Positions 1 through 64,000 of a stretch of DNA of 64,000 nt are shown here, in pieces (the first letter of the stretch is position 1; the number at the start of each line of letters is the position of its first letter). The DNA lies in contig JBHGAY010000010.1 in NCBI GenBank assembly GCA_041946735.1, positions 64,001 through 128,000 on the forward strand. The letters are read 5' to 3'. The DNA comes from Candidatus Eiseniibacteriota bacterium (lineage in GTDB: Bacteria > Eisenbacteria > RBG-16-71-46 > CAIMUX01 > VGJL01). A model generated the notes under the pieces. That model saw only the letters and a list, made by a program, of their open reading frames with translations, ran no database searches and was not told where the DNA came from. A program made the translations under genes and the position numbers.

Positions 1-1
1 C

Positions 2-544
2 TACTGGAAGCCGATCGAGCGAAAGTTCGACGAGCCGATCGCGGTCGCGACCGCCGACTTCACGCAGCGCGGCCCGGACCTCGCCCCCTACAACCTCGTC
101 GCCGATGCGGAGCGGGAGACCTTCGGGACCGACGTCGCGCTCGAGAACCTCGGAGGCGTTCGCGCCCCGCTGACCGAGGGAACGATCACCTATGGCGATC
201 TCACGATGGTCGATCCGTTCGACAACAGGATGGTGCTGTTCGAGGCGAGCGGCGCCCAGCTGCGGGAGATCCTGCTGCGGGCGGAGCCTGCCGTCTCGGG
301 GCTCCGCTACAGGATTGACCACGGAAAGCTCCTGGAGGCGACGGTGGGCGGAGAGCCGCTCGACGACGCGCGCCGCTACACCGTCGTCACCCACGACTAC
401 TTCGCTTCGACCTTCCTGGCCGGCATGCCGCTCGAGATCCGGCCGACGGAGCGCCGCCGCCTGCAAGTGATCGCCGATTACCTGCGCCAGAAGCAGACGG
501 TCAGCCCGGTCTACGACGGCCGGAGGATCGTGACGAGGGACTGA
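2..544 (+). CDS. 5'-nucleotidase C-terminal domain protein (5'-partial)
   Basis: Frame is open from nt 2 (YWKPIERKFDEPIA...NLVADA...ENLGGVRAPL..GTITYGDL..VDPFDN...VSGLRY...PLDDARRYTVVTHDY..YDGR), the typical 5_nucleotid_C motif order. Confidence 0.85.
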   Translation, partial: YWKPIERKFDEPIAVATADFTQRGPDLAPYNLVADAERETFGTDVALENLGGVRAPLTEGTITYGDLTMVDPFDNRMVLFEASGAQLREILLRAEPAVSGLRYRIDHGKLLEATVGGEPLDDARRYTVVTHDYFASTFLAGMPLEIRPTERRRLQVIADYLRQKQTVSPVYDGRRIVTRD

Positions 545-559
545 GGAGGCTCCCGCGCC

Positions 560-1270
560 TCAACGCTCGCCGTCGCCCGTGCCCTTCTTTGGCTTCGAGG
601 GGCTCGACGTCCTCGCGATCTCCCTCATGCGCGCTCGAAAGGCGGCTGGATTCTCGAACGGGGGAGTGCCGGCGGCGCGCGCGGCGGCAGCGCAAGCGGC
701 CGCGGGCTCGGGGAGGCCCTGGTCGCCGAACTCCCCGATCGTCTCGTAGGCGAGGTGCGCCTGCAGGGCGAGGACCGAGTAGTTCGTCCCATCGAGGAAT
801 ACGTAGGCCAGCGTGCGCCCGTAGCGGTCGAGGATCGATGCGCGAAGGATCTCGGCCCGTTGGGTGGTGGCCAGCGCGCCGAGCGCGAACCAGGTCGCTT
901 CGCGTGCGTAGGGCTGGTCGTAGAGGATCTCCGGCGACTCGCCTTCGATCTCCGGGCAGTCGATTCCGAGCAGGCGGATCCTCTCCCGATCCCCATTCCC
1001 CCAGTCGATCGAGAAGGTGTCGCCGTCGTGCACCTCGATCCCCTCGATCGGCACCTCGATCCGCTGGCCGGCGAGGCGCTGCGGCGGGCGGCGCTTCGAT
1101 GGGCGCGCCGCGTCGGCCGCGGCGGGGAAGATGAGGGTGACGGCAAGGACGGCGGCAAGCGCTATCGGTAGCGCCGCGGCGAGCGCCGCGGCAACCGTAC
1201 CGGCGAGCGCCCTGGCGAGCCCGCCTCGGGGCGCGAGGCCTTCCTCTTCGGACCGGGACGGCTTCCTCAA
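560..1270 (-). CDS. Thermonuclease (SNase-like) family protein, secreted or membrane-anchored
   Basis: HDGDT, RIRLLGIDCPE and DRYGRTLAYV motifs; hydrophobic N-terminus; TTG start overlaps the upstream stop (start uncertain). Confidence 0.9.
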   Translation of the reverse strand: MRKPSRSEEEGLAPRGGLARALAGTVAAALAAALPIALAAVLAVTLIFPAAADAARPSKRRPPQRLAGQRIEVPIEGIEVHDGDTFSIDWGNGDRERIRLLGIDCPEIEGESPEILYDQPYAREATWFALGALATTQRAEILRASILDRYGRTLAYVFLDGTNYSVLALQAHLAYETIGEFGDQGLPEPAAACAAAARAAGTPPFENPAAFRARMREIARTSSPSKPKKGTGDGER

Positions 1271-1719
1271 TCCGGAGATCCCCCGTCGCCTTCGAGCGCC
1301 TCGAGGAAGAGTTCGCGCTCGGCGCGCTCGTGCCGCTCCAGGAGCGAGAAGAAGTCAGCGGCCGCCGCTCGCATCGGCAGGTCCCTCTCCGCGTCGTTGG
1401 TGTCTCCGGCGAGCGCGCTCAGCTGCCGCGCGAACCTCAAGATCTCCTGATGCTCGAGCAGCAGACGGTCGAGGCGTAGCGTCGCGTTGGGAACGCGAGA
1501 GGCGATCTCCTCGTGCAGCCGCTCCGCCTCCTCGAAGCCGAAGTGCTCCTCGAGTAGCGGCACGAGTCCCGAGATCTCCTCGCGCACCTCGGCGATCCAG
1601 GGAGCGAAGTCGTCGACGACGTCCCGCGCAAGCAGGCCCTCGAGCCGGGTCTGCAAGGCGAGCAGGCGATGATGGTCTCGAAGGGCGGCTTCGATCGAGC
1701 GTCCGGGTCGTTCGGCCAT
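1267..1719 (-). CDS. Hemerythrin (HHE) domain protein
   Basis: DHH, EHFGFEE, EHQEI and RHERAE motifs; GGAGG SD before ATG at 1719. Confidence 0.8.
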   Translation of the reverse strand: MAERPGRSIEAALRDHHRLLALQTRLEGLLARDVVDDFAPWIAEVREEISGLVPLLEEHFGFEEAERLHEEIASRVPNATLRLDRLLLEHQEILRFARQLSALAGDTNDAERDLPMRAAAADFFSLLERHERAERELFLEALEGDGGSPD

Positions 1720-1827
1720 GGCGTCCTCCCCGGCCGGGCCCGCGCGGCCCGACCCGATCCGGATGGAACCACAACCGGGACGAACGGGGAAACGGGGGAG
1801 TTCGCTCATCCGCGCATCAGCCGCGCT

Positions 1828-2715
1828 TCAGCCGCGCCGCAACGCCGCTCCCTCCTCTTCTTCCTGGCTGGTCATCCAGCCCATCTCTTCCACGGCGCGC
1901 CCCGGGATGTCGAGGATCGCCTCGCCGCGACGCACCGCCCTCACATGGCCGAGAGGGACGTAGAGATCGACGCGGAAACGGCGGTCGAGCAGGAAGTCGT
2001 CGTCCCGGATCCGCTTGACCCTGCCGATCGAGCCGCCGTCGTAGCCGCGCACCTCCATCCCTTCCCGCAGGGGCGGGACGGAGGAGACGAAGCCCGCGCG
2101 GCGGTACGGGCGCTCGATCATGGAGCGGCGGATGGACATCTCGTTGTGCACGTCCCACACGCCCGAGATCGACTCCGCGAGGTCCTCGGCCAGCCGTTTC
2201 TGGTAGCGGTCTTCGACCTGGCCGCGCAGCCGGACCTCCCCGTCATGCACAGCGACTTCGATGTCGCTCGCGTTCAGGTCGGCGTTCTCCGTGAGACGGT
2301 CGATGACGTCCTCCCGAACGCTTTCGTCGGAACGCCGGTAGCCAAGTGGCCCGTAACCCAGCCAGGGCCCGACGCCCGAGCCCCACATCCATCCGTAGCC
2401 GTAGCTCGCTCCGAAACCGGCGTACGGTCCGAAGCCCACCCCGTACCCTGTGGGATACCCGATCATCCCGTAGCCGGGCCCCTCGCGCCCGACCCCAGGC
2501 TCTCCGTAGCCCGCCTCCTCCACGGCGCGGCCCCATTCGTGGCCTCGTTCGCGGCGCCAACGTTCCGCCTCCTCCTCGCGTGAGCGGGGATGGACTTCGT
2601 CCCAGCGCCGGTCCCCGCGAGGGGACGCAGGCCGTGCATGCGATCCTCCGTCTCGCTCCTTCCGCCGCTCGCGCCGCCGGCGCTCCTCGCCTTCACGGTC
2701 TTCATCGCGAACCAT
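1828..2715 (-). CDS. BON domain protein with charged N-terminus, G/Y-rich linker and DUF2171-like C-terminus
   Basis: YRRSDESVREDVIDRL..LNASDIEVAVHDGEVRLRGQVEDRYQKRLAEDLAESISGVWDVHNEM (BON); LREGMEVRGYDGGSIGRV; AAGGAGGT SD before ATG 2715. Confidence 0.85.
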   Translation of the reverse strand: MVRDEDREGEERRRRERRKERDGGSHARPASPRGDRRWDEVHPRSREEEAERWRRERGHEWGRAVEEAGYGEPGVGREGPGYGMIGYPTGYGVGFGPYAGFGASYGYGWMWGSGVGPWLGYGPLGYRRSDESVREDVIDRLTENADLNASDIEVAVHDGEVRLRGQVEDRYQKRLAEDLAESISGVWDVHNEMSIRRSMIERPYRRAGFVSSVPPLREGMEVRGYDGGSIGRVKRIRDDDFLLDRRFRVDLYVPLGHVRAVRRGEAILDIPGRAVEEMGWMTSQEEEEGAALRRG

Positions 2716-2824
2716 CCGGCACCTCCTTGGCAGCGGCCGGGCGCAGCCCGCCCTTTCTTCGACCGTACCATCGCGCCTTGGCGATTCGCCGGCCGGCCTG
2801 CGCCGCCGGTTCGACCCCCGGGCC

Positions 2825-2872
2825 GCAACCCGTCCGGCAACCGGTTCGGCAACCGGTTCGGCAACCGGTCCG
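2825..2872. repeat. 4 x 12-bp tandem repeat GCAACCGGTTCG
   Basis: gcaacccgtccg gcaaccggttcg gcaaccggttcg gcaaccggtccg, in a divergent intergenic region. Confidence 0.9.
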
Positions 2873-3058
2873 CAGCCACCAGGCCGCAAGCTCCGGTCCG
2901 CCCCGTGCCGTCCCGGATCGAATCCGCTAGAATCGCCGGTCGGCCCAGTCGCCTCGCCGGGAGCCTCCGCGGGCGTGCATGCTACCTTGAGAAAAATGGG
3001 CCGCCCAGGGCGAAGCCCGTCCGAACCCGCTCGACCCATACGGCAGGAGGAGGATTCG

Positions 3059-3562
3059 ATGAAGCGGATCAAGGGTGAGACCATCGCGAGCGTCTTCGCC
3101 TCGATGATCCAGGAACGGCGTCTGCTGATCTCCGCCCTCGATGCTTTTCGTGACGAGGATCTGGATTTCCGCCCGGTCACGCCGAAGCCCGCCCACCTTC
3201 TGAGCGTTCGGGAGATCTTCCTGCACCTGATCGACGCGGATCGTCGTCTCGTGGAGAACGCGATCGAGGGGCGCGACCTCCATCTCCGCTACTCGGTCTG
3301 CGACGAGTCCGCTTCGGTTCTCATGAACCTCACGCGCGAGATCGTCGACCGCGAGGGGATCCGGAAGGCCTTGAAAGCGAGCTGGCGCGGCGTGGAGAGG
3401 ATCCTGTCGCGTCCCGCCTCGGCGCTTCTCCAGAAGCCGGCGCCCGATCATCCGACTTCGCTTCTCACGCTCCTCGGCTTTGCGCAGACGCACGCGGCCC
3501 ATCACCGCGGGCAGTTGCTCACCTACCTTGCGCTGCTCGGGCGGCCGCTCGGCGAGGAGTAG
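3059..3562 (+). CDS. DinB family protein
   Basis: DLDFRP...SVREIFLHL and C-terminal HAAHHRGQL; AGGAGG SD. Confidence 0.85.
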   Translation: MKRIKGETIASVFASMIQERRLLISALDAFRDEDLDFRPVTPKPAHLLSVREIFLHLIDADRRLVENAIEGRDLHLRYSVCDESASVLMNLTREIVDREGIRKALKASWRGVERILSRPASALLQKPAPDHPTSLLTLLGFAQTHAAHHRGQLLTYLALLGRPLGEE

Positions 3563-3570
3563 CGGTGGCG

Positions 3571-5670
3571 ATGAGGGAGCGCGAAGTCCGCATTCTCGGC
3601 CGCACCTTCCATCTCGAATGGGGACGGATCGCGCGACAGGCCGACGGAGCCGTCATGGTCCGGGAAGGGGAGACGGTCGTGCTCGTGTCGGCGGTCGCGG
3701 ACGCCGAGCCGCGCCAGGGCGTCGATTTCTTCCCGCTCACGGTCGAGTACCGCGAGCGATTCTCGGCCGTCGGACGCTTTCCGGGAGGCTATCGCAAGCG
3801 CGAGGGGCAGGCGTCGAATCACGAGATCCTGACGAGCCGGCTGATCGATCGCTCGATCCGCCCGCTTTTCCCCGACGGGTTCCACAATGAGACGCAGGTG
3901 ATCGCGACGGTGCTCGCGAAAGAACCGGACGGCGACCCGGGTGTGCTCGCGATCCTCGGCGCGGCCGCGGCGTTGCAGATCTCCGACATCCCGTGGAACG
4001 GGCCGGTCGCCGGCATGCGGATCGGGCGCGCGCCGGAGGGAGGATGGATCGGCAACCCCACGCAGGAAGAGCGTCAGACGCCCACGCTCGATCTCCTCGC
4101 CTCGTTCCATCCCGAGGGGCTCGTGATGCTCGAGGGCGGTGCGCGAGAGCTGCCTGAGGCGGAGATCATCGACGCCCTGAGCTACGGGCAGGAGAAGCTC
4201 AAGCCGCTGCTCCATCTCCTCGTGGAGCTGAGAGATTCCGGCAAGCCGAAGAGGCCCTTCGATCCTCCGACGATCGATCCCGACATAGCGAGCGCGCTTC
4301 GGGAAGTCGCGGGAGAGGATGTGCGGCGCGCCGTAACCGTCGCGGAGAAGCAAGCCCGGCGGCAAGCGCTCCACGAGGCACGCGCGCGGGCTGCCGAGGC
4401 GTTGCGGGAGCGTTTCGGAGATCGCGAGAAGGAGATCGAGGCGGCCTTCGAGGAGCGGGTCTATGAGGCGCTTCGCTCCTCGATCCTCGACGAGGAGCGG
4501 CGCGCGGACGGCCGCGGCTTGCGGGAGATCCGGCCGATCTCGTGCGAGGTGGGGTGGCTGCCCCGCGTGCACGGATCCGCGCTCTTCACACGCGGCGAGA
4601 CGCAGTCGATCGCCGTCTGCACGCTCGGCACGGGGCAGGACGAGCAGGAGGTGGAGGGCCTCGAGGGGGTCGAGCGCGAGACGTTCCAGCTCTACTACCG
4701 CTTCCCGCCCTACTCCGTCGGCGAGGTGAGGCCGGTCCGCGCCCCGGGGCGCCGCGAAATCGGCCACGGAGCGCTCGCCCGCCGGGCGCTGGCGGCCGTG
4801 CTCCCGGCGCGCGAGCGCTTCCCGTACACCATCAAGGTGGAATCGGAGATCAGCGAATCGAACGGCTCCTCGAGCATGGCGAGCGTCTGCGGCGGCTGCC
4901 TCTGCCTGATGGACGCCGGCGTGCCGATCCACGCCCCGGTCGCAGGGATCGCGATGGGGCTCGTGCGCGACGGCGAACGCACGGCGATCCTCTCGGACAT
5001 CCTCGGCGACGAAGACCATCTCGGCGACATGGATTTCAAGGTCGCGGGCACCGGGAAGGGGATCACCGCGCTCCAGCTCGACAACAAGATCGGCTCCGTC
5101 CCCATCGACCTTCTGGCGGGCGCGTTGGATCAGGCGCGCTCCGGGCGTCTCCACATCCTCGCCGAGATGGCGAAGGCTCTTCGCGAGCCGCGCCCGCATC
5201 TCGCTCCGCACGCGCCCCGGATCGCCTCGACGAAGATCCCGACCTACCGCATTCGCGATCTGATCGGTTCGGGCGGGCGGGTCATCCAGGATCTGCAGGC
5301 CGATACGAGCACGCGGGTCGACGTCTCCGATGACGGGACGGTTCGCGTCTACGCGCAGAGCGAGCCGTCGCTCGAAATGGCGATGAAGCGGATTCGCGAT
5401 CTCACCGGCGAGCCGGAGGTCGGCAAGTATTACCGCGGGACGGTGACGGGCGTGAAGGAGTTCGGAGCATTCGTCCGCCTCTTCGAAGGGATCGAGGGCC
5501 TCGTGCATGCTTCGGAGCTGGCGCCGGGCGAAGTGCGGAGCGTCTCGTCGATCGCGCACGAAGGGGACGAGATGATCGTGAAGGTCCTGGGAGTCGACCC
5601 GAACGGCAAGATCCGGCTCTCGCGCAAGCAGGCGATCGGCGTGCCGGCGTCGGAGATCGCGAACGACTAG
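3571..5670 (+). CDS. pnp: Polyribonucleotide nucleotidyltransferase (PNPase)
   Basis: DFFPLTVEYRE, SRLIDRSIRPLF, RADGR, RREIGHG, SNGSSSMASVC, GIAMGL, DHLGDMDFKVAGT, then KH and S1 domains; alternative GTG start at 3565. Confidence 0.97.
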   Translation: MREREVRILGRTFHLEWGRIARQADGAVMVREGETVVLVSAVADAEPRQGVDFFPLTVEYRERFSAVGRFPGGYRKREGQASNHEILTSRLIDRSIRPLFPDGFHNETQVIATVLAKEPDGDPGVLAILGAAAALQISDIPWNGPVAGMRIGRAPEGGWIGNPTQEERQTPTLDLLASFHPEGLVMLEGGARELPEAEIIDALSYGQEKLKPLLHLLVELRDSGKPKRPFDPPTIDPDIASALREVAGEDVRRAVTVAEKQARRQALHEARARAAEALRERFGDREKEIEAAFEERVYEALRSSILDEERRADGRGLREIRPISCEVGWLPRVHGSALFTRGETQSIAVCTLGTGQDEQEVEGLEGVERETFQLYYRFPPYSVGEVRPVRAPGRREIGHGALARRALAAVLPARERFPYTIKVESEISESNGSSSMASVCGGCLCLMDAGVPIHAPVAGIAMGLVRDGERTAILSDILGDEDHLGDMDFKVAGTGKGITALQLDNKIGSVPIDLLAGALDQARSGRLHILAEMAKALREPRPHLAPHAPRIASTKIPTYRIRDLIGSGGRVIQDLQADTSTRVDVSDDGTVRVYAQSEPSLEMAMKRIRDLTGEPEVGKYYRGTVTGVKEFGAFVRLFEGIEGLVHASELAPGEVRSVSSIAHEGDEMIVKVLGVDPNGKIRLSRKQAIGVPASEIAND

Positions 5671-5709
5671 AGGACTCCGCGCGGAGCGCGGAGCAGATCC
5701 GGGCGTGCG

Positions 5710-6279
5710 CTACCCCTCGGCATCCTCGTCGTCGAATCGATCGCCGCGCGCCGATGCGCCGCCGCGGGCGGCGGCGTTCCCGGCGGCTTCCCGGTTCCAG
5801 AACAGGAGCCGGTCCGGGGCGATCTCCGACAGCTCGCGAGCCGTTCGGTCGTCCACCACCGCGTACTCGCCTCGCACCGCCCCTTGCGTCTCCACGATCG
5901 CAGCCGCACCGAAGCTGACGCGCCGCAAGGCGACGTCGGAGAGATCGAGGAAGCGGATGCGGCCATCGGGAGCGGCGAAGAAGTAGCGGCGGTTCCCCGC
6001 GGTCGCCGTCCGCACCCAGCCGTTCAGGATCAGAAGCGAAACGCGGCGCTCGCGAGCTTGTTCCTGCTCGCGGCGCCGTCGTTCTGCTTCGCGCTCCCGG
6101 TCCGCTTTCTTGCGAGCTTCCAGTTCGGCCCGGAACTTCTCCTCCGAAGCCTTCTGCTCCGCCTCCACGCCCTGCTTGCCTACTTCGGCCGCGTGGATGC
6201 GTTCCTCATGCTTCGCTCGTCGAAGCTCCTTGTCGCTGACGAGACCGGCCTTACGGAGCTGTTCTCGTAGGTCGGACAT
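5710..6279 (-). CDS. DUF2058 family protein
   Basis: MSDLREQLRKAGLV N-terminus, coiled coil, then RRYFF..DGRI. Confidence 0.7.
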   Translation of the reverse strand: MSDLREQLRKAGLVSDKELRRAKHEERIHAAEVGKQGVEAEQKASEEKFRAELEARKKADREREAERRRREQEQARERRVSLLILNGWVRTATAGNRRYFFAAPDGRIRFLDLSDVALRRVSFGAAAIVETQGAVRGEYAVVDDRTARELSEIAPDRLLFWNREAAGNAAARGGASARGDRFDDEDAEG

Positions 6280-6793
6280 CTTCGCCGTACCGTGTCTCCG
6301 TGTGACCGTTGCGATGACCGGGAGAGACGAAAGTCTCGATGCCGCGTCGCACCGCCACCGCGACCGCCAGGGCAGATCGCACCGGATCGAGCACTGCGCG
6401 ATCGACTCCGGCTCCGATCTGTTCGACCTTCTGGCGGGCTCGCGCCGTGCTCAGCTCGACCTGGTCGATCTGACGTTCCGTGGCCTGGACGAGGTGGTCG
6501 ACCGCTTGTCCCAAACCTCTGCTCGTCTCCCGGACCTGCAGCATCAGGTCATCGGTCGCGGTACGGACTCCGGTGGAAATCGACCGGACCTCGCTGGCGG
6601 TCGTCTCGATCGCCTGGCGGACCTGTCGAATGCTCGGCCCCAGGTTCGCGAGCTCGGGCTCCACCACGTTCAGTACCTTCTCGGCCCGCTTGGCCACTTT
6701 CGAGGCCACCCGGTAGAGGAGGAAGAGCACGACCAACTGGAGGACAGCGGCGACGATGATCACAGCGGCCAGAACTGCCTCGAAGGCCGACAT
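6251..6793 (-). CDS. DUF948/YoxC-like membrane-anchored coiled-coil protein
   Basis: N-terminal TM helix followed by amphipathic helices; lies downstream of the YtxH gene; AGGAGG SD. Confidence 0.6.
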   Translation of the reverse strand: MSAFEAVLAAVIIVAAVLQLVVLFLLYRVASKVAKRAEKVLNVVEPELANLGPSIRQVRQAIETTASEVRSISTGVRTATDDLMLQVRETSRGLGQAVDHLVQATERQIDQVELSTARARQKVEQIGAGVDRAVLDPVRSALAVAVAVRRGIETFVSPGHRNGHTETRYGEDVRPTRTAP

Positions 6794-6841
6794 GATACCT
6801 CCTTCGTGCGTGAGACCTCCTTCGTCTGAAGGGCTGTCGAT

Positions 6842-7156
6842 CTACATCGACGTCGACGACTCGGAACGATTCCGCTCTTCGCGGTAGGCCTGCTTCCCAG
6901 CCTCGACAGCGTGCTGGACGTTGTCCTTCTGGCGCTCGACGGTCCCCTTCACCCTGTCGACTCCTTGGGAGACCCTGTCGCCGATCGAACGTGCGGCATC
7001 CGCTCCCTTCTGGTAGCCCTGACGGGACGCGCTCGCGATCGTGTGCCGCATCTCGCGTCCGGATTTGGGTGTGAAGAGCATCGCCAAAGTGGCCCCGATG
7101 CCGGCGCCAATGAGGAAAAAGGTCAGTCGATCACCGGCGGATCTTTCATCTGACAT
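6842..7156 (-). CDS. YtxH domain protein (general stress)
   Basis: FLIGAGIGATLAMLFTPKSGREMR signature; GAGGAGG SD. Confidence 0.9.
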   Translation of the reverse strand: MSDERSAGDRLTFFLIGAGIGATLAMLFTPKSGREMRHTIASASRQGYQKGADAARSIGDRVSQGVDRVKGTVERQKDNVQHAVEAGKQAYREERNRSESSTSM

Positions 7157-7448
7157 TGTAGTTACCTCCTCTCGGTCGAGTGCTGCACGCCCCTTGGTTG
7201 GCAGCCTAGCCGCTCAAGAAGGAAAGGGTCAAGCGCCGAGGGATTGGTTCCGAAGTTGACTGTAGCGCAGAAGATGGTAAATTCTTTGACAGCCCCATCG
7301 ACACGGCGAGACGAAGGGCCCCTGGCTTGCACAAACACTTCGGGCCCGTCGCCGCGCTCGTGGACTGGATCCAAGCGCGGGGTCCAAGGTGCGGGCGTTT
7401 TCGAAGTCCATGGACTGTCCAATTCAATTTCCGCGTAGGGAGGAGCCA

Positions 7449-8435
7449 ATGCGCAGACTGTTTGCTATCGCGGCTCTGGGTCTGCTGACCCTGACGATGC
7501 CGGCCTTCGCTGCCGTTCCGGGCGCCGACGATGCGAACCTCACCCCCGCTGGCGGTGGTGTTGGAACGCGCGTCGACTGTCCGGGCACCGTGGTGTGGGA
7601 TACGGGAATGTACGATGAGTTCTCCCCGCCCACCGGCTGTTCCACGGCTGCGAGCTCTGGATGCTTCGTCGAAGCGATCAACGACGGTGGATTCCCGGCC
7701 GATGGCCGCCGCCTTGCCGACGACTTCTTCGGCACCGGCGGTGATCCGATCACGCACGTGAAGTTCTGGGCCCGTTACAACGCGCAGGGCTATGACTATC
7801 ACGCGCTGGACCCGGGGACCCTCCACGGCTTCTGCATCAAGTTCTATCGCACCGACCCGGTCGCTTGCCCGGACGGAACGGTCCCGGGTGAGGAGGCGAT
7901 CGGCCAGATCGTCTACGACGAGTATGTGCAGGACTTCGTCGAGGAGGAGATCTTCACCGGTCTCATCCGCAACTTCAACTACTGCGTGACCCTGCCCGTG
8001 CCGTTCCAGACCGAGGCAGACGTCCAGTACTGGTTCAGTGCCAGCGCCGACTTCGACTTCACCTCGTACGCCGACGGAGTCACTCAGTGGTTCTGGCGTG
8101 TGTACCCGGGTTACGGAATCAGCGCGTGCGAAGCCTCCTGGTGGGACACCTGGAACACGCCGAACACGAACTGGACCCCGGTCAGCATCGGCGTGAACAT
8201 CCCGTGCTGGGAAGGCTGGGACGCCTCCATGGTTCTCTACTCGAATCTCGTTCCTCCGCAGGATGGCGCCTGCTGCCTGCCCGACGGCTCGTGCATCTTC
8301 GTCTCGCGTGACGAGTGCAACACCCAGGGCGGTGTCTATCAGGGCGACAACGTGCCTTGCGAAGAGGTTCAGTGCCCGCCGCCAGTCGCGACGGAGGAGA
8401 AGACCTGGGGCTCGATCAAGGCCAACTTCCGCTAG
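7449..8435 (+). CDS. Secreted Cys-rich protein with GACC module and C-terminal TWGSIKANFR motif
   Basis: Signal peptide MRRLFAIAALGLLTLTMPAFA; GACCLPDGSC...C..QGGVYQGDNVPC; GGAGGAG SD; followed by a terminator. Confidence 0.85.
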   Translation: MRRLFAIAALGLLTLTMPAFAAVPGADDANLTPAGGGVGTRVDCPGTVVWDTGMYDEFSPPTGCSTAASSGCFVEAINDGGFPADGRRLADDFFGTGGDPITHVKFWARYNAQGYDYHALDPGTLHGFCIKFYRTDPVACPDGTVPGEEAIGQIVYDEYVQDFVEEEIFTGLIRNFNYCVTLPVPFQTEADVQYWFSASADFDFTSYADGVTQWFWRVYPGYGISACEASWWDTWNTPNTNWTPVSIGVNIPCWEGWDASMVLYSNLVPPQDGACCLPDGSCIFVSRDECNTQGGVYQGDNVPCEEVQCPPPVATEEKTWGSIKANFR

Positions 8436-8472
8436 TCGGTTCGTCCGGACCGAGTCTACTCGGTCAGCCTGG

Positions 8473-8506
8473 GAGATCCGGGGCTTCGGCTCCGGATCTC
8501 TCTTTT
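8473..8506 (+). terminator. Rho-independent terminator
   Basis: gagatccggggc-ttcg-gctccggatctc followed by tctttt. Confidence 0.85.
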
Positions 8507-8606
8507 AGTGCGCCCGGCATGGGCACCGATCTGGGCGTGCGAGTCCTGCCCTGAGCCGGCGGCCACGAAGCGCCGCCCGGGATGGCGCGGCGCAAGCGGC
8601 GGGGGG

Positions 8607-9380
8607 CTACGATTTCGAGGCGGCGGCGCGAAGGCTGTCGGGCCGCAGGGAAGGCTGGAGCGCCTCGAGAATGTGACGCAGCTTCCACGCGGCGCTCTTC
8701 AGCGGGGGCGGGCTGGGAAAGCGGATCTTGTCTTCCGCGAGGCTCAGGAGTCCGGACCGTCCCTGCCATGACCGGTTGTAGCCGACCGCCATGCCGTAGC
8801 GCTGGCCCTCGTGGCGAAAGAGCACGAGCCCGGTGATCCGCGTGTCATCCATCTGTCCGCCCAGCATCCTGTCGATCCATCCATCGATGTCCACCCAGAC
8901 CGTTCCTTGGCGGACTCCGAAGAGGTGGACGTCGCTGAGCACCACTTCCTGCTTCTTCTTTCCATCCCGGTGCTCGAGCGACAGGCGTCCCAGATTCCAT
9001 TCCCGAAACACGACGTTCTGGCTCGCACGCAGGCTGCCCGGGTTGTAGCCCAGGATCTGATACGGCACGGGGAGGCGCAGCGGTTCGCGGAACGAGGCTT
9101 CGATGCGCATCGTCGGGGAGTCCGGCTCGGGCTCGCGCGTCAGCACGCGGAGATGCTGGTAAGGCAGGCGGCTCTCTCGTGATGCCTGCCGGACGGTCGA
9201 GTCGAGCGTTGCCGCGTCGATCGAGCCGCAGAGATCCTCGTCCACGAGGCTCACCAGGAAGGCGAAGACGGGATCGCGGACCCCGCTCGCGGGGACGACG
9301 GCATCGAGGCGGACCGGATCGGAGCTTCCCGAATGGTGGAGAGACGCGAGCAACAGGATGGCGACGAGCCAGGTATGCAT
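8607..9380 (-). CDS. Hypothetical exported protein
   Basis: Signal-like N-terminus MHTWLVAILLLASL; protein-like composition; no recognised family. Confidence 0.7.
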   Translation of the reverse strand: MHTWLVAILLLASLHHSGSSDPVRLDAVVPASGVRDPVFAFLVSLVDEDLCGSIDAATLDSTVRQASRESRLPYQHLRVLTREPEPDSPTMRIEASFREPLRLPVPYQILGYNPGSLRASQNVVFREWNLGRLSLEHRDGKKKQEVVLSDVHLFGVRQGTVWVDIDGWIDRMLGGQMDDTRITGLVLFRHEGQRYGMAVGYNRSWQGRSGLLSLAEDKIRFPSPPPLKSAAWKLRHILEALQPSLRPDSLRAAASKS

Positions 9381-9442
9381 GTCCCGATTCTGCGCAGGCG
9401 GAACGGCCGAACGCAACCGAGTGCGGGCGGGAGGGAGGGGGT

Positions 9443-9457
9443 CGGCATGACGCTTGC
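9443..9457 (+). promoter_or_regulatory. Putative sigma-54 -24/-12 promoter
   Basis: CGGCATGACGCTTGC matches GG-N10-GC with TTGC; upstream of the Wzi-like gene. Confidence 0.45.
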
Positions 9458-9606
9458 GAATCGCAATGCCAGGCCGCGCGGGATCGGGCGGAGTCCAGCG
9501 GCAGGAGGCCGCCGCCGCGCCGGACTCATGAAGGCGCTAGAAAGCGCTTTCGCCGGCGAGTCCGCCCGGGGAGACTCGCACCGGGCGAACGGAGGGGGAG
9601 CGGACG

Positions 9607-11487
9607 ATGCGCCGGCGGAGGGATCCAGAGTCGAGTCCAATCTTGCCGTGGGTCGGCCGCCGGAAGGGGGCGGGGCGGACCGCTCCGCCGATCGACCTCC
9701 ATGCCACTTGCCTCGCGCAGATCGTCCGGATCGTCTCATTCATCTCGTTCGCGTTCGTGCTCGCGCTCGGGACTGGCTTCGGTTCTGGTCCCTTTCTCTG
9801 TCCCGGCTTTGGCTTCGGCTTCGGCTGTGGCTTCGGCTTTGGCCTCGGGCTGCGCGCGCTTCCGCCCGTCGTCCTCGGAGTGCAGCCGGCGCTCGCAGCT
9901 GAGACGCGCCTGGCGCCTGAGATGCTTCTCGCCGGCGATCGGGCTTGGGAGGATCTGGCGCGGCTCGAGGCCACTGGGGCGCTGCCGGTCGGCCTCACGG
10001 CGCTCCGGCCCGTTCCGCGCTGGGTAGCGGCCCGCTGGGTGGTAGAGATGCGTGATGCGCCGGCCGCCCAGGTCGATGCAGCGGCCCTCGCCCGGCTCGA
10101 GCGCGAGTTTGCGCGCGAGATACGCCGCCTCGGCTTCGTCTCGCAGGCAAGAGAGACGCCGCCGGCACTGCGACTCGCGGACGAGGACGCCGACGCATCC
10201 GCTGGCGAGACACGGCTCGCCGGAGAGGAGAGGGAGGCCGGCGTCCTCGATGGGGCCCGCTCGGAGCTGCGAGCGGGACCTACGGCCGCCGTGCAAGCGC
10301 GCGCATCGGGCGGGGAAGCCCGCTTCGGCGATTCGACTCGGGCGGGACTCTACTCGGTCCTGCTGCTCGGCAGCGCCGCAGCCTTTCAAGGAGAGCTTTG
10401 GATCGGCGAGGTCGAGCGCGGGCGCGAAATCGGCGATCCGCTCGTGGCGCACACCGATGTCCTCTACTTCTCGGAGGAGGCGGGCGCCGCCGTGGGTCTC
10501 GATTCCTTCCGCCTCCGCCTCGCGCGCGGCCGGCATCACTGGGGGGCCGGCCGGTCCGAGTCGTTGTTGCTCGATCGCCTCGCGCCGCCGCTCGACTTCC
10601 TCGAATGGGCCGTGGATCTTCCGCGCGGGATCCGCTTCGTCTCCTGGAGTGGGACTCTCGGAGCGCGCGACGAGCGGGGCATCGCCGCCCACCGTCTCGA
10701 GGTCCCTTTCGGGGACGGTCTGCGCCTCGCTCTATCCGAAGGGGTGCGCTTCACGGGAGGGCTCGACCATCCTCTCTACCTGCTCGGGATCTTCCCGTAC
10801 ACGCTGGTCCAGCGCTTCGACGAGCAAGACGCGAGGGATCCGGAGGACGAGGACCGCCAGCGCAACAACGTGCTTCTCGATCTCGAGCTGATGGCGCGGC
10901 CGCGTCCGGGATCCGTCGTGACGCTCGAGTTTCTCGCCGACGACATCGCGACCGAAGAGGCCGATTCGCCCGCCCGGCTCGCCGGCCGGCTTGGAGCGGG
11001 TATCGCGCCGCGGGTCCTCGGGGCCCCGCTCGAGCTTCGACTCGAGGGGACCAAGGTCTCCCGCTACACCTATGCCGTCTTCTATCGGGACGTGTGCGAG
11101 TGCGATTGGATTCAACAGGGCCGGGCGATCGGCGATCCCGACGGGCCGGATCAAGAGGCGTTGCGGCTGTGGGCCGGGCGCGCGATCGGACGCGATCATG
11201 AGGTCGCGCTCTCCGCCATTTGGGCGAACCGCGGCGCGAGCCCGCTCGGCGAGGCGTGGGTTCCGGGCGGGCCGGGACAGGAAGGATTGACGAGCGAGGC
11301 GCTACACGTCAGCAGCCCGGTCGAGCGCGAGCGAGGCATGGCGGGATCGTGGAGGTGGATGCCTCGCGACAACATCTGGATCGAGACGATCGCCTCGGTC
11401 TCCCGCTTCCGGAACGCGGGGAACCGGCCGGGCGGGGAGACGGAGACGGCCTGGCGTCTGGAGCTTCGGGCCGCGGCGCGCTACTGA
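9607..11487 (+). CDS. Capsule assembly Wzi-family outer-membrane protein (start uncertain)
   Basis: GRHHWGAGRSESLLL, AAHRLE, EFLADD, IGDPDGPD motifs; beta-barrel-like pattern ending in an aromatic residue (ARY). Confidence 0.7.
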   Translation: MRRRRDPESSPILPWVGRRKGAGRTAPPIDLHATCLAQIVRIVSFISFAFVLALGTGFGSGPFLCPGFGFGFGCGFGFGLGLRALPPVVLGVQPALAAETRLAPEMLLAGDRAWEDLARLEATGALPVGLTALRPVPRWVAARWVVEMRDAPAAQVDAAALARLEREFAREIRRLGFVSQARETPPALRLADEDADASAGETRLAGEEREAGVLDGARSELRAGPTAAVQARASGGEARFGDSTRAGLYSVLLLGSAAAFQGELWIGEVERGREIGDPLVAHTDVLYFSEEAGAAVGLDSFRLRLARGRHHWGAGRSESLLLDRLAPPLDFLEWAVDLPRGIRFVSWSGTLGARDERGIAAHRLEVPFGDGLRLALSEGVRFTGGLDHPLYLLGIFPYTLVQRFDEQDARDPEDEDRQRNNVLLDLELMARPRPGSVVTLEFLADDIATEEADSPARLAGRLGAGIAPRVLGAPLELRLEGTKVSRYTYAVFYRDVCECDWIQQGRAIGDPDGPDQEALRLWAGRAIGRDHEVALSAIWANRGASPLGEAWVPGGPGQEGLTSEALHVSSPVERERGMAGSWRWMPRDNIWIETIASVSRFRNAGNRPGGETETAWRLELRAAARY

Positions 11488-11525
11488 GGAGCCGGGCGCG
11501 CGGCGGCTCCTCACCAGCTCTTCGG

Positions 11526-12173
11526 CTACTGGCGCTCCGGCGAAGTCCCTCCCGAGGAAGGATAGAAGCGCGCGCTTCGCAGCATTCCGAGAACCGCCTC
11601 ACGGTCCGCCTTCCAGCGCTCGACGCTGCTCGCCTGATCGCGGAAAAGGACGAGCGCGTTCGGGACCGTGAAGAAGGCCATGCCTCGGTATTCGCCCCCA
11701 TCGAGCGGCCCGTAGGTGTAGTACGGGATCTCCTCGCCCGCCATGGTCCGGACGATGGTGCTGTCTTTCGGGACGAACCCCTGCTTGCGTCCCTCGCTCA
11801 GGATGTACTGCACCGCTTCGGCGAAGGGAACGCCGCCGGCGCGCTCCTGCCTGTCGATCGTGAGCAAGGTCTCGATCTCCTGGCCCGGCTTCATCCCGGA
11901 GGGATGGAGGAACGCGCGGACATGGAATTCCTCGGCGAGCTTCAGGTTCGTTTCCCAGCCGTCCGCCGGGGCGATCTCGAGCACGCCGCCGGGGAGGCTG
12001 TAGCGCAGCTTCGTGCCCGGCTTCTCGGTGCCCGGTCCCCCTCCGAGCTGCGCGCCGCCTCCTTCCTGCGCGAGCGCGGAAGGCGGCGCGGACCACGCCG
12101 CTACGAGCAGCGCGGCGGCGAGGAGGAGGAGCGCCTGAGCGAAGGGACGGATCGAGCGCTTGCCTGTGTTCAC
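11526..12173 (-). CDS. Hypothetical exported protein
   Basis: AAGGAG SD before GTG 12173; signal peptide ending ALA-Q. Confidence 0.7.
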   Translation of the reverse strand: MNTGKRSIRPFAQALLLLAAALLVAAWSAPPSALAQEGGGAQLGGGPGTEKPGTKLRYSLPGGVLEIAPADGWETNLKLAEEFHVRAFLHPSGMKPGQEIETLLTIDRQERAGGVPFAEAVQYILSEGRKQGFVPKDSTIVRTMAGEEIPYYTYGPLDGGEYRGMAFFTVPNALVLFRDQASSVERWKADREAVLGMLRSARFYPSSGGTSPERQ

Positions 12174-12242
12174 CGGATCTCCTTCCTGCGGCATTCGGGC
12201 GCCGCCCGGCGAATCTATCACGCGGACCGCTCCTGATGAAAC

Positions 12243-12316
12243 GCGGCGCGACGGCCACGAGGCCGAGAGGAGGCGGCGGCGCGACGGCCACGAGGCCGAG
12301 GAGGAGGCGGCGGCGC
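12243..12316. repeat. ~2.2 x 33/34-bp tandem repeat
   Basis: gcggcgcgacggccacgaggccgag(g)aggaggcg twice, in a divergent intergenic region. Confidence 0.9.
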
Positions 12317-12484
12317 CGAGAAGCCGCCCGAGAGCGGCGCGCGGGCTAGGGATTGGCGCCCCGCTCGCGTATCCTTTTCAGATCCCCTTCGGACGGATTC
12401 GGCCGCGCCTCCGGCTCGGGACTGCGGGTCTGCGTCTTCGTCGATCCTGCGTCTTCGTCGATCGGTCAACGGAAAGGTGGAACC

Positions 12485-15133
12485 ATGGATCGCTTCTCCT
12501 CGTCCCCTCGGTCTCTCGCCCCCACCATCCTGCTGGGCCTTCTCGCCTGCGCCGCGCTCGGTTACTGGGCGCGCACTCCCGTTTCCACCGGCGGCGTCCC
12601 GAGGCAGCACGCCAGTGGCCGGATCGCGCAACAAGAAGGGCGCGAGGCGAGCGCGAGCCTCGAGTCCGCCGAGGAAAAGCCGGCGGATTGGTTCCTCCGC
12701 CAGCGCGCCTACCCGGGCGCGACGGTGCCGATGGATCGCTACCGGGCGGCGCTCGAGCAGGCGCAGCAACTGCGCGCAGAGGGAGAGGACGGGCCGCGCG
12801 GCGCGATCCTTTGGCAAGAGGCGGGACCGACGAACATCATGGGTCGTGTCACCTGCATCACCGCGCATCCCGACAGGCCGGGACGGATCTTCGTCGGCTC
12901 GGCGGCCGGCGGGGTCTTTCGCAGCACGAACGACGGCGCTTCCTGGGAGCCGGTGACCGACGGATATGGTGCCTTCTCGATCGGCGATCTCGCGACCGAT
13001 CCGAACGACCCCGACGTGATCTACGTCGGGACGGGCGAAGCCAACTCGAGTGGAGACTCCTACGCCGGCCTCGGAATGTTGAAGTCGACGAACGGCGGAG
13101 ACACGTGGTCGTTCTCCGGACTTCCGGAGTCCCGTCACATCGGCCGGATCGCGATCGACCCCTCGAACTCCTCGCGGATCTTCGTCGCCGCGACCGGAAC
13201 GCTCTTCGGCAAGAACCAGGAGCGCGGGATCTATCGCAGCGACGACGCCGGAGCGAGCTGGACGCGGAAGCTGTTCGTGAGCGACTCGACCGCCGCGATC
13301 GATGTCGCGCTCGATCCCTCCAACACGAGCGTCGTCTATGCGGCGATGTGGGAGCGGATCCGCAAAGCGTCCTACCGGAGGGCCGGCGGGATCACGAGCG
13401 GCATTTGGAAGTCGACCGACGCGGGGGAGACCTGGACGCGGCTCGCGGGCGGCCTGCCCGCTCCGTCGCCGACCGTCGGGCGGATCGGCCTCGCCGTCGC
13501 GCCGTCCGCGCCCTCGACTGTCTATGCCGTCTACGCGGACGATCCCGGATACTTCGCCGGCGTCTACAAGTCGACGAACGCCGGCGCAAGCTGGACGCGC
13601 GCGAACGACGGCGCGATCTCCGACGTCTATAGCAACTTCGGCTGGTACTTCGGCCAGATCCGCGTCGATCCGGCAGACGCGAACAAGATCTATGTGCTCG
13701 GCGTTCCGCTCTATCGCTCGACGAACGGAGGCGGGAGCTGGGGACAGATCGGCGGCTCGATGCATGTCGATCACCATGCGCTCTGGATCGACCCGTCGAA
13801 CCCGCAGCGGATGCTCGAGGGGAACGACGGCGGCGCGTTCCGCTCGACGAACGGCGGCGGGGGCTGGACCGGATTCGGCAACCTCCCGATCACGCAGTTC
13901 TACGCGATCACGATCGACAACCTGCTGCCGCAGCGCCTCTACGGAGGCACGCAGGACAATGGAACGCTGCGGACGACGACCGGCAACATCGGCGACTGGC
14001 ACTCCATCTACGGCGGTGACGGCTTCTACTGCCTCACCGAGCCGAACAACTCGAGCGTGATCTACGCGGAGTACCAGTACGGCGGCCTCGGCAAGTCGAC
14101 GAACGACGGGGGATGGTTCAACGACGCCACCAACGGCATCAACTGGAACGACCGCCGCAACTGGTCGACGCCCGTGGTGATGGATCCGACGAACAGCCAG
14201 GTGCTCTACTACGGCACCTATCGCGTCTACAAGACGACGAACGGCGCTGCGAGTTGGACGGCGATCTCCGGCGATCTGACGGGTGGGACGACCGGAGGGA
14301 ATCTGCAGTTCCCGACGATCACGACCATCGCGGTCGCGCCATCCAACCCGCAGACCGTCTACGCCGGGACGGACGACGCCCATGTCTGGGTCACCACGAA
14401 CGGCGGCGGAAACTGGACGGACGTCTCGGCCGGCCTTCCGGACCGCTGGGTCACGCGCGTCGCGGTGGACCCGCTCAACCGGGACATCGCCTACGTGACG
14501 CTCTCCGGGTACAAGGAGGATTCCCTGGCTCCGCACGTCTTCCGGACGACGAATCGCGGGGCGATCTGGACGGACATCTCCGGCAACCTGCCGGACGGTC
14601 CCGTCAACGCGCTCGTGGTCGATCCTGACGCGCCGAGCACCACGCTCTACGTGGGGACCGACTTCGGAGTCTTCGTCACACGCAACCTTGGCGCCCGCTG
14701 GGACGTCCTGGGGGCGGGACTTCCGATCAATCCGATCCACGATCTGGTACTCCACGCCGGCACGCGCACGCTGGTGGCCGGGACGCACGGCCGGTCGATG
14801 TTCAAGCTGGCGCTGCCGACGGCCGCGGGCGCCGCGTCGCCCGATGCGCCGCGCGGCGCGATCGCGATCGCGCTCTCCGGGCCGAACCCGTTCCGGGACG
14901 GCACCGCCCTCTTCTTCGATCTGCGGCGCGAAGCGCAGGTCTCGGTGCGGGTGGTGGACGCGGGGGGGCGCCTGGTTCGCTCGCTCGCGGAGGGAAGCTT
15001 CGCGGCAGGCCGTCATGATCTTTCCTGGGACGGCCGGGACGCGGCCGGCCGGGCCACCGCCTCCGGAACCTACTTCGTTCGTGTCGAGGCAGAGGGAGAG
15101 CGCCACGCTTTGCGGGTCGTAAAGACGCGCTGA
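12485..15133 (+). CDS. VPS10/BNR (Asp-box) beta-propeller protein with C-terminal FlgD-Ig-like domain
   Basis: Many S/T-T-N/D-G-G-x-T/S-W Asp boxes; YVGTGE, HVDHHALW, GGTQDNG, GGDGF, GTHGRS; ends PNPF...WDGRDAAG..ASGTYF. Confidence 0.92.
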   Translation: MDRFSSSPRSLAPTILLGLLACAALGYWARTPVSTGGVPRQHASGRIAQQEGREASASLESAEEKPADWFLRQRAYPGATVPMDRYRAALEQAQQLRAEGEDGPRGAILWQEAGPTNIMGRVTCITAHPDRPGRIFVGSAAGGVFRSTNDGASWEPVTDGYGAFSIGDLATDPNDPDVIYVGTGEANSSGDSYAGLGMLKSTNGGDTWSFSGLPESRHIGRIAIDPSNSSRIFVAATGTLFGKNQERGIYRSDDAGASWTRKLFVSDSTAAIDVALDPSNTSVVYAAMWERIRKASYRRAGGITSGIWKSTDAGETWTRLAGGLPAPSPTVGRIGLAVAPSAPSTVYAVYADDPGYFAGVYKSTNAGASWTRANDGAISDVYSNFGWYFGQIRVDPADANKIYVLGVPLYRSTNGGGSWGQIGGSMHVDHHALWIDPSNPQRMLEGNDGGAFRSTNGGGGWTGFGNLPITQFYAITIDNLLPQRLYGGTQDNGTLRTTTGNIGDWHSIYGGDGFYCLTEPNNSSVIYAEYQYGGLGKSTNDGGWFNDATNGINWNDRRNWSTPVVMDPTNSQVLYYGTYRVYKTTNGAASWTAISGDLTGGTTGGNLQFPTITTIAVAPSNPQTVYAGTDDAHVWVTTNGGGNWTDVSAGLPDRWVTRVAVDPLNRDIAYVTLSGYKEDSLAPHVFRTTNRGAIWTDISGNLPDGPVNALVVDPDAPSTTLYVGTDFGVFVTRNLGARWDVLGAGLPINPIHDLVLHAGTRTLVAGTHGRSMFKLALPTAAGAASPDAPRGAIAIALSGPNPFRDGTALFFDLRREAQVSVRVVDAGGRLVRSLAEGSFAAGRHDLSWDGRDAAGRATASGTYFVRVEAEGERHALRVVKTR

Positions 15134-15175
15134 CGATTCCGGGCGAGCACCGGCGGCGGTGACGATCTGGAGAGG

Positions 15176-16600
15176 CTAGAAGCCGATCAGGATTGCGCCG
15201 ACTTCGGCGTTGTCCAGATAGCGGCCGCGGACGGGATCGGTCTCGTCCGCGGCTTCCTCGAAGCGATCGATCCCCGGTCCCTTGGCGAAGATCGGGATCA
15301 GCTGATTGGTGTGATTGGTCGCGTGCCATTCGTGTCCCGGCACGTTGCCGCGCCCACGGTTCTCGAGCGGTTTCCAGACGGGCGGATCCGCCGGCCGCTT
15401 GCCCGGTCCGGATCCGGGTCCCGTGAGGTAGCCGGTTTCGTGGTCGCCCGTCACGACGACGAGCGTCTCGTCCCAGCTCGACCTGCGCTCCACCCAGTCC
15501 ACGACCGCAGCGACGGCGCCGTTGAAATCGATCTCCTCCTCGATCTCGCGGGAGAGCGAGTTGTCGTGGCAGGCCCAGTCGATCGCGCCGCCCTCGATCA
15601 TCAGGAAGAAGCCGTCGGGATCGTCGTCGAGGACGTTCAGCGCGGCGCGGGCCATCTCGGCGAGGGTAGGGAGGGACTCCGCCCGCGGAACGGCGTACGG
15701 CGGCGCTTGTCTGTCTCCGCCTCGCGACTCCTGGAGAGTGCGGCCCACTTGGGGGACGCCGCAGAGGCGCCGGGGAACGGGACCGTCGGCCAAGCGCCGG
15801 AACTCCTCTCGCGACTGCACGAACGTCCAGGGATCCGGGGCGGCGTCGCCGTCGGCATCCGCGATCGTGACGTCCGGCTGTCCATCCCCCGTGGTGTCGA
15901 ACACGGTGGCGCCCGCCTGCAGCGCTTCCCAGACGCTTCGTCCTCCGACGTACTTGAAGCTTGCTGGCTTCTCTTGGCGGCGGCCATCGTCGTCCCACCA
16001 AGGGTCCCCGCATCCGATGATCACTTCGAGCCGGCTGCGGAGGAGCATTTGACGGGCGATCCCTTCGTAATCGTCGCGACGGCGATCGTGAGCCACGAAG
16101 CCCGCGGGCGTCGCGTGGCTGAGCGGCACAGAGGTGACGACGCCCGTCGCCTTTCCCCGGCGCTCGGCGACTTCGGTCGCATTCGCGATCGGCGCGCCGC
16201 TCGTGTCGACTCCGATGCCCGCGTCGTGAGTCTTGACCCCGGTCGCCAGCGCGGTGGCGGCCGCCGCGGAGTCGGTCGGCTTTCGCCGCACCCAGTCGAA
16301 CTCGGACCACGCGGCTTTCGGGTCGTACGGTCCCGTTTCCACCGAGCCGGTGCAGATGGAGGCGCGGAACGGGAACGACTCGTACGGTTGCCTGCCGGTC
16401 TGCCCGTATTCGTAGAGGCTGGCGGCCTCGATCTGCGAGAAACCGCAACCGTCGCTGATCATGAGGACGATGTTGCGGGGAGCGGCCGGGGGCCGTTCGG
16501 GCCCCGGCCGCGCCGCCAAGGGCGGGCTCCCGTCGGGCAGGAGGACGGCGAAGCCGGCGGCGACGGCTAGGCTCGAGGAGAATCGATGGCGCCTGGACAC
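15176..16600 (-). CDS. Alkaline phosphatase
   Basis: MISDGCG, TDSAAAATA (catalytic Ser), SHATPA, MIEGGAIDWACH, TGDHETG, HTN; GTG start chosen because it precedes a signal peptide and follows a TAGCTT -10 box. Confidence 0.92.
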   Translation of the reverse strand: MSRRHRFSSSLAVAAGFAVLLPDGSPPLAARPGPERPPAAPRNIVLMISDGCGFSQIEAASLYEYGQTGRQPYESFPFRASICTGSVETGPYDPKAAWSEFDWVRRKPTDSAAAATALATGVKTHDAGIGVDTSGAPIANATEVAERRGKATGVVTSVPLSHATPAGFVAHDRRRDDYEGIARQMLLRSRLEVIIGCGDPWWDDDGRRQEKPASFKYVGGRSVWEALQAGATVFDTTGDGQPDVTIADADGDAAPDPWTFVQSREEFRRLADGPVPRRLCGVPQVGRTLQESRGGDRQAPPYAVPRAESLPTLAEMARAALNVLDDDPDGFFLMIEGGAIDWACHDNSLSREIEEEIDFNGAVAAVVDWVERRSSWDETLVVVTGDHETGYLTGPGSGPGKRPADPPVWKPLENRGRGNVPGHEWHATNHTNQLIPIFAKGPGIDRFEEAADETDPVRGRYLDNAEVGAILIGF

Positions 16601-16758
16601 AGCCGACAAGCTAGCGCTGCCGACCGGAGCCAGCAAGCAGTCTCCTGGCGCGCGAAGCTCTTGATGACCCGCCATTCGGATCGATATTCTGAGTCCGACA
16701 TCGCGATTCGCCTGTTCGTCAAGACGACCGTTGCGCGACAGGAGCCGCAGGAGGATCC

Positions 16759-17592
16759 ATGCCCCGCTCGAGCCGCTTCCGCGCCGACATCTCGGTAGCC
16801 GCGGCCGCCGTGCTGGGCGCGTTCCTGCTCTTCGCCTGCCCCTTCTTCGCCTGCCCCGCCAACGCCGTCTTCCTTTGGGGAGATCTGCGCGGCGCCTTTG
16901 TGGCCGGGTACGCCACGGCGTGGACGGAAATCGACGACGACCACTACTACTACGACAGCGACACCGTCGATCTGCAATGGCCGGGGGCCGGTCTGCCTCT
17001 GCAGGCATCCATCGACGCGTGGACTCCCTGCGCCTGGTCGAACGCGACAGGAAACGTCGCCGCCAACCGTGTCTCGCTGTCGATTTCGGCCGACGGCACA
17101 TTCGGCTATCCCTCCTCCTCCCGCGCCTACATGAGCGGCGCTCTCCGGCGGGGATTCCGGATCGAAGGGGGTACCGGAGCCGTGCACGTCGACATTCCCT
17201 TCGCTTTGAGCGGCTCGTTATTCGGCGATGGTCCGACGGGACGGTGGGTCGCCCGCGTCCTCGGGGAGGGCCAGCCTCTCTCGGGCTCGCACAACGCGAC
17301 CTTCCCCGGCGAGTCTCATGTCTGGTCGGGCGATCTGCTCTACGGGCAGGACTACATCTTCGAGATCGGGGCGCAGGCCTACGGGGGCGGTTTCTACGAG
17401 ACCGCCTTCGTGCGCGACTACGCGATCCAACTGGCCGCGCCCATCCCCGAGCCCTCGTCTCTGTGGCTGCTCGCGGGGGGCCTTGCTGGTTTGCTCGGCC
17501 TGGCGCGGCTGCCGCGCGCGAGCCGTCCGCCGCGCAGCCCTCGAGGCATGCAGCGAGCCCGCTCGCGCTCCTCGCGCGGCACCGGCGTCTGA
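16759..17592 (+). CDS. PEP-CTERM sorting-domain protein
   Basis: Signal peptide; C-terminal IPEPSSLWLLAGGLAGLLGLAR followed by an Arg-rich tail; AGGAGG SD. Confidence 0.85.
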   Translation: MPRSSRFRADISVAAAAVLGAFLLFACPFFACPANAVFLWGDLRGAFVAGYATAWTEIDDDHYYYDSDTVDLQWPGAGLPLQASIDAWTPCAWSNATGNVAANRVSLSISADGTFGYPSSSRAYMSGALRRGFRIEGGTGAVHVDIPFALSGSLFGDGPTGRWVARVLGEGQPLSGSHNATFPGESHVWSGDLLYGQDYIFEIGAQAYGGGFYETAFVRDYAIQLAAPIPEPSSLWLLAGGLAGLLGLARLPRASRPPRSPRGMQRARSRSSRGTGV

Positions 17593-17837
17593 GTAGCCTC
17601 CCGCCGCCGGTCGACCCTCACGCACCGCGCATCGATTCGACTCGTCTCGGGATCGCGCAGCGGGACTCCGCGCATCCGAGCCCGCCGCTTGGTCCTCCGA
17701 AAGTTCGTATGCTATCATTTCCGAGGTCGATCGAGCGGCATTCCCAGCGCTTCGGGGTGCGATGACGTGTGCCGTCGCTTCGATTCCGCGTTGGCCCGCA
17801 TCCGCGTCCTGCCCGGACGCGAAAGGAGAACAGGCCG

Positions 17838-20096
17838 ATGATTCCCGCTGTCTTCCGGCGGCGCGCCTCGCTAGTCCTGGTTCTGTCCCTCTCCGGAACT
17901 GCGTTTCTCCTGGCCATGTCGCGTCCGTTGGTTCCCGCTGCTTCGGCGGAGTGCGAGGACTACGACGATCGTCTCCAGTGGATTTCCCATGCTTCGACGC
18001 CGACCGGTGTCGTGAACGTGACGGTCGCCGAAGGTCACATGTACGTTCCCGGCGCCGCTCAGGGCGTGGTCGTCTTCGACGTCTCGGATCCGAGGAACCC
18101 CGTCGAGGTCGGCGCGGTCGACACGGGAGGGACGGCGACCGACGTCGCATTCAAGGGGGACTACGCCTACGTCGCCGACCTCTTCCAAGGGGTGCAGGTC
18201 CTCGACGTCCGCAATCCCCATGCTCCCTTCTGGGTCGGCAACATCGCCACGGCGATGCCGGCGGTGTCTGTCTTCCTCGCGAAGGGATATCTCTTCATCG
18301 GAGAAGCAAACTTTCCCTTCTTCTCGCCTTCGGTGCTGGAGGTCGCGTCGATCGATCCGCCTCAGTCGCCGGAGATCGTCGCCACGATGGCGACCCCGAG
18401 TTGGGCGCGTGACATCGCGATCGCCGGGGATCAACTCTACGTAGCGGTCGAGGAGAAGGGGATGATCCGCGTGGACATCACGGATCCGGAGAATCCCGTA
18501 ACGACCGCGGCGCTCGTCTTGCCGGGCGTCTGCGAGGGACTGGCGGTGGACGCCACCGGGGAGCATGCGTACCTCGCCTGTGGCCAGGCGGGCGGACTGC
18601 AGTCGGTTCGCATCTCCGAGAGCTCGCCACTCGAAGTGCTCGGGTCGGTGGCGATTCCCTCGGTGGCGGAAGCGGTCGCTCTGTACGGGAACTACGCTTG
18701 CGTCGCCGCTCTCTACGACGGCCTCCAGGTGGTCGACGTCTCGAATCCCGCTTCGCCCACGCTGATCGGGAGCCTCGATACCCCCGTGGAGGCCTGGGGA
18801 GTCACCACCCATGGCTCCAACGCCTATGTCTGCGACAACTACAGCGTCGAGATCTACGAGCTCGGGGAGGAGCCGCGAAACGTCGAGTCGATTCCGATCG
18901 TCGAGGACATCGATGCGACCGACATCGCCCTCGACGGCTCCACGGCGATCGTCGTAGGACAAAGTTCCGGCATGAATGTCTACGATGTCGCCGATCCGCT
19001 TCATCCCGTCGTGATCGGCAGCTGCGGGATCCCGGGATCGTGCGTCGGCCTCGACCTACAGGGGGACTACGCCTACACATCCTCCTGGTCGGGAGAGGTC
19101 GCTGTCGTGGACGTCCGCGACCCTCACGCCCCCTTCGTCGTCGGGGTCGACTCGCTCGAAACCTCGGCCTGCGACATCGACGTGGTCGGGAGCTACGCGT
19201 TTCTGGCCGCCCGCCGCTTCGCCGTCTTCGACGTTTCGAATCCGGCCGATCCCGAGCTCGTCGCGAACATTCCCACCTCGGCCGAGTCGCGCGCGCGGAA
19301 GGGGATCGTCTCCGGCGACTACGCCTACGTGGCCGACGAGGCGGCCGGGCTCGTCGTCATCGACGTCTCCTCTCCCCGGAATCCGGTCGTGGTTCGGACG
19401 GTCGGTGTCGACGGCGGTGCGTATGCCGTCGGCGTCTCGGGGGATCACGCCTACCTGTCCGGCAACGACAAGCGCTTCTACGTCATCGACGTTTCCGTCC
19501 CCGAAATGGCGGCGATCGTCGGCAGCGTCCCGCTCGAGTCGCGCGCGAATCGGATCTGGGCCGATGGGCAGGTCGCCTACGTCGCCTGCTCCTACCCGTG
19601 GGGCGTCTACGCGGTCGACGTTCAGGAGCCGACCCGTCCGTACCTTCTCGGCCAGTTGATCATTCCCTCGGTCGGCCTGGGGATCGAGGTGACCGACGAT
19701 TGGGTCTACGTGGCCGGGAGCCCGTTCGTCGTCGCGGGCCCGCCGCACTGCTCCGATGCCGGCTCGAGCGTCGACGTGTCCGAGGAGATCGATGGCGGCG
19801 CCTCCGGACGTCTCCTCTCGGTCTGGCCGACCCCGGCTTCAGGTCCGGTGACGCTCGCGTTCGACTGGCGGGCGGGCGGCACGGCCGATGCGCTCGTCGG
19901 CATCTTCGATGCATCCGGCCGTTGCGTTCGCAGGCTGGCTGCGGCCGTGGGTGGGCCGGCGGGCGGACGGCAGGTCTCTTGGGACGGCCTGGACGAGCAG
20001 GGCCGGCCGGCACCGAGCGGCACCTACTTCGCGCGGCTCGATGGAGGAGTGGCGGCCGGCAGGCGTGCGGCGACGCGCATCCTTCTCTTGCGTTGA
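17838..20096 (+). CDS. LVIVD-repeat beta-propeller protein with C-terminal FlgD-Ig-like domain
   Basis: Repeated GDYAYVAD...GLxVxDVSxP units; ends WPTP...WDGLDEQGRPAPSGTYF; AAAGGAG SD. Confidence 0.92.
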   Translation: MIPAVFRRRASLVLVLSLSGTAFLLAMSRPLVPAASAECEDYDDRLQWISHASTPTGVVNVTVAEGHMYVPGAAQGVVVFDVSDPRNPVEVGAVDTGGTATDVAFKGDYAYVADLFQGVQVLDVRNPHAPFWVGNIATAMPAVSVFLAKGYLFIGEANFPFFSPSVLEVASIDPPQSPEIVATMATPSWARDIAIAGDQLYVAVEEKGMIRVDITDPENPVTTAALVLPGVCEGLAVDATGEHAYLACGQAGGLQSVRISESSPLEVLGSVAIPSVAEAVALYGNYACVAALYDGLQVVDVSNPASPTLIGSLDTPVEAWGVTTHGSNAYVCDNYSVEIYELGEEPRNVESIPIVEDIDATDIALDGSTAIVVGQSSGMNVYDVADPLHPVVIGSCGIPGSCVGLDLQGDYAYTSSWSGEVAVVDVRDPHAPFVVGVDSLETSACDIDVVGSYAFLAARRFAVFDVSNPADPELVANIPTSAESRARKGIVSGDYAYVADEAAGLVVIDVSSPRNPVVVRTVGVDGGAYAVGVSGDHAYLSGNDKRFYVIDVSVPEMAAIVGSVPLESRANRIWADGQVAYVACSYPWGVYAVDVQEPTRPYLLGQLIIPSVGLGIEVTDDWVYVAGSPFVVAGPPHCSDAGSSVDVSEEIDGGASGRLLSVWPTPASGPVTLAFDWRAGGTADALVGIFDASGRCVRRLAAAVGGPAGGRQVSWDGLDEQGRPAPSGTYFARLDGGVAAGRRAATRILLLR

Positions 20097-20433
20097 TCGA
20101 CGCCGCGACGACACGGAGGCGCGGGCGTGAAGGGCCGGTCCGCTGGCCGGCCCGCACTGCGCCTCCGGGCGAACGACGCGTGGCGTGAAGAGGTGGGGCA
20201 CGGCCGCCGCCGTGCCCGCCCCCGGTGCCCGCCCCGGTGCCTGCCCCCAGCCTGCCCGCTGCCTGCCCCCAGTCCGCCCCCGGCCCGTCCCTCTGCCTCG
20301 TCCGCCGGTCCCGTCCGTCTGGCCGTCCTGTCTTTCTCCATCCTCGACTTGCAGCCGCCGGAGCTACGCTGCATCCTTTCCTCCTTGCTCGGCCGCGAGG
20401 CTTCGGGAGTCGTTCGAGGAAGGTCGTTGCCGT

Positions 20434-22365
20434 ATGGCCACCGTCAAGGCGCCGCCGTCGAGAGTCCATGCGCCGTCCCCCTCTCCCTCCCGCATCCTCC
20501 AGCGCGCCCTGCTCCCGATGCTTCTGGTCTCTGCGTCTCTCGCGGCGCTGCATCCGATCCTCGAGGAAGATCTCTGGTGGCATCTCCGGGCGGGATCGGA
20601 GATGCTGCACGGCCTCGGGATCCCGCGGGTGGACACCTACTCCTACCCCTCCGCCGGCAACCCCTATATCGATCTGCACTGGTCGTTCCAGGCCGCCGCT
20701 TCCCTGATCCAGCGTGCGTTCGGCCTCGACGGCGTGATCCTGGTGAAGTGCCTCCTGGCGGCCGCCATCTTCGGGATCGTCTACCGGCTCGCCCGCCGTG
20801 GAGCGCCGGCGTGGATCGCAGCGTTTCTCACTGCGGCCGGCGTCGTTCTGGCGAGCGAACGCTTCCTCGCGCGACCGGAGATGGTCACCTATGCGCTCCT
20901 CGCCGCGACGCTCTGGGCGCTACAGCGGCATGAGGAAGGATCGCCGAGGGCCTGGATACTGTTGCCAATCATCACGCTGGTATCGGTCAACGTCGAAGGG
21001 CTCTTCGTCCTCGGGCTGCTCGTGATCGCGGCCCGCCTCTCCGGTCGCCCGCGCGACCGCAAACTGTGGCTCGGATTCGGCCTGTCGCTCCTCGCCACGC
21101 TGATCAACCCGTACTTCGCGACCGGCGCCGTGCATCCGTTGGTCCTCTTCACGCGGGTGAGCGGCGCGATGGCCATCTACTCGCAGACGATCGGGGAGCT
21201 GCGGAGCCCGTTCGCGCCGGGGATCCCCCATCCTGCGATCTTCGTCTTTCCGTACTTCCTCGCTCTCTGCGCCTTGGCTCTCGTCCTCCACGGGCGACGG
21301 CCGCGGCTCTGGGAGATCCTCCTGATGATCGCCTTCGTCTACCTCGGGATCCGCTCCCGCAGGACGCTGGCCCCTCTGGCGATCGTCGCGGTGCCGATCC
21401 TCGCTCGATGGATCGGGGAAGGACGGGGGACGGCATGGCTCGAAAGCAAGCTCGCGCCGCGAGCCCGATCGGCCGCGACGACGGCGGCCGCCGTGGCGAT
21501 CCTCGTCGGACTCGCCGGCTACGACCTCTGCCTTGCGAACGGGATGATCCAGGAGGCGATCGGGACGAACCGGCGGCTCGGGTTCGGAATCGCGGAGACG
21601 GCGGACCTGAGGCGTTGCGCCTCGTTCCTTCATGACAATCGAATCCGCGGGCCGATGTTCCACACGCTTTCCACGGGCGGCTACCTGATCTACGGCTATC
21701 CCGAAGAGAAGGTGTTCATCGACGGGAGGCTGGAGGTGCACACCGCGGAACATTATGCGGCCTACCTCGCGATCCTCGGCGGCGGCGACGCCTGGAAGTC
21801 CGCGGACGCGCGCTACGGCTTCCGTTGCCTCGTGCTGAACTATGCCGAGGCGCCCAAGCTCACCGCCGAGCGTCTCGCCGATCCCGCGTGGGCGCCTGTG
21901 TATCTGGACGACTCGGCGATCGTGATCTTGAGGGACGATCCGGAGAACCGGGGGACGATCGAGAGCCATTTGCTCACGCGCGACACGCTTCCCCGGCGGT
22001 TCCCGAGCCTCGAGTCCGGCGGCGCGGTCGGCGCCACCCTTCCCTCGGCGCGAAGGATTCCGCTCATCGGGCGTCTCTTTCAGTTCGAGCCGATTCCGTG
22101 GTCGGAGCTCTACCTCGGGCAGTTCTTCTCCATGATCCGCATGCCAACGCTCGCCGGAGCCCAGTACGAGAAGGCCGTGAGGAGGTCGCCGCATTCGCTG
22201 ACGGCGAGGCTCCTCCTCGCCGAGGCGCTCGGCGGGATGGGGGAAGAAGCGGCGGCGCTGCGCGTGCTGGACGGGGCGGCGCCGCTGGCAGGCCGCCCGG
22301 CCGACCGCCAAAGGCTTGCCGCGGCAAGGACTGCCATCGAAGCGGCCACCCGGGCGCCGCGCTAA
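20434..22365 (+). CDS. Polytopic membrane protein (possible GT-C-fold glycosyltransferase) with C-terminal TPR-like helices
   Basis: EDLWWHLRAG, HWSFQ, ARPE, INPY, GGYLIY and FIDGR motifs; many TM segments. Confidence 0.65.
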   Translation: MATVKAPPSRVHAPSPSPSRILQRALLPMLLVSASLAALHPILEEDLWWHLRAGSEMLHGLGIPRVDTYSYPSAGNPYIDLHWSFQAAASLIQRAFGLDGVILVKCLLAAAIFGIVYRLARRGAPAWIAAFLTAAGVVLASERFLARPEMVTYALLAATLWALQRHEEGSPRAWILLPIITLVSVNVEGLFVLGLLVIAARLSGRPRDRKLWLGFGLSLLATLINPYFATGAVHPLVLFTRVSGAMAIYSQTIGELRSPFAPGIPHPAIFVFPYFLALCALALVLHGRRPRLWEILLMIAFVYLGIRSRRTLAPLAIVAVPILARWIGEGRGTAWLESKLAPRARSAATTAAAVAILVGLAGYDLCLANGMIQEAIGTNRRLGFGIAETADLRRCASFLHDNRIRGPMFHTLSTGGYLIYGYPEEKVFIDGRLEVHTAEHYAAYLAILGGGDAWKSADARYGFRCLVLNYAEAPKLTAERLADPAWAPVYLDDSAIVILRDDPENRGTIESHLLTRDTLPRRFPSLESGGAVGATLPSARRIPLIGRLFQFEPIPWSELYLGQFFSMIRMPTLAGAQYEKAVRRSPHSLTARLLLAEALGGMGEEAAALRVLDGAAPLAGRPADRQRLAAARTAIEAATRAPR

Positions 22366-22555
22366 GCGTCCGCCTTCCTGGAAGGCCTAAGGGCGCAGGC
22401 GCGCCCGCCCTGCGCTCGTCCCTCCGAGCGTCCGCCCGGCGCTCGTCCCTCCAGCCCGCCCGCGGGCGCGTGGCTCCCGGACGCCTCTCCGCCCCACCTT
22501 CCCGCCGGAGACCACCGCGCAGGATCCAGCTAACGCAATCGGGCGCTCGACGGTC

Positions 22556-22561
22556 TACAAT
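22556..22561 (+). promoter_or_regulatory. -10 box of probable leaderless transcript
   Basis: TACAAT 7 nt before ATG 22569, with no SD. Confidence 0.55.
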
Positions 22562-22568
22562 TCCGGGC

Positions 22569-23174
22569 ATGGATCGCATGCCGGGCCTGCGCGTAGCCGC
22601 AGCGGAGGACGGGGATCTGGTCGCGTGGAGCCGACAGGGAGACGCGGCCGCGTTCGAAGAGCTCGTTCGCAGGCATTCCCGGCTCGCCTACACCGTGGCA
22701 AAAGCGATCCTCCGCAACCGGGCCGATGCCGAAGACGTCTGCCAAGAGTCGTGGATGCGGGCCTTGCGTCATCTGGAGGAATGCAGGCAGCCGGACCGCT
22801 TCCTGTTCTGGTTCCTGCAGATCGTCCGCAACCGGGCTCGCAATCAGCTCCAGCACGACAAGGTGCGAGCGGCCGCGCCGCTGGAATCGATCGCCTCGCT
22901 TCCGGCGCGCGCCTGCCTCGCCGGGGACGCCGGTTCGAGCGGCGACCTGCTCGAGTGGGAGCTGGATCGCTCCGCGCTCACCGCCGCCCTTCGAGCGCTC
23001 CCCGGGAGCTATCGCGAGGTGCTCCTGCTGCACGACGTGGAGGGACTGAAGCACCGTTCGATCGCGGAGCGGATCGGCATCTCGGAGGTTCTCAGCCGCC
23101 AGAGGCTCTTTCAGGCCCGGTCCCAGCTGCGGCGGATGCTGAGGGAAGACTTCATGGGAGGTCCGGCGCGATGA
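22569..23174 (+). CDS. ECF RNA polymerase sigma factor
   Basis: GDAAAFEELVRRH, DAEDVCQE, WFLQIVRNRA, YREVLLLHDVEGL..RSIAERIGIS..RLFQAR. Confidence 0.93.
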   Translation: MDRMPGLRVAAAEDGDLVAWSRQGDAAAFEELVRRHSRLAYTVAKAILRNRADAEDVCQESWMRALRHLEECRQPDRFLFWFLQIVRNRARNQLQHDKVRAAAPLESIASLPARACLAGDAGSSGDLLEWELDRSALTAALRALPGSYREVLLLHDVEGLKHRSIAERIGISEVLSRQRLFQARSQLRRMLREDFMGGPAR

Positions 23175-23545
23175 GCGAGGATGACGCGGTGAGCCGCGGC
23201 TCCCATCGATCGAATCGAGGTCTCGTGGAAAGCGACTGGGATCAAGACGCGTTCGTGGAGCGCGTGATGCGTGCGGCGCAGCCGGAACTCCTTCGCCGGC
23301 GCCGCGGCCATCAGGGGATCGAGATGGCGATCGTGCGTCTCCGGATGCCGGTCCTCGCCGCCTGCGGCCTGCTCGCTGCCGCCTCCCTCGTCCTGCTGGC
23401 GGTTTCCCGTGAAAGCTCTGCGCAACCTCTGGAGCGGCCGCTCGCCGCGGCGCTCGGAGTGCCCGACCGCCTGGCCATCTGGGCCTTGTCGGAGGATCGG
23501 CCGGCCCCCGCCGAGCTGCTCACGTTCGACGAGGAACGGCGGTGA
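23171..23545 (+). CDS. Putative single-pass anti-sigma factor
   Basis: ATGA overlap with the ECF gene; DAFVERVM motif, then one TM helix. Confidence 0.7.
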   Translation: MSEDDAVSRGSHRSNRGLVESDWDQDAFVERVMRAAQPELLRRRRGHQGIEMAIVRLRMPVLAACGLLAAASLVLLAVSRESSAQPLERPLAAALGVPDRLAIWALSEDRPAPAELLTFDEERR

Positions 23546-24027
23546 GGGATGGGATCGACGCGCTGGGGCGCCTGCGTCTCCAGGCCGTTCTGCTGTTGAT
23601 CTGCGTCCTTCTGATCGGCGCGCTCGCGGGGATCGCCGTCGACCGCATCCTGCTCGATCGGGGGGACGGCCATCCTCACCGCCCGCCGCCGACCGGGCTT
23701 CCGACCGAGATCATCGAAGGGCTCGACCTGACCCCCGAGCAGTACGAGAAGGTCGACTCGATCGTCTGGTCGAGCCGGCCGCGGACGGACGCGATCTTCG
23801 ACGAGCTTCTGCCCCGCATCCGGTCGCTGGCAGACTCGGTACGCGCGGAGATCCGCCTCGTCCTGAACGAAGAGCAGCGGGCGACCTTCGACCGGCGCCG
23901 GCCGATGGTGCTCGGAGAGGAGCGTATCCGCCCGGAGCCGCCGCCGCCGGGCGGAGGCCCGATGCCGGCGCGCCGTCCCGCGCCTGCGGCTCCCGGATCG
24001 AACCGATCCGGCGAAGCGCCTCGCTAA
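23542..24027 (+). CDS. Membrane-anchored Spy/CpxP/heavy-metal-sensor-like protein
   Basis: GTGA overlap; TM GALAGIAVDR; LDLTPEQ and VLNEEQ motifs. Confidence 0.7.
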   Translation: MRDGIDALGRLRLQAVLLLICVLLIGALAGIAVDRILLDRGDGHPHRPPPTGLPTEIIEGLDLTPEQYEKVDSIVWSSRPRTDAIFDELLPRIRSLADSVRAEIRLVLNEEQRATFDRRRPMVLGEERIRPEPPPPGGGPMPARRPAPAAPGSNRSGEAPR

Positions 24028-24358
24028 TCGCCTGGCTGGGATCATCCCTTCATCGACCCGATCCGAAGAATTCCTGCCGGCAGCGCTAACGTTCCGTTGC
24101 CTTCGCCTGTCTTGCAGGCCGGGTGGTGGGTATCGCGTGCGAACAGCGCGATATCAGGATGCGACGGCCCGAGAAGCGGGGGGCGACGAACCGGTGCGCC
24201 CTGACACTTCGGCGCACGGCCGAATCGTGGCGACGGCTGTGGAAGTCGATGGCGCCGGGGCGCACCGGGATCTTTCCTGCCGCGAAGCAGGGGCGCCGAC
24301 AGGGACTGGAGGCTGACCTGTTCTGGTAGATCACGGAAGAACGCGCGAGTCATCGAGT

Positions 24359-24401
24359 CATGAGAGGGCGGCCCGTCGAGAGACGCGGCCGCCCTCTCAT
24401 G
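24359..24401. terminator. Strong hairpin between convergent units
   Basis: 15-bp perfect inverted repeat catgagagggcggcc / ggccgccctctcatg with inner cgtc-gaga-gacg. Confidence 0.65.
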
Positions 24402-24462
24402 TTCCGGGCGCGCCGTCGGAGGGCGTGCCTTCCGCCGCGGGCGATCGGGCGGGACCCGACGA

Positions 24463-24888
24463 TCAGGGGCGCGGCAGCAGGCGGAGGAGCGTTTCGATCG
24501 AGACCGGCTTCGCGACGTGGTACGCGAAGCCCGCCTCCAGCGCCTTCTCCCGATCCCGGTGCTGGACGTAGCCGGTCAACGCGATCAGGAGCGTGTGAGA
24601 CAGGCGGGGATCGCTGCGAAGCGTCCGCGCCACCTCGTGTCCATCGATGTCCGGCAGTCCGATGTCGCAGAGGATGGCGTCGGGGAGCATCTCCCGGGCG
24701 CGCTCGATTCCCGAGTGGCCATCGCACGCGATTCGCGCCTCGTAACCGAGGATCTCGAAGACCTGCGCGAAGCTCGTCGCCGTATCGAGGCTGTCCTCGA
24801 TGATGAGGATCCGGCGGCGAGCCGGCTGGGACGGGCGGGACGGATCCTGCTCGCTAGACGAGTCGTCCGCCTGGGAATCCTCTCGCAT
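24463..24888 (-). CDS. Single-domain response regulator
   Basis: RILIIEDS, PDAILCDIGLPDIDG, ALTGY and HVAKP receiver motifs. Confidence 0.9.
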   Translation of the reverse strand: MREDSQADDSSSEQDPSRPSQPARRRILIIEDSLDTATSFAQVFEILGYEARIACDGHSGIERAREMLPDAILCDIGLPDIDGHEVARTLRSDPRLSHTLLIALTGYVQHRDREKALEAGFAYHVAKPVSIETLLRLLPRP

Positions 24889-25128
24889 GCCGATGGGACC
24901 TCGACCCTCGTTCGCTTCGACCGTTCGTTTCCGACGCTTTTTTGGAGACCCGGATTTCAGAACGGCGATCTCGCGGGCCCGGGAAGAGGGTGGGCGACGC
25001 TGCGCACGTAACGAGTTCGCCGGCAGCCGACATGGCAGGCTAGCGTTCGCCCCGCCGGCGGTCAACGACGGTTTGCGCCGACGATGACGGATGGATGCCG
25101 GCAGCGCCCCCCGCGCGGGACGCTGGAA

Positions 25129-25166
25129 TCATGCCGGTCACGCCAGTCATGCCGGTCATGCCGGTC
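25129..25166. repeat. 4 x 9-bp tandem repeat TCATGCCGG
   Basis: tcatgccgg tcacgccag tcatgccgg tcatgccgg tc. Confidence 0.85.
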
Positions 25167-25216
25167 CTCGCCGGCGATCCTTGACCGGTGGTGCAAGCGC
25201 AACTAGAGTGCGCGCC

Positions 25217-25987
25217 ATGGAACTCGCGAATCGAATCGTATTCGTCACGGGCGCGAGCAGCGGGATCGGGGCGGCCTGTGCCCTCGCCTTCGCCCGGGCA
25301 GGAGCGAAGGTGCTGCTCTGCGCTCGACGGGAAGACAGGCTGGACGATGTGGTGGAAAGCCTGCGTAGGACCGGGGTCGAGGCGTACGGGATCGGGCTGG
25401 ACGTGCGGGATCCGATCGCCGTCGAGACGGCGATCGGATCCCTGCCGGAGCCGTGGAAGTCGATCGACGTCCTCGTCAACAACGCGGGGCTCTCCCGTGG
25501 CCTGAGCCGCTTGCACGAAGGGCTCCTCTCCGACTGGGAGGAGATGATCGACACCAACGTGAAGGGGCTGCTGTACGTCTCCCGTGCGGTGATTCCCGGG
25601 ATGATCGAGCGGGGCCGGGGGCAGGTCATCAACATCGGCTCGATCGCGGGGCACGAGTCGTATCCCGGCGGGAATGTCTATTGCGCTACGAAGGCGGCGG
25701 TGCGCGCGCTGACGGCCGGCATGCGGATGGACTACGTCGACACTCCGATCCGCATCTCGACGGTCGATCCCGGAATGGTCGAGACGGAGTTCAGCCTCGT
25801 GCGCTTTCACGGCGACCGCGAGCGGGCCGACAAGGTGTATCAGGGGATCACGCCGCTCTCGGCGGACGACGTCGCCGAAGTCGTCCTGTTCTGCGCAACG
25901 CGTCCGGCGCACGTCGAGGTCGCGGAGGTCCTGCTGCTGCCCACCGCTCAGGCTTCCGCCACGTTGGCCCACAGGAGGAGCGGCTAG
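25217..25987 (+). CDS. SDR oxidoreductase (YdfG-like)
   Basis: TGASSGIG, NNAG, IGSIAG, YCATK, PGMVETEFS; TAGAGT -10 box 7 nt upstream. Confidence 0.92.
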   Translation: MELANRIVFVTGASSGIGAACALAFARAGAKVLLCARREDRLDDVVESLRRTGVEAYGIGLDVRDPIAVETAIGSLPEPWKSIDVLVNNAGLSRGLSRLHEGLLSDWEEMIDTNVKGLLYVSRAVIPGMIERGRGQVINIGSIAGHESYPGGNVYCATKAAVRALTAGMRMDYVDTPIRISTVDPGMVETEFSLVRFHGDRERADKVYQGITPLSADDVAEVVLFCATRPAHVEVAEVLLLPTAQASATLAHRRSG

Positions 25988-26263
25988 CGCAGCGATCGCC
26001 GCCCGCTCCTTCGCCTCGGCTGCCGGCCCAGCTACGGGCTTAGTCCCACCAAGCGCGAACAGCGGTACGACCCGGGAGGGGAAGAGCCGGGGCCGCCGTC
26101 GCGTCCTCCCCCGTTGACACCCTCCTCGCGCGGGCGGTAGGACTCTTCGTTCCTCACTCCTTCCCTGGCGAGGAGGTTGCTCCCCGACGATGCGCTGCAC
26201 ACCGAATGCGACGACGAAGGCGACGCGGCGCTGCCGGTCGCTCCCTTGCCGAACGGCCCGCCC

Positions 26264-29200
26264 ATGAAGCGCCCTGGCGAGCGTCCACGCGCGCGTCCAC
26301 GCGATCGTCTCGAGAATCTGTTCCATCGGATCCTCGAGCTCCCAGCCGAACGGCGGGAACAGGAGCTACGCGCTCTCGCGGGCGCCGAGCCGGGTCTCGC
26401 CCGCGATCTCGCCGCCCTTCTCGCCGCTGCAGAAGCGCCGACCGGCTTCCTCTCCGTCCCATCCCTCGTCGAGCGCGAAGAACGCTCGATCCTTCCCGAG
26501 CGGCTCGGGCGATACGCGGTCCGGTCAGAGATCGGAAGGGGAGCGTCGGGGATCGTCTACCTCGGTCACGATCCCGACCTCGACCGTCCGGTCGCGATCA
26601 AGGTGCTCTCCGGCCGGCATGGCCGCCCGGCCGCGGACTGGGGCGACGAGCTGCTACGAGAGGCGCGGGCGCTCGCCGGGGTCGTCCATCCGAACGTCGC
26701 CCAGGTGCACTCGATCGAGCGCCTGGAGACGGAGTACGCGAGCGGACCGGCCGCTGCCACCGGACCGCCGGCGGCGATGCTGACGATGGAATACGTCCCG
26801 GGCCGGACGCTGGCCGATCTGCTCTCGGAAGGGCCGTTCACGCTCGACCGCGCGCTCGATTGCGCGCGGCAGATCGCCGCGGCCCTCGAGACCGCGCATC
26901 GCAGCGGCATCGTGCACCGGGACCTGAAGCCTCAGAACATCCGGATCACGCCCGATGGGCTGGTGAAGGTCCTGGACTTTGGGATCGCGGGGATTCTTCT
27001 CGCGCACTCGGCGCCGGAGCCGGGCGGCGCGCGCGTCCTTTCGTCCGCAGGGGGCGGGACGCCCGGCTATATGAGCCCCGAGCAGTGCCGCGGGGAGGAG
27101 GCGGGCGCGAACGCCGACCTCTGGGCTCTCGGCGCCTTGCTCTACGAATGCCTCACCGGATCGCCCGCCATCCCAGGGACGACCGTGGCCGACCTGCTCG
27201 CCGCGAACCGCACAGGCGAGGTCGATCTGGCACGGTTGCCCGCTTCGGTGCCCGAGCCGATCGAGCGCCTGCTCCGCGCTTGTCTGGCGGTCGACCCGCG
27301 CGAGCGGGAAGGATCGGCCACGACGGTCCGCCGCCTTCTGGGGGAGGAGCTGCTCCGACTGCGGGCCGGCGCGTTCGTGAGCGAGACGAGCCGCGACCCT
27401 TACCGAGCGAGCCCGACATCACGGGCTGGACGCGCGGACGGCGCCGCCCTGCCCGTGCGCCGCGCCCGTCTCCCGCGCCCGCTCTCTTCCTTCGTCGGCC
27501 GTGAGGCCTTCCTCGAGCGGCTCGAGCGGAGCCTCGAAGCGAACCGCTTGACCACGGTCACCGGCCCGGGGGGCGTCGGCAAGACCCGGGCGTCGATCGA
27601 GGGGGCGCGCCGGGCGGAGCGGCTCTACGGCGAGCGGATCTGGTTCGTCGACCTCGCCTCGGTGCTCCATCCCGCGGATCTCGCCTCCGAAGTCGCGCGC
27701 TCCCTCGAGGTCGGGCAGTCCGCGTCGGCGGGCGACGATCGAGGGATCGCGGAGGCGATCGGGCGGAAGGTGCGCGAGCCGTCGCTCCTCCTGCTCGACA
27801 ACTGCGAACACCTCGTTGAGGCGGCGGGACGATTCGCGGCTCGGCTCCTCGACGCCGCTCCGCCTCTCGCGATCCTCGCGACGAGCCGGCAGCCGCTCGG
27901 CATTCCCGGCGAACAGGTGCTGCCGCTGCCGCCCCTCGACGCGACCGGGGGGGCGGAAGGGGTGCGCCTCTTCGTGGAGCGCGCGCAGAGCCGCGACCCC
28001 GCGTTCGCGCCCGACGCGTCGCAGCTCGACCGCGTCGCCGAGCTGTGCCGGCGCGTGGACAGTCTTCCCCTCGCGATCGAGCTCGCCGCGAGCTGCGTCC
28101 GCAGCCTTCCGCTGGAGGAGATCGAGCGCCGGATCGCCGAGGGACGGCCGCTCCCTGCCCCTTCCGGCGCGGCGTCGCCGGAGCGGCATCGATCGCTGCG
28201 CGATGTCGTCGACTGGAGCTACCGCCTGCTCTCGGGCAAGGAGCGAAGCCTCCTCCGCCGGCTCTCGATCTTCCGCGGCGGCTGCACGCTCGCGGGCGTC
28301 GAAACCGTCTGCGGCGGCTGGGACGGCATCGAAGGGTGGGAAGCCTGCGATCTGCTGGCCGGCCTCGTCGAGCGCTCGCTCGTCGAGCCCGATCTGCAGC
28401 CCGAGAGCGAGCACGCGCGCTACAGGCTCCTCGAAACGATCCGGGTCGTCGCGGCGAACCGTCTGTCCGAGCAGCCCGCCGAGGAGGCGGAGCTTCTCTC
28501 CCGGTATCTCGCGCATGCGGCGTCGCTCGTCCTTCTCCGTCCCGGGGAGAAGGGGCCTCTGCGGGGAGCGTGGGTGCAGCGAATCGAGCCGGACTATCGC
28601 AACCTGGTCCACGCGCTCGACCTCTCTCTCGAAGCGGGCCGGCTGGACCTCGCCTTCGCCATCGCCGATCCCCTGAGCTACTACTGGGTCCAGACCGGTC
28701 ATTGGACCGAGGGGGCCGGCTGGCTCGACCGCCTGCTCGAAGCCCGCCGGCCCGAGCCGTCCCTCGAAGTTCCGACGAAGGACGGAATCGAGGGCCCGCG
28801 CGAACACAAGGGCGGCGGGCGCCGCGCGCCGCACCGGGCCGATGAGATCCGCCTGCTCGCGCAGGCCGGGCTGTTGCGCGCTCTTCGTGGCCGGCTCGAC
28901 GAAGCGCAGCCGGTGGCCGACGAGGCGCTCGCACTGGCTGCCGCATTCGGCGAGCCTGGTCCGCTTGCGCTCGCGCACGAGTCGGCGGCGGTGCTGACCT
29001 ACCGCCGCGGCGACGTGGACGGCGCGCAGCGCCACTTCGAACGGAGCCTCCGGGCGTTCGAGGAGGATGGGGATCGCGGAGGAGTCGCCGTCACGATCGG
29101 CAATCTCGGGGTCGTCCAGAGCACGCGCGGGGATCATCCCGCCGCGCTTCGCTTGTATCGCCAGTATCTCGATCTCGCCCGCGAGATGCAGGACCGCCTG

Positions 29201-29716
29201 GCCGAAGCGAAGGCGCTCACGAACCTCGGCTGGACGGCGATGACGATCGGCTCCGTGGACGAGGCGCGCGGCTACCTCGAGGAGGCGCGCGCCGTCCACG
29301 AGGAGAACGCCGACCTTCCCGGCCTCGCGCAGATCCACCAGCATCTCGGGGACCTCGCCGCAGGCCAGGGAGACGTGACGAGGGCGCGCGCGCACCTGCT
29401 CGAGTCGTGCCGGCTGCGCCGGAAGATCGGCGACGAGAGCGGCATGGGAAGCGGTCTCGCTTCCCTCGCCCGCCTGGCCGATCGGGAGTCGCGCCCGCTC
29501 CTCGCGAGCGAGATCGTCAGCGGCTTGCTCGCGCTCGCGGATGCGGGCCGCTTCCCGTGCCGGCCCGAGACGCTCGCCTCGCTCCGCGAATGGGCGGCCG
29601 ATCTGGCGGGACGGATCGGCGAGGACGCCTGGCGAGAGGCGGCCGAGCGAGCCGGCGGCAAGGGGATGACGGAGCTGCTCGACCTCGCAGGCGAGGCCGC
29701 GCCGGGATCGCGATGA
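26264..29716 (+). CDS. Ser/Thr kinase - STAND (NB-ARC-like) ATPase - TPR protein
   Basis: GRGASG, VAIK, HRDLKPQN, DFG, GTPGYMSPEQ; FVGRE, GPGGVGKT, LLDNCEH, ATSR, LPLAIEL; TPR repeats; no TM segment; alternative start 26177. Confidence 0.93.
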   Translation: MKRPGERPRARPRDRLENLFHRILELPAERREQELRALAGAEPGLARDLAALLAAAEAPTGFLSVPSLVEREERSILPERLGRYAVRSEIGRGASGIVYLGHDPDLDRPVAIKVLSGRHGRPAADWGDELLREARALAGVVHPNVAQVHSIERLETEYASGPAAATGPPAAMLTMEYVPGRTLADLLSEGPFTLDRALDCARQIAAALETAHRSGIVHRDLKPQNIRITPDGLVKVLDFGIAGILLAHSAPEPGGARVLSSAGGGTPGYMSPEQCRGEEAGANADLWALGALLYECLTGSPAIPGTTVADLLAANRTGEVDLARLPASVPEPIERLLRACLAVDPREREGSATTVRRLLGEELLRLRAGAFVSETSRDPYRASPTSRAGRADGAALPVRRARLPRPLSSFVGREAFLERLERSLEANRLTTVTGPGGVGKTRASIEGARRAERLYGERIWFVDLASVLHPADLASEVARSLEVGQSASAGDDRGIAEAIGRKVREPSLLLLDNCEHLVEAAGRFAARLLDAAPPLAILATSRQPLGIPGEQVLPLPPLDATGGAEGVRLFVERAQSRDPAFAPDASQLDRVAELCRRVDSLPLAIELAASCVRSLPLEEIERRIAEGRPLPAPSGAASPERHRSLRDVVDWSYRLLSGKERSLLRRLSIFRGGCTLAGVETVCGGWDGIEGWEACDLLAGLVERSLVEPDLQPESEHARYRLLETIRVVAANRLSEQPAEEAELLSRYLAHAASLVLLRPGEKGPLRGAWVQRIEPDYRNLVHALDLSLEAGRLDLAFAIADPLSYYWVQTGHWTEGAGWLDRLLEARRPEPSLEVPTKDGIEGPREHKGGGRRAPHRADEIRLLAQAGLLRALRGRLDEAQPVADEALALAAAFGEPGPLALAHESAAVLTYRRGDVDGAQRHFERSLRAFEEDGDRGGVAVTIGNLGVVQSTRGDHPAALRLYRQYLDLAREMQDRLAEAKALTNLGWTAMTIGSVDEARGYLEEARAVHEENADLPGLAQIHQHLGDLAAGQGDVTRARAHLLESCRLRRKIGDESGMGSGLASLARLADRESRPLLASEIVSGLLALADAGRFPCRPETLASLREWAADLAGRIGEDAWREAAERAGGKGMTELLDLAGEAAPGSR

Positions 29717-30552
29717 GCGAGACGGACCCGATCGGCGGAGGCGAGGAGCAGGGCGGGACGTTCGCGCCGGACCGGGAGAGCGCGGCCGAGATCGAGCGCT
29801 ACGCGCGCGAGGTGATCGGGCGCGAGGTGATCGGGCGCGAGGCGCTGGCGCGCGAGGCGCTCGCCGCCGGTGACGGGACCGCGGGGGAGGTTGCTTCCCC
29901 GGCCGCCTCGCTCGACGCCCTTCTCCCTGCGATCTACGCGGAGATGCGCACGCTCGCCGCCTATATCCTGCGAGGCGAGGGAGTCGGCAGGACGCTCCGT
30001 CCGACCGCGCTCGCGCACGAGGCCTACCTGCGCCTCGCCCGCCAGACGCGATTCGCCCCGGAGAACCAGCGCCACCTGCTCGCCGTCGCCGCCACCATGA
30101 TGCGCCGCGTCCTCGTGGACTCGGTCCGCGAACGAAAGGCGGCGAAGCGAGGAGGCGCCGCCGAGCGCGTCACGCTGGGGCGCATGGACGAGGAGGGGGA
30201 GGGGGAGGCGTCGGCGGCGGGGGAGCGGTCGCGCGCGACCGCCGCTGTCGATCTGATCGATCTCCACCGCGCCCTCGACCGCCTCGCCGCCGAACATCCC
30301 CGCAAGGCCCGGGTCGTCGAGCTTCTCTACCTCGCCGGTTTGACGCAGGAGGAGGCGGGGAGCGTGCTCGGGATCACGGCGCGGACCGTCCTGCGCGACT
30401 GGATGTTCGCGAGGGCGTGGCTCTGGAAAGAGCTGAGCGGGGAGGATGCGGCGCGTGCGCCGCAAGATCCTCCCCGCTCGATCGAGCGGAGTGCCGGGAA
30501 CGAAGGGTCGCGGGAATCCGGCCCCATCCCGCCCCCGGTCAGTCGAGAATGA
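29713..30552 (+). CDS. ECF sigma factor, kinase-associated type (TIGR02999/ECF43-like)
   Basis: IYAEMRTLA, TLRPTALAHEAYLRL, MRRVLVD..R...AAKRGG, RDWMFARAWL; ATGA overlap with the kinase. Confidence 0.92.
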   Translation: MSETDPIGGGEEQGGTFAPDRESAAEIERYAREVIGREVIGREALAREALAAGDGTAGEVASPAASLDALLPAIYAEMRTLAAYILRGEGVGRTLRPTALAHEAYLRLARQTRFAPENQRHLLAVAATMMRRVLVDSVRERKAAKRGGAAERVTLGRMDEEGEGEASAAGERSRATAAVDLIDLHRALDRLAAEHPRKARVVELLYLAGLTQEEAGSVLGITARTVLRDWMFARAWLWKELSGEDAARAPQDPPRSIERSAGNEGSRESGPIPPPVSRE

Positions 30553-31780
30553 CGATGCGGCCGGACTTCGATCCGGACGTCGATCCGTCCCGGAGCTGAT
30601 AGAAGTAGGCGCCGGCCGGAAGCCTCCGTCCGTCGTCGTCGCGTCCGTCCCACTGGACGGCCTGGGCCCCCGCTGGCTGCACGCCATCGACGAGCGTCCG
30701 GACCCACCGTCCCTGCGCATCGTGGATCCGGAGCAGCACGGGCGCCGCTCCCGCGGCTCGGTAGCGGATCGTCGTCTCGCCTCGGGTCGGGTTCGGCCAT
30801 GCGGCGACCGGTCCTGTGGCGAGGTCCTGCGAGCCGTCGACGCCGGCAACGTCGGTCGCGGGGATGCGCGCGACGTTCACCACGAACTTGCCGATCAGCC
30901 CCGCTTGGGAAACGGCGTCGGTGTTGAGGGTGAGCATGAGCTCCGAGCCCACGTCGGACGGCTGGGTGGTCCAGGCGCCTCCATCTCCGATCCAGTACTC
31001 GTTCGAAAGGCCGATCTGCCCAAAGAGAGCCCCGTAGGGAGCTCCGGTGTGAGGCTGCGTACCGCTCACGACTCCGAGCAGTCCTTCCGGGCCGAACCAT
31101 CCCTCCGTATAGGCGGAGTTCGGCAGAGCCGGATCGCGCATGACACCGTAGGGCAGCACGACGAAGCGGTCGCCCGTGGCGGCGAAGAGCCCGGTGCCGA
31201 TCGGGAGGGTGGTGGTGCGGCTGATCGTGACCTGCGAGACGTCCGCGGAGCCGGGAGGCACGACGATGAGCGTGATCGTCACCGAACCCTCCAGGCTTGC
31301 GAGATCGGCGTCGGAGAGGTTCAGAGCGAGCCGCAGCTCCTGTCCGACGTCCGCGGGCTGGACGCTGAACGAACCCATGCGGCCCAGGAACTGATAGGAG
31401 CCGATCACGCCATTGAAGCCGCCGATCAGCGCGCCGTACGGCATGCCATCGACGATCGGCTGTCCCGTCCCGGTCCAGTTCGTCTGGCCGGCCGGGCCGA
31501 ACCATCCCTCGTCGAACCGTTCGGGAAGGGCTCCGACACGAAGGGATCCTTCTGCATAGAAGATCACCTCCTCTCCGAGCTGCGTGCCGATCAGCCCGGT
31601 CGAGAGCGGCTGTGCTGTCGACGCGTCGATCGTGACGACCCGGTGCTGTGTGTAGTCCGCGCGCGCGGGGCCGGCGGCGATGACGAGGCCGAGCGCGGCG
31701 ATGGCGACGCCCGCGCCGGCGAGAAGCGAGGCGGCCAGGGTAGCTCTCGGCTTCCGGTCCACGTTCCTGCTGGTGCTCAT
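30539..31780 (-). CDS. Secreted protein with two LecA/PA-IL-like domains and a FlgD-Ig-like C-terminal domain
   Basis: Signal peptide; two repeats of TG..G....G...EGWFGPxG...PYGAL.G...G.EL.L.LN; ends WPNP...WDGRDDDGRRLPAGAYF; AGGAGG SD. Confidence 0.8.
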   Translation of the reverse strand: MSTSRNVDRKPRATLAASLLAGAGVAIAALGLVIAAGPARADYTQHRVVTIDASTAQPLSTGLIGTQLGEEVIFYAEGSLRVGALPERFDEGWFGPAGQTNWTGTGQPIVDGMPYGALIGGFNGVIGSYQFLGRMGSFSVQPADVGQELRLALNLSDADLASLEGSVTITLIVVPPGSADVSQVTISRTTTLPIGTGLFAATGDRFVVLPYGVMRDPALPNSAYTEGWFGPEGLLGVVSGTQPHTGAPYGALFGQIGLSNEYWIGDGGAWTTQPSDVGSELMLTLNTDAVSQAGLIGKFVVNVARIPATDVAGVDGSQDLATGPVAAWPNPTRGETTIRYRAAGAAPVLLRIHDAQGRWVRTLVDGVQPAGAQAVQWDGRDDDGRRLPAGAYFYQLRDGSTSGSKSGRIVILD

Positions 31781-31812
31781 CGAAGGTTCCTCCTGCCGTT
31801 CCGGCGTCTCTT

Positions 31813-31887
31813 GCGTTGCCTGGTGGTGGGTGCCCGTGAGGGTTCGTTCCGGCGTTGCCTGGTGGTGGGCGCCCGTGAGGGTTCGTT
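31813..31887. repeat. 2 x 36-bp direct repeat (39-bp period)
   Basis: gcgttgcctggtggtggg(t/c)gcccgtgagggttcgtt at 31813-31848 and 31852-31887, one mismatch. Confidence 0.95.
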
Positions 31888-31920
31888 GGCTGCTCCGGTC
31901 GCGAGGATCGGCGGCCGCTC

Positions 31921-32886
31921 TCATTGCGGCACCCGGATCACTTCGACCTCGAAGCGGCCGTCGACGCCAGTCAAGTCGGCGGGATCGAGGTTGAGGTCGA
32001 GTTGGAGTTCGCGGCCGACGGCAAGGGTCCCCGACCGCCAGGTGCCGCCGTCGCCGATGTAGAAGTGGACCGGAGCGCCGTCGAAGTTGCCGTAGAGGCC
32101 GCCATACGGACCTTCCGGGTACGGCTGGCCTGCCCTGTTGAAGTGCGGCAGGCCGGCGGGCGTGTAGTAGGCGTCCGAGAACTGGAGGTTCGGCGATCCC
32201 TGCAAGGTCCCATAGGGCAGGACGACCCAGCGATCGCCGAATGCCGCGGTGAGCCCCGTCGGAACCGGCAGCGCCGTTCCATCCCGGATCACGATGTGGG
32301 CCATATCGGGGTAGCCGTCCTCGATGAGGAGGACCGTCACCTGCACTTGCCCCTGCAGGATCGCGAGGTCCGCGTCGGACATGTTCAGCGCAACGCGGAA
32401 CTCGTTTCCGACGTGCTGGGGCAGGAGGTGGAAGGCTCCGATTCGCCCGAGGTGCCGGTAGTTCGCGATGTTGCTCGAGAAGCCGCCGATCAACGCCCCG
32501 TATGGCATCCCGTCAACTACCGGCTGGTCGGCTCGAGTGAACCTCGTTTCCCCGGCCGGACCGAACCACCCCTCGGTCAACCGATTGGAGTCGTCGATCG
32601 TTCGCAGGCTTCCCTCCGCCAGGATGATCACCTCTCCGTTCGATGTGGCGGGGATGAAGCCGGTCGGGACGGGCTGCGTGGTCGTCGAGTCGATCACGAC
32701 GACATGGCTTTCATAGGACTGCGCGGCCGCCGGCGACGGAGCGACCGCGAGCAGGAGCGCGAGCGCCAGCGCCAGCGAGGGGCAGGAAGCGACTGCCAGC
32801 CCCCGTGGAGGGACAGCGGCTTGGTGTGTCGTGCGGGTCGCGACCTGGAGACGTCGGACCGCGGAGAGTCTATCGCGCGGGAACAT
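31921..32886 (-). CDS. Secreted protein with two LecA/PA-IL-like domains (paralogue of 30539..31780, no C-terminal domain)
   Basis: EGWFGPAG...QPVVDGMPYGALIGGF shared with the neighbouring gene; AAAGGAG SD before ATG 32886. Confidence 0.8.
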   Translation of the reverse strand: MFPRDRLSAVRRLQVATRTTHQAAVPPRGLAVASCPSLALALALLLAVAPSPAAAQSYESHVVVIDSTTTQPVPTGFIPATSNGEVIILAEGSLRTIDDSNRLTEGWFGPAGETRFTRADQPVVDGMPYGALIGGFSSNIANYRHLGRIGAFHLLPQHVGNEFRVALNMSDADLAILQGQVQVTVLLIEDGYPDMAHIVIRDGTALPVPTGLTAAFGDRWVVLPYGTLQGSPNLQFSDAYYTPAGLPHFNRAGQPYPEGPYGGLYGNFDGAPVHFYIGDGGTWRSGTLAVGRELQLDLNLDPADLTGVDGRFEVEVIRVPQ

Positions 32887-33180
32887 GGTCTTCTCCTTTC
32901 GGGCCGGATCGGGCTCGGGGCCTGCCCGTCCCGTCCTCGTCGATGTCGAACCGTCTCGATGCGCGGCCGTTTGGTGTGGTCCTCGGACCTTCGGCGCCTT
33001 CGGCCTCGTGCGGCGCCCGGCGCTTGGGTCTCGGATCTCGGGTCTCGTCCAGAAACGCGTAGCCGGGGGGCGCGGACCGACATCGAATCGGAGGAAATGT
33101 GGCGGCGATCCCGGTGGAGGAAACCGCCGCAGGAAAACGCCGCACACCGGCGCGGGAAACGGACGTACAATGCGACCGCC

Positions 33181-35910
33181 ATGAACCCAATCGATCGTCC
33201 GTCGCGTTCTCGTCCGGCTGCTTCCTCCGCCCCTCGCTTCTCGCGGCTTCTCTTTCCTCTGCTTCTGCTCCTGCTCCTGCTCCTTGCGCCCGCCTTCGTC
33301 TGGTTCGCCGGCGGCGCGGGCGCGCAGCCGGCGCCGGGCGCCGCGCCACCTGCGTCCGCCGATACGCTCGTCGTCCCCTCGTGGCTCGTGATCGGCCCTT
33401 TCCCCTCCGGCGTTCGCGAGGCGCTCGTCGATCCGATCTGGCCGGCGACGCCCTCGACGCTCGCGCCGTCGGAAGGCGACTCGATGGCCTCCTGGCTCGC
33501 GCCAGGCGGGTGGGCCAAGTGGACGCGGGTCGACGGAGAGGGACCGACGGTCAAGATGGAGTTCGCTGGCGTCGACTGGGACGGAGCGACGGGGCAGTGG
33601 GGTTTCGCGGGGATCTTGAGCGGGGCTCTCGCGTGGGGGGAACTCGATGTCCCCTCGAGCGGGCGCTTCCTCGTCGACGCGACGCGTGCCGGCACGCTCT
33701 ACGTGGACGGCCGGCGCTACCTCGGCAATCCCTACTCGATCGGGACGTTCCAGGCGCCGATCCAGCTCGCCGCCGGACGCCACACGGTCCTGTTGCGGAT
33801 CGGCGGCGCGGGACCGCGCGAGGCGAGCTTCCGCCTGATCCCGCAGGAGCACGGCGCGGCTTTGCTCGCCGCCGGCGCCACGGTTCCCGATCTGGTCGTC
33901 GGCGAGCCGCTCGACTCGTGGGGAGCGGTCACCGTCGTGAACCTCTCCGGCGAGGAGTTGCGCGGCGCCGTTCTGCGCTTCGGCGACGGCGTCCTGCTCG
34001 AGTCGGTGGAGGCGGCCGTTCCCGTCCTTCCGCCCGAAGGGATGCTGAAGGTTCCGTTTCGCGTGCGGAGCTTGCGGCCGGTGACCGAGAGCGATCGCTC
34101 CGCCGGCGGTTCCGGCGCTCGGACGATCCTCCGCCTGACCCTCGCGGACCGCGAGCTGTTCGCGGCGTGCTCGCTTCGCGTGCGCTCCCCGCGGGAATCG
34201 CGGCGCGTCACCTTCCTCTCCTCGATCGATGGCTCGGTGCAGAAGTACGCGGCCCTGCCTCCGTCGGTCGAATCCTCGGCCGAACCGTCGGGCGACCCCT
34301 CGGCCGATCCGTCGGCCGGCCCCTTCGCGCTCCTTCTCTCCCTGCACGGGGCGAGCGTGGAACCCGAGCCGCAGGTCGACTCCTACTCGCCGAAGGCCTG
34401 GGCGTACGTCGTCGCTCCGACGAACACCGGCCCGTACGGGTTCGACTGGCAGGATTGGGGACGCAGGAACGCGATCGAAACTCTCGAGAACGTCCTCGCT
34501 CGCTTCCCGATCGATCCCGACCGCGTGATGCTCGTCGGGCACTCGATGGGCGGTCACGGCACGTGGCACGTGGGGCTGTCCGATCCGGGCCGTTTCGCGG
34601 CGCTCGCCCCCAGCGCGGGATGGGGAAGTCTCGGCACCTATACCCCGTTCACCCTGCGCGAAGACGTCCTCGCAGGGGATCCGCGGTTGCGAGTCCTGTG
34701 GGAGCGCGCGATCGCGCCGGACAACACGCTCGCGTTCCTCGGAAACGCGCGAGGGCTGCCGGTCTTCGTCTTGCACGGAGGCGCCGACGACAACGTCCCG
34801 GTCTTCCATGGACGGATGCTCGCCCGCCGCGCGGCTGCCGCGGGAGCGCGCGTGGTCTACCGGGAGGTGAGCGGTCAGGGACACTGGTGGGACGCCTCCG
34901 ACGCCCCCGGCGTCGACTGCGTCGATCTCCCCGAGATGATGGAGTTCCTGCGGGCGCAGCGGCGCGACACCGCTCCAGACACGATCACGCTCGCGACGGC
35001 CGACGTCGGCACGTGCGACCGTTCCCACTGGCTGCGGATCGTGGAAGGCGATCGCCCGTTCTCGCGGGTCGAGGTGAGCGCGCGCCGGACCACGGGGGGC
35101 GCGAGCGGCACGGACGGCGCGGGCGGCGCCACCCGCGGCTTCGCGATCGAGACCCGCGGCGCGCGAGCGATCGCCATCGATCCCGCCGGCCTCTGCTCGC
35201 CGGGCAGGATCCCGCTCACGATCGACGGCGCGAGCTTCACGCCCGACTGGCGGGCCGGCGAGATCCTCCTCGCGCGAGGCCCGAAGGGATGGTCGATCGC
35301 CGGCGGCCGATCGAAAGACGAGCAGGACGTCCGGCGGCGCGCCGCGATCAAGGAGCCGTACTTCGAGCCGTTCCTTCTCGTCTACGGGACCGCCGGGACC
35401 GGCGCGGAGACGGAAGCCGCGCGCCGCCTGGCGGTCCTCGACGCCCAAGGCTGGCTCCTGCGTGCGGACGGATACGCCGAGGTCATGGCCGACCGGGACG
35501 TGCCCGCCTCGCTTCTCGCCTCGCGCAACCTGATCCTCTACGGCACGCCGGGGACGAACGCCCTCCTCGAGCGCATGGCGCCGAGCCTTCCGATCCGGGT
35601 CGGCCGCGACGGAGTCGCGCTCGCCGGCCGGCGCTACCCGTCGGCGCCCGGGGATCCGCTCGCCGTCCGCTTCGCGTACGTGAACCCGCTTGCCCCGGAG
35701 CGCCTCATCGAAGTGATCGCCGGGACCGACGTCGAAGGGCTCGAGCTGGCCGCCGCGTCGAACCCGTGCTACTCCAGCTCCGGATATCCCGACTTCGTCG
35801 TCTACGGCAAGGAGGCGCGCCGTTCGGGCTGGGGCGGGATGCGCGCCGCCGGCTTCTTCGACCGCGGCGGGACGATCGACGCCTCGAGCGAGGACGTCTA
35901 CTTGCGCTGA
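33181..35910 (+). CDS. Exported S9-like alpha/beta-hydrolase (peptidase/esterase)
   Basis: Signal peptide; LSLHGA, GHSMGG nucleophile elbow, HGGADDNVP, GHWW; TACAAT at 33166. Confidence 0.85.
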   Translation: MNPIDRPSRSRPAASSAPRFSRLLFPLLLLLLLLLAPAFVWFAGGAGAQPAPGAAPPASADTLVVPSWLVIGPFPSGVREALVDPIWPATPSTLAPSEGDSMASWLAPGGWAKWTRVDGEGPTVKMEFAGVDWDGATGQWGFAGILSGALAWGELDVPSSGRFLVDATRAGTLYVDGRRYLGNPYSIGTFQAPIQLAAGRHTVLLRIGGAGPREASFRLIPQEHGAALLAAGATVPDLVVGEPLDSWGAVTVVNLSGEELRGAVLRFGDGVLLESVEAAVPVLPPEGMLKVPFRVRSLRPVTESDRSAGGSGARTILRLTLADRELFAACSLRVRSPRESRRVTFLSSIDGSVQKYAALPPSVESSAEPSGDPSADPSAGPFALLLSLHGASVEPEPQVDSYSPKAWAYVVAPTNTGPYGFDWQDWGRRNAIETLENVLARFPIDPDRVMLVGHSMGGHGTWHVGLSDPGRFAALAPSAGWGSLGTYTPFTLREDVLAGDPRLRVLWERAIAPDNTLAFLGNARGLPVFVLHGGADDNVPVFHGRMLARRAAAAGARVVYREVSGQGHWWDASDAPGVDCVDLPEMMEFLRAQRRDTAPDTITLATADVGTCDRSHWLRIVEGDRPFSRVEVSARRTTGGASGTDGAGGATRGFAIETRGARAIAIDPAGLCSPGRIPLTIDGASFTPDWRAGEILLARGPKGWSIAGGRSKDEQDVRRRAAIKEPYFEPFLLVYGTAGTGAETEAARRLAVLDAQGWLLRADGYAEVMADRDVPASLLASRNLILYGTPGTNALLERMAPSLPIRVGRDGVALAGRRYPSAPGDPLAVRFAYVNPLAPERLIEVIAGTDVEGLELAAASNPCYSSSGYPDFVVYGKEARRSGWGGMRAAGFFDRGGTIDASSEDVYLR

Positions 35911-35962
35911 GACCCGAAGCGGTGCGCCGCGCGCGGCCCAGCGCCGCGCGTCGCGCGGCCGC

Positions 35963-37690
35963 TCAGCGGGGCGAGCGGCCGAACTCGAGCGACGGGTCGG
36001 GGAACTCCACCTGCGGCAGGATCCGCAACACCGTGCTCGTCATGACGGAGAAGGTGGGTGGCGCCGGCTCGTCGGTCCGCCAAGCGACCTCGATCCGAAC
36101 CGGGGGCGAGGAGGCCTTCCTCGAGCCGAGAAGCAGGCCGAAGCCGGCGCCGGCTCTGGCTCTCTCCGTATCGATCGATCCGTCGCGCGAAGGAAGAGCC
36201 GCATCGACGAAGGCGTTTGCGCCGATGCCGGTCCACAGCACCTCCCAGCCGCTCCAGATCCTCTCCTCGAGCGTCAGCAGGAGGTAGTCCCTCACCTCGA
36301 ACTCACGCACGGGGAAGCCGCGCAGGCCGGTTTCGGTGCCGAGGTAGTGCACCATCGTCGGCTCGCGCTCCCTGCCGACGTTGCCGAGGAGTTGGAGGAT
36401 CGTCAGCGATCTCGCGAACGGCTGCCACCCGATCGAAGCGAGGCCGACGACGTTGCGAGGCCCGAGGCTGCGGTCCGACTGCACGAAGAGGCTCCCGGTC
36501 GCCTCGACCGAAAGGCCGATCTTGTGCCAAGGGTAGGCGCCCGCCGCGAACCGGGTCCGTATTGCGAAGGCGCGGTCCGGCTCGTCGATCCCCTCGAGGT
36601 TCGGACCGAACGCCACCTGGCCCGACCATCCCACCGGGACGTCCTCCACGTTGCCGTAGCGGAGCAGGTTCTCTCCTTGGACGAAGCGGCGCTTCATCCA
36701 TCCGAGGAAGACGAGCGGGCCGCGGAAGCGATGGTCCTCGAAGCGTGGCGGCGGCGCATATCCGGGCTCGATCGCCTCCGGACTGCCTCGGGGGCGCATC
36801 CGGCGGTCGACCCATCCGGCGCCGATCGCGACTTTGCTTGCGCCGCCCGGATAGCGGCCGATGTACCCTCCCCATTCCTCGGACCGGTAGGGAGAGTTGC
36901 CGATCTCCGTCCCGCGATCGAAGAAGCGTTGCTGGCCGCGCGCTGCGATCCCGAACGTTCCCCATCCGATGTGATCGAACACCGTCTCGACGGGACGAGT
37001 GACGTACGCGCTCGCCTGGTCCGCATCCTGGAAGTCGTAGTAGACGATCGTCGCGACGGCGCGGGTGCGAAACGGCCGCCAGAGGTCCGCTCCGATCAAG
37101 GCTCCGGGCTGATCGCTCGACACGACCTGTGTCCAGCGCAAGGCGTGGCCGGATCCGAGCAGGTTCTTCTCGCGCACTCCGAATGTCCACTCCGTCAGCC
37201 CGGCCTTTTTCTCGAACGACGCATCGAGACCGAGCGTCCAGAGGTCCTGCGTACGTACGACGACCGTCCGGCCGCTGTCGGTCGGCACTGCCCGCACGCT
37301 GGCCCATTCGAAGATGCCGCGGCGGCGCAACAATCGCTCCGACTCCTGGAGTCGCAGGGAATCGGACGGGCCTCCCTCATGAACCAGGATTTCGCGACGC
37401 ACCACCGATTCGCGGGTGCGCGTGTGCAGATGGTTCGCAATCCGTGTCAGCTCGCCGAGGACGGTGGAGGTCGTCTCCGGGAACACGGGCAGTCGCTCGA
37501 TCCGCACATGCTCGGCGACCGTTGAATCGGCCGTTTCGGAGAGCGCGCGGGCGTCAGCGGGGCTGCCGTCAGCGGCGTCGCTTCCGCGAGCGGCGGCGCG
37601 GGCGAGGGACGGGGAGACGAGGGGCGCCGGGAGCGCCGCGAGCCCCGCCAGTGCCGCGAATGCCAGGAGCGCCCGGCGCTTGACCGTCAC
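35963..37690 (-). CDS. Omp85/BamA-TamA-like outer-membrane protein with POTRA domain
   Basis: TRESVVRREIL, ESERLLR, TQDLWTL, EKNLLGSG, GLRGF, EER, FVD motifs; start approximate. Confidence 0.75.
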   Translation of the reverse strand: MTVKRRALLAFAALAGLAALPAPLVSPSLARAAARGSDAADGSPADARALSETADSTVAEHVRIERLPVFPETTSTVLGELTRIANHLHTRTRESVVRREILVHEGGPSDSLRLQESERLLRRRGIFEWASVRAVPTDSGRTVVVRTQDLWTLGLDASFEKKAGLTEWTFGVREKNLLGSGHALRWTQVVSSDQPGALIGADLWRPFRTRAVATIVYYDFQDADQASAYVTRPVETVFDHIGWGTFGIAARGQQRFFDRGTEIGNSPYRSEEWGGYIGRYPGGASKVAIGAGWVDRRMRPRGSPEAIEPGYAPPPRFEDHRFRGPLVFLGWMKRRFVQGENLLRYGNVEDVPVGWSGQVAFGPNLEGIDEPDRAFAIRTRFAAGAYPWHKIGLSVEATGSLFVQSDRSLGPRNVVGLASIGWQPFARSLTILQLLGNVGREREPTMVHYLGTETGLRGFPVREFEVRDYLLLTLEERIWSGWEVLWTGIGANAFVDAALPSRDGSIDTERARAGAGFGLLLGSRKASSPPVRIEVAWRTDEPAPPTFSVMTSTVLRILPQVEFPDPSLEFGRSPR

Positions 37691-38009
37691 GCGACGCGCA
37701 GGGAGTCGCAGGGGATCGCGCGCGCGGACCGCGATCCCCGGAGGAGGAGGACGCGAGCCGGCGAACCGGCGTTCGTGGAGGATCGCACCGATTGCCCGCG
37801 TGCGGCCGGTCGGCTCTCGCAGGGCCACGAAGCGGAGGATAGCAGAGCCGCTCGACCGGGGCTTCTTCAGAGGCGACGCCCGGGCCCCTCTGGCCGGCAG
37901 GGCGGGCGATTCGATATCCTTGATGCGATTCGTTCGGCCGCTTTGCGCCCGGAAGAACATTCACCGAAGACGCCGCCAAGGGCGCTCCCCGCCCGAAAGG
38001 AGAAACCGC

Positions 38010-39680
38010 ATGAGGATGACGGTCGGCTGCCTGGCTCTGGTGTTGCTGCTCGCCGCCTCCACCGCTGCGGAAGCGGTCCAATGCGCCACGCGTCGGGTCG
38101 ATCCCCAACGAGCGATGGCGGCCGGCCTCCCTCGCATCGACAAGACGCGAACGCACACCGGCGATTCCCCGATGGCTCCTCCAGACAATCCGAACGTCGG
38201 CGATTCCTGGCTCTGGTGGACCTGGATGCTGAACGGTCCGCCGCAGGCGGTCCAGCGGATGTGCACCGTGCGAGGCGAAGGAGAGCACGTCTACGTCGTC
38301 GTCGAGGATTCCCAATGGCAGACGCGGGTCAACCAGGAGGACGTCGACGCGATCGTCGCTGCGTGGGACAACAGCAGTCTTGGAATCCATCCCGACTGGG
38401 GCATCTACCAACTCGACTCGACGTACTTCGGAGACGTTCCGGACGAGCTCGACAACGATCCGAAGGTCTACGTTTTGTACTACGACTTCGACATCAATGC
38501 CGACGGCTTCTTCTGGTACTTCGACGAGTACCCGGACGGGCAGTTCCCGTACCACTCCAACGAGTGCGAGGTGCTGTACATGAACTCGAGCGACAACGAT
38601 CCGGGAGGAGACTATCTGATCTCCGTCCAGGCGCACGAGTTCGAGCACATGATCCATTGGCTTGCCGACGAGGGAGAGGACGCCTGGGTGGACGAGGGGA
38701 TGGCGGAAGTGGGGATGTGGCTCTACGGCCATCCCGACGTCATCAGCTCCTTCAACGGGAACCCGGACAACGACCTCACCGACTTCGGCGGCGCGTGGGC
38801 CGATTATGTCCAGTGCTACCTCTGGTCGCTGTACTTCTACGAGCAGATGGGAGGACAGGCGGCGACCTGGGCGGTCCTGCACGAGCCGATGAACGGGGTG
38901 CTCGGATACGAGAACGTGCTCGACACGCTCGGCTCTCCGCTTTCGTTTGCGGACGTCTTCTCGAACTGGACCTGTGCGAACTACCTCGATGACCCGGCGC
39001 TCGACCAGGGGCAATACGGATACGTCGGGGAGGACCTGCCGCCCTTCACGGCCACGCTGAAGAACAGCTACCCGGTGCCACCCACGAACGGATCGGTCAA
39101 CCGCTACGCGGCCGACTACGTCCGCTTCACGAACGGGCAGCCGCAACGCCTCCGCTTCGACGGGGCCGACACCGGGACGTGGCGGCCGCGCGTGCTCTTC
39201 CTCGGTGGTGGCGTGGCGCAGCACGTCGAGGCGATCCCGCTCGATGCTTCCGACTTCGGGACGATCGACCTCTCCGACTTCGGCGAAACGACCGACGAGG
39301 TCATTCTCGTCGTAGGCAAGACGGCGCCGAACGGCACGACCAGCTATCAGTACGGCACGGAGGGGATCCCGGCGGCCGCGGGAGATCTTCCCGCATCGCT
39401 CGCGCTTCGACTCCTGCCGGGTCAGCCGAATCCTCTTAGGAGCGGGGGAGGCGTCATCCGCTTGGAGCTGCCGGAGCGCGCGACCGTGCGCGTCGGCGTG
39501 TACGACGCCGCCGGCCGTCTCGTTCAGCGGCTCGCGGAGACCGATCTCGCGGCGGGAGTGCACCCCTTCTCGTGGGATGGACGCGACGCCACGGGACGCG
39601 AAGCGCCGGCAGGTATCTACTGGGTTCGCGCCGAGACGCAGGGACGATCGACCGCGGCGAAATGGGTGAGGGTCGACTAG
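38010..39680 (+). CDS. Secreted zinc metallopeptidase (M30/M6-like) with FlgD-Ig-like C-terminal domain
   Basis: AHEFEHMIH...WVDEGMAE; signal peptide; ends QPNP...WDGRDATG..APAGIYW; AAAGGAG SD. Confidence 0.87.
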   Translation: MRMTVGCLALVLLLAASTAAEAVQCATRRVDPQRAMAAGLPRIDKTRTHTGDSPMAPPDNPNVGDSWLWWTWMLNGPPQAVQRMCTVRGEGEHVYVVVEDSQWQTRVNQEDVDAIVAAWDNSSLGIHPDWGIYQLDSTYFGDVPDELDNDPKVYVLYYDFDINADGFFWYFDEYPDGQFPYHSNECEVLYMNSSDNDPGGDYLISVQAHEFEHMIHWLADEGEDAWVDEGMAEVGMWLYGHPDVISSFNGNPDNDLTDFGGAWADYVQCYLWSLYFYEQMGGQAATWAVLHEPMNGVLGYENVLDTLGSPLSFADVFSNWTCANYLDDPALDQGQYGYVGEDLPPFTATLKNSYPVPPTNGSVNRYAADYVRFTNGQPQRLRFDGADTGTWRPRVLFLGGGVAQHVEAIPLDASDFGTIDLSDFGETTDEVILVVGKTAPNGTTSYQYGTEGIPAAAGDLPASLALRLLPGQPNPLRSGGGVIRLELPERATVRVGVYDAAGRLVQRLAETDLAAGVHPFSWDGRDATGREAPAGIYWVRAETQGRSTAAKWVRVD

Positions 39681-39953
39681 CGGCCATCGCGTGTCTCCCG
39701 CGAAGCCGCCGACGCGGCTGACTCGTTGACGAGCGGGGAGGGGAAGAACCTCTCTCCGCTCGTCTCGTTCCGGTCCTCCGGATCGTTCCTCCGGACGCTG
39801 CGGTTCTTGCCCGCCTGGCCCCGCCTCGCCTCCGAACTCCTGTCCGTCCGCTGGTCCACGGCGCATCTCCGTCGTCGATCCCGCCGCTTCGCAATGTGAA
39901 AACGCGGTTGTAGGGTGGGAGAAAGACCGGGCCGTACTTGAAGGAGGCGAACG

Positions 39954-40430
39954 ATGCCGAAGAAGAAAGGGAAGAAGGACGAAGCCGCAATCCCGCAGAC
40001 GATCCTTCGGTCGGGCTCGCATGCGCAGCACATCTGGAAGAAGGCCCACGACAGTGCGGTGGAGACGTACGGCGAAGGACAGCGGTCTCACCGCGTCGCG
40101 TACGCGGCCCTCAAGCACGTCTACGAGAAGAAGGGGGATCGCTGGGTGAAGAAGGACGAAAAGGGTCCGTCCGATCCTCAGGCGCGTCGCGGCCCGACGA
40201 CATCCCCGAAGTCGACCGACGAGCCGGCGGCCCCGACGGCGGGCGGCAAGGTCGCGAGGAACGAGAAGGAGGCGCGCGCGAAGGCGCGAGAGGCGAGGCG
40301 CGAGACCGCCCAGGCGCGCAGGAAGCGCGCGCGAGGCGCGACGGCGGGCCGCAAGAAGAAGACCGCCGCGAAGTCGAAGAGCGCATCGAAGGCCTCTTCG
40401 AGGAAGCGGGAGACGGCCAGGTCGCGCTGA
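39954..40430 (+). CDS. ChaB family protein with basic tail
   Basis: HAQHIWKKAHDSAVETYGEGQRSHRVAYAALKHVYEKKGDRWVKK; AAGGAGG SD. Confidence 0.88.
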   Translation: MPKKKGKKDEAAIPQTILRSGSHAQHIWKKAHDSAVETYGEGQRSHRVAYAALKHVYEKKGDRWVKKDEKGPSDPQARRGPTTSPKSTDEPAAPTAGGKVARNEKEARAKAREARRETAQARRKRARGATAGRKKKTAAKSKSASKASSRKRETARSR

Positions 40431-40521
40431 GAGACATCCGCGGGCGACCGCGAGACAGCGGGCGGCCGGCAGGAGGGATCCTCCGCTCGGTCCGCGCGGT
40501 CCGCGGATCTCGTCAAACGAA

Positions 40522-40558
40522 GCGGCCCGATTCGGGATCTGCTCCCGAGTCGGGCCGT
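40522..40558. terminator. Hairpin between convergent genes
   Basis: gcggcccgattcggga-tctgc-tcccgagtcgggccgt. Confidence 0.65.
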
Positions 40559-40644
40559 CTGCTCTGCTCTCCGCTCTGCTCGCCTGAAGAAGCTCGAGCG
40601 ACTCTCGAGTTCCAGGCCCCAGCGCCGGCGATCGGCTCTCGCGT

Positions 40645-41544
40645 CTACCGTTCCGGCGAGCGCCCGCCGCGCCGGTAGCCCCGCTCGCTGCGGACGCCCC
40701 GGCTGCTGCTACCGCTGCCGCTGCTGCCGACGCCGCCGCCGCTGCCGACCGGGTAGACGTTCTCTCCCGGCAACCAGTACTTCTCGCGCGCGTAGTGCGC
40801 GTAGAGCCGGTCCTCGTAGTCCCGCGTCGGTGGAGCGGAGCGATCGTAGATGGGGGAAGAGGCGATCGTCTCCCGCTTCAGATCCACGTGCACGCGCTCG
40901 TCCGTCCAGCGGATCTCCTTGATCCAGGCGGGAGCGATCAGCACGTCGTGCCCCGAGAACCAGCCGCCGGTGTCGGCCACCAGGTAGCGGACGATCCACA
41001 TGTTCTCGTCGATCAGGAAGTCGCGCACGTGGCCGATCTCCCCGTCTTCCGCCTCGATCCGGTACCCGTCGACCTCCTTCGCGCCGCGCAAGTGAGGATC
41101 GCCTTTCTCCTCCTCCTCTTTCACGGATTCCCACATCGGAGGCTCCTTCTCGTCCGGGCGCTCCCCGCTCGCCACGCGATCCGGATAGAGACCGAGCGTG
41201 CGCGCGCTCGCGAGCGACGAGCCTCCCCAATAGAGGGGCCAGCCGTAGTACATGTGAAGGGCGATCTCGTGCTGCCGCTCGACCGGCCTGTCGGTGTCGA
41301 TGTCCGGCGCGTTGCGGATCTGCTCGCGCGTCAGCCGCGACGGCATCGCCTTCTCCCCGCTTCGCGGACGTTCGAAGGACGACGGGACGAGGAGAACCTT
41401 GCGACCCGGAAGCCAGCTTCCCGTGTCGACGACCAGATAGCGCACATCCCAAGTTGCATCATCGAAGTAGAGATCGTCGACGGACCCGATCTCGCCGTCA
41501 CGGGCCGCGATGTGGAAATGCTTGAGGTGCTCGAACGAGAGCAT
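40645..41544 (-). CDS. Tandem PRC-barrel domain protein
   Basis: Two repeats of DGEIGxVxD...D..W.VRYLV.DTG.W..G..VL; AAGGAGG SD. Confidence 0.9.
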   Translation of the reverse strand: MLSFEHLKHFHIAARDGEIGSVDDLYFDDATWDVRYLVVDTGSWLPGRKVLLVPSSFERPRSGEKAMPSRLTREQIRNAPDIDTDRPVERQHEIALHMYYGWPLYWGGSSLASARTLGLYPDRVASGERPDEKEPPMWESVKEEEEKGDPHLRGAKEVDGYRIEAEDGEIGHVRDFLIDENMWIVRYLVADTGGWFSGHDVLIAPAWIKEIRWTDERVHVDLKRETIASSPIYDRSAPPTRDYEDRLYAHYAREKYWLPGENVYPVGSGGGVGSSGSGSSSRGVRSERGYRRGGRSPER

Positions 41545-41754
41545 TGTGGGCCTCCTTCCGGTGAATCGTCTTGCGCGCCCCTCTCCCGCCTTCCCCTTCC
41601 ATTCCCTTCCTCTTCCTGTCCTCATCTCCTTCTTCCCATCGTAGGGCAGAGCATCGCCTCCGCTTCTCTCGCGCCGCGGACGATCGCATGCAGGCCTGGA
41701 AATGTGAGCCGCCGCCGGTTTCTTTTCCGGGTCGTGCAACATGAACTTTCTTGC

Positions 41755-41769
41755 CGGCATGAACCGTGC
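41755..41769 (+). promoter_or_regulatory. Putative sigma-54 promoter
   Basis: CGGCATGAACCGTGC = GG-N10-GC; similar to the 9443 site. Confidence 0.35.
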
Positions 41770-41965
41770 GTAATAATGTGGTGTGCGAAGGGTCGTGGTG
41801 GGGGCGGTGGTTCACTTTTCTGGGGGGAGGGCCCCGACGGGCCTTCCCCTCGGAATCCGGCAAAGCCGGCGCCCCGCCGGCTACGCCGACTTTCCTCGAA
41901 TCCAACGCCCGCGCAAGCTTCCTGGGAACGGTCTCGGAGGGCAGGGAACCGTTCGGGGGTCGATC

Positions 41966-42970
41966 ATGCGCGCTGCGTCTCGTGTTTCCTCGATTCTCCT
42001 CTTCGCCGCGACGCTCCTCTTCGCCGGGGTTCTCTCTGCGCAGCCTGCGCTAGACGGAGCGGGCGGAGACGCGCTCGCCTCCAATCCGCGACCTGGAGAT
42101 TCGCAGAGACCTGCCTCCGCCGACTCGATCGGCGATCCGCAGCCCGCCGTGTCGGCCGCGACGCAGGCCAATCCCGACTGGAACACGCTGCTCATGCGCT
42201 GCACCTTCAAGATCGAAGGGGATGGCGCCCAGAGGATCGTGTACGGCACGGCGTTCGTGCTTCGGGACCCGATCCCTGGAGATCCCACGGGATTCCGCAA
42301 CGTGCTCGTGACGGCCCGCCATGTGCTCGCCTCGATGGTCGGCAACGATGCGATTCTCTACATGCGCGCCGCCGGCCCCGCGGGATCGGAGATGAAGATC
42401 CGTCATCACGTGCCGATCCGTCGCGACGGGCAGCCGCTCTGGGTCGGACACCCGGATCCGAACGTCGACGTGGCGGCCCTCGTGATCCCGCTTCCTCTCG
42501 ACGCGGACGTCCCGATCGTCACGACTGACGCGCTGGCGACCGACGATGCGCTTGCAACGTTCGGCATCCATCCCGGAGACGAGCTGTTCTGCCTCGGCTA
42601 TCCGTACGGGACCGAGGCGAACGAGGCGGGCTATCCGATTCTTCGCAGCGGCAAGATCTCCTCGTACCCGATCGTGCCGACGAGCCGGTACGGCTCCTTT
42701 CTCTACGACTTCGCGGTGTACCCGGGGAACAGCGGGGGACCCGCCTATTTCGTTCAGTCCGACAGGGCGCTTCCGGACGGGACCCGTTCCACCCAGCCGA
42801 TCGCGTTCATCGCCGGAGTCGTCGTCGGCGAGCGCGTCAAGATCGAGGACGCGAAGACGTCCGGGGAATCCGAGGCGGTCTCGACCTTAGGCCTCGCTCG
42901 TGTCGTCCCATCTACGTTCGTCCGGGAAACGATTCGCAGACTCCTGCTTGGACGCGGCGAGCTGCGCTGA
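41966..42970 (+). CDS. Exported trypsin-like (S1) serine protease
   Basis: VTARHV, VDVA and PGNSGGP triad motifs; signal peptide. Confidence 0.88.
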   Translation: MRAASRVSSILLFAATLLFAGVLSAQPALDGAGGDALASNPRPGDSQRPASADSIGDPQPAVSAATQANPDWNTLLMRCTFKIEGDGAQRIVYGTAFVLRDPIPGDPTGFRNVLVTARHVLASMVGNDAILYMRAAGPAGSEMKIRHHVPIRRDGQPLWVGHPDPNVDVAALVIPLPLDADVPIVTTDALATDDALATFGIHPGDELFCLGYPYGTEANEAGYPILRSGKISSYPIVPTSRYGSFLYDFAVYPGNSGGPAYFVQSDRALPDGTRSTQPIAFIAGVVVGERVKIEDAKTSGESEAVSTLGLARVVPSTFVRETIRRLLLGRGELR

Positions 42971-43174
42971 GGCGTTCCGTGAGACGCTGACCTCCGCATC
43001 CAGGCCGGGCGGCCCGAACGCCGATTTCGGGAGGGGTGCCGGGACGGCGGGATCTGGCCAGCGAAGGGGGAACCTGATAGCCTGCCGTCAAGCGGGCCGG
43101 AACATCCCCCAGGGCCCGAGCGCGCGGCCGCGAGGCGGCCGCCATGGATTCCCACCCGACAGATAGGAGGCCCA

Positions 43175-44734
43175 TTGGGCTTCGACGATCCCTCCGAACA
43201 GCAGGGGAGAGAACCGGGACGGAGCAGCCGGATGCCGGACAGGCATCGAGACCGCCGTCGCCGCGCCCGGCCGACCACCGACAGGACCGAGGAAACCCAC
43301 CCTGGCAGCTCCGCCGAGCTGGAAGGACCGATGGTCGGCCCCATCGAACGCCGCGAAGGTCCGCGGGGCAACGGAGCCTCTGGCGCCGGTCGTGAGCATC
43401 CCCGGTCTCGCGCCCGGGCCCACGACCGGGAGCGAAACCGCGCGGGCGACCAGGAGCGCGACCGAGACCGCAACCGCTCCGCTGACCAGGACCGCGACCA
43501 CCGGGCGCGCGAGCAGGGCGGCGGCCGCAACCACCATGCCGGCCGCCAAGGAGGCCGTGAGCCGAATGCCGGCCGCCAAGCAGGCCGCGAGCCGAATGCC
43601 GGCCGCCAAGCAGGCCGCGAGTCGAATGCCGGTGGCCATCGCGAACGCGAGCAGCGAGGCGACCGCGGCCGGGACAGGGGTCGCGCCACCGGCGAGCCCG
43701 CCCGCGCTCCGCTGAACGCACGCCGGCATCGGCCCTCCGGCGGGAACGGCGTGGCCCCGGCCGCCGGGGACCGCGCCCACCGCGGATCGGGACGCCGCTC
43801 GTACGCGAGCGAACGCGGACCGGCGGCACGCGGGAGGGGAGGCGACCGGCGTGGAGCGCGACGCGACCTGGACGACCTCTTCCGCCAGCTGCAGCGAGGG
43901 ACCAGCGTCGACCCGCACGAGTGGCTCCGCCTGGAGACGGAGCCGGGCGCCATCTCGATGCGCGCGATGGACCTGATCGCTCCGATCGGCAAGGGGCAAC
44001 GCTGCCTGATCGTCGCTCCGCCGAAGGCGGGCAAGACCACCTTCCTGATGGACGTCGCTCATGCGATCGAGCGCAACCATCCGGAGGTCAGCGTCTACGC
44101 CTTGCTCGTCGACGAGCGGCCCGAGGAGGTGACGCATTTCCGGCGCGGCGTCCGCGCAGAGGTCTACGCCGCTTCGTCCGATCTTTCCGCGAAAGAGCAC
44201 GTCGAGAAGGCCGAGGAGGCGATGCGGGTCATTCTCGAACGGGTTCTCGCCGGGGAGGACGTCCTCCTCCTGCTCGATTCGATCACGCGTCTCGCGCGCG
44301 CCTACAACAACGTGGTCGAAGGGACCGGCCGCACCCTGACCGGAGGACTCGATGCGGGGACGATGCAGGCGCCGCGGCAGGTGTTCGGCGCCGCGCGCAA
44401 GATCGAGGAAGGCGGGAGCCTCACGATCCTCGGCACCGCGCTCATCGATACCGGCTCGCGTATGGACGAAGTGATCTTCCAGGAGTTCAAGGGGACGGGG
44501 AACACCGAGCTGGTCCTATCGCGCGAGCTGTTCGAGAGGCGGATCTTCCCCTGCATCGACATCGCGAAGAGCGGCAGCCGCAAAGAGGAGAAGCTCGTCG
44601 ATCCTCAGCTCCTCCCGAAGCTTCACCTGCTGCGCCGCGTTCTCGCCGGCAAGAAGGCCGACGAGGCGATGAACGGGCTGCTCGGGCTGTTGCAGCGATT
44701 CCCGACGAACCGGGAGCTGCTCCTCGGGATCTGA
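43175..44734 (+). CDS. rho: Transcription termination factor Rho, atypical (disordered N-terminus, no OB RNA-binding domain)
   Basis: PIGKGQR..IVAPPKAGKT, DERPEEVT, LDSITRLARAYN, FGAAR, TGSRMDEVIFQEFKGTGN, SGSRKEE; AGGAGG SD before TTG. Confidence 0.93.
   Translation: MGFDDPSEQQGREPGRSSRMPDRHRDRRRRARPTTDRTEETHPGSSAELEGPMVGPIERREGPRGNGASGAGREHPRSRARAHDRERNRAGDQERDRDRNRSADQDRDHRAREQGGGRNHHAGRQGGREPNAGRQAGREPNAGRQAGRESNAGGHREREQRGDRGRDRGRATGEPARAPLNARRHRPSGGNGVAPAAGDRAHRGSGRRSYASERGPAARGRGGDRRGARRDLDDLFRQLQRGTSVDPHEWLRLETEPGAISMRAMDLIAPIGKGQRCLIVAPPKAGKTTFLMDVAHAIERNHPEVSVYALLVDERPEEVTHFRRGVRAEVYAASSDLSAKEHVEKAEEAMRVILERVLAGEDVLLLLDSITRLARAYNNVVEGTGRTLTGGLDAGTMQAPRQVFGAARKIEEGGSLTILGTALIDTGSRMDEVIFQEFKGTGNTELVLSRELFERRIFPCIDIAKSGSRKEEKLVDPQLLPKLHLLRRVLAGKKADEAMNGLLGLLQRFPTNRELLLGI
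43536..43632 (+). repeat. ~3 x 30-bp in-frame repeat (NAGRQAGREP) in the Rho N-terminus
   Basis: atgccggccgccaagcaggccgcgagccga units. Confidence 0.9.
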
Positions 44735-44832
44735 GGATCGCCGGACGGGCGGATGGGCCAATCGGCCGACCGCCGGATAGACGGATCGCCGGATCGTGAC
44801 ATGACGAACCGCCGCTGTTCTCGGCCCCTCGC

Positions 44833-45888
44833 CTACGCGCAGATTCGGATCCGCCCGGTCCCCGCGCGCGACGCGACCCGTCCGATCTGCACCGCCGTCA
44901 GCACCCCCCGGTTGCGGAACGCCTGTGCGAGATCGGCCGCCTGCGCTTCGGCGACGGCGATCAGCAGCCCGCCCGAGGTCTGCGGATCGAAGAGCAGGTC
45001 GTCGAGCGCCTCGTCGATCCAAACGCTCCTCTCCAGGAACGGCTCGACGTAGCGACGGTTCGCGTTGAGGCCGCCCGGCTTGTGTCCCGCCTTGGCGTGG
45101 TCGAACGACCCCGGCAGCAGCGGGACGGAGGAGGCGTCGATCTCGGCATCGACTCGCGAGGCGCGAACGAGCTCGAGGAGGTGCCCGAGGAGTCCGAATC
45201 CGGTGACGTCGGTGCAGGCATGGACCCCCACGATCTGCATCGCTTCCGCGGCCGCGCGGTTCAGCTCCTTCATCGACGAAACGGCGCCGCGCAGGTAGTC
45301 CGGCTCGAGCTCCCCTCGCTTCAACGCAGTCGTCAGCACGCCGGTCCCGATCGGCTTGGTCAGGAACAGCGCGTCGCCCTCGACCGCGGCGGCGTTGGTG
45401 AGAACCCGATCCGGATGGATCGTTCCGGTGACCGAAAGGCCGTAGAAAAGCTCCGGCGCCTTGACCGAATGTCCGCCGACCAGCACGGCGCCCGCATCGT
45501 GGACGACATCGTGGCCGCCTCGCAGGATCGCGGCGAGCGTCTCCCAGGGAAGCTCTCCCTGCGGCCACCCGACGACGTTCATCGCCGTCCGGGGGATTCC
45601 TCCCATCGCGTAGACGTCGGAGAGCGAGTTGGCGGCCGAGATCGCGCCGAAGTCGTACGGGTCGTCGACGATCGGCGTGAAGTAGTCGACCGTCTGGATG
45701 AGGGCGATCTCGGGCGTGAGACGATAGACCCCGGCGTCATCGTGGGTCTCGGTTCCCACGAGCAGATCGGGATGTTCGTCCCTCGGAAGCGTGGCGAGCA
45801 CCTGCTCCAGGTCCCCCGGAGCGATCTTCGACGCTCACCCCGCGCAGGCGGCCATCTCGGTGAGCCGCTTGTGCTGCTCGGCGCTCAC
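44833..45888 (-). CDS. selD: Selenide, water dikinase (selenoprotein; Sec at codon 18)
   Basis: AGGAGG SD + GTG, then SAEQHKRLTEMAACAG-U-ASKIAPGDL; in-frame TGA at 45835-45837; DDAGVY, TVDYFTP, NSLSDVYAMGG, GGHS, TDVTGFGLLGH, DPQTSGGLL. Confidence 0.95.
45804..45822 (-). promoter_or_regulatory. Putative bacterial SECIS hairpin
   Basis: GCUCCGGG-GGA-CCUGGAGC stem-loop starting 12 nt after the UGA. Confidence 0.7.
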
Positions 45889-45928
45889 GCCTCCTCCTTC
45901 CTGTTCTTTGCGACGGACCGTCCGCTCG

Positions 45929-46000
45929 TATCGTACCCGTGAGACTTATCGTACCCGTGAGACCTATCGTACCCGTGAGACTTCTCGCACGCGTGCGACT
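45929..46000. repeat. 3 near-perfect + 1 degenerate 18-bp tandem repeat upstream of selD
   Basis: tatcgtacccgtgagact / tatcgtacccgtgagacc / tatcgtacccgtgagact / tctcgcacgcgtgcgact. Confidence 0.95.
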
Positions 46001-46059
46001 TCCGCCGGGGAGATCGCCCGCCCGACTCGCCTGACCTTACCAGCCGCTTCGACCCCTCC

Positions 46060-47298
46060 TCAACGGGGGGCCGATCCCTCCGTCTCCGTCCCTGCATCGC
46101 CGGGCCGCGGCTCGAGGAAGAACTGCTCGAGACGATCGAGCAGCTCCTGCACGTCCGGCTGGCTCGTGCGCTTCGAGAGCGAGGAGACGATCGTCGTCCG
46201 AGTGGCGGACCCGAGGCCGGTCAGGTAGAAGAACGCCGCCGCCCGCGCAATGCGGGCCTTCTCTTCCGAACGGAGCGGCTGCTCCGGGTCTCCCGAGGCG
46301 ACGTAGTTCAGGTCTTCCTGCACCTTGTCGAGGAGCCGCTGATGGATCGGCCGGTGGAACTCGGGATCGTAGGTGCCGCGGGAGGAGGCGCGCATGCGCA
46401 CCGGAATCTGGCAGCAGTTCCCGCAGTCCGGCTCGCCGGTCACTCCCACTTCGGCGATGTAGCGGCAATCGCGCAGATAGTCGACGGCGAGATCGAGGGT
46501 CGGCCGCGACGGCTCCTCCGGATTCGCTTCGACCTGCTGCAGGAGCACCTTGCCGAGGCGCACTCCATAGGCGAGCGAGGCGGGATCGAGGATCGCCGGC
46601 CCCCCTTCCTTCACAGGATTCAGCTCGATCAGGGCCAGGCTGGAGCATCCGAAGCCTGCGCAGGTGCAGAACCGGCTGAGCAGCACCTCGGGATTCCCGT
46701 CGTCGTCGAGGTCCAGGCCGCCGCTTCCATCCCGGATCGACAGACGGCAAGCGTTGGGCCACCTCCCCAGCTCGTCCTCGGCCATCTCCGATGGGACTGC
46801 CTGCACCTCGGGGCTCTTCGGGGGCAGCAGCGCCACCTCCGCATTCCCGGTCGGAAGGAGGACGGCGAGCGTCGTCGTATCGCGCCCCGAGACTCGCTGG
46901 ATCCGCGCGCGCGGAAGGGCGACCGCCGTTTCCCTCTCCTCGCCCCGGATCGTCCCGAGCGGCCGCGTCTCGATCACGATCCGCCATGAAGCCGCGCTCC
47001 CCGCGCCACCGGGAATCGCCGCCTGTTCCTGGAAGCGCCAGCTTCCCGGTCCGGGGATCCATTCGGCGGGACGGGGCAAAGCCCGCGCCGAGTCCGGAGC
47101 GCCGGGAGCCGGCTGCGAAGCCTCGCCGGCCGCTGACGAGGCCGCCGCTGCACCAGGCTGCGCGCCGGCCCCGCCGGCGGCGCGGGCGCCGCCGTGAGGA
47201 TTGGCGAGCGTGGCGAACATGGGGAGTATCGCGAGGAGAAGCGCCGCGACCATCGCGACGCGCGCGAACGAGGAGGTGAGCTTTCGTGGCACGGGCAT
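46060..47298 (-). CDS. Hypothetical exported Cys-rich protein
   Basis: Signal peptide, A/P linker, DLDDDGNPE, FCTCAGFGC, DCGNCC. Confidence 0.75.
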   Translation of the reverse strand: MPVPRKLTSSFARVAMVAALLLAILPMFATLANPHGGARAAGGAGAQPGAAAASSAAGEASQPAPGAPDSARALPRPAEWIPGPGSWRFQEQAAIPGGAGSAASWRIVIETRPLGTIRGEERETAVALPRARIQRVSGRDTTTLAVLLPTGNAEVALLPPKSPEVQAVPSEMAEDELGRWPNACRLSIRDGSGGLDLDDDGNPEVLLSRFCTCAGFGCSSLALIELNPVKEGGPAILDPASLAYGVRLGKVLLQQVEANPEEPSRPTLDLAVDYLRDCRYIAEVGVTGEPDCGNCCQIPVRMRASSRGTYDPEFHRPIHQRLLDKVQEDLNYVASGDPEQPLRSEEKARIARAAAFFYLTGLGSATRTTIVSSLSKRTSQPDVQELLDRLEQFFLEPRPGDAGTETEGSAPR

Positions 47299-47474
47299 GC
47301 TCCATCTTGGGCGCGTGCGCAGCGGCGGTCAACCTCCGCCCCCAGGACGGCGAGACGCACGCTCTCGCACACTCGTGACCTCGATCCCGCCCTCCGATTC
47401 CACTCTGGCGACAGGACGGCCCGGAAGGCAAAATCCCGAGACGGCCACCGCGCCGGGAGGAAAGGATCGGATCG

Positions 47475-48449
47475 ATGTCCTCACTCGGGATTCTCTCGCG
47501 AGCCACCGCCGCCTGCGATCCGGCGATCCTCGGCGGGCTCGCCGCCGTCGTCGATCGCGCCGCCTTTCGATCGTCGGCGCGGCGGGCGGACATCTGGCGC
47601 GCCAATCTCGAATGGCTCGCGATCCCGCCGCCCGCGGCCGATCCGGGCGCGCCACGCCACGCTCGCCCGCCGCGCCTGCTGGCGAACCATCTGAGCATGC
47701 ACGCCGAGACCCTGGCGATGCTCGCGGGACGGCGATTCGACCTCGCGATCGCGGGGGAGGAGCACCTCCGAAGGGCGCTCGAGATCGCCGCGACCGGGAA
47801 TGGTGCCGGGACCGCGAGTCGGGCCGCCACCGGGAATGACGCCGGGACCGCGAATCGGGCCGCGACCGGGAGCCGGACCGGAGACGTGCACGGGGACGCG
47901 GCGCGCGGCGGCCTCGTGTTGGCCACCGCCCACGTCGGGAACTGGAACCTCGGAGCTCTCCTCGTCGCGGAGATCGCCGGCCGGCCGGTCCATTCCGTGG
48001 CCGGCGTGCAGATCCTTCCCGCGTGGACCGCTCCGCTTCGCCGCGCCTACCGGCGTCTCGGGATCCGCGTGCATCCCGGAGGGACCGACGCTCGCCGGCT
48101 GCTCGCGATCCTGCGCCGGGGCGGCATCGTCGGCCTCCACCTCGACGGCGACCAGCACCGAGGGCCGTCGCTCGCTTCGCGTGGCGTGGCGCTCCTCGCG
48201 CTGCGCTCGCGCTCCCCGATCCTGCCGGGAGTCTGCCATCGCCTCCCGCGCGGCCGCTTCCTCGCGCGCTTCCTGCCGCCGATCGTGCCGGCTCGGCCCG
48301 GCGAGCGGCCGGACCTCGATGGCCTGCAACGGAGGATCGAGGAGGCGTTCCGCGCAATCGTCGCCTCCGCCCCGGAGCAGTGGATCCTTTTCCGTCCCCT
48401 CGGACCGCCGCCCGCAGCGCCGGCGCCGGAACGCTCATGCGCGTCCTGA
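47475..48449 (+). CDS. LpxL/PatA-family lipid acyltransferase
   Basis: GEEHL...GGLVLATAHVGNWN, LRRGGIVGLHLDGD, PEQW; AAAGGA SD; 36-bp repeat insertion at 47787-47871. Confidence 0.8.
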   Translation: MSSLGILSRATAACDPAILGGLAAVVDRAAFRSSARRADIWRANLEWLAIPPPAADPGAPRHARPPRLLANHLSMHAETLAMLAGRRFDLAIAGEEHLRRALEIAATGNGAGTASRAATGNDAGTANRAATGSRTGDVHGDAARGGLVLATAHVGNWNLGALLVAEIAGRPVHSVAGVQILPAWTAPLRRAYRRLGIRVHPGGTDARRLLAILRRGGIVGLHLDGDQHRGPSLASRGVALLALRSRSPILPGVCHRLPRGRFLARFLPPIVPARPGERPDLDGLQRRIEEAFRAIVASAPEQWILFRPLGPPPAAPAPERSCAS

Positions 48450-49669
48450 TCGTCACGCAGTCGTACCGTCCCGTGCACGGCGGAATCGCCGAGCACGCAC
48501 GCAACCTCGGCCTCGCCCTCTGCGCGCGCGGCCACGACGTGCGCGTGCTCACCTCCGGGCCGGCTCCCGCGCAGGGAGAGGACGAACCTTTCCCCGTCCT
48601 GCGGGTGGGACGGCGCTTCCACGTGCGATCGAACGGCGCGCGCGCGAGCCTTGCCCTGCACGTCGCCTACCGGGAGGCGGTGCGGCCGATCGTGCGAAGC
48701 GCGGAGCTGATCCACGTCCATTCGCCCCTCGAGCCGTTCTTGCCATGGGCCGTGCTGAAGGAGGCACGAGTCCCGTGCATCGGCACCTTTCACAATGCGG
48801 GGGATCCTCACTGGGGATACCGGCTGCTCGGCCCGCTCCTAGCGCCGCTCGCCGCGCGCCTCACCGTTCGCACCGCCGTCTCGCGCTGCGCGGCAGCCTT
48901 CGCCGGCCGCCACTTTCCCGGCGAGTTCCTGCTCGTCCCGAACGGTGTCGATCCGGTCCGATTCCACCCTGCGGCGGAGGCCGGCCGCCGCCGACGTTCC
49001 GCGTCGCGCCCCGTCCTGCTCTTCGTCGGGCGCCTCGAACCGAGGAAGGGGATTCCCGTCCTGGTCGCCGCTGTGGAGAAGCTGCGCCGGGGCGGCGCTC
49101 GCTCGCCGCGCCTGATCGTCGTCGGGGACGGTTCGCTCCGCGCGCGCCTCCATGATGCCGCGCGCCGCGCGCACATCGATCTCGACTGGCGAGGCGCGAT
49201 CGGTCCCGCCGTACTTCCTGCCGTCTACCGCGAAGCGGACGTCTTCATCGCCCCCGCGCTTTCGGGTGAGTCGTTCGGGATCGTGCTGCTCGAAGCCTTG
49301 GCGAGCGGGCTGCCGGTCGTCGCTTCGCGAATCGAGGGATTCGAGGAGCTCCTGGGCGGCTGCTGCGCGGCGCGGCTCTTTCCCGCCGGAGATGCGGGAA
49401 GCCTGGCCCAGGAAGTCGAGGCCGAGCTGCGCGGCCTCGAGGCGGAAGCGAGCGCGGATGCCTCCGAGGCGCGCACCGCGACCGCGGCCCGGGCTTTCGC
49501 CCTGCGATATTCCTGGGACCGGGTGGCCGCAGCGACCGAGGAGGCCTACAGGGAGGCGCTCGGCGAAAACCTGGCCTCCGTTCCTCGCCTGATCTTCCAA
49601 CACCTTGAAGGGAAAGAAGTTGCGATTCATCCGGTATCGAGCCGCGAGACGGGCCGCGCCGGAGCCTGA
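48437..49669 (+). CDS. GT4 glycosyltransferase (PimA-like)
   Basis: MRVLIV...GGI, NGARA, HVHSP, GTFH, VPNGVD, FVGRLEPRKG, GESFGIVLLEALASG. Confidence 0.9.
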   Translation: MRVLIVTQSYRPVHGGIAEHARNLGLALCARGHDVRVLTSGPAPAQGEDEPFPVLRVGRRFHVRSNGARASLALHVAYREAVRPIVRSAELIHVHSPLEPFLPWAVLKEARVPCIGTFHNAGDPHWGYRLLGPLLAPLAARLTVRTAVSRCAAAFAGRHFPGEFLLVPNGVDPVRFHPAAEAGRRRRSASRPVLLFVGRLEPRKGIPVLVAAVEKLRRGGARSPRLIVVGDGSLRARLHDAARRAHIDLDWRGAIGPAVLPAVYREADVFIAPALSGESFGIVLLEALASGLPVVASRIEGFEELLGGCCAARLFPAGDAGSLAQEVEAELRGLEAEASADASEARTATAARAFALRYSWDRVAAATEEAYREALGENLASVPRLIFQHLEGKEVAIHPVSSRETGRAGA

Positions 49670-49868
49670 CCGTTCGTTCGCCCGCGCGCCGCGACCTCCC
49701 CGCCAAGTCCCGCAATCTCTTTTGTTGCGCAAAATCGTCCGTGGGGTTATCCGATTCAAGAGCTTTGCGCGATTTCCGGGAGACCCCGGAAGGCTCTGGT
49801 TCCCGCCTCCCACGAAGGAACGTGCCGGAGGAGGGGTAGGCGCACAAACCTAGGTAGGGAGGAACGCT

Positions 49869-50417
49869 ATGAAGCACGGTCGGATGATTGGAATCCTGCT
49901 CCTCGGGCTCGCGCTGGTGGGAATCGCCAGCGAGGCGAACGCCGAGAGCCGCATCGGGGTCGGCTACTTCCGTCCGGAGGCGCCGATCGGAGTGCGGATC
50001 TGGGCCGCGCCGAAGATCGGCATCGATCTCGGTATCGGATTCCAGACGGAGGACGTTCCGGATCCCACGCAGCAGGACCCTAACAACACGAGCACCAAGG
50101 TCGGCTTCACGTTCGACGGCGGCGTTCCCATCGTTCTCGTCGGCGACGCGACGTCGACAGCCTTCTTCGTGCGTCCGGGGATCGCCTTCTCTTCGGAGCC
50201 GGTCAATGCCGACGACAATGCGACCGACATCGTTGTCTCCGGCCACCTCGGCGTCGAGCACCACTTCGCGAAGTGGTTCAGCCTCGAGGTCGCGCACGGG
50301 ATCTACTTCAGCAGTCACGATCCGGGCACCCCGGGCTCCGACTCGACGACGCAGTTCGCGAGCGAGGCGTTCGGAATTTCGAGCCTCGGCTTCCACGCCT
50401 ACATCTTCGGGGACTGA
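49869..50417 (+). CDS. Small outer-membrane beta-barrel protein
   Basis: Signal peptide, amphipathic strands, ends LGFHAYIFGD; GGAGG SD. Confidence 0.75.
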   Translation: MKHGRMIGILLLGLALVGIASEANAESRIGVGYFRPEAPIGVRIWAAPKIGIDLGIGFQTEDVPDPTQQDPNNTSTKVGFTFDGGVPIVLVGDATSTAFFVRPGIAFSSEPVNADDNATDIVVSGHLGVEHHFAKWFSLEVAHGIYFSSHDPGTPGSDSTTQFASEAFGISSLGFHAYIFGD

Positions 50418-50458
50418 TCCCTCTCGGGGACCGATCCCGCGAAATAGCCTGAGAACGG

Positions 50459-50495
50459 CGAAGGCCGGCTGTGGCGAGTCCCCAGCCGGCCTTCG
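50459..50495. terminator. Hairpin between convergent OMP genes
   Basis: cgaaggccggctg ... cagccggccttcg, 13-bp inverted repeat. Confidence 0.75.
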
Positions 50496-50508
50496 TGTCT
50501 TCGAGGCG

Positions 50509-51663
50509 CTAGAGCCTCGCGTCCAGCCGCAGCGAGACGACGATCTCGTTGTCGAGGTCGATCTTCTCGCCCAGCACGAAGACGTCGTCGTTCAGGGTCC
50601 GATAGCGCACGTCGAGCACGCTCCGGAGGCTGTTCGAGTAGGCCTGCGAAACGCCCGCGAAGAGGACGGTCTGCGCGGCGGCGTCGGTGATATCCCCAAA
50701 GCCCGGCGATACCAGCTCGAGATCGTCGGCGTCGGTGTCGTAGTCGACGAGGTCGACGCGCGCGAACGCCTCGATCTTTTCGTTGAAGGCGTAGCGCGCG
50801 AGCCCGGAGATCACCTGCGAGGTAACCTCGTCGGTCCCATCGTTGGGAGCGAGGAGCGCAAACTTCCTCCGGCGCGCGTCGTACTGCACGCCCGCCGCGA
50901 GCTTCTTGCCTTCGTAGAAGGAGTGGGCGCCGTACCAGACCGTGTTGTTGTCGCCCGCGTCCGGGACTTGCGGAGCGTACTGCGCGTACCCGCCGATTCC
51001 CCATCCCTTCGCGACTCCCTCTCGAATCGGACGGACGTAGGCGCGCGCGCCGGCCGTCTTGTACTTCCCCTCGTCCCCGGGATCGCCGACCGACAGGTTA
51101 TACGGCACGTGGTTCGCGACGAGCACGTCGCAATCGAGCGCGCCATCGAAGAGCAGCGCGCTCCAACCGGCGCCGAGCCAGGTCGTGCCGTTGCCGAGGT
51201 AGAGGTCGGGCGGCGTCGGGGCGACGATGCGGTAGCCCCAGGGACGCTCGTACCAGTTGGAAATCAAGCCCTCCGTCTGGCCGAAGCGAAGGCGCGTTCC
51301 CTCGAGGCCGAACGGGGCGCCGATCAGGATGTCCGCGGTCTTCAGCCAGACGCGCGGAACGTCGGCGGAGGTGTTGAAGTTGCGCACCTCGAGGCGTGCC
51401 CTCCCCGTATACCTCTCACCGATGCGGCTCTGGAAGGTCAGGTAGACGCGATCGATCTGAAAGGCGTTGAAGTCCTTGGTATCGTCACCCGGCGAGAAGT
51501 CCTCGACGTTGTAGAACCACTTTGCCCAAAGCACCCCGTCGAACGTCACCGGGTTGTTCTTCCCCTCCATCGGCTCGGCCCAGACGGTTCCTGCGAGCGC
51601 GACCAGGATCGAGATCCCCAGTGCGAGTCCCGCCAGCCGCCGTCGCGCGATCGTGAGATCCAT
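50509..51663 (-). CDS. Porin-like outer-membrane beta-barrel
   Basis: Signal peptide; NAFQIDRVYL, WLKTA, RFGQ, WGYR, FARVD motifs. Confidence 0.75.
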   Translation of the reverse strand: MDLTIARRRLAGLALGISILVALAGTVWAEPMEGKNNPVTFDGVLWAKWFYNVEDFSPGDDTKDFNAFQIDRVYLTFQSRIGERYTGRARLEVRNFNTSADVPRVWLKTADILIGAPFGLEGTRLRFGQTEGLISNWYERPWGYRIVAPTPPDLYLGNGTTWLGAGWSALLFDGALDCDVLVANHVPYNLSVGDPGDEGKYKTAGARAYVRPIREGVAKGWGIGGYAQYAPQVPDAGDNNTVWYGAHSFYEGKKLAAGVQYDARRRKFALLAPNDGTDEVTSQVISGLARYAFNEKIEAFARVDLVDYDTDADDLELVSPGFGDITDAAAQTVLFAGVSQAYSNSLRSVLDVRYRTLNDDVFVLGEKIDLDNEIVVSLRLDARL

Positions 51664-51750
51664 TCCAATCCCCCTTGTTGACAATGGAAAGGCGGTCGTT
51701 TTTTGCGAATTCCGGCGGGATCGTACGAGCGGGGTTGGGGAGGGTCAACG

Positions 51751-51781
51751 AAAACCCCGCCGGCGCGAAGCCGGCGGGGGT
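51751..51781 (-). terminator. Rho-independent terminator after the OFOR beta gene
   Basis: ccccgccggc hairpin followed by tttt on the minus strand. Confidence 0.8.
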
Positions 51782-51828
51782 GTCTGTGAAGGTCCGGTGA
51801 AGGAACGGTTGCGATCTCGTTCGCGGGA

Positions 51829-52854
51829 TCAGCTCACGGTCCAGGTTTCCCCCGAGCCGATCAACGCCTCGAGCGATCCGCGCCCCTGCTTCTCGCGCAC
51901 CTGGCTCATCTGCTCGTGAACGAGGACTTCGAAGGGAGAAGCCTGGACGCGCCGGAAGATCCCGATCGGGAGGGGGAAGCCAGGCTCGCCGCCGAGATGG
52001 GCAAGCTGCGCGGCGAGGGACGGATCGGCGCGCTGCGCGTCATGGACGAGCAGCCCGTCCGTCTCTCCGGCCGCGAGGTCGACCACCTCGAGCTGGTCGT
52101 CGCGCCGGCGGATCCCGCGCGTCTTCTCCTTGCCGAAGACGAGCGGCTTGCCGTCCTCCATCGCCACGACGCGATCGTCGCGGACGGTGCGGTCGGTCCA
52201 GCCGTCCCAGGCTCCATCGTTGAAGATGTTGCAGTTCTGGAGGATCTCGATGAACGCGCTGCCCTTGTGCTCCGCGGCCGCGCGCAGGGTCTCCTTCAGG
52301 TGCGGCGCGAAGATGTCGATCGAGCGCGCGACGAAGGTCGCGCCGGCGCCGAGCGCGAGCGCAATCGGGTCGAACGGACGGTCGACCGAACCGAACGGCG
52401 TCGACTTCGTCTTCTTGAACTGCTCGCTCGTCGGGGAATACTGCCCCTTCGTCAATCCGTAGATCCGGTTGTTGAACATCAGGATTTTCAGATCGATGTT
52501 GCGGCGCAGCGCATGAATGAGATGGTTTCCGCCGATCGACAGCGCGTCGCCGTCCCCCGTCGCCACCCACACGGATAGCTCGGGGTTTGCGATCTTGATC
52601 CCCGTGGCGATCGCCGGCGCGCGCCCGTGAATCGTGTGGAAGCCGAATGTGTTCATGTAGTACGGGAAGCGGCTCGAGCAGCCGATCCCCGAGACGACGA
52701 CGAACTTCTCACGAGGAATCGGAAGCTCGGGAAATACCGATTGCACGGCATTCAGGATCGCGTAGTCCCCGCACCCGGGGCACCAGCGCACCTCCTGATC
52801 GGTCTGGAACTCCTTCTTCGTCCGCTTCGTTTCAACCGGATTCGCCGACATCAC
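51829..52854 (-). CDS. korB: 2-oxoacid:ferredoxin oxidoreductase subunit beta
   Basis: [42 protein letters not shown]. Confidence 0.95.
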
Positions 52855-54722
52855 GCACGCTCCTCGAGCACCTCGTCGATCTTCGCGAGGATCTCTCCTT
52901 CAGTGAAAGGACGGCCCTGGATCTTGTTCAGCCCGATCGCGTCGACCAGATAGCGGGCGCGGAGCACCCAGAGAAGCTGACCCAGGTTCAGCTCCGGCAC
53001 GAGGACGCGACGGAAGCGGGCGAGCACGTCCCCGAGATCGCGCGGCAGAGGATTCAGGTAGCGTAGATGCAGGTGGCCGATCTTCGCGCGTCCGGTCCGG
53101 CGCCGCCTCTCGACCGCCGCCGTGATCGCCCCGGCGGTCGAACCCCATCCGACGATGAGCAGGTCGCCCGATCCGTCTCCCTCCACTTCGCACGGCGGGA
53201 ACTCGGCGGCGATCCGCTCCACCTTCTCCGCGCGCAGCCGCACCATCGTCTCGTGGTTGCGCGGGTCGTAGCTGACGTTGCCGCTTCCCGCTTCCTTCTC
53301 GAGCCCGCCGATCCGGTGCTCGAGCCCCGGGGTCCCAGGGATCGCCCAAGGCCGAGCGAGGGTCGCAGCGTCGCGCGCGTAGGGGCGGAACGTTTCGCGG
53401 TCCTCGTGGAACTTCACGTCGATCGGAGGCAGCTTGTCCAGATCCGGGAGGAGCCAGGGCTCCGCGCCGTTGGCAAGATAGCCGTCAGACAGCAGGAAGA
53501 CCGGCGTCATGTAGGTGACCGCGATGCGGCACGCCTCGTAGGCCATACGGAAGCAGTCGGACGGGGTGGCCGCGGCGAGAACCGGGACCGGCGCCTCGCT
53601 GTTGCGCCCGAAGAGCGCCTGCATCAGGTCCGCTTGCTCGGTCTTCGTCGGCAGGCCGGTCGACGGTCCGCCCCGCTGGATGTTGCAGATCACCAGCGGA
53701 AGCTCCGCCATCGTCGCGAGACCGATCGCTTCGGTCTTCAACGCGACGCCCGGGCCGCTCGTCGTCGTGACGCCGAGGTTCCCCGCGAAGGATGCGCCGA
53801 TGGCAGCGCCGACGGCGGCGATCTCGTCCTCCGCCTGGAACGTGATCACGTCGAAGTTCTTGTGCCGCGACATCTCGTGCAGCACGTCGCTCGCCGGCGT
53901 GATCGGATAGGAGCCGAGGAAGATCGGGATCCCCGCCTTCTCGCTCGCCGCGATGAGCCCGAGCGCGAGCGCCGTATTGCCGGAGATGTTGCGATACTTC
54001 CCCGGCGCGAGCCGCGCAGGCGGCACGTGGTAGCTGACCTCGAACAGCTCGGTCGCTTCGGCGAACGCGTAGCCCGCTCGGAGAGCCAGGCGGTTCGCCT
54101 CGAGCAGGGGAGGCTCCTTTGCGAACTTCTCCTCGATCCAGCGCAGGGTCGGGTCGAGGGGCCGCGTGTAGAGCCAGTACATCATCCCGAGCGCGAAGAA
54201 GTTCTTGCAGCGATCGACGGTCCTCGTATCGAGGCCGGTCGACTCCAGCGCCGTCCGGGTCAGCCGTGTCAGATCGACCTTGAAGAGCCGGTAGCCCTCG
54301 AGGGAGCCGTCCTCGAGCGGATTCGAGGCGTAGCCCGCCTTGTCCAGGTCCCGCTGCGCGAACGCGTTGGTGTTGACGATGATCACGCCGTTGGGCTTCA
54401 GGTCCTTCAGATTCACCTTGAGGGCGGCAGGATTCATGGCGACGAGGACGTCGGGCTCGTCGCCCGGCGTCGTCACCTCCGCCGAGGAGAAGTGGATCTG
54501 GAAGCCGCTCACGCCCGGGAGGGTCCCGGCCGGGGCGCGGATCTCGGCCGGGAAATCCGGCAGGGTGGCCACGTCGTTGCCGAACAGGGCCGACGTGGAT
54601 GTGAACTGGCTGCCGGTCAACTGCATCCCGTCCCCCGAGTCTCCGGCGAAACGGATCACGACCGACTCGACCGTCTCTCGACTCTTCGAGGGCAGGCTCG
54701 TCTTCTCTGTCTGGATTTCCAT
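52851..54722 (-). CDS. korA: 2-oxoacid:ferredoxin oxidoreductase subunit alpha
   Basis: [49 protein letters not shown]. Confidence 0.95.
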
Positions 54723-55149
54723 GGCCTCGCACCGAGGGCGCGCCGGCGCTGCGGCTCTCCGCCGGGCCCGCGCGGAAGAAGGTTCCTGAAGTGGCGATCT
54801 TTCAGATTTTCAAGGACAACAAGGCTTGCGCACGGATCCGGCGAAGCTAGCAGACGGTCCGACGGAGGCGCAACGCGCTTTAGCAACACTGTATCATCGC
54901 ATTCATCATACTGACAGGCCGATCCTCGGGGACCTCGGCGCCGCCCGAACGGAAGCCGCCGCCTCCGGGGCTATCCGCGCAGACCGCGAGCTTCGGATGG
55001 GGTCCGGTAGGCCGGGAGGAAGGGAGGGAACTGCAGCCGCCATCCTTGCCAGACCGCGCCGGTGCGGTAGCCTGAAAGCTCGCGTATCTGAAGGCTCGCG
55101 CGGCCGAGGACGGAAGCGCCGGGGGGAGCCGACCGGGGAGGGAGAAGCG

Positions 55150-55947
55150 ATGGATCTCGGGATTTCGGGAAGGGTCGCGCTGGTAACGGGCGGCACGGCA
55201 GGTTTGGGGCTCGCGGCCGCGCAGGTGCTCGCCGAGGAGGGCGCGTCCGTGGCGATCTGCGGGCGGGATCGCGAGAGGCTCGATCGCGCCGGCGAGGCCC
55301 TCGCCCGCCTCGCGGGGGGCGGGCGGATCGCGAGGATCGCAGGGGACCTCGCACTCCCCGAAGAGCCCGGGCGGATCGTGCGCGAGGCGGAGGAGCAGCT
55401 CGGCGGCCTCTCGATCCTCGTCGTCAACGCGGGCGGGCCCCCGTCCGGATCGCTCCTCGATCTTCCCGAATCGGCATGGGAGAGGGCGGTCCAGCTGACG
55501 CTGATGAGCGCGGTGCGTCTCACGCGCGCCGCCTTGCCCGGGATGCTCGACCGAGGATACGGCCGGGTCGTCTACATCACCTCCTCGACCGTGAAGCAAC
55601 CGCTGTCGCGTCTGATCCTCTCGAACGTCCTGCGCCCGGGCATCGTCGCTCTCGCGAAGACGCTCGCCGAAGAGTACGCGACCTCCGGCGTGACGCTGAA
55701 CTGCGTCTGCCCCGGCCCGTACCGGACGGAACGGATCGAGGATCTGATGCGCGATCGCGCGGCCGCGGCGGGCATTTCCGTGGAAGAGGCGACGCGTCGC
55801 TATCTCGATGCGGTTCCGATGAAGCGTCTCGGCGACCCGAGCGAGCTCGGGCGCGTGATCGCCTTCCTGGCTTCCGACGCGGCCAGCTTCGTCACCGGAG
55901 TCAGCTGGTCCGTCGATGGCGGTCAGATCCAGGGGATCTTCGGATGA
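55150..55947 (+). CDS. SDR family oxidoreductase (atypical active site)
   Basis: MDLGISGRVALVTGG..GLG, NAGGPP, SNVLR in place of YxxxK, VDGG. Confidence 0.9.
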   Translation: MDLGISGRVALVTGGTAGLGLAAAQVLAEEGASVAICGRDRERLDRAGEALARLAGGGRIARIAGDLALPEEPGRIVREAEEQLGGLSILVVNAGGPPSGSLLDLPESAWERAVQLTLMSAVRLTRAALPGMLDRGYGRVVYITSSTVKQPLSRLILSNVLRPGIVALAKTLAEEYATSGVTLNCVCPGPYRTERIEDLMRDRAAAAGISVEEATRRYLDAVPMKRLGDPSELGRVIAFLASDAASFVTGVSWSVDGGQIQGIFG

Positions 55948-56732
55948 GCGCGCCACAGCGCAGCACGCCGCCCGGCAGCACGCCGCCCGGCAGCGCGCCG
56001 CAGCGCAGTGCGCCGCAAGCCAGCACGCCGCCCCTCACCCCGGCGGCCGGCTGGTTCGAGGAGCTCCGCCGCGACAACGACTCGGTCTGGGGGGCGATCC
56101 ACTCGCATCCTTTCGTGACGGGGATCGGCTCCGGGACGCTCGATGTCGATCGCTTCCGCTTCTTTCTCTCGCAGGACTATCCGTACCTGAAGGAGTTCTG
56201 CCGCGTCCTCGCCCTCGCCGTCTCGCGCGGCGGACGGCTCGACGAAATGGCGTTCTTCGCGTCGCTGCTCCATGCCACGCTGGCAGTCGAGATGGATCTC
56301 CATCGCAGCTACTGCGCCGATTTCGGCATCTCGCCGGAGGATCTCGCCGCTACTTCGCTCGCCCCCACCGCGCACGCCTACACGCGGCATCTCCTCGCCA
56401 TCGGGGCGCTCGGCACGCAGGCGGAGATCGCCGTCGCTCTCGCTCCCTGCATCGTCAGCTATGCGGAGATCGGACGGAATCTGGCCCGCGCCATCCCGCC
56501 GGGCGCTCCGCTGCTGGCCCGCTGGATCGAGGCCTACGCCTCCGACCCCTACCAGTCGATCGCGCGCGAAGCGATCGCGCTCGTCGACCGGCTGGCGGAG
56601 CGGATCGGTCCGGAGGAACGGGAGCGTTGCGCCGGCCATTTCCGCATCGGATCGCTCTACGAGTGGCGCTTCTGGGAGATGGCGTGGACGGGGGAGAGCT
56701 GGCCGATCCCGGGCGCCGAGCGAGCGCGGTGA
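55944..56732 (+). CDS. tenA: Thiaminase II / TenA
   Basis: HPFV..IGSGTL, QDYPYL, EMDLH, APC..SY (catalytic Cys), WIEAY, YEWRFWEMA. Confidence 0.92.
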   Translation: MSAPQRSTPPGSTPPGSAPQRSAPQASTPPLTPAAGWFEELRRDNDSVWGAIHSHPFVTGIGSGTLDVDRFRFFLSQDYPYLKEFCRVLALAVSRGGRLDEMAFFASLLHATLAVEMDLHRSYCADFGISPEDLAATSLAPTAHAYTRHLLAIGALGTQAEIAVALAPCIVSYAEIGRNLARAIPPGAPLLARWIEAYASDPYQSIAREAIALVDRLAERIGPEERERCAGHFRIGSLYEWRFWEMAWTGESWPIPGAERAR

Positions 56733-57301
56733 GCGTTCATTCCCACCCGCCGGCCGCAGCGACGCGGCGATTCTCGATCGGCGACGGGGTGGTCGAGTTC
56801 CTCGCGCGCCGCCGCCGCCGCGAGGTGCTCGGCCAGGTGCGCGGGCGCCTGCTCGACATCGGCTGTGGCGACAACCGCCTGGTGCGCTCCTACGGGAACG
56901 GCCTCGGCGTCGACATCCTGCAGTGGGGCGACGTCGACCTCGTCGTGCCCGACACGAACAAGATCCCGCTCGAGAACGAGAGCTTCGACTCGGTGAGCTT
57001 CGTCGCCTGCCTCAATCACATCCCGAACCGCGAGGCGGTCCTCGACGAGGCGCATCGGTTGCTCCGTCCCGGCGGGCGCTTGATCGCGACCATGCTGAGC
57101 CCAGGCATCTCGCGCCTCTGGCATCGGATCATCGCGCCATGGGATCCCGATCAGCACGGCCGGGAGCTCGATGCGGGCGAGGTGTGGGGAATCTCGAACG
57201 ACGAGATGCGGCGACTCCTCGAGCGCCATCGCTTCGACGTGGTGCTCCATCGCCGCTTCGTGCTCGTGAACAATCTCTTCGTTGCCGAAGTGCGGAAGTA
57301 G
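56729..57301 (+). CDS. Class I SAM-dependent methyltransferase
   Basis: LLDIGCG, IPLENESFD, LNHI, RLLRPGG; GTGA overlap with tenA. Confidence 0.88.
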   Translation: MSVHSHPPAAATRRFSIGDGVVEFLARRRRREVLGQVRGRLLDIGCGDNRLVRSYGNGLGVDILQWGDVDLVVPDTNKIPLENESFDSVSFVACLNHIPNREAVLDEAHRLLRPGGRLIATMLSPGISRLWHRIIAPWDPDQHGRELDAGEVWGISNDEMRRLLERHRFDVVLHRRFVLVNNLFVAEVRK

Positions 57302-57379
57302 AAAGGGAGTCGGCGCGACCGGCGCCCGCCGGCCCGTCGCCCGCCGGCCCGCCAGCCCGCCGCCCAGCGCTCGGTCCGC

Positions 57380-58186
57380 CTAGATCGCCTCCTCCGCCGG
57401 GGGCGTCGCGCTCGGGAACCGGCCCTCCTGGGCTTCGCGGATGATCGTCTTCAGCGCGAGCGGAAAGTCCCTCTCGAGGATCCAGGTGATGTACTCCGGA
57501 TCGACCTCCATCACCTCGCGCAAGCGCCGGCCCGCGTACTTGCCGAAGCAGAAGCACGCCTCGCCGTCCCGCCACTCGAGCTTGCGATCCGGATCGACGT
57601 GACGGTCGCTCGATCGCTTCGAGAAGAGCGCGAGACCGGGCGCCGTCGGATCGAGATCGCCGTAGCGCTCGATCTGCGCGCACAGGACGTCGAACGTCGC
57701 TTCCGTGTCCGCCTCCGCGCCGTGCGCCCCCTCGTGCTCGCGCCCGAGATAGAAGCGGACCGCCGCCGAGAGATCCCGGGGCTCGCGCCGGTGGAAGATC
57801 ACCTGCACGTCGATCACGTCGCGCCCGTCGAGCGAGAACGACTCGCCGCAGCGCGCGAGCTCCGCAGTCAGAATCCTCAGGTCGAAGCCGTGGACGTTGA
57901 AGCCGCAGAGATCGGCGTCGCCGATGAAGGTGGTGATCTCGGAGGCGACCTTGCGGAACGGGGGGCAAAACTCGACGTCCTCGTTCGTGATCCCGTGGAC
58001 GGCGATCGCCTCTACGGGGATCCGGATCTCGGGATTGACCCGGCGCTGGTAGCGCTCCTTCCTCCCGTCCGGGTGGACCTTCAGCATCGCAATCTCGACG
58101 ATCCGGTCCCGGAAGGGGACCGAACCGGTCGTCTCGGTGTCGAGGACGACCAGCGGGCGGGACAGGACCAGCCTTCGCTCATTCAT
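57380..58186 (-). CDS. DnaQ-like DEDDh 3'-5' exonuclease
   Basis: LDTETTG, HGIT, GFN...FD, HGAEAD; C-terminal FGKY.G......DPEYITW domain. Confidence 0.93.
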   Translation of the reverse strand: MNERRLVLSRPLVVLDTETTGSVPFRDRIVEIAMLKVHPDGRKERYQRRVNPEIRIPVEAIAVHGITNEDVEFCPPFRKVASEITTFIGDADLCGFNVHGFDLRILTAELARCGESFSLDGRDVIDVQVIFHRREPRDLSAAVRFYLGREHEGAHGAEADTEATFDVLCAQIERYGDLDPTAPGLALFSKRSSDRHVDPDRKLEWRDGEACFCFGKYAGRRLREVMEVDPEYITWILERDFPLALKTIIREAQEGRFPSATPPAEEAI

Positions 58187-58426
58187 CGCGTTGCACCTCC
58201 GATCACCTGATCGGGGCGCATTCTACCAGGAGGAAACTGCCGGCGGGACCGGATCTTCGGGGATCGGCCACCGGCCCGGGAGCCGGGCGCGCCTGGCCCG
58301 CGAGCCAGTGGCGGCCGGGCGAGGCAGCCGGAGATTCCGCATCCCAGGCCCGATGCGGCCGCATATACTCCTTCCGACGCGAACGGCTGTGTAGCAAAAA
58401 CTCCGCCGCCGCACGGGGAGGATCCG

Positions 58427-58996
58427 GTGGGGACCGAAGGCTTCCGGGAATCGCTTCGACGAATCCGGGATTCCGGAGAGCCGACAATGCACGCCCTCTT
58501 CTCCCAGCTTTACGCGGAGATCCGGCGGCAGGCGCGACGCCAGATGCGTGGCGAGGGAGGCGGAAAGGACCTCCAGGCGACCGAGCTGGTCGGGGAGGCC
58601 TACCTCCGGCTGCGTGAGGCGCGCGGTGTCGAATGGCAGGACGAGGACCACTTCCTGCGCACCGTCGCCCGCGCGATGCGGCGCGCGCTCGTCGACGAGG
58701 CGCGCAAACGGGCCGCAGAGAAGCGCGGCGGGCCGGCCGCGCGCCAGGTTGCCTACTTCACCCTCGGCGCTCGCACACGACTCGCCCTCGACGACCTTCT
58801 CGCGCTCGAGGATGGGTTGCAGAAGATGTCCTCCGGACCGGGCCAGCTTCCCCGCGAGGCGAAGGTGATCGAGCTGATCTTCTTCGCCGGAGCGACCAAG
58901 GAAGAGATCGCGCGCCTGCTCGAGATCGACGTGCGGCAGGTCTATCGCGACTACCGGCATGCCCGGATCTGGCTGCGCCGGGAGATCGGGTTGTGA
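58427..58996 (+). CDS. ECF sigma factor, kinase-associated type (TIGR02999/ECF43-like)
   Basis: LYAEIRRQA, LQATELVGEAYLRL, MRRALVD.AR...AEKRGG, RDYRHARIWL; alternative ATG at 58487. Confidence 0.9.
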   Translation: MGTEGFRESLRRIRDSGEPTMHALFSQLYAEIRRQARRQMRGEGGGKDLQATELVGEAYLRLREARGVEWQDEDHFLRTVARAMRRALVDEARKRAAEKRGGPAARQVAYFTLGARTRLALDDLLALEDGLQKMSSGPGQLPREAKVIELIFFAGATKEEIARLLEIDVRQVYRDYRHARIWLRREIGL

Positions 58997-61293
58997 GCGA
59001 AGCGGAGAGGAACCTCCCCGAGGAGATCTTCAACGATGCGCTCGAGCTCCCGAGCGAGGAACGCGTCCGGTTCCTCGAGCGCGCCTGCGCGGGGGACCCC
59101 CGGCTGCGCGAGGAAGTCGAGTCCTTGCTTCGCATCGCGGAGGACGATCCCTCTCTTCTCGCATTCCCCGAGCCGGCGCCGTCGGATGGCGAACCGTTGC
59201 CCGAGAAGATCGGCCGCTACCCGGTCCTCGACCGGTGCGGCGAAGGAGGGATGGGAGTCGTCTACCGCGCCGAGGATCCGCTGCTCGGACGCGCCGTCGC
59301 GCTGAAAGTCCTTTCCGTCCCGGGACTCCTGGCCCGACTCGACTCGACCGCCGGGCGCAAGGCCCGCGAGCGGCTCGAGCGCGAGGCGCGCCTGCTCGCG
59401 GCGTTGAACCATCCGAACCTGGCCACGATCCACGCGCTCGAGTACGTCGGCGGGTCGCCGGTGCTCGTGATGGAGTTCGTCGAGGGACGGACGCTTCAGG
59501 AGATCCTCTCCTCGGGAGAGGCGACCGCAGAGGAACGGTTGCGCATCTGCCGCGGGATCGCGCAAGGGATCGGAGCGGCGCACGAGCGGGACATCGTCCA
59601 TCGGGATCTCAAGCCGGCAAACGTGATGGTCGGTCCGGGCGGAGTGATCAAGGTTCTCGACTTCGGGATCGCGGCCGTGGCGGAGCTTACGCTTTCGATG
59701 GCGGGGGAGGGAGCATGTTTTCCTGCCAACGATCGAAGACCGCAAGCTCCCGGCCGTATCGGGCCGATCGGGGAGGGGACGGCCCGGGCGGGCACCCGAG
59801 GGTACATGAGCCCGGAGCAGCAGGCAGGACATCCGGCCGATCTTCGTTCTGATCTGTGGGCCTTCGGGAGGATCATCTGCGACTGCTTCGAAGGTTCGGT
59901 GACGCGCGGTCCGGAGGGCCGGCCCGCCGTCCGCTTCGCCGGCCCCTCGCTTCCCGGCCGCGCGCTCCCCGGGCGTTCGCTGCCCGGCCGCGCGCGCCGC
60001 CGGCTCGAGCGGCTCGCTGCGCGTTGCCTCGAGGAGGATCCGACGCGACGTCCGGCGACGATGGCGGAGGCCGGGCGCGAGATCGACCGCGCGATCGACG
60101 AGGTTCGCCGCGCGCCGGCGATGCGCCGTCTCGCCCTTGTCGCGCCCGCTGCGTTGCTGATTCCCCTCGCCTTGCTCGGCGTGCGCCTGCGCGAGAGGGA
60201 GCATGAGCGTCCGATTCGGGCCATCGCTGCCGGGCGCACCGTCGAGACACACTACAAAGACGGCCGCGCCCGCGTCTTTCTTCCGCCCGACTCGGTCGCT
60301 CAAGCGCTCGACAGCGCTTACGTCGCGGCGACCGCGCGATCCCCCATCATCGTCGCGGTGACGGAGGAGCAGGAGGAGACGGACGACTTCCTGCTGTTCT
60401 GGGATGCCCATGGCAAACTGCTCCGCTGCATCCCGTCGACCCGGGACACCCCCTTCGACGCCGTGGCCGAGGAAGGGTCGGAGCTCTACTGGCGGAAGTG
60501 GTATCGCTCGATCCATCCGCCGTCGAAGCGGCATGACACCTTCGACGTGACCGAGGGGGCTCACTACTACCCCTCCACGCTCCGCCGCTTCGCGATCGCG
60601 TCCTCCGAGATCGAGGAGACGTATCGCCTCTACCACGCGGGCCATGTCAACTCCATCGTCTACGCGCCGTCGTTCGACTCGACGGCGACGTGGCTCTGGA
60701 TGACCGGCCGTGTGCGGGATGGTGGACTGCTGCGGGAGATCGCGGGCGGGGTGGAGCAGAACACGCACTTCCTCGCATGCTTCGAAGACTCCGCTCGCGG
60801 CACCGAGTACTTCCCCGCCTTCGCGCCACCTTCGGCGGCGTTCCTCCACAACCATCCGGAGGGAGTGCGGCCGGCCGTGCCGATCCTCTACTTCGTGATC
60901 CGAGGCTTTCTCTCCGACGGCGACAGCATCCTATGGGACAGGAGCCCTTCCATGCTGATCCACGAGGTGGTGCGCGCCGGGCCGCAAGATCTCGAGGTGC
61001 TGCTGATGGGCGCGATCCGCCTCGACCTTCATCGTCCGGGGACCGGAAGGGTCGAGGTGCAGGCGTCGACGAGCGGCCAGGCCCACCCCGCGATCGCGCG
61101 CAGGGCCCGGGCGCTCGGCGTGGACGCCGAGGAAGCGGTTCGCCGCTTCCTCGCGGACAGCGTCATCGTGCTCATCGCTTCGGCGCCGGGGCTCGAGGTC
61201 ACGGGAGACTTCACGGACCGGCGTGGCGCTGTTCCGACCCAATGGAACGGGGCGCTCCCCGGCTGGACGGAGGATCGCCCCGTTTCTCGGTAG
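58993..61293 (+). CDS. Transmembrane Ser/Thr kinase with unrecognised extracytoplasmic domain
   Basis: GEGGMGVVY, VALK, HRDLKPAN, DFG, GTRGYMSPEQ; one TM (LALVAPAALLIPLALLGV); GTGA overlap with the ECF gene. Confidence 0.92.
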   Translation: MSEAERNLPEEIFNDALELPSEERVRFLERACAGDPRLREEVESLLRIAEDDPSLLAFPEPAPSDGEPLPEKIGRYPVLDRCGEGGMGVVYRAEDPLLGRAVALKVLSVPGLLARLDSTAGRKARERLEREARLLAALNHPNLATIHALEYVGGSPVLVMEFVEGRTLQEILSSGEATAEERLRICRGIAQGIGAAHERDIVHRDLKPANVMVGPGGVIKVLDFGIAAVAELTLSMAGEGACFPANDRRPQAPGRIGPIGEGTARAGTRGYMSPEQQAGHPADLRSDLWAFGRIICDCFEGSVTRGPEGRPAVRFAGPSLPGRALPGRSLPGRARRRLERLAARCLEEDPTRRPATMAEAGREIDRAIDEVRRAPAMRRLALVAPAALLIPLALLGVRLREREHERPIRAIAAGRTVETHYKDGRARVFLPPDSVAQALDSAYVAATARSPIIVAVTEEQEETDDFLLFWDAHGKLLRCIPSTRDTPFDAVAEEGSELYWRKWYRSIHPPSKRHDTFDVTEGAHYYPSTLRRFAIASSEIEETYRLYHAGHVNSIVYAPSFDSTATWLWMTGRVRDGGLLREIAGGVEQNTHFLACFEDSARGTEYFPAFAPPSAAFLHNHPEGVRPAVPILYFVIRGFLSDGDSILWDRSPSMLIHEVVRAGPQDLEVLLMGAIRLDLHRPGTGRVEVQASTSGQAHPAIARRARALGVDAEEAVRRFLADSVIVLIASAPGLEVTGDFTDRRGAVPTQWNGALPGWTEDRPVSR

Positions 61294-61769
61294 GTAGGTT
61301 CAAGGTTCGAACGGCGCCCCGATCGCGTCCGACGTGTCGTCTTCATGCTGCGCCTGCGGGACGAGGGCCGGGTGCACGGTACTTGGGCAGGCGCAACGAA
61401 GACGACGGCCGGGCTACATCGGGGGTGGCGGCGGGGCCTTGCGCCGCGCCCGCGCACCCGAAGCACCGCAGAGGAAAGCGCGAATCGGACCTGCGACCTG
61501 ACATGCGTTCTTCGACCGCCGCGTATTGCCATCGCTTCTAGGAGCCTTACGGGAAGCCGGGCGGTGCTCGCGGGCGTTCCTCGCGGGGCGGTCGCCACGG
61601 GCGGTTGTCCCGGCGGTCGTCCCGTCGGTCGTCCCAGGCGGTCGCGGGGGCGGATTCCCGTAGCGGTTTCCGGGCTTGGGCCGCCGGATGCCCGTGGATC
61701 CTGCAGCCCCCCGCTGCTAGGCTTGCGGCCCGGGAACGAGACGCAGGAGCGCGAGGGGAGGGATGGCCG

Positions 61770-62468
61770 ATGCCGGAAGATCGGACACAGGAGGCGAAAC
61801 GAAGGGCGGGGATCGCCGCGGCCCGCCTGGTGGCGAGCGGCCAGGTGGTCGGACTGGGGACCGGATCGACGGCCGCGGAGGCGATCGCCGAGCTGGGGCG
61901 CCGGGTGCGCGAGGAGGAGCTGTCGATCCGCGGGGTGCCGACCTCGTATCAGGCGGCGATCCTGGCGCGCGCGAACCGGATTCCTCTGACGACTCTCGAC
62001 GACGTCGACCGCGTCCACGTGGCGATCGACGGCGCGGACGAGGTCGATCCCGACAAGAACCTCATCAAGGGAGGTGGGGCCGCCCACACGCGGGAGAAGG
62101 TGATCGACTCGCTCGCGGAGCTGTTCGTGGTCGTCGTGGACGAGAAGAAGCTCGTGCGCCGTCTCGGCGAGGCGTGCCCCGTCCCGGTCGAGGTCATCCC
62201 GATGGCGCTCGCGCCGGTGCGCCGAGCGCTCGAGGCGCTCGGCGGCCGCCCCGAGCTGCGGCTCGGCGTGCGCAAGGACGGGCCGGTCGTGACCGACGAG
62301 GGCAACTGGATCCTGGACGTCTTCTTCCCCGGCGGCATCGGGGATCCGAGGCGCGTGGAACGCGACATCGACACGATCCCCGGCGTTCTCGAATGCGGGC
62401 TCTTCGTAGGAGTCGCCGACCGCATCCTGATCGCATCCCCGGACAGCGACGAGGTCCGCGCGATCTGA
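61770..62468 (+). CDS. rpiA: Ribose-5-phosphate isomerase A
   Basis: [46 protein letters not shown]. Confidence 0.97.
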
Positions 62469-62494
62469 TCCACGCCGGCCGCGGCGCGCGCAGC

Positions 62495-64000
62495 TCAGCG
62501 CAAGATCGTGATCCGGTCGAGCGCGGTCCGATTTCCCTCGCGCACGCGCAGCCAGTACACACCGCTGGGCAAAGGCCGCCCCGCGCGATCCTCGGCCCGC
62601 AGGACGAAGCTCTCCGCGGGGCCGGCCGGCCAGACGCCGCCGGCGACGCGACGGCCATCGAGCGAGACGATCTCCCAGACGACAGGCCCGCCCGTCCCGT
62701 GTGACCAAAGGACGGTGAATGGCCCGCGCCCCGGCATGGGGGCGACACGCAGAATCGGCGGCTTCAGTGACTCGCCGCCGGCCTCGGCCTCCGCCGTCAC
62801 CAGGGCGACGACGGCGCTTCCCCCCTCGATCGCCACGGAGCGGGCGAGTTCCGCGTGCCATCCATCGGGGCCGAGCGTCATGAGCCGCCGCCCGGATTCC
62901 TGCGCCCGAAGGACGGTTCCTTCCGCCGCGGCGACCTCGAACGGTCCGGCGGCCGCCGTGACCCCCTCCGGCAGCGCCGGCACGGGCCGCGCGACCGCAA
63001 GCCAGGCGAGCATGCTTCCCGCCTCGCCCTCGGCCTCGATCGGTCCGCCGTCCCACGCCCAGCTCGCCTGTCCTCGAGAGGAGAGCGGGATCGCCCAGAT
63101 CTCGAGCGATCTCGTTCCGGCGTTCCCCCAGCGGTCGAGGCCGCGGATCGCGAGGGTGTACGCCTGCGGCTCGCCGCGCAGCACCACGCGCGTCCGGTAG
63201 AGGAACCCGGAGGAGTCGGCGAGGCGCGTGACGGCCGGCGCGCCGTCGACCGTCACGTCGATCGAGTCGCCGCGCAGCCGCTCCTCGGCCGTGATCGATA
63301 CCTCGAGGTAGCGAGGAAGGTGGGGGATCGAGGTCACGCCGACCCAGAAGGCGGGCGCGCTCGTGTCGGGCGAGAGGCGCAGGATCGACGGGCCGGTCCC
63401 GCACGCGAGGTGGTCGGCGTCGAGCATCTGCAGGCCGCTGAGCGGGCGGTCGAGCGCGTTGATCTCGAGGTCGTAGCGATACGGCTCCCAGCTCCTCCCG
63501 CCGTCGGCCGTCTCGAGGATCGTCGCGGAGCGGCCGACGGCCCATCCGGAGCCGTCCTCGGCGATCGCGACCGCGAGGATCGTGTCGGGGGCGGCCGATT
63601 CGACGGGGGCGTTCCATGGTGGGGCGCCGTCCAGGAAGAGCAGCCGGTCGCCGGCCGCGCAGAGGGCGCCGTCGGCGGAGAAGGCGAGCGCCCGGATGCC
63701 GGCGGCGATGCCGGCAGGGATCGCGCCGCTCGACCAGCTTTGCCCGGCGTCGGAGGTGACCGACAACCGTCCCTCTATCGACAGGACCGCCGCGGTGGAG
63801 GCGCCGCGCGACGCGAACGCGACGATCGGCTCTTCCATCTCGAGGACGGTCGACCAGCGAGCCCCATCGTCGCCGCTCCGCAGGACTGTCGAGTCCCCGT
63901 AGGCCCACGCGGCTCCCGAATCGGAGAACGCCCAGCCTCGCGCTCCGGCGAGCGCGGCATCCTCATCGATCGGATCCCAGTGGGCTCCGCGATCGAGAGA
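62495..64000 (-). CDS. YCF48/Asp-box beta-propeller protein with FlgD-Ig-like C-terminal domain (5'-partial)
   Basis: Frame is open to the window end; SLDRGAHW, SGDDGARW, TSDAGQSW, TADGGRSW; ends PMP...EDRAGRPLPSGVYW. Confidence 0.8.
   Translation of the reverse strand, partial: SLDRGAHWDPIDEDAALAGARGWAFSDSGAAWAYGDSTVLRSGDDGARWSTVLEMEEPIVAFASRGASTAAVLSIEGRLSVTSDAGQSWSSGAIPAGIAAGIRALAFSADGALCAAGDRLLFLDGAPPWNAPVESAAPDTILAVAIAEDGSGWAVGRSATILETADGGRSWEPYRYDLEINALDRPLSGLQMLDADHLACGTGPSILRLSPDTSAPAFWVGVTSIPHLPRYLEVSITAEERLRGDSIDVTVDGAPAVTRLADSSGFLYRTRVVLRGEPQAYTLAIRGLDRWGNAGTRSLEIWAIPLSSRGQASWAWDGGPIEAEGEAGSMLAWLAVARPVPALPEGVTAAAGPFEVAAAEGTVLRAQESGRRLMTLGPDGWHAELARSVAIEGGSAVVALVTAEAEAGGESLKPPILRVAPMPGRGPFTVLWSHGTGGPVVWEIVSLDGRRVAGGVWPAGPAESFVLRAEDRAGRPLPSGVYWLRVREGNRTALDRITILR

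Follow-up and report, generated by a model that had tools for sequence, protein, structure and literature searches.

The question raised by the locus described here is whether a cytoplasmic protein kinase, an ECF sigma factor and two secreted lectin-fold proteins, which are encoded by four neighbouring genes (A to D; Table 1), constitute one regulatory module. The locus lies in a window of 64 kb, which is the whole stretch of DNA that was analysed. The host is an uncultured soil-type bacterium belonging to Candidatus Eisenbacteria (Eiseniibacteriota). An earlier note on this DNA had proposed that an intracellular NLR-like sensor switches on a sigma factor whose targets are the adjacent secreted proteins. 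The sequence observations in that note were, as a whole, borne out, and the complete model, in which the STAND kinase acts through phosphorylated sigma B on a D-C operon, is one whose chances of being right or wrong we judge to be evenly poised.

Table 1. Coordinates of the features of the locus and of the second kinase/ECF pair in the window
Feature	Position	Strand	Remarks
Gene A: cytoplasmic Hanks Ser/Thr kinase + STAND (Apaf-1/NB-ARC-like) NTPase + TPR sensor, 1150 aa	26264..29716	+	
N-terminal helical motif RLENLFHRILELP... before kinase domain	26306..26344	+	
Kinase catalytic domain (residues 84-350)	26513..27313	+	Gly loop, VAIK, HRDLKPQN, DFG, GTPGYMSPEQ intact
STAND nucleotide-binding/oligomerisation module (approx. 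residues 414-735)	27503..28468	+	Motifs, conservation, predicted structure, Foldseek
Walker A GPGGVGKT (residues 434-441)	27563-27586	+	
Walker B LLLLDNCEH (residues 508-516)	27785-27811	+	
TPR array, LGN/Pins-like (Pfam residues 903-1059)	28970..29440	+	Helical repeats to ~residue 1144 in model
ATGA stop/start overlap, kinase and ECF genes	29713..29716	+	Same 4-nt overlap in L002 (11574-11577)
Gene B: ECF sigma, TIGR02999/Sigma70_ECF (ECF43-like) type, 279 aa	29713..30552	+	
Thr98 codon, in RPTALAHEAY (residues 96-105)	30004..30006	+	Position of EcfP/EcfK phospho-acceptor Thr
14-nt overlap of convergent 3' ends, ECF gene and gene C	30539..30552	.	
Gene C: secreted, 413 aa, signal peptide, two PA-IL/LecA-fold domains (~42-307), FlgD_ig/T9SS type A sorting domain (337-395)	30539..31780	-	
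39-nt tandem repeat (1.9 copies, 97% match)	31813..31887	.	Inside 140-nt D-C spacer
Gene D: secreted, 321 aa, signal peptide, two PA-IL/LecA-fold domains, without sorting domain	31921..32886	-	
ECF-type promoter candidate ATGTC-N19-CGCGTT	33054..33083	-	167 nt upstream of D start codon
Second, canonical pair: ECF2 (58427-58996, motif QATE), then single-TM receptor kinase (GTG 58993-61293)	58427..61293	+	

The genes for the kinase and the ECF sigma factor are on the forward strand, and genes C and D are convergent with them on the reverse strand. The ATGA stop/start overlap reported between the kinase and ECF genes is present, as is the 14-nt overlap between the ECF gene and gene C, in which the stop codon of C (TCA on the forward strand) is at 30539-30541 and the TGA stop codon of the ECF gene at 30550-30552. 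The kinase gene also precedes the sigma factor gene as had been stated, which is the reverse of the second pair, where ECF2 precedes its TM kinase and the GTG start of the latter overlaps the ECF2 stop; ECF2 is likewise a TIGR02999 protein. However, the earlier note had included the positions 32887-33082 in the span of the module, and this part of its description needs correction. Gene D starts at the ATG at 32886, which is accompanied by a good Shine-Dalgarno sequence, and the region 32887-33082 should therefore be interpreted as a 5' leader and promoter rather than as coding sequence.

The open reading frame of gene A extends over 26177..29716 and its likely start is the ATG at 26264. Of the three parts of the kinase-NB-ARC-TPR architecture that had been proposed for it, the kinase and the TPRs are recognised by Pfam, viz. 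Pkinase at residues 84-350 (E 1.7e-42) and TPR_12/TPR_MalT at residues 903-1059 (E 2.9e-22 for TPR_12), whereas the NB-ARC part stands at the level of fold and not in Pfam. No match to NB-ARC (PF00931) is seen in gene A at E ≤ 0.01, and the matches of its P-loop to AAA_22, nSTAND1 and AAA_16 are all below their cut-offs; the NB-ARC cut-off is passed by the orthologue P0047 (29.5 vs 23.5) and by a paralogue from locus L004 (26.6). The predicted structure of residues 380-1150 (NOD-TPR; pLDDT 88) matches in Foldseek the STAND-TPR protein 6mfv (E 1e-14 over 766 columns) and Apaf-1 1z6t (target-normalised TM 0.49), and the probability is 1.00 for Apaf-1, CED-4, Avs3, ZAR1, Sr35, Roq1 and NRC2. Due to these matches to Apaf-1, CED-4 and plant NLRs, gene A can be described as NB-ARC-like at the fold level and, according to the predicted structure, it is an NLR-like STAND NTPase with an NBD-helical-winged-helix fold, which is followed by a repeat sensor. 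In the 19 orthologues, which show 40-52% identity, both Walker motifs are invariant, and the kinase residues K113, H218-R219-D220, D238-F239-G240 and T266 are also invariant (n=19 sequences). The claim that gene A is without a TM segment is upheld by its highest 19-residue Kyte-Doolittle mean of 1.48, located in the DFG strand of the kinase, the corresponding values being 2.13 for the TM segment of the second kinase and 2.3-2.7 for the signal peptides of C, D and E. The N-terminal motif RLENLFHRILELP is common to the four ECF-adjacent kinases that were compared (gene A, the second kinase of the window and the kinases of L002 and L004), and it is not recognisable in the L004 paralogue, which has no adjoining ECF.

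The protein encoded by gene B scores 163.7 bits against TIGR02999 (cut-off 126.15) and 141.4 bits against Pfam Sigma70_ECF (PF07638; cut-off 21.1, E 4e-41). It is extended at the N-terminus by a repeat-bearing stretch and at the C-terminus by a tail of 35 aa. The threonine that it was said to keep in a PTAL.HEAY motif is found in the sequence RPTALAHEAY, and in 42 relatives the residues P97, T98, A99 and L100 are invariant. Within its sigma2.2 motif RPTA (residues 96-99) no acidic residue (D or E) is present. The role of this threonine and the loss of the acidic DAED motif in ECF43-type sigma factors are dealt with in parts of PMC13147305 and PMC8999054; as described in the former, the acidic DAED/DxxD residues of sigma2.2 are swapped for uncharged residues while the threonine is kept (consensus QTTA). 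A Hanks kinase of the cognate type is encoded directly upstream of ECF B (position -1, ATGA overlap), and no anti-sigma domain is found among the neighbours scanned. The assignment of sigma B to the ECF43-like, kinase-coupled type with an acceptor threonine is supported by its sequence features. A phosphatase or further partner is not seen nearby, which counts against the complete model.

Genes C and D had been described as convergent secreted LecA-like paralogues, and this description is consistent with their 47% identity over 275 residues, with the hydrophobic signal-like segment at the N-terminus of each, and with matches of both fold and profile. Each half of C and D corresponds to a PA-IL-type beta-sandwich, for which the top Foldseek matches are PllA, EclA and LecA; the E-value with PllA 5ofz is 9.5e-5 (24% identity), and with LecA the TM score is 0.78 and the rmsd 3.0 over ~128 columns. 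Comparison of the domain profile with PF07828 in hhalign gives a probability of 97.4% (E 1.4e-11), and the profile reaches PF07828-bearing proteins, 7 of the 23 scanned exceeding the cut-off. Direct Pfam or PDB sequence matches to the lectin domains of C and D are not found: PF07828 has no match in either protein at E ≤ 0.01 and none in any of 31 members of their family at E ≤ 10. This family is tiny, with 64 representatives at E ≤ 1e-3 among 1.84 billion. The positions of the LecA motif 'D..NNSG' are Asp100 and Asn107 (PMC12684298). In the hhalign alignment, where the LecA numbering was obtained via a PllA/PA-IL alignment and the LecA sequence, these positions correspond to non-polar or variable residues of C and D (LN[MLT]S.ADLA.L.G), with A/G/S-L/M/V opposite the 'dNsG' columns and M/L/T opposite that of Asp100; the calcium/galactose residues of LecA appear to be replaced in both proteins. 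Gene C further matches TIGR04183 (26.7 bits, cut-off 23) and FlgD_ig (E 2.2e-13), and due to this T9SS-type sorting domain the probable fate of its product is display at the cell surface or release from it. No Por_Secre_tail/FlgD_ig-like sorting domain is found in D.

If the four genes constitute a module, their linkage in related genomes is of interest, and it was examined in four related lectin loci, L001-L004 (for L001 with a flank of 10 kb on each side, and for L003 in a contig of 3.5 kb). The expected synteny was partly seen. The convergent kinase/ECF/lectin arrangement recurs in two of the four loci with different flanking genes: L002 carries a D-like and a C-like gene, a convergent ECF (58% identity) and a kinase-STAND gene (48% over 1151 aa), and L004 a C-like gene, an ECF (43%) and a kinase-STAND gene (39%). 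In contrast, neither an ECF nor a kinase-STAND gene is present near the lectin genes within the stretches covered of L001 and L003, where the lectin genes keep the promoter motif described below and, in L003, are beside unrelated convergent genes. The linkage is therefore not obligatory, and in these two cases the sigma factor would act in trans. Other neighbours from the window that were tested (SDR, response regulator, S9 hydrolase etc.) are not conserved beside the block, the lone exception being a weak match (29%) to a BamA-like gene ~8 kb away in L004. An indirect sign of linkage is also provided by further lectin/ECF or lectin/kinase proteins that share equal longest-contig sizes (10576, 17757 and 24429).

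The candidate promoter upstream of D is the sole exact match to ATGTC-N19-CGCGTT in the 64 kb on both strands, and it lies within the region 32887-33180 that had been proposed for a reporter construct. In the degenerate form RTGTC-N19-CGCGTY, and with strict spacing, it is present upstream of the lectin genes in all five loci, L001-L004 each having one match upstream of a lectin gene. No other bipartite 4+5-mer is common to the five upstream regions, and none of 500 shuffles yielded any such element. The form of this candidate (TGTC at -35 and CGT at -10, in fixed spacing and orientation) is that of ECF promoters such as those of ECF41/42, which are given as TGTCACA/CGTC in a supplement text. 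For ECF43 the prediction in the supplement text is 'GTC in -35, CAG in -10', with which the -35 element (TGTC) agrees, whereas the -10 element (CGCGT) differs.

What is directly established comprises the domain composition of the proteins, the lack of a TM segment in kinase A, the conserved motifs, the partly conserved synteny, the promoter motif and, for C and D, both fold and homology; the model that we favour would join these as follows. Kinase A and sigma B would be made from one transcript, probably sigma70-driven and not autoregulated, with their translation coupled. By analogy with EcfP/PknT and EcfK/PknS, sigma B may be synthesised in an inactive state, since no acidic residue is present in its sigma2.2 region (RPTA). 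If the TPR/NOD part of kinase A detects a ligand or protein inside the cell, then nucleotide-dependent oligomerisation could bring the kinase domains together, and these would autophosphorylate and then phosphorylate Thr98 of sigma B. Phosphorylated sigma B would bind core RNA polymerase, and the resulting holoenzyme would transcribe the convergent D-C operon from RTGTC-N19-CGCGTY; D and C, both tandem PA-IL-fold proteins, are exported by Sec. The activation of an ECF43-like sigma factor by a cytoplasmic STAND kinase is well grounded in homology. The earlier proposal leading from sensor to sigma factor to adjacent lectin genes is partly supported: the types of the kinase, the sigma factor and the secreted proteins hold, whereas the putative step from sigma B to the lectin promoter has synteny and promoter type as its basis.

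If the kinase-STAND/ECF pair is a real phospho-switch but its regulon is elsewhere, then the lectin promoter will be read by another ECF, and the adjacency in three genomes will reflect inherited gene order without function. We consider this interpretation somewhat unlikely but deserving of serious weight, as it accommodates the lectin genes and motif of L001 and L003, which have no such pair nearby. The motif is also absent upstream of the kinase-ECF operon, and there is thus no autoregulatory site tying it to sigma B. Further, TGTC/CGT-type promoters serve several ECF groups according to the supplement text, a second TIGR02999 ECF is present in the same window, and such genomes carry many ECFs. 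However, the block persists at 39-48% kinase identity with both flanks replaced, the deepest split in a midpoint-rooted lectin tree of 8 rows has linked loci on either side, and the ORFs scanned in L002 and L004 include no sigma factor other than the adjoining ECF. The ATGA coupling, the conserved pairing in L002 and L004, three further contig-size coincidences of kinase and ECF, the invariant acceptor threonine with absence of acidic residues, and the restriction of PADLOC matches in gene A to the kinase domain also make it improbable that the STAND-TPR kinase acts on other substrates, as a general regulator in the cytoplasm or as an NLR of the conflict/defence type, and that the ECF is controlled otherwise (by its N-/C-terminal extensions or linker phosphosites). 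This interpretation draws on the thousands of proteins in which the same NOD-TPR module is joined to an output of the SARP, cyclase, LuxR or XRE type, which indicates a generic sensor, and on the lineage-specific insertions in the ECF of the window. In addition, passages of PMC13147305 describe Hanks kinases as usually having several substrates and the EcfK T51A variant as still functional, with linker sites being of importance, due to which the threonine need not be the sole switch.

The distance of the motif from the start codon varies (66-167 nt across loci), as may be expected if it were a binding site of a different regulator or an RNA element of the leader, with C and D expressed from a housekeeping promoter. 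However, a bipartite, non-palindromic motif with an invariant spacing of 19 nt, always on the sense strand before the first lectin gene, is difficult to reconcile with this possibility; no sigma70-like promoter was found by a scan of 25900-33300 and no Rfam match within 25000-36500, and we regard it as quite improbable. Even less credence can be given to antisense interference, in which lectin expression is reduced by transcription that continues from the kinase-ECF genes into C, or vice versa. Overlapping 3' ends (14 nt in the window, 11 nt in L004) and the lack of a terminator-like site between ECF B and gene C would fit this reading, but a gap of 53 nt is present in L002, the overlap in the window is created by a window-specific C-terminal tail of ECF B, and the conserved promoter is left unexplained.

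The favoured reading, viz. control of the D-C operon by kinase A through sigma B, would represent a known kinase-to-sigma signalling route in a form with a membrane-free, NLR-like sensor kinase; the new elements are the recurring convergent kinase/ECF/lectin block and the strictly spaced ECF-type motif at all five lectin loci. Like ECF B, EcfP of Vibrio parahaemolyticus (with PknT) and EcfK of Xanthomonas citri (with PknS) are Sigma70_ECF/TIGR02999 proteins with an adjacent kinase gene and no anti-sigma factor found, and the sigma2.2 motif is RPTA in ECF B, STTA in EcfP, and QATE in EcfK as well as in ECF2 of the window. The statement that partner kinases of ECF43 are normally membrane receptors agrees with PMC13147305 and the supplement text: 87.8% of the ECF43-linked kinases, and PknS, have one TM helix, extracytoplasmic TPRs and a gene at +1. 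Gene A, in contrast, has no hydrophobic segment that would make it a single-pass receptor of this kind, its TPRs are cytoplasmic and placed behind a STAND NTPase, and it is located at -1 with an ATGA overlap. The host is also not a proteobacterium, and the -10 element of the candidate promoter differs from the ECF43 prediction. Another soluble-type kinase that may be compared with gene A is PknK of Mycobacterium tuberculosis, which has a long AAA/MalT-like C-terminal regulatory region. PknK is described in part of PMC9045387 as a soluble or membrane-associated Hanks kinase, and it controls transcription by phosphorylation of a regulator, the transcription factor VirS, whereas the presumed substrate of gene A is a sigma factor from the same operon. 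The NOD modules of 6mfv, Apaf-1, CED-4, plant NLRs and Avs proteins match the predicted fold of residues 380-1150 of gene A, but its effector is an N-terminal Hanks kinase and its presumed output a sigma factor, not a caspase, nuclease or pore. Lastly, the halves of C and D share their beta-sandwich fold with PA-IL/LecA of Pseudomonas aeruginosa, PllA of Photorhabdus and the N-domain of EclA, and they differ from the PF07828 lectins in that the domains are in tandem pairs behind a signal peptide, in C with a T9SS-type tail.

The interpretation that best accounts for this region is that the product of gene A, a cytoplasmic STAND-TPR sensor kinase, would phosphorylate Thr98 of the co-translated ECF43-like sigma factor B, and that the sigma factor made active in this manner would transcribe the neighbouring operon of the secreted LecA-like paralogues D and C from a conserved promoter, RTGTC-N19-CGCGTY. 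Taken as a whole, this chain of events has in our judgement about an even chance of being correct.

As the G+C content of the window is about 70%, the ORFs were chosen by a filter for G+C content at the codon positions, and their start codons were inspected. Every element listed in the earlier note was found in the sequence. The stop codon of A and the start codon of B overlap as ATGA, the convergent genes B and C overlap by 14 nt at their stop codons, and the second kinase/ECF pair in the window (ECF2 and the single-TM kinase 2) shows the reverse gene order. However, the right end of the module had been placed at 33082, which lies 196 nt past the start codon of D, and this stretch consists of leader and promoter. 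No Rfam match was seen across 25000-36500. The 140-nt D-C spacer is filled by a tandem repeat with a 39-nt unit (1.9 copies, 97% match), compared with a spacer of only about 23 nt in the related locus L002. The 665-aa ORF beyond E has no Pfam family, and its resemblance to BamA (TIGR03303, E 6.6e-8) is weak and partial; a relative of it with 29% identity is present in the related locus L004.

Coordinates of genes and sequence features in the window and in the related loci L002 and L004
Feature	Sequence	Coordinates	Strand	Length
A, kinase-STAND-TPR	window	26264-29716	+	1150 aa
B, ECF sigma factor	window	29713-30552	+	279 aa
C, LecA-like, FlgD_ig/T9SS-type end	window	31780-30539	-	413 aa
D, LecA-like	window	32886-31921	-	321 aa
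E, S9/alpha-beta hydrolase with signal peptide, divergent from D	window	33181 (or 33097)-35910	+	
Short-chain dehydrogenase (SDR), upstream of A	window	25091-25987	+	
Response regulator, upstream of A	window	25065-24463	-	
ORF with weak BamA match	window	35963-37960	-	665 aa
Sortilin/BNR protein, FlgD_ig/T9SS-type end	window	12353-15133		
LVIVD beta-propeller protein, FlgD_ig/T9SS-type end	window	17769-20096		
Unknown protein, FlgD_ig/T9SS-type end	window	37416-39680		
Second pair	window	58427-61293		
ECF2	window	58427-58996		
Kinase 2	window	from 58993 (GTG)		
N-terminal helical motif	window	26306-26440		
N-terminal helical motif	window	58993-59150		
N-terminal helical motif	L002	14921-14760	-	
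N-terminal helical motif	L004	15302-15150	-	
RTGTC-N19-CGCGTY	window	33083-33054	-	
TTGACA-N18-TAGGAC	window	26114-26143		
TATAAT	L002	14922-14945		
TTATACT	L004	15303-15325		
15-nt tandem repeat in B	window	29802-29864		
39-nt tandem repeat	window	31813-31887		
Second kinase-NB-ARC-TPR paralogue	L004	5211-8747		
Unknown ORF	L004	8760-9764		334 aa
Tandem and inverted repeats	L004	about 11880-12011		

For the step from the kinase to the sigma factor, the homology arguments are strong. B scores 163.7 bits against TIGR02999 (cut-off 126.15) and contains the motif RPTALAHEAY, whose RPTA sits at the place of the DAED motif with no acidic residues; P97-T98-A99-L100 are invariant when B is aligned with 41 relatives. 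According to PMC13147305, PMC8999054 and the PMC7826278 supplement, ECF43 sigma factors have a Sigma70_ECF domain without the acidic, beta'-contacting DAED motif, a Thr (consensus QTTA, 88% conserved) being found in its place, and a neighbouring Hanks kinase phosphorylates this Thr and thereby supplies the charge; an anti-sigma factor does not accompany them. B also carries features that are lacking in its orthologues, viz. an N-terminal insertion built by a 15-nt tandem repeat (4.2 copies, encoding REVIGREVIGREALAREALA), an acidic insertion in the linker and a 35-residue C-terminal tail, the last of which accounts for the 14-nt overlap with C. In the second pair, ECF2 (TIGR02999, 155 bits) has QATE at the corresponding place, which is the motif reported for EcfK (PMC13147305); its stop codon overlaps the GTG start codon of kinase 2, which has one TM segment and a large extracytoplasmic domain that belongs to no known family.

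The Hanks kinase domain of A is complete (Pfam E 1.7e-42), with the Gly loop, VAIK, HRD, DFG and SPE all present, and it is accompanied by a P-loop module (Walker A GPGGVGKT, Walker B LLLLDNCEH) and TPRs. A membrane-spanning stretch is absent from A, as the highest mean hydropathy over 19 residues is 1.48, in the DFG strand, compared with 2.13 for the TM segment of kinase 2 and 2.3-2.7 for the signal peptides of C, D and E. The assignment of an NB-ARC-like module to A receives no Pfam call on A itself, but it is borne out by the fold of the modelled residues 380-1150 (pLDDT 88), for which the best match is 6mfv, a STAND-TPR protein of solved structure (E 1e-14, 766 columns), followed by Apaf-1, CED-4, Avs3 and the plant NLR resistosomes. 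Based on these matches of the model, the description of A as NLR-like STAND is justified. Of 8000 candidates in a search with the same residues, 7273 passed the threshold of E<=1e-10, and the NOD-TPR portion is seen fused to SARP, adenylate cyclase, LuxR, XRE or kinase domains among the 120 matches listed; judged by these sequences, this module is generic. Apparent orthologues of A number at least about 19 among the matches listed (42-49% identity); 18 of these share the kinase fusion and one (P0049) is without a kinase domain. A known defence system was rejected as an identity for A, since the PADLOC matches are all confined to its kinase domain.

A helical motif, ..hF..hhELP.E.R...L.......P.L..EV..LL....E...FL, precedes the kinase domain in all four kinases that adjoin a TIGR02999 ECF, whether soluble or membrane-bound, and it is absent from a kinase-NB-ARC-TPR paralogue in L004 that has no ECF alongside. 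A conserved N-terminal extension of 83 residues is reported for PknS in PMC13147305. The motif of the ECF-adjacent kinases may be a sigma-docking element. A predicted complex of kinase residues 1-375 with ECF residues 60-245, run without controls, scored 0.27, the mark being 0.32, and it is counted neither for nor against an interaction of the two proteins.

C and D are 47% identical, and their description as LecA-like holds for the fold and for distant homology, although direct sequence models of C and D yield no PA-IL match. PA-IL is absent from the Pfam results for C, D and all 31 family members at E<=10, and also from PDB profile searches with whole-protein and single-domain alignments of the D family. 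The model of D (pLDDT 85) consists of two beta-sandwich domains and has PllA (5ofz) as its best PDB match (E 9.5e-5, 24% identity), with further matches to the EclA N-domain and LecA/PA-IL (target-normalised TM 0.78, rmsd 3.0). Further, among weak matches of the D domain profile, PF07828 is above the cut-off in 7 of the 23 proteins scanned, and a profile-profile comparison with those PF07828 domains gave 97.4% probability (E 1.4e-11, 117 columns). It is due to this fold match, these intermediates and this comparison that we consider the predicted relationship to be right. The family is small (31 clusters in a set of 5.8 billion proteins; 64 representatives of the single-domain profile at E<=1e-3 among 1.84 billion). 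In the hhalign alignment, C and D have small or hydrophobic residues at the PA-IL 'dNsG' columns and at the Asp100 column, which makes LecA-type sugar binding by these proteins doubtful; the placement of these columns on LecA numbering is in part tentative. The galactose/calcium ligands of LecA include Asp100 and Asn107 (PMC12684298). These results extend the PA-IL/LecA fold to a tiny, divergent family of tandem-domain proteins from an uncultured phylum, and the ligand of this family may be a different one. A FlgD_ig/T9SS type A sorting domain is present in C and absent in D; C is one of four window proteins with such an end, suggesting that the lineage relies heavily on this export tag.

A search of genome contigs with an alignment of 11 D sequences identified four related loci (L001-L004), which were compared with the window by tblastn with 15 window proteins and by Pfam analysis of called ORFs; Candidatus Eisenbacteria (Eiseniibacteriota) MAGs are the source of three of the four loci and of the named relatives. 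The linkage expected from the earlier note is seen in two of the four. L002 contains D-like and C-like genes, a convergent ECF (58% identity) and a kinase-STAND-TPR gene (48% over 1151 residues), with a 4-nt overlap of the kinase and ECF ORFs as for A and B. L004 has a single C-like gene overlapped by 11 nt by a convergent ECF (43%), together with a kinase-STAND-TPR gene (39%). In L001 (D-like and C-like genes, 60% identity each) no ECF or STAND kinase was found within 10 kb on either side of the lectin genes, and in L003, a 3.5-kb contig, the C-like gene is followed by unrelated convergent genes. The flanks of the four loci do not conserve the other window neighbours tested (SDR, response regulator, S9 hydrolase); the one exception is a weak match (29%) in L004, at a distance of about 8 kb, to the BamA-like gene. 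A tree of eight two-domain cores shows three well-supported clades, viz. the single-copy proteins of L004 and L003, the D-type and the C-type, and linked loci lie on both sides of its midpoint root. Indirect hints come from equal longest-contig values for proteins from separate searches: D-like P0004 and kinase P0035 (10576), D-like P0018 and ECF P0161 (17757), and C-like P0029 and ECF P0188 (24429). Directly upstream of the lectin promoter in L004 are an unknown ORF, rejected as lectin-like (hhalign probability 0.9%), and a further kinase-NB-ARC-TPR paralogue, which shares 30% identity with A and passes the Pfam cut-off for NB-ARC. The lectin gene of this locus is flanked by two STAND kinases. 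In the interval from the end of its ECF-adjacent kinase gene to the start of the ECF gene there are GACGCATG-type tandem repeats and an inverted repeat (21-nt arms, 12-nt loop), the latter containing an upstream ATG candidate; a start of this ECF at 11771 is more likely.

All five loci share the motif RTGTC-N19-CGCGTY ahead of their first lectin gene, where it ends 66-167 nt before the start codon. With both strands of the 64 kb searched, it has a single exact match (chance expectation 0.34), and L001-L004 each contain exactly one copy, always in sense orientation and 5' of the lectin gene. When all combinations of a 4-mer, spacer and 5-mer were enumerated over the five upstream regions, this was the sole motif in all of them, and none of 500 dinucleotide-preserving shuffles gave any. 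A search of the window allowing one mismatch gave 5 matches where 11 were expected; none of the 5 precedes a gene, and no further regulon members were found in the window. The motif has the form of ECF promoters such as those in the PMC7826278 supplement (ECF41, TGTCACA/CGTC; ECF42, TGTCGAT/CGTC); with the ECF43 promoter predicted there ('GTC' at -35, 'CAG' at -10) it agrees at -35 only. Three weak leads, all sigma70-like boxes, concern the kinase genes: TTGACA-N18-TAGGAC upstream of A, noticed by eye, and TATAAT and TTATACT in L002 and L004, which lie just 8-10 nt before the kinase start codons and therefore suggest leaderless transcripts; a sigma70 promoter scan of 25900-33300 found nothing.

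The main rival explanation is that the promoter of the lectin operon is read by another ECF. It draws on the two unlinked loci, which weaken the step from sigma factor to promoter, and the motif is absent upstream of the kinase-ECF operons, so that the customary means of matching a promoter with its sigma factor is lost here. This absence also fits with a sigma factor that is controlled post-translationally rather than by autoregulation. The assignment of the promoter to B rests on the linkage in three of the five genomes, on the ECF-type promoter and on the absence of any other sigma factor gene at the loci. We regard transcription by a different ECF as rather unlikely. If the link between B and the promoter were nevertheless to fail, what is left would be an ordinary but odd-looking ECF43-like pair next to unrelated secreted proteins.

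Transcription of the D-C operon by kinase-activated B could form part of a longer inside-out route, which we put forward as a tentative and somewhat improbable extension. Here, the STAND-TPR kinase would sense a cytoplasmic cue (perhaps a metabolite, a protein that is damaged or foreign or, as in Avs/NLR immunity, part of a phage), oligomerise, and phosphorylate Thr98 of the sigma factor docked through the N-terminal motif, thereby switching on the dedicated PA-IL-fold operon of two genes. If this is true, an 'extracytoplasmic function' sigma factor would be wired to an intracellular NLR-like receptor, and a cytoplasmic alarm would lead to remodelling of the cell surface through PA-IL-fold proteins that are secreted or surface-bound, a route conserved in a candidate phylum. 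The locus is a compact, conserved case with a soluble NLR-like STAND sensor, and as one small candidate regulon with a sharply defined promoter adjoins the sensor and sigma genes, the chain from sensor through kinase, sigma factor and promoter to output could be rebuilt in a heterologous host.

That sigma factors can be activated through direct Ser/Thr phosphorylation was established recently, and to our knowledge only membrane receptor kinases have been studied in this respect (EcfP/PknT of Vibrio parahaemolyticus and EcfK/PknS of Xanthomonas citri). In our literature search, work on Eisenbacteria sigma factors was not found, nor was a STAND-type soluble kinase paired with an ECF sigma factor described, a pairing which the survey of kinase architectures in the primary EcfP paper may list. 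In the PMC7826278 supplement, the kinases linked to ECF43 are at position +1, and 87.8% of them have one TM helix and extracytoplasmic TPRs, as does PknS (PMC13147305), while about 12% are without a TM helix. In contrast to these kinases, A is located at -1, it is soluble, and its TPRs lie behind a STAND NTPase.

What the first reader, a model, noticed from the sequence alone, without database searches (positions are those of the whole stretch)
43175..44734. Rho lacking its primary RNA-binding domain, replaced by a ~230-aa charged disordered region
Seen: after an R/D/G/E-rich low-complexity N-terminus (RDRDR runs, 10-aa NAGRQAGREP repeats, RGG-like motifs), the ORF enters the ATPase domain directly at 'VDPHEWLRLE'. 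No OB-fold motifs (GxGFLR, DIYVS..QIRRF.LR.GD) are visible in this or the other translated frames, while Walker A/B, Q-loop and R-loop are intact. Established: Rho normally loads on rut sites through the OB domain; Rhos with N-terminal insertions (Mycobacterium, Bacteroides, Clostridium) keep it, and the Bacteroides IDR drives phase separation. Inference: a specialised Rho paralogue that binds RNA through an IDR or condensate, or co-assembles with and modulates a canonical Rho.
Basis: partly seen in the sequence, partly recalled or inferred. Interest (0 to 1): 0.82.

Follow-up and report, generated by a model that had tools for sequence, protein, structure and literature searches.

The report
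Rho paralogue without its RNA-binding domain
This gene encodes a second copy of the bacterial transcription terminator Rho that keeps the ATP-driven motor but has swapped its folded RNA-recognition domain for a long, arginine-rich floppy tail, and the same design is conserved across many related uncultured bacteria.

Summary
ORF 43175..44734 (+, 519 aa) matches Rho models only from the start of the C-terminal ATPase domain (residues 242-516). No Rho_N or Rho_RNA_bind signal exists in any frame of the window. Residues 1-223 are 24% Arg, 17% Gly, net +19, and AlphaFold2 predicts no structure there.

It is not an artefact. An independent metagenome run carries the tail-to-ATPase joint without differences. 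ATPase-domain dN/dS against same-family orthologues is 0.12-0.18. The genome also holds a canonical Rho on another contig.

One-copy orthologues occur in 111 of 206 genomes of the phylum, and 20 of 20 sampled lack the OB. On an ATPase-domain tree the OB-less proteins form one clade (SH-aLRT 99). They sit next to paralogues whose OB survives but has lost the canonical RNA-contact residues.

An "M-x(2-12)-RRR" N-terminal motif lies in the ATPase frame in 30 of 55 orthologues, against 1 and 0 in the other frames. This supports translation of the tail.

The class is already catalogued: "Rho-like ATPase domain", 28 sequences, called non-functional in the supplement of Moreira et al. 2024. It is uncharacterised. 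The mechanism is inferred: IDR-mediated RNA loading by an autonomous ring, or mixed rings with canonical Rho.

The parts
43175..44734 (+). Whole ORF of the OB-less Rho paralogue (519 aa from TTG; stop included)
43165..43170 (+). AGGAGG Shine-Dalgarno-like hexamer, 4 nt before the TTG at 43175
   Evidence: The orthologue L087 also has AAGGAG before a TTG, and the same N-terminal G-F-(D/E)-D-P.
43232..43273 (+). Alternative ATG start followed by the poly-Arg motif (MPDRHRDRRRRARP, residues 20-33). This is the conserved N-terminal 'M-x(2-12)-RRR' motif of the family.
   Evidence: the motif is in the ATPase frame in 30 of 55 orthologues, against 1 and 0 in the other two frames. L088 starts MPD...RRR.
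43175..43843 (+). Arg/Gly/Asp/Glu-rich disordered tail (residues 1-223)
   Evidence: AF2 10-residue block means of pLDDT are 43-53 with no secondary structure. Composition of the 235 residues before the blast-defined ATPase start: R 24%, K 0%, G 17%, D+E 16%, net +19, hydrophobic 5%.
43536..43632 (+). 30-bp tandem repeat x3.2, encoding the NAGRQAGRE(P/S) units
   Evidence: Short-read contigs break here and word depth is 83.7 against about 27 beside it. Copy number is therefore consistent with about 3 but is not bridged by any contig.
43844..43897 (+). Connector helix (residues 224-241), taking the place of the OB-to-ATPase linker
   Evidence: helix 224-241; 10-residue block means of pLDDT 75-94 over residues 221-240. 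The S-[IV]-D-P that follows is invariant in the family.
43898..44722 (+). Rho-type RecA ATPase domain (residues 242-516)
   Evidence: model positions 136-410. Foldseek best hit 5jjl_F, E 1.5e-31, 290 columns, rmsd 2.0, 48% identity.
44018..44038 (+). Walker A, PPKAGKT (residues 282-288)
   Evidence: Invariant columns in A1; alignment.
44111..44128 (+). DERPEE with the catalytic Glu314 and Arg315 (E211/R212 in E. coli numbering; numbering recalled)
44264..44281 (+). Walker B region, with D368
44315..44353 (+). Q-loop (residues 381-393), with the clade-specific changes K283R and V/I284T
44447..44461 (+). R-loop (residues 425-429, DTGSR)
44579..44581 (+). Arg finger R469 (R366 in E. coli numbering; numbering recalled)
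   Evidence: Invariant in A1.

Best explanation
This is a real, conserved second Rho-family protein. It keeps the complete ring-motor half of Rho: the RecA ATPase with Walker A/B, catalytic Glu, Arg finger, and the Q- and R-loops that line the central RNA channel. It has lost both N-terminal folded modules, the Rho_N helix bundle and the OB-fold primary RNA-binding site.

In their place is a fast-evolving, net-positive, Arg/Gly-rich disordered tail that begins with a poly-Arg motif.

Shown: the architecture, its conservation, purifying selection on the motor, co-existence with a canonical Rho, and descent from paralogues whose OB had already lost the canonical RNA-contact residues.

Inferred: it assembles into a homo-hexameric 5'->3' RNA translocase. 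Its six cationic tails capture RNA electrostatically, without the pyrimidine-specific pockets of the OB. This would feed RNA to the central channel and give a second, rut-independent termination or RNA-remodelling activity in a 68%-GC organism whose canonical Rho has no such tail.
For: Architecture. With custom canonical-OB and degenerate-OB HMMs run with --max, the window protein gets no hit. AF2 and Foldseek agree with this domain layout.

Motor intact: the catalytic, Q-loop and R-loop residues are invariant in 66 family members. Only conservative clade-specific changes are seen.

Selection: dN/dS is 0.12-0.18 against four same-family orthologues.

Not an assembly artefact: record 11 of run X2, from a different study, spans 43763-44136 with 0 differences.

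Family:
- The best 120 database hits all lack PF07497.
- 111 of 206 genomes of the phylum have one orthologue at E<=1e-98 (this count includes one unpublished genome, G072).
- 0 of 20 sampled orthologues have an OB hit below E 0.1.
- The OB-less proteins are one clade, SH-aLRT 99.

PBS decay before loss: in the neighbouring paralogues the positions of F62, F64, R66, Y80, E108 and Y110 are mostly replaced. The roles of these residues are recalled.

Tail translated:
- The N-terminal M-x(2-12)-RRR motif is in frame in 30 of 55 orthologues, against 1 and 0 in the other frames.
- A tail motif in a sister lineage varies at codon positions 1/2/3 in 4/1/13 sites.
- The window and L087 share a TTG start preceded by a Shine-Dalgarno-like sequence.
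- All repeat periods inside the tail are multiples of 3.
- All 35 examined tails are net positive, +7 to +39.

Analogy: the disordered insertion of M. tuberculosis Rho is needed for productive RNA recruitment (abstract of PMC13650167).
Against: There is no functional data of any kind, and no RNA run was listed for this sequence.

In canonical Rho, OB-site occupancy promotes loading and ring closure (recalled). A motor without the OB might therefore be inert by itself. Moreira et al. 2024 state, without experiments, that ATPase-only sequences 'are not functional Rho factors'.

Arg-richness is not frame-specific in this GC-rich DNA. The ATPase frame had the highest Arg content in only 15 of 55 orthologues. 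Composition alone therefore does not prove that the tail is translated.

The tails cannot be aligned even between genera of one family, and tail length varies from 45 to 531 aa. Any tail function must be compositional rather than sequence-specific.

The paralogue was never found without a canonical Rho. This fits dependence on canonical Rho as well as it fits specialisation.
Confidence: 0.5

Rival explanations
1. It is a subunit of mixed rings. The OB-less protein co-assembles with canonical Rho. In trans it either donates cationic disordered tails, a split version of the M. tuberculosis insertion, or lowers the number of OB sites per ring and so tunes termination.
For: Every relative with the paralogue also has a second Rho hit: 17 of 17. 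All 13 of these that were fetched are canonical, with the GYGFLRS and DDIYVSPSQIKRF motifs.

The ATPase domains are 55% identical, with shared Arg finger and nucleotide-pocket residues.

Moreira et al. 2024 raise hetero-hexamers for short second Rhos (section 27).

The heterodimer prediction gave weak support. The score was 0.37 and the best of 3 controls was 0.14. That mark was reached by 116 of 157 solved complexes and by 2 of 215 mismatched pairs. At scores of 0.60 or under, however, it was reached by only 18 of those 157 and by both mismatches that passed. The runs agree in at least 90% of contacts and the partner's pLDDT is at least 87. Rho rings are solved structures, so this pass may only reflect likeness.
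Against: The prediction cannot tell hetero- from homo-assembly. Fifteen positions are fixed differently in the two clades, and the paralogue clade sits on long branches. Both fit insulation after duplication. The genes are unlinked, on different contigs, with no conserved neighbourhood.
Confidence: 0.25
2. It is a Rho-derived motor that has left transcription termination. The ring ATPase acts on another nucleic-acid or ribonucleoprotein substrate, for example R-loops, ribosome or RNA-granule remodelling, or RNA decay. The tail would serve as a localisation or condensate module.
For: Both modules that canonical Rho uses for rut recognition, and (recalled) for contacts in RNAP pre-termination complexes, are gone. 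The tail composition resembles RGG/Arg-rich low-complexity regions. Lineage-specific short tail motifs look like protein- or RNA-docking motifs: EGIRDATASR..AAE, and N[SA]APQPY seen by eye in the printed tails.
Against: The Q- and R-loops of the RNA channel are kept almost unchanged. This argues for single-stranded RNA translocation as in Rho. No conserved gene neighbour points to another pathway.
Confidence: 0.15
3. The long tail is not made. The real product would be the ATPase domain with a short basic leader, starting at GTG 43751 (327 aa, as the gene caller chose). The upstream open frame would be a by-product of 76-79% GC.
For: The protein collection holds the 327-aa call. High-GC DNA leaves many frames open: three long antisense ORFs overlap the tail. 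Codon-position GC in the tail is GC1 > GC3 > GC2, unlike the ATPase part. Arg-richness appears in two frames. Orthologues L088 and L089 manage with tails of 45 and 66 aa.
Against: The M-x(2-12)-RRR motif is in the ATPase frame 216 codons upstream, as in 30 of 55 orthologues (1 and 0 in the other frames). The window and L087 share a TTG start preceded by a Shine-Dalgarno-like sequence. In the 45 codons upstream, 0 of 55 orthologues have a stop in frame, against 8 and 15 in the other frames. The repeat periods are multiples of 3. Even the 327-aa product has no OB and keeps a 43-aa basic tail, so the core finding stands either way.
Confidence: 0.08
4. It is an artefact or a decaying gene: a misassembly or frameshift removed the OB, or the gene is a pseudogene remnant.
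For: Short-read contigs break at the 30-bp repeat.
Against: The joint is identical in an independent run. There is no OB signal in any frame. The same architecture is found on more than 100 independent genomes. dN/dS is 0.12-0.18. The frame is intact from the start codon to model position 410 of 413.
Confidence: 0.02

Closest known systems
Canonical transcription termination factor Rho (TIGR00767 / NF006886; E. coli type)
   Same: The ATPase domain has the same fold and motifs: 48% identity to E. coli Rho chains over about 290 columns at rmsd about 2 A, and 55% identity to the genome's own Rho. Walker A/B, catalytic Glu, Arg finger, Q-loop and R-loop are kept.
   Different: There is no Rho_N and no OB primary RNA-binding site. 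The score is below the TIGR00767 cut-off, 358.9 against 509.45. Fifteen positions are fixed differently from canonical Rho.
'Rho-like ATPase domain' sequences of Moreira et al., NAR 2024 (PMC11347177, supplementary text and Table S3)
   Same: The definition is the same: only the Rho ATPase domain is detectable. Some entries have the same layout, for example Myxococcus xanthus WP_020480701.1 (516 aa, ATPase 234-515) and Corallococcus (530 aa).
   Different: That list has 28 sequences, from Myxococcota, Pseudomonadota, Verrucomicrobiota, Chloroflexota, Actinomycetota and Rhodothermota. None of the 28 rows printed is from Eisenbacteria, Krumholzibacteriota or Gemmatimonadota. The sequences are dismissed there as non-functional, with no analysis of tails, selection or phylogeny (passages seen). 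Whether they share the OB loss of this clade was not tested here.
Short second Rho ('group B' / Type 4; NCBIfam NF041509 paralog_Rho2, short form)
   Same: It is also a second rho gene in the genome that lacks the N-terminal helix bundle, with catalytic residues conserved.
   Different: Those proteins keep an RNA-binding domain (Type 4 definition). The window protein matches only positions 84-358 of the 360-position NF041509 model, at 329 bits against a cut-off of 628.
Rho factors with disordered N-terminal insertions (M. tuberculosis NID; Bacteroides thetaiotaomicron IDR)
   Same: All have an Arg/Gly-rich, disordered, cationic region N-terminal to the motor. In M. tuberculosis that region is critical for engaging structured RNA sites (abstract). 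In Bacteroides it drives condensates (review passage).
   Different: In those proteins the IDR is inserted within the N-terminal domain (review passage), and the OB is kept. Here the IDR replaces both folded N-terminal modules.
Degenerate-OB Rho paralogues found here (Thermoanaerobaculia/Acidobacteriota loci L024-L085; 366-aa short forms in family f3, L106-L115)
   Same: They are the nearest branches on the ATPase tree and share most clade-specific substitutions. The Thermoanaerobaculia forms also begin with M...RRRRRRR followed by an IDR.
   Different: They still have an OB-like fold, with PF07497 scores of 17-57 bits against 117.5 for canonical Rho. In that fold the canonical RNA-contact positions are mostly replaced.

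Membership tests
Rho transcription termination factor (functional Rho = RNA-binding + ATPase domains) | Rho-type RecA ATPase domain with Walker A/B, catalytic Glu, Arg valve and Arg finger | tested here: met
Rho transcription termination factor (functional Rho = RNA-binding + ATPase domains) | Q-loop and R-loop (secondary RNA-binding site in the channel) | tested here: met
   Both are present. K283R and V284T are fixed in the clade.
Rho transcription termination factor (functional Rho = RNA-binding + ATPase domains) | OB-fold primary RNA-binding domain (PF07497) | tested here: not met
   absent at E<=1; six frames, E<=10; two custom HMMs run with --max.
Rho transcription termination factor (functional Rho = RNA-binding + ATPase domains) | N-terminal helix bundle (PF07498 Rho_N) | tested here: not met
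   AF2 shows no structure before residue 224.
Rho transcription termination factor (functional Rho = RNA-binding + ATPase domains) | Curated whole-protein score cut-off | tested here: inconclusive
   TIGR00767 scores 358.9, below its cut-off of 509.45 (fails). NF006886 scores 370.8, above its cut-off of 315 (passes, so pipelines name it Rho).
Rho transcription termination factor (functional Rho = RNA-binding + ATPase domains) | Hexameric ring, RNA-dependent ATPase, termination of transcription | not testable with these tools
   The only assembly evidence is a heterodimer prediction with weak support.
NCBIfam NF041509 paralog_Rho2 (Rho, short form) | Score at or above the 628-bit cut-off over the whole 360-position model | tested here: not met
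   329 bits, model positions 84-358 only. None of the 12 proteins scanned (11 paralogues and the genome's canonical Rho) reaches the cut-off either.
'Rho-like ATPase domain' class (Moreira et al. 2024, supplement) | The Rho ATPase domain is the only detectable Rho domain | tested here: met
   The class definition was seen.
Rho with N-terminal insertion domain (Type 2; Mtb NID, Bacteroides IDR) | Disordered region inserted between retained Rho_N and OB domains | tested here: not met
   The disordered region is present, but both flanking domains are absent.

The most novel reading that the evidence does not exclude
A disordered, poly-Arg-capped cationic tail fully replaces the folded OB primary binding site. 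The result is an autonomous Rho ring that loads on RNA without pyrimidine-rich rut sites, possibly inside condensates. It would run a second, sequence-agnostic termination or RNA-clearing pathway alongside canonical Rho in high-GC bacteria. The family also records the path: PBS contact residues lost first, then the OB fold, then IDR expansion.
Probability: 0.35. Interest if true: 0.8.

Novelty: new member of a known kind. Interest (0 to 1): 0.52.

Why it matters
Rho's two-site model says the OB primary site selects transcripts and licenses ring closure. A conserved lineage keeps the motor under purifying selection and has discarded that site. It is present in 111 of 206 genomes of one phylum, and Atlas clusters point to similar proteins in Planctomycetota and Methylomirabilota.

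This gives a natural experiment on two questions: whether a disordered cationic region can substitute for a folded RNA-binding domain, and how duplicated ring ATPases divide labour or mix.

It also has practical consequences. Annotation pipelines name these proteins plain 'Rho'. Surveys that require the RNA-binding domain discard them as non-functional.

Tried and rejected
1. Arg-content-by-frame test for tail translation. It does not discriminate: the ATPase frame was highest in only 15 of 55 orthologues.
2. DNA alignment of the window tail against the closest long-tailed orthologue, L087. Identity was 49%, so the tails are effectively unalignable. The gap-length test (2 of 9 gaps a multiple of 3) is meaningless on such an alignment.
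3. Codon-position GC in the tail is ambiguous.
4. Conserved gene neighbourhood. Across 19 loci nothing is shared beyond the gene itself and its shadow ORFs. The downstream AIR-synthase-like gene is shared only with two same-family genomes.
5. Regulatory RNA or terminator signals. There are 0 promoter-like sites and 1 terminator-like site, at shuffle level. The only Rfam match is E 0.46, far under its gathering score. Folds of the leader and of the 3' intergenic repeat give z-scores of 0.14 and -0.57.
6. Expression. No RNA holder was listed.
7. Earlier findings of this scan. Nothing was returned. One search was a malformed query.
8. Membership of NF041509 was rejected on score.
9. Misassembly was rejected.
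10. Literature searches and passages of a 2025 Rho review turned up no study of ATPase-only Rho proteins beyond the supplement of Moreira et al. 2024. The 'Rho-like' protein of PMC13613805 is a different thing: Rho_N only, in cyanobacteria.
11. The profile search of 1.84 billion representatives. By my HMMs the best 150 hits split into 85 with a canonical OB, 51 with a weak OB and 14 without one. This library carries no names, so it could not place the Myxococcota or Planctomycetota forms.
Full report
THE OBSERVATION

The window has an ORF at 43175..44734 on the + strand, with a TTG start and 519 codons. Pfam finds a single real domain, PF00006, at residues 262-468 (E 1.1e-22). Rho_N and Rho_RNA_bind are absent even at E<=1.

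The NCBIfam Rho models align only from their position 136/137 to the end, against residues 242/243-516. NF006886 scores 370.8 bits (cut-off 315). TIGR00767 scores 358.9 (cut-off 509.45). The 'short form' model NF041509 scores 329 (cut-off 628), and only over its positions 84-358.

A six-frame search of the whole 4.89-Mb assembly with PF07497 at E<=10 finds one place only, on contig C35, and nothing in the window. A frameshifted or hidden OB is therefore excluded as far as an HMM can see.

The repeat is a 30-bp unit x3.2 at 43536-43632.

IS IT REAL?

Logan contigs of a run from a different study (X2) cover 43763-44136 with no differences. The tail-to-ATPase joint therefore exists independently of this assembly.

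Contigs of the probable source run cover the whole stretch in overlapping pieces. They break at the 30-bp repeat, where word depth is 83.7 against about 27 beside it. About three copies is plausible, but no contig bridges the repeat.

The ATPase domain is under purifying selection. dN/dS is 0.12-0.18 against the four same-family orthologues, and about 0.3 against two more distant ones.

AlphaFold2, run with a 66-sequence family alignment, gives 10-residue block means of pLDDT of 43-53 and no secondary structure for residues 1-223. A helix follows at 224-241, then a confident RecA domain. Foldseek's best matches are Rho chains: 5jjl_F, E 1.5e-31, 290 columns, rmsd 2.0 A, 48% identity.

A PARALOGUE, NOT THE ORGANISM'S RHO

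Contig C35 encodes a full Rho: TIGR00767 724.5 bits, with Rho_N 62.6 bits and Rho_RNA_bind 117.5 bits.

Among 40 relatives, 17 have an orthologue of the window protein at 63-84% identity. All 17 also have a second Rho hit at 51-55% identity. I fetched 13 of these second copies, and all 13 are canonical, with GYGFLRS and DDIYVSPSQIKRF. In this sample I found no genome with the paralogue alone.

THE FAMILY

- The best 120 hits in the 5.8-billion-protein collection are 285-485 aa and 64-100% identical. All carry PF00006 without PF07497. A few are named 'transcription termination factor Rho' from Candidatus Eisenbacteria or Krumholzibacteria MAGs.
The best 80 are titled Eisenbacteria/Eiseniibacteriota, Krumholzibacteriota, Gemmatimonadota and Acidobacteriota/Thermoanaerobaculia.
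- Across all 206 genomes of the window's phylum, 111 have exactly one hit at E<=1e-98. By family: f1 4/5, f2 12/13, f10 8/8, f15 8/10, f17 78/89, and none in the other 13 families, including f3 0/15 and f18 0/41. One unpublished genome, G072, is in these tallies.
- I sampled 20 of these hits from f10, f15 and f17. None has an OB hit below E 0.1 with either of my HMMs.

WHERE THE OB WENT

I classified 110 paralogue sequences with two custom HMMs, one built from canonical OBs and one from degenerate OBs, both run with --max.

- 73 have an OB-like segment.
- 37 have none. Two of these (L025, L103) are cut at a contig edge or have fewer than 30 upstream codons, and I dropped them.
- That leaves 35 OB-less proteins, the window's among them.

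Pfam agrees. None of the 33 OB-less proteins I submitted has PF07497 at E<=0.01. The Acidobacteriota forms and the f3 short forms score 17-57 bits.

I built an IQ-TREE 'quick' tree of the ATPase domain. It used 65 rows after removing sequences more than 90% identical, with SH-aLRT support only and a midpoint root.

- The 29 OB-less rows form one clade (support 99).
- The 9 canonical rows form another (99).
- The degenerate-OB paralogues lie between them, with the f3 short forms sister to the OB-less clade (88).

In the degenerate OBs, the positions that contact RNA in E. coli Rho are mostly replaced. These are F62, F64, R66, Y80, E108 and Y110. Their roles are recalled, and the numbering is taken from a 419-aa proteobacterial-type Rho, L131. 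For example, Y80 becomes I/L/V or R, and F62 becomes T/A/S or E.

The simplest history is this: duplication, then loss of Rho_N, then decay of the primary-site residues, and finally loss of the fold in the ancestor of this clade. Rooting was not tested, and the sample was chosen by similarity to the window protein.

THE MOTOR

In the 66-sequence alignment the following are invariant: Walker A (K287, T288), E314/R315, D368, R372, the Q-loop G390/G391/D393, the R-loop T426/G427/S428, and R469.

Fifteen positions are fixed differently from canonical Rho: P138S, Y/F140D, I209V, M219F, T231S, K283R, V/I284T, A293T, L294M, K298R, A317G, E333Q, L370K, K385R and F412L. Their structural meaning was not tested.

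THE TAIL

The 235 residues before the blast-defined ATPase start are 24% Arg, 0% Lys, 17% Gly, 16% Asp+Glu, net +19, and 5% hydrophobic. All 35 OB-less tails are net positive (+7 to +39). Their lengths run from 45 to 531 aa, counted from the first start codon of the open frame.

Is the tail translated? Two tests failed.
- Arg-richness is not frame-specific in this DNA: 15 of 55.
- The tails are unalignable, even within the family.

Four observations do support translation.
- An 'M-x(2-12)-RRR' motif lies in the ATPase frame in 30 of 55 orthologues, against 1 and 0 in the other frames of the same DNA. In the window it is MPDRHRDRRRR at ATG 43232, 216 codons upstream of the ATPase start, and L088 begins MPD...RRR.
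- In a sister lineage, a 15-residue tail motif (EGIRDATASR..AAE) varies at 4, 1 and 13 sites of codon positions 1, 2 and 3 across six loci.
- The TTG at 43175 follows AGGAGG by 4 nt. L087 has AAGGAG before a TTG and the same G-F-(D/E)-D-P N-terminus.
- All repeat periods in the tail are multiples of three.

The start is therefore 43175 or 43232. The 327-aa call in the database is probably too short.

CONTEXT

The upstream gene is a trypsin-like peptidase on the same strand. The downstream gene is a convergent AIR-synthase-related gene. Nothing is conserved beyond the family. No Rfam family, promoter-like site or above-chance terminator or fold was found.

MECHANISM

Shown: a conserved Rho motor without either N-terminal module, with a cationic disordered tail, always beside a canonical Rho in the genomes examined.

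Inferred, my best reading at 0.5: it forms a homo-hexameric RNA translocase. The six tails replace the OB sites as a non-specific electrostatic RNA tether. This parallels the disordered insertion of M. tuberculosis Rho, which is needed for engaging structured sites (abstract), and the condensate-forming IDR of Bacteroides Rho (review passage).

Main rival, at 0.25: mixed rings with canonical Rho, an idea raised for short second Rhos by Moreira et al.. A heterodimer prediction of the two ATPase domains gave weak support. The score was 0.37 against a best control of 0.14. The mark was reached by 116 of 157 solved complexes and 2 of 215 mismatches, but in this low range by only 18 of the 157 and by both mismatches that passed. 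The runs agree in at least 90% of contacts and the partner's pLDDT is at least 87. Rho rings are solved structures, so this pass may only reflect likeness.

WHAT IS KNOWN

Moreira et al. 2024 (PMC11347177) define 'functional Rho' as RNA-binding plus ATPase domains. They relegate single-domain 'Rho-like' sequences to the supplement (main-text passages).

[quoted passage not shown] Table S3 lists them, including Myxococcus xanthus at 516 aa with the ATPase at 234-515. That is the same layout as here.

A 2025 review (PMC12360218) has no occurrence of 'Rho-like' and uses 'paralog' only for NusG/RfaH. Five full-text searches found nothing further. The ESM Atlas shows ATPase-only Rho clusters labelled Eiseniibacteriota (68 members), Planctomycetota (100) and Methylomirabilota (52).

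The kind is therefore catalogued but unstudied. This is a new, well-supported member, and it comes with a family-level picture that I did not find in print.

VERDICT

Novelty: a new member of a known but uncharacterised kind. Interest is moderate. It would be high if the tail is shown to replace the primary RNA-binding site.

Noticed in passing
window 44735-44796: A 24-nt tandem repeat (2.4 copies; also readable as an 8-nt period) lies directly after the stop codon, in the 98-nt gap to the convergent AIR-synthase-like gene. Its fold is not better than shuffles (z -0.57).
   Followed up: partly
window 40645-41760 (-): This is a PRC-barrel protein (two PRC stretches, E 1.1e-11). Its C-terminus is a Gly/Ser/Arg-rich low-complexity tail, a second protein with an RG-type tail close by.
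   Followed up: no
window about 45850-45960: The ORF translations here show a repeated hexapeptide-coding unit: RETYRT x3 on the + strand, SHGYD(R/K) on the - strand. It lies between the AIR-synthase-like gene and the next ORF.
   Followed up: no
window 43078-43083; L088 and L089 just upstream of their ATG: A TAGCCT hexamer (a TANNNT, -10-like pattern) sits 6 nt before the ATG start in two orthologues, which suggests leaderless mRNAs there. The same hexamer lies about 90 nt upstream of the TTG in the window.
   Followed up: no
L106-L115 (genomes of family f3, same order): These genomes carry, instead of the OB-less form, a roughly 366-aa second Rho made only of a degenerate OB and the ATPase domain. 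It scores below the NF041509 cut-off (356-377 bits against 628).
   Followed up: partly
L027-L085 (Thermoanaerobaculia / Acidobacteriota MAGs): The second Rho here has an ATG two codons after an in-frame stop, then MTPDNRQPRKRRRRRRR, an IDR, a degenerate OB and the ATPase domain. This looks like an intermediate architecture.
   Followed up: partly
L131 = G038:C21:4900-7900: A 419-aa proteobacterial-type Rho sits on an 18.6-kb contig of a genome that already has its own canonical Rho and a paralogue. It is probably a contaminant contig. I used it only as a numbering reference.
   Followed up: no
L010, L012, L091, L136, L138, L139 (tails): A short motif, EGIRDATASR(M/I/L)xAA(E/D), is conserved about 45 residues before the connector helix, with third-position-dominated variation. 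It is absent from the window's tail and its function is unknown.
   Followed up: partly
L141-L146, L149-L155 (family f17 tails): Two motifs recur in these tails: an N-terminal MR(P/Q/S/T)RRRR (counted), often continuing as PRGPRP, and an internal N(S/A)APQPY. The latter two were seen by eye in the tails printed and were not counted.
   Followed up: no
window 43751: The protein collection holds this gene as a 327-aa product starting at GTG 43751 (P0002). The evidence here favours a start at 43175 or 43232, so public calls of this family probably often truncate the tail.
   Followed up: partly
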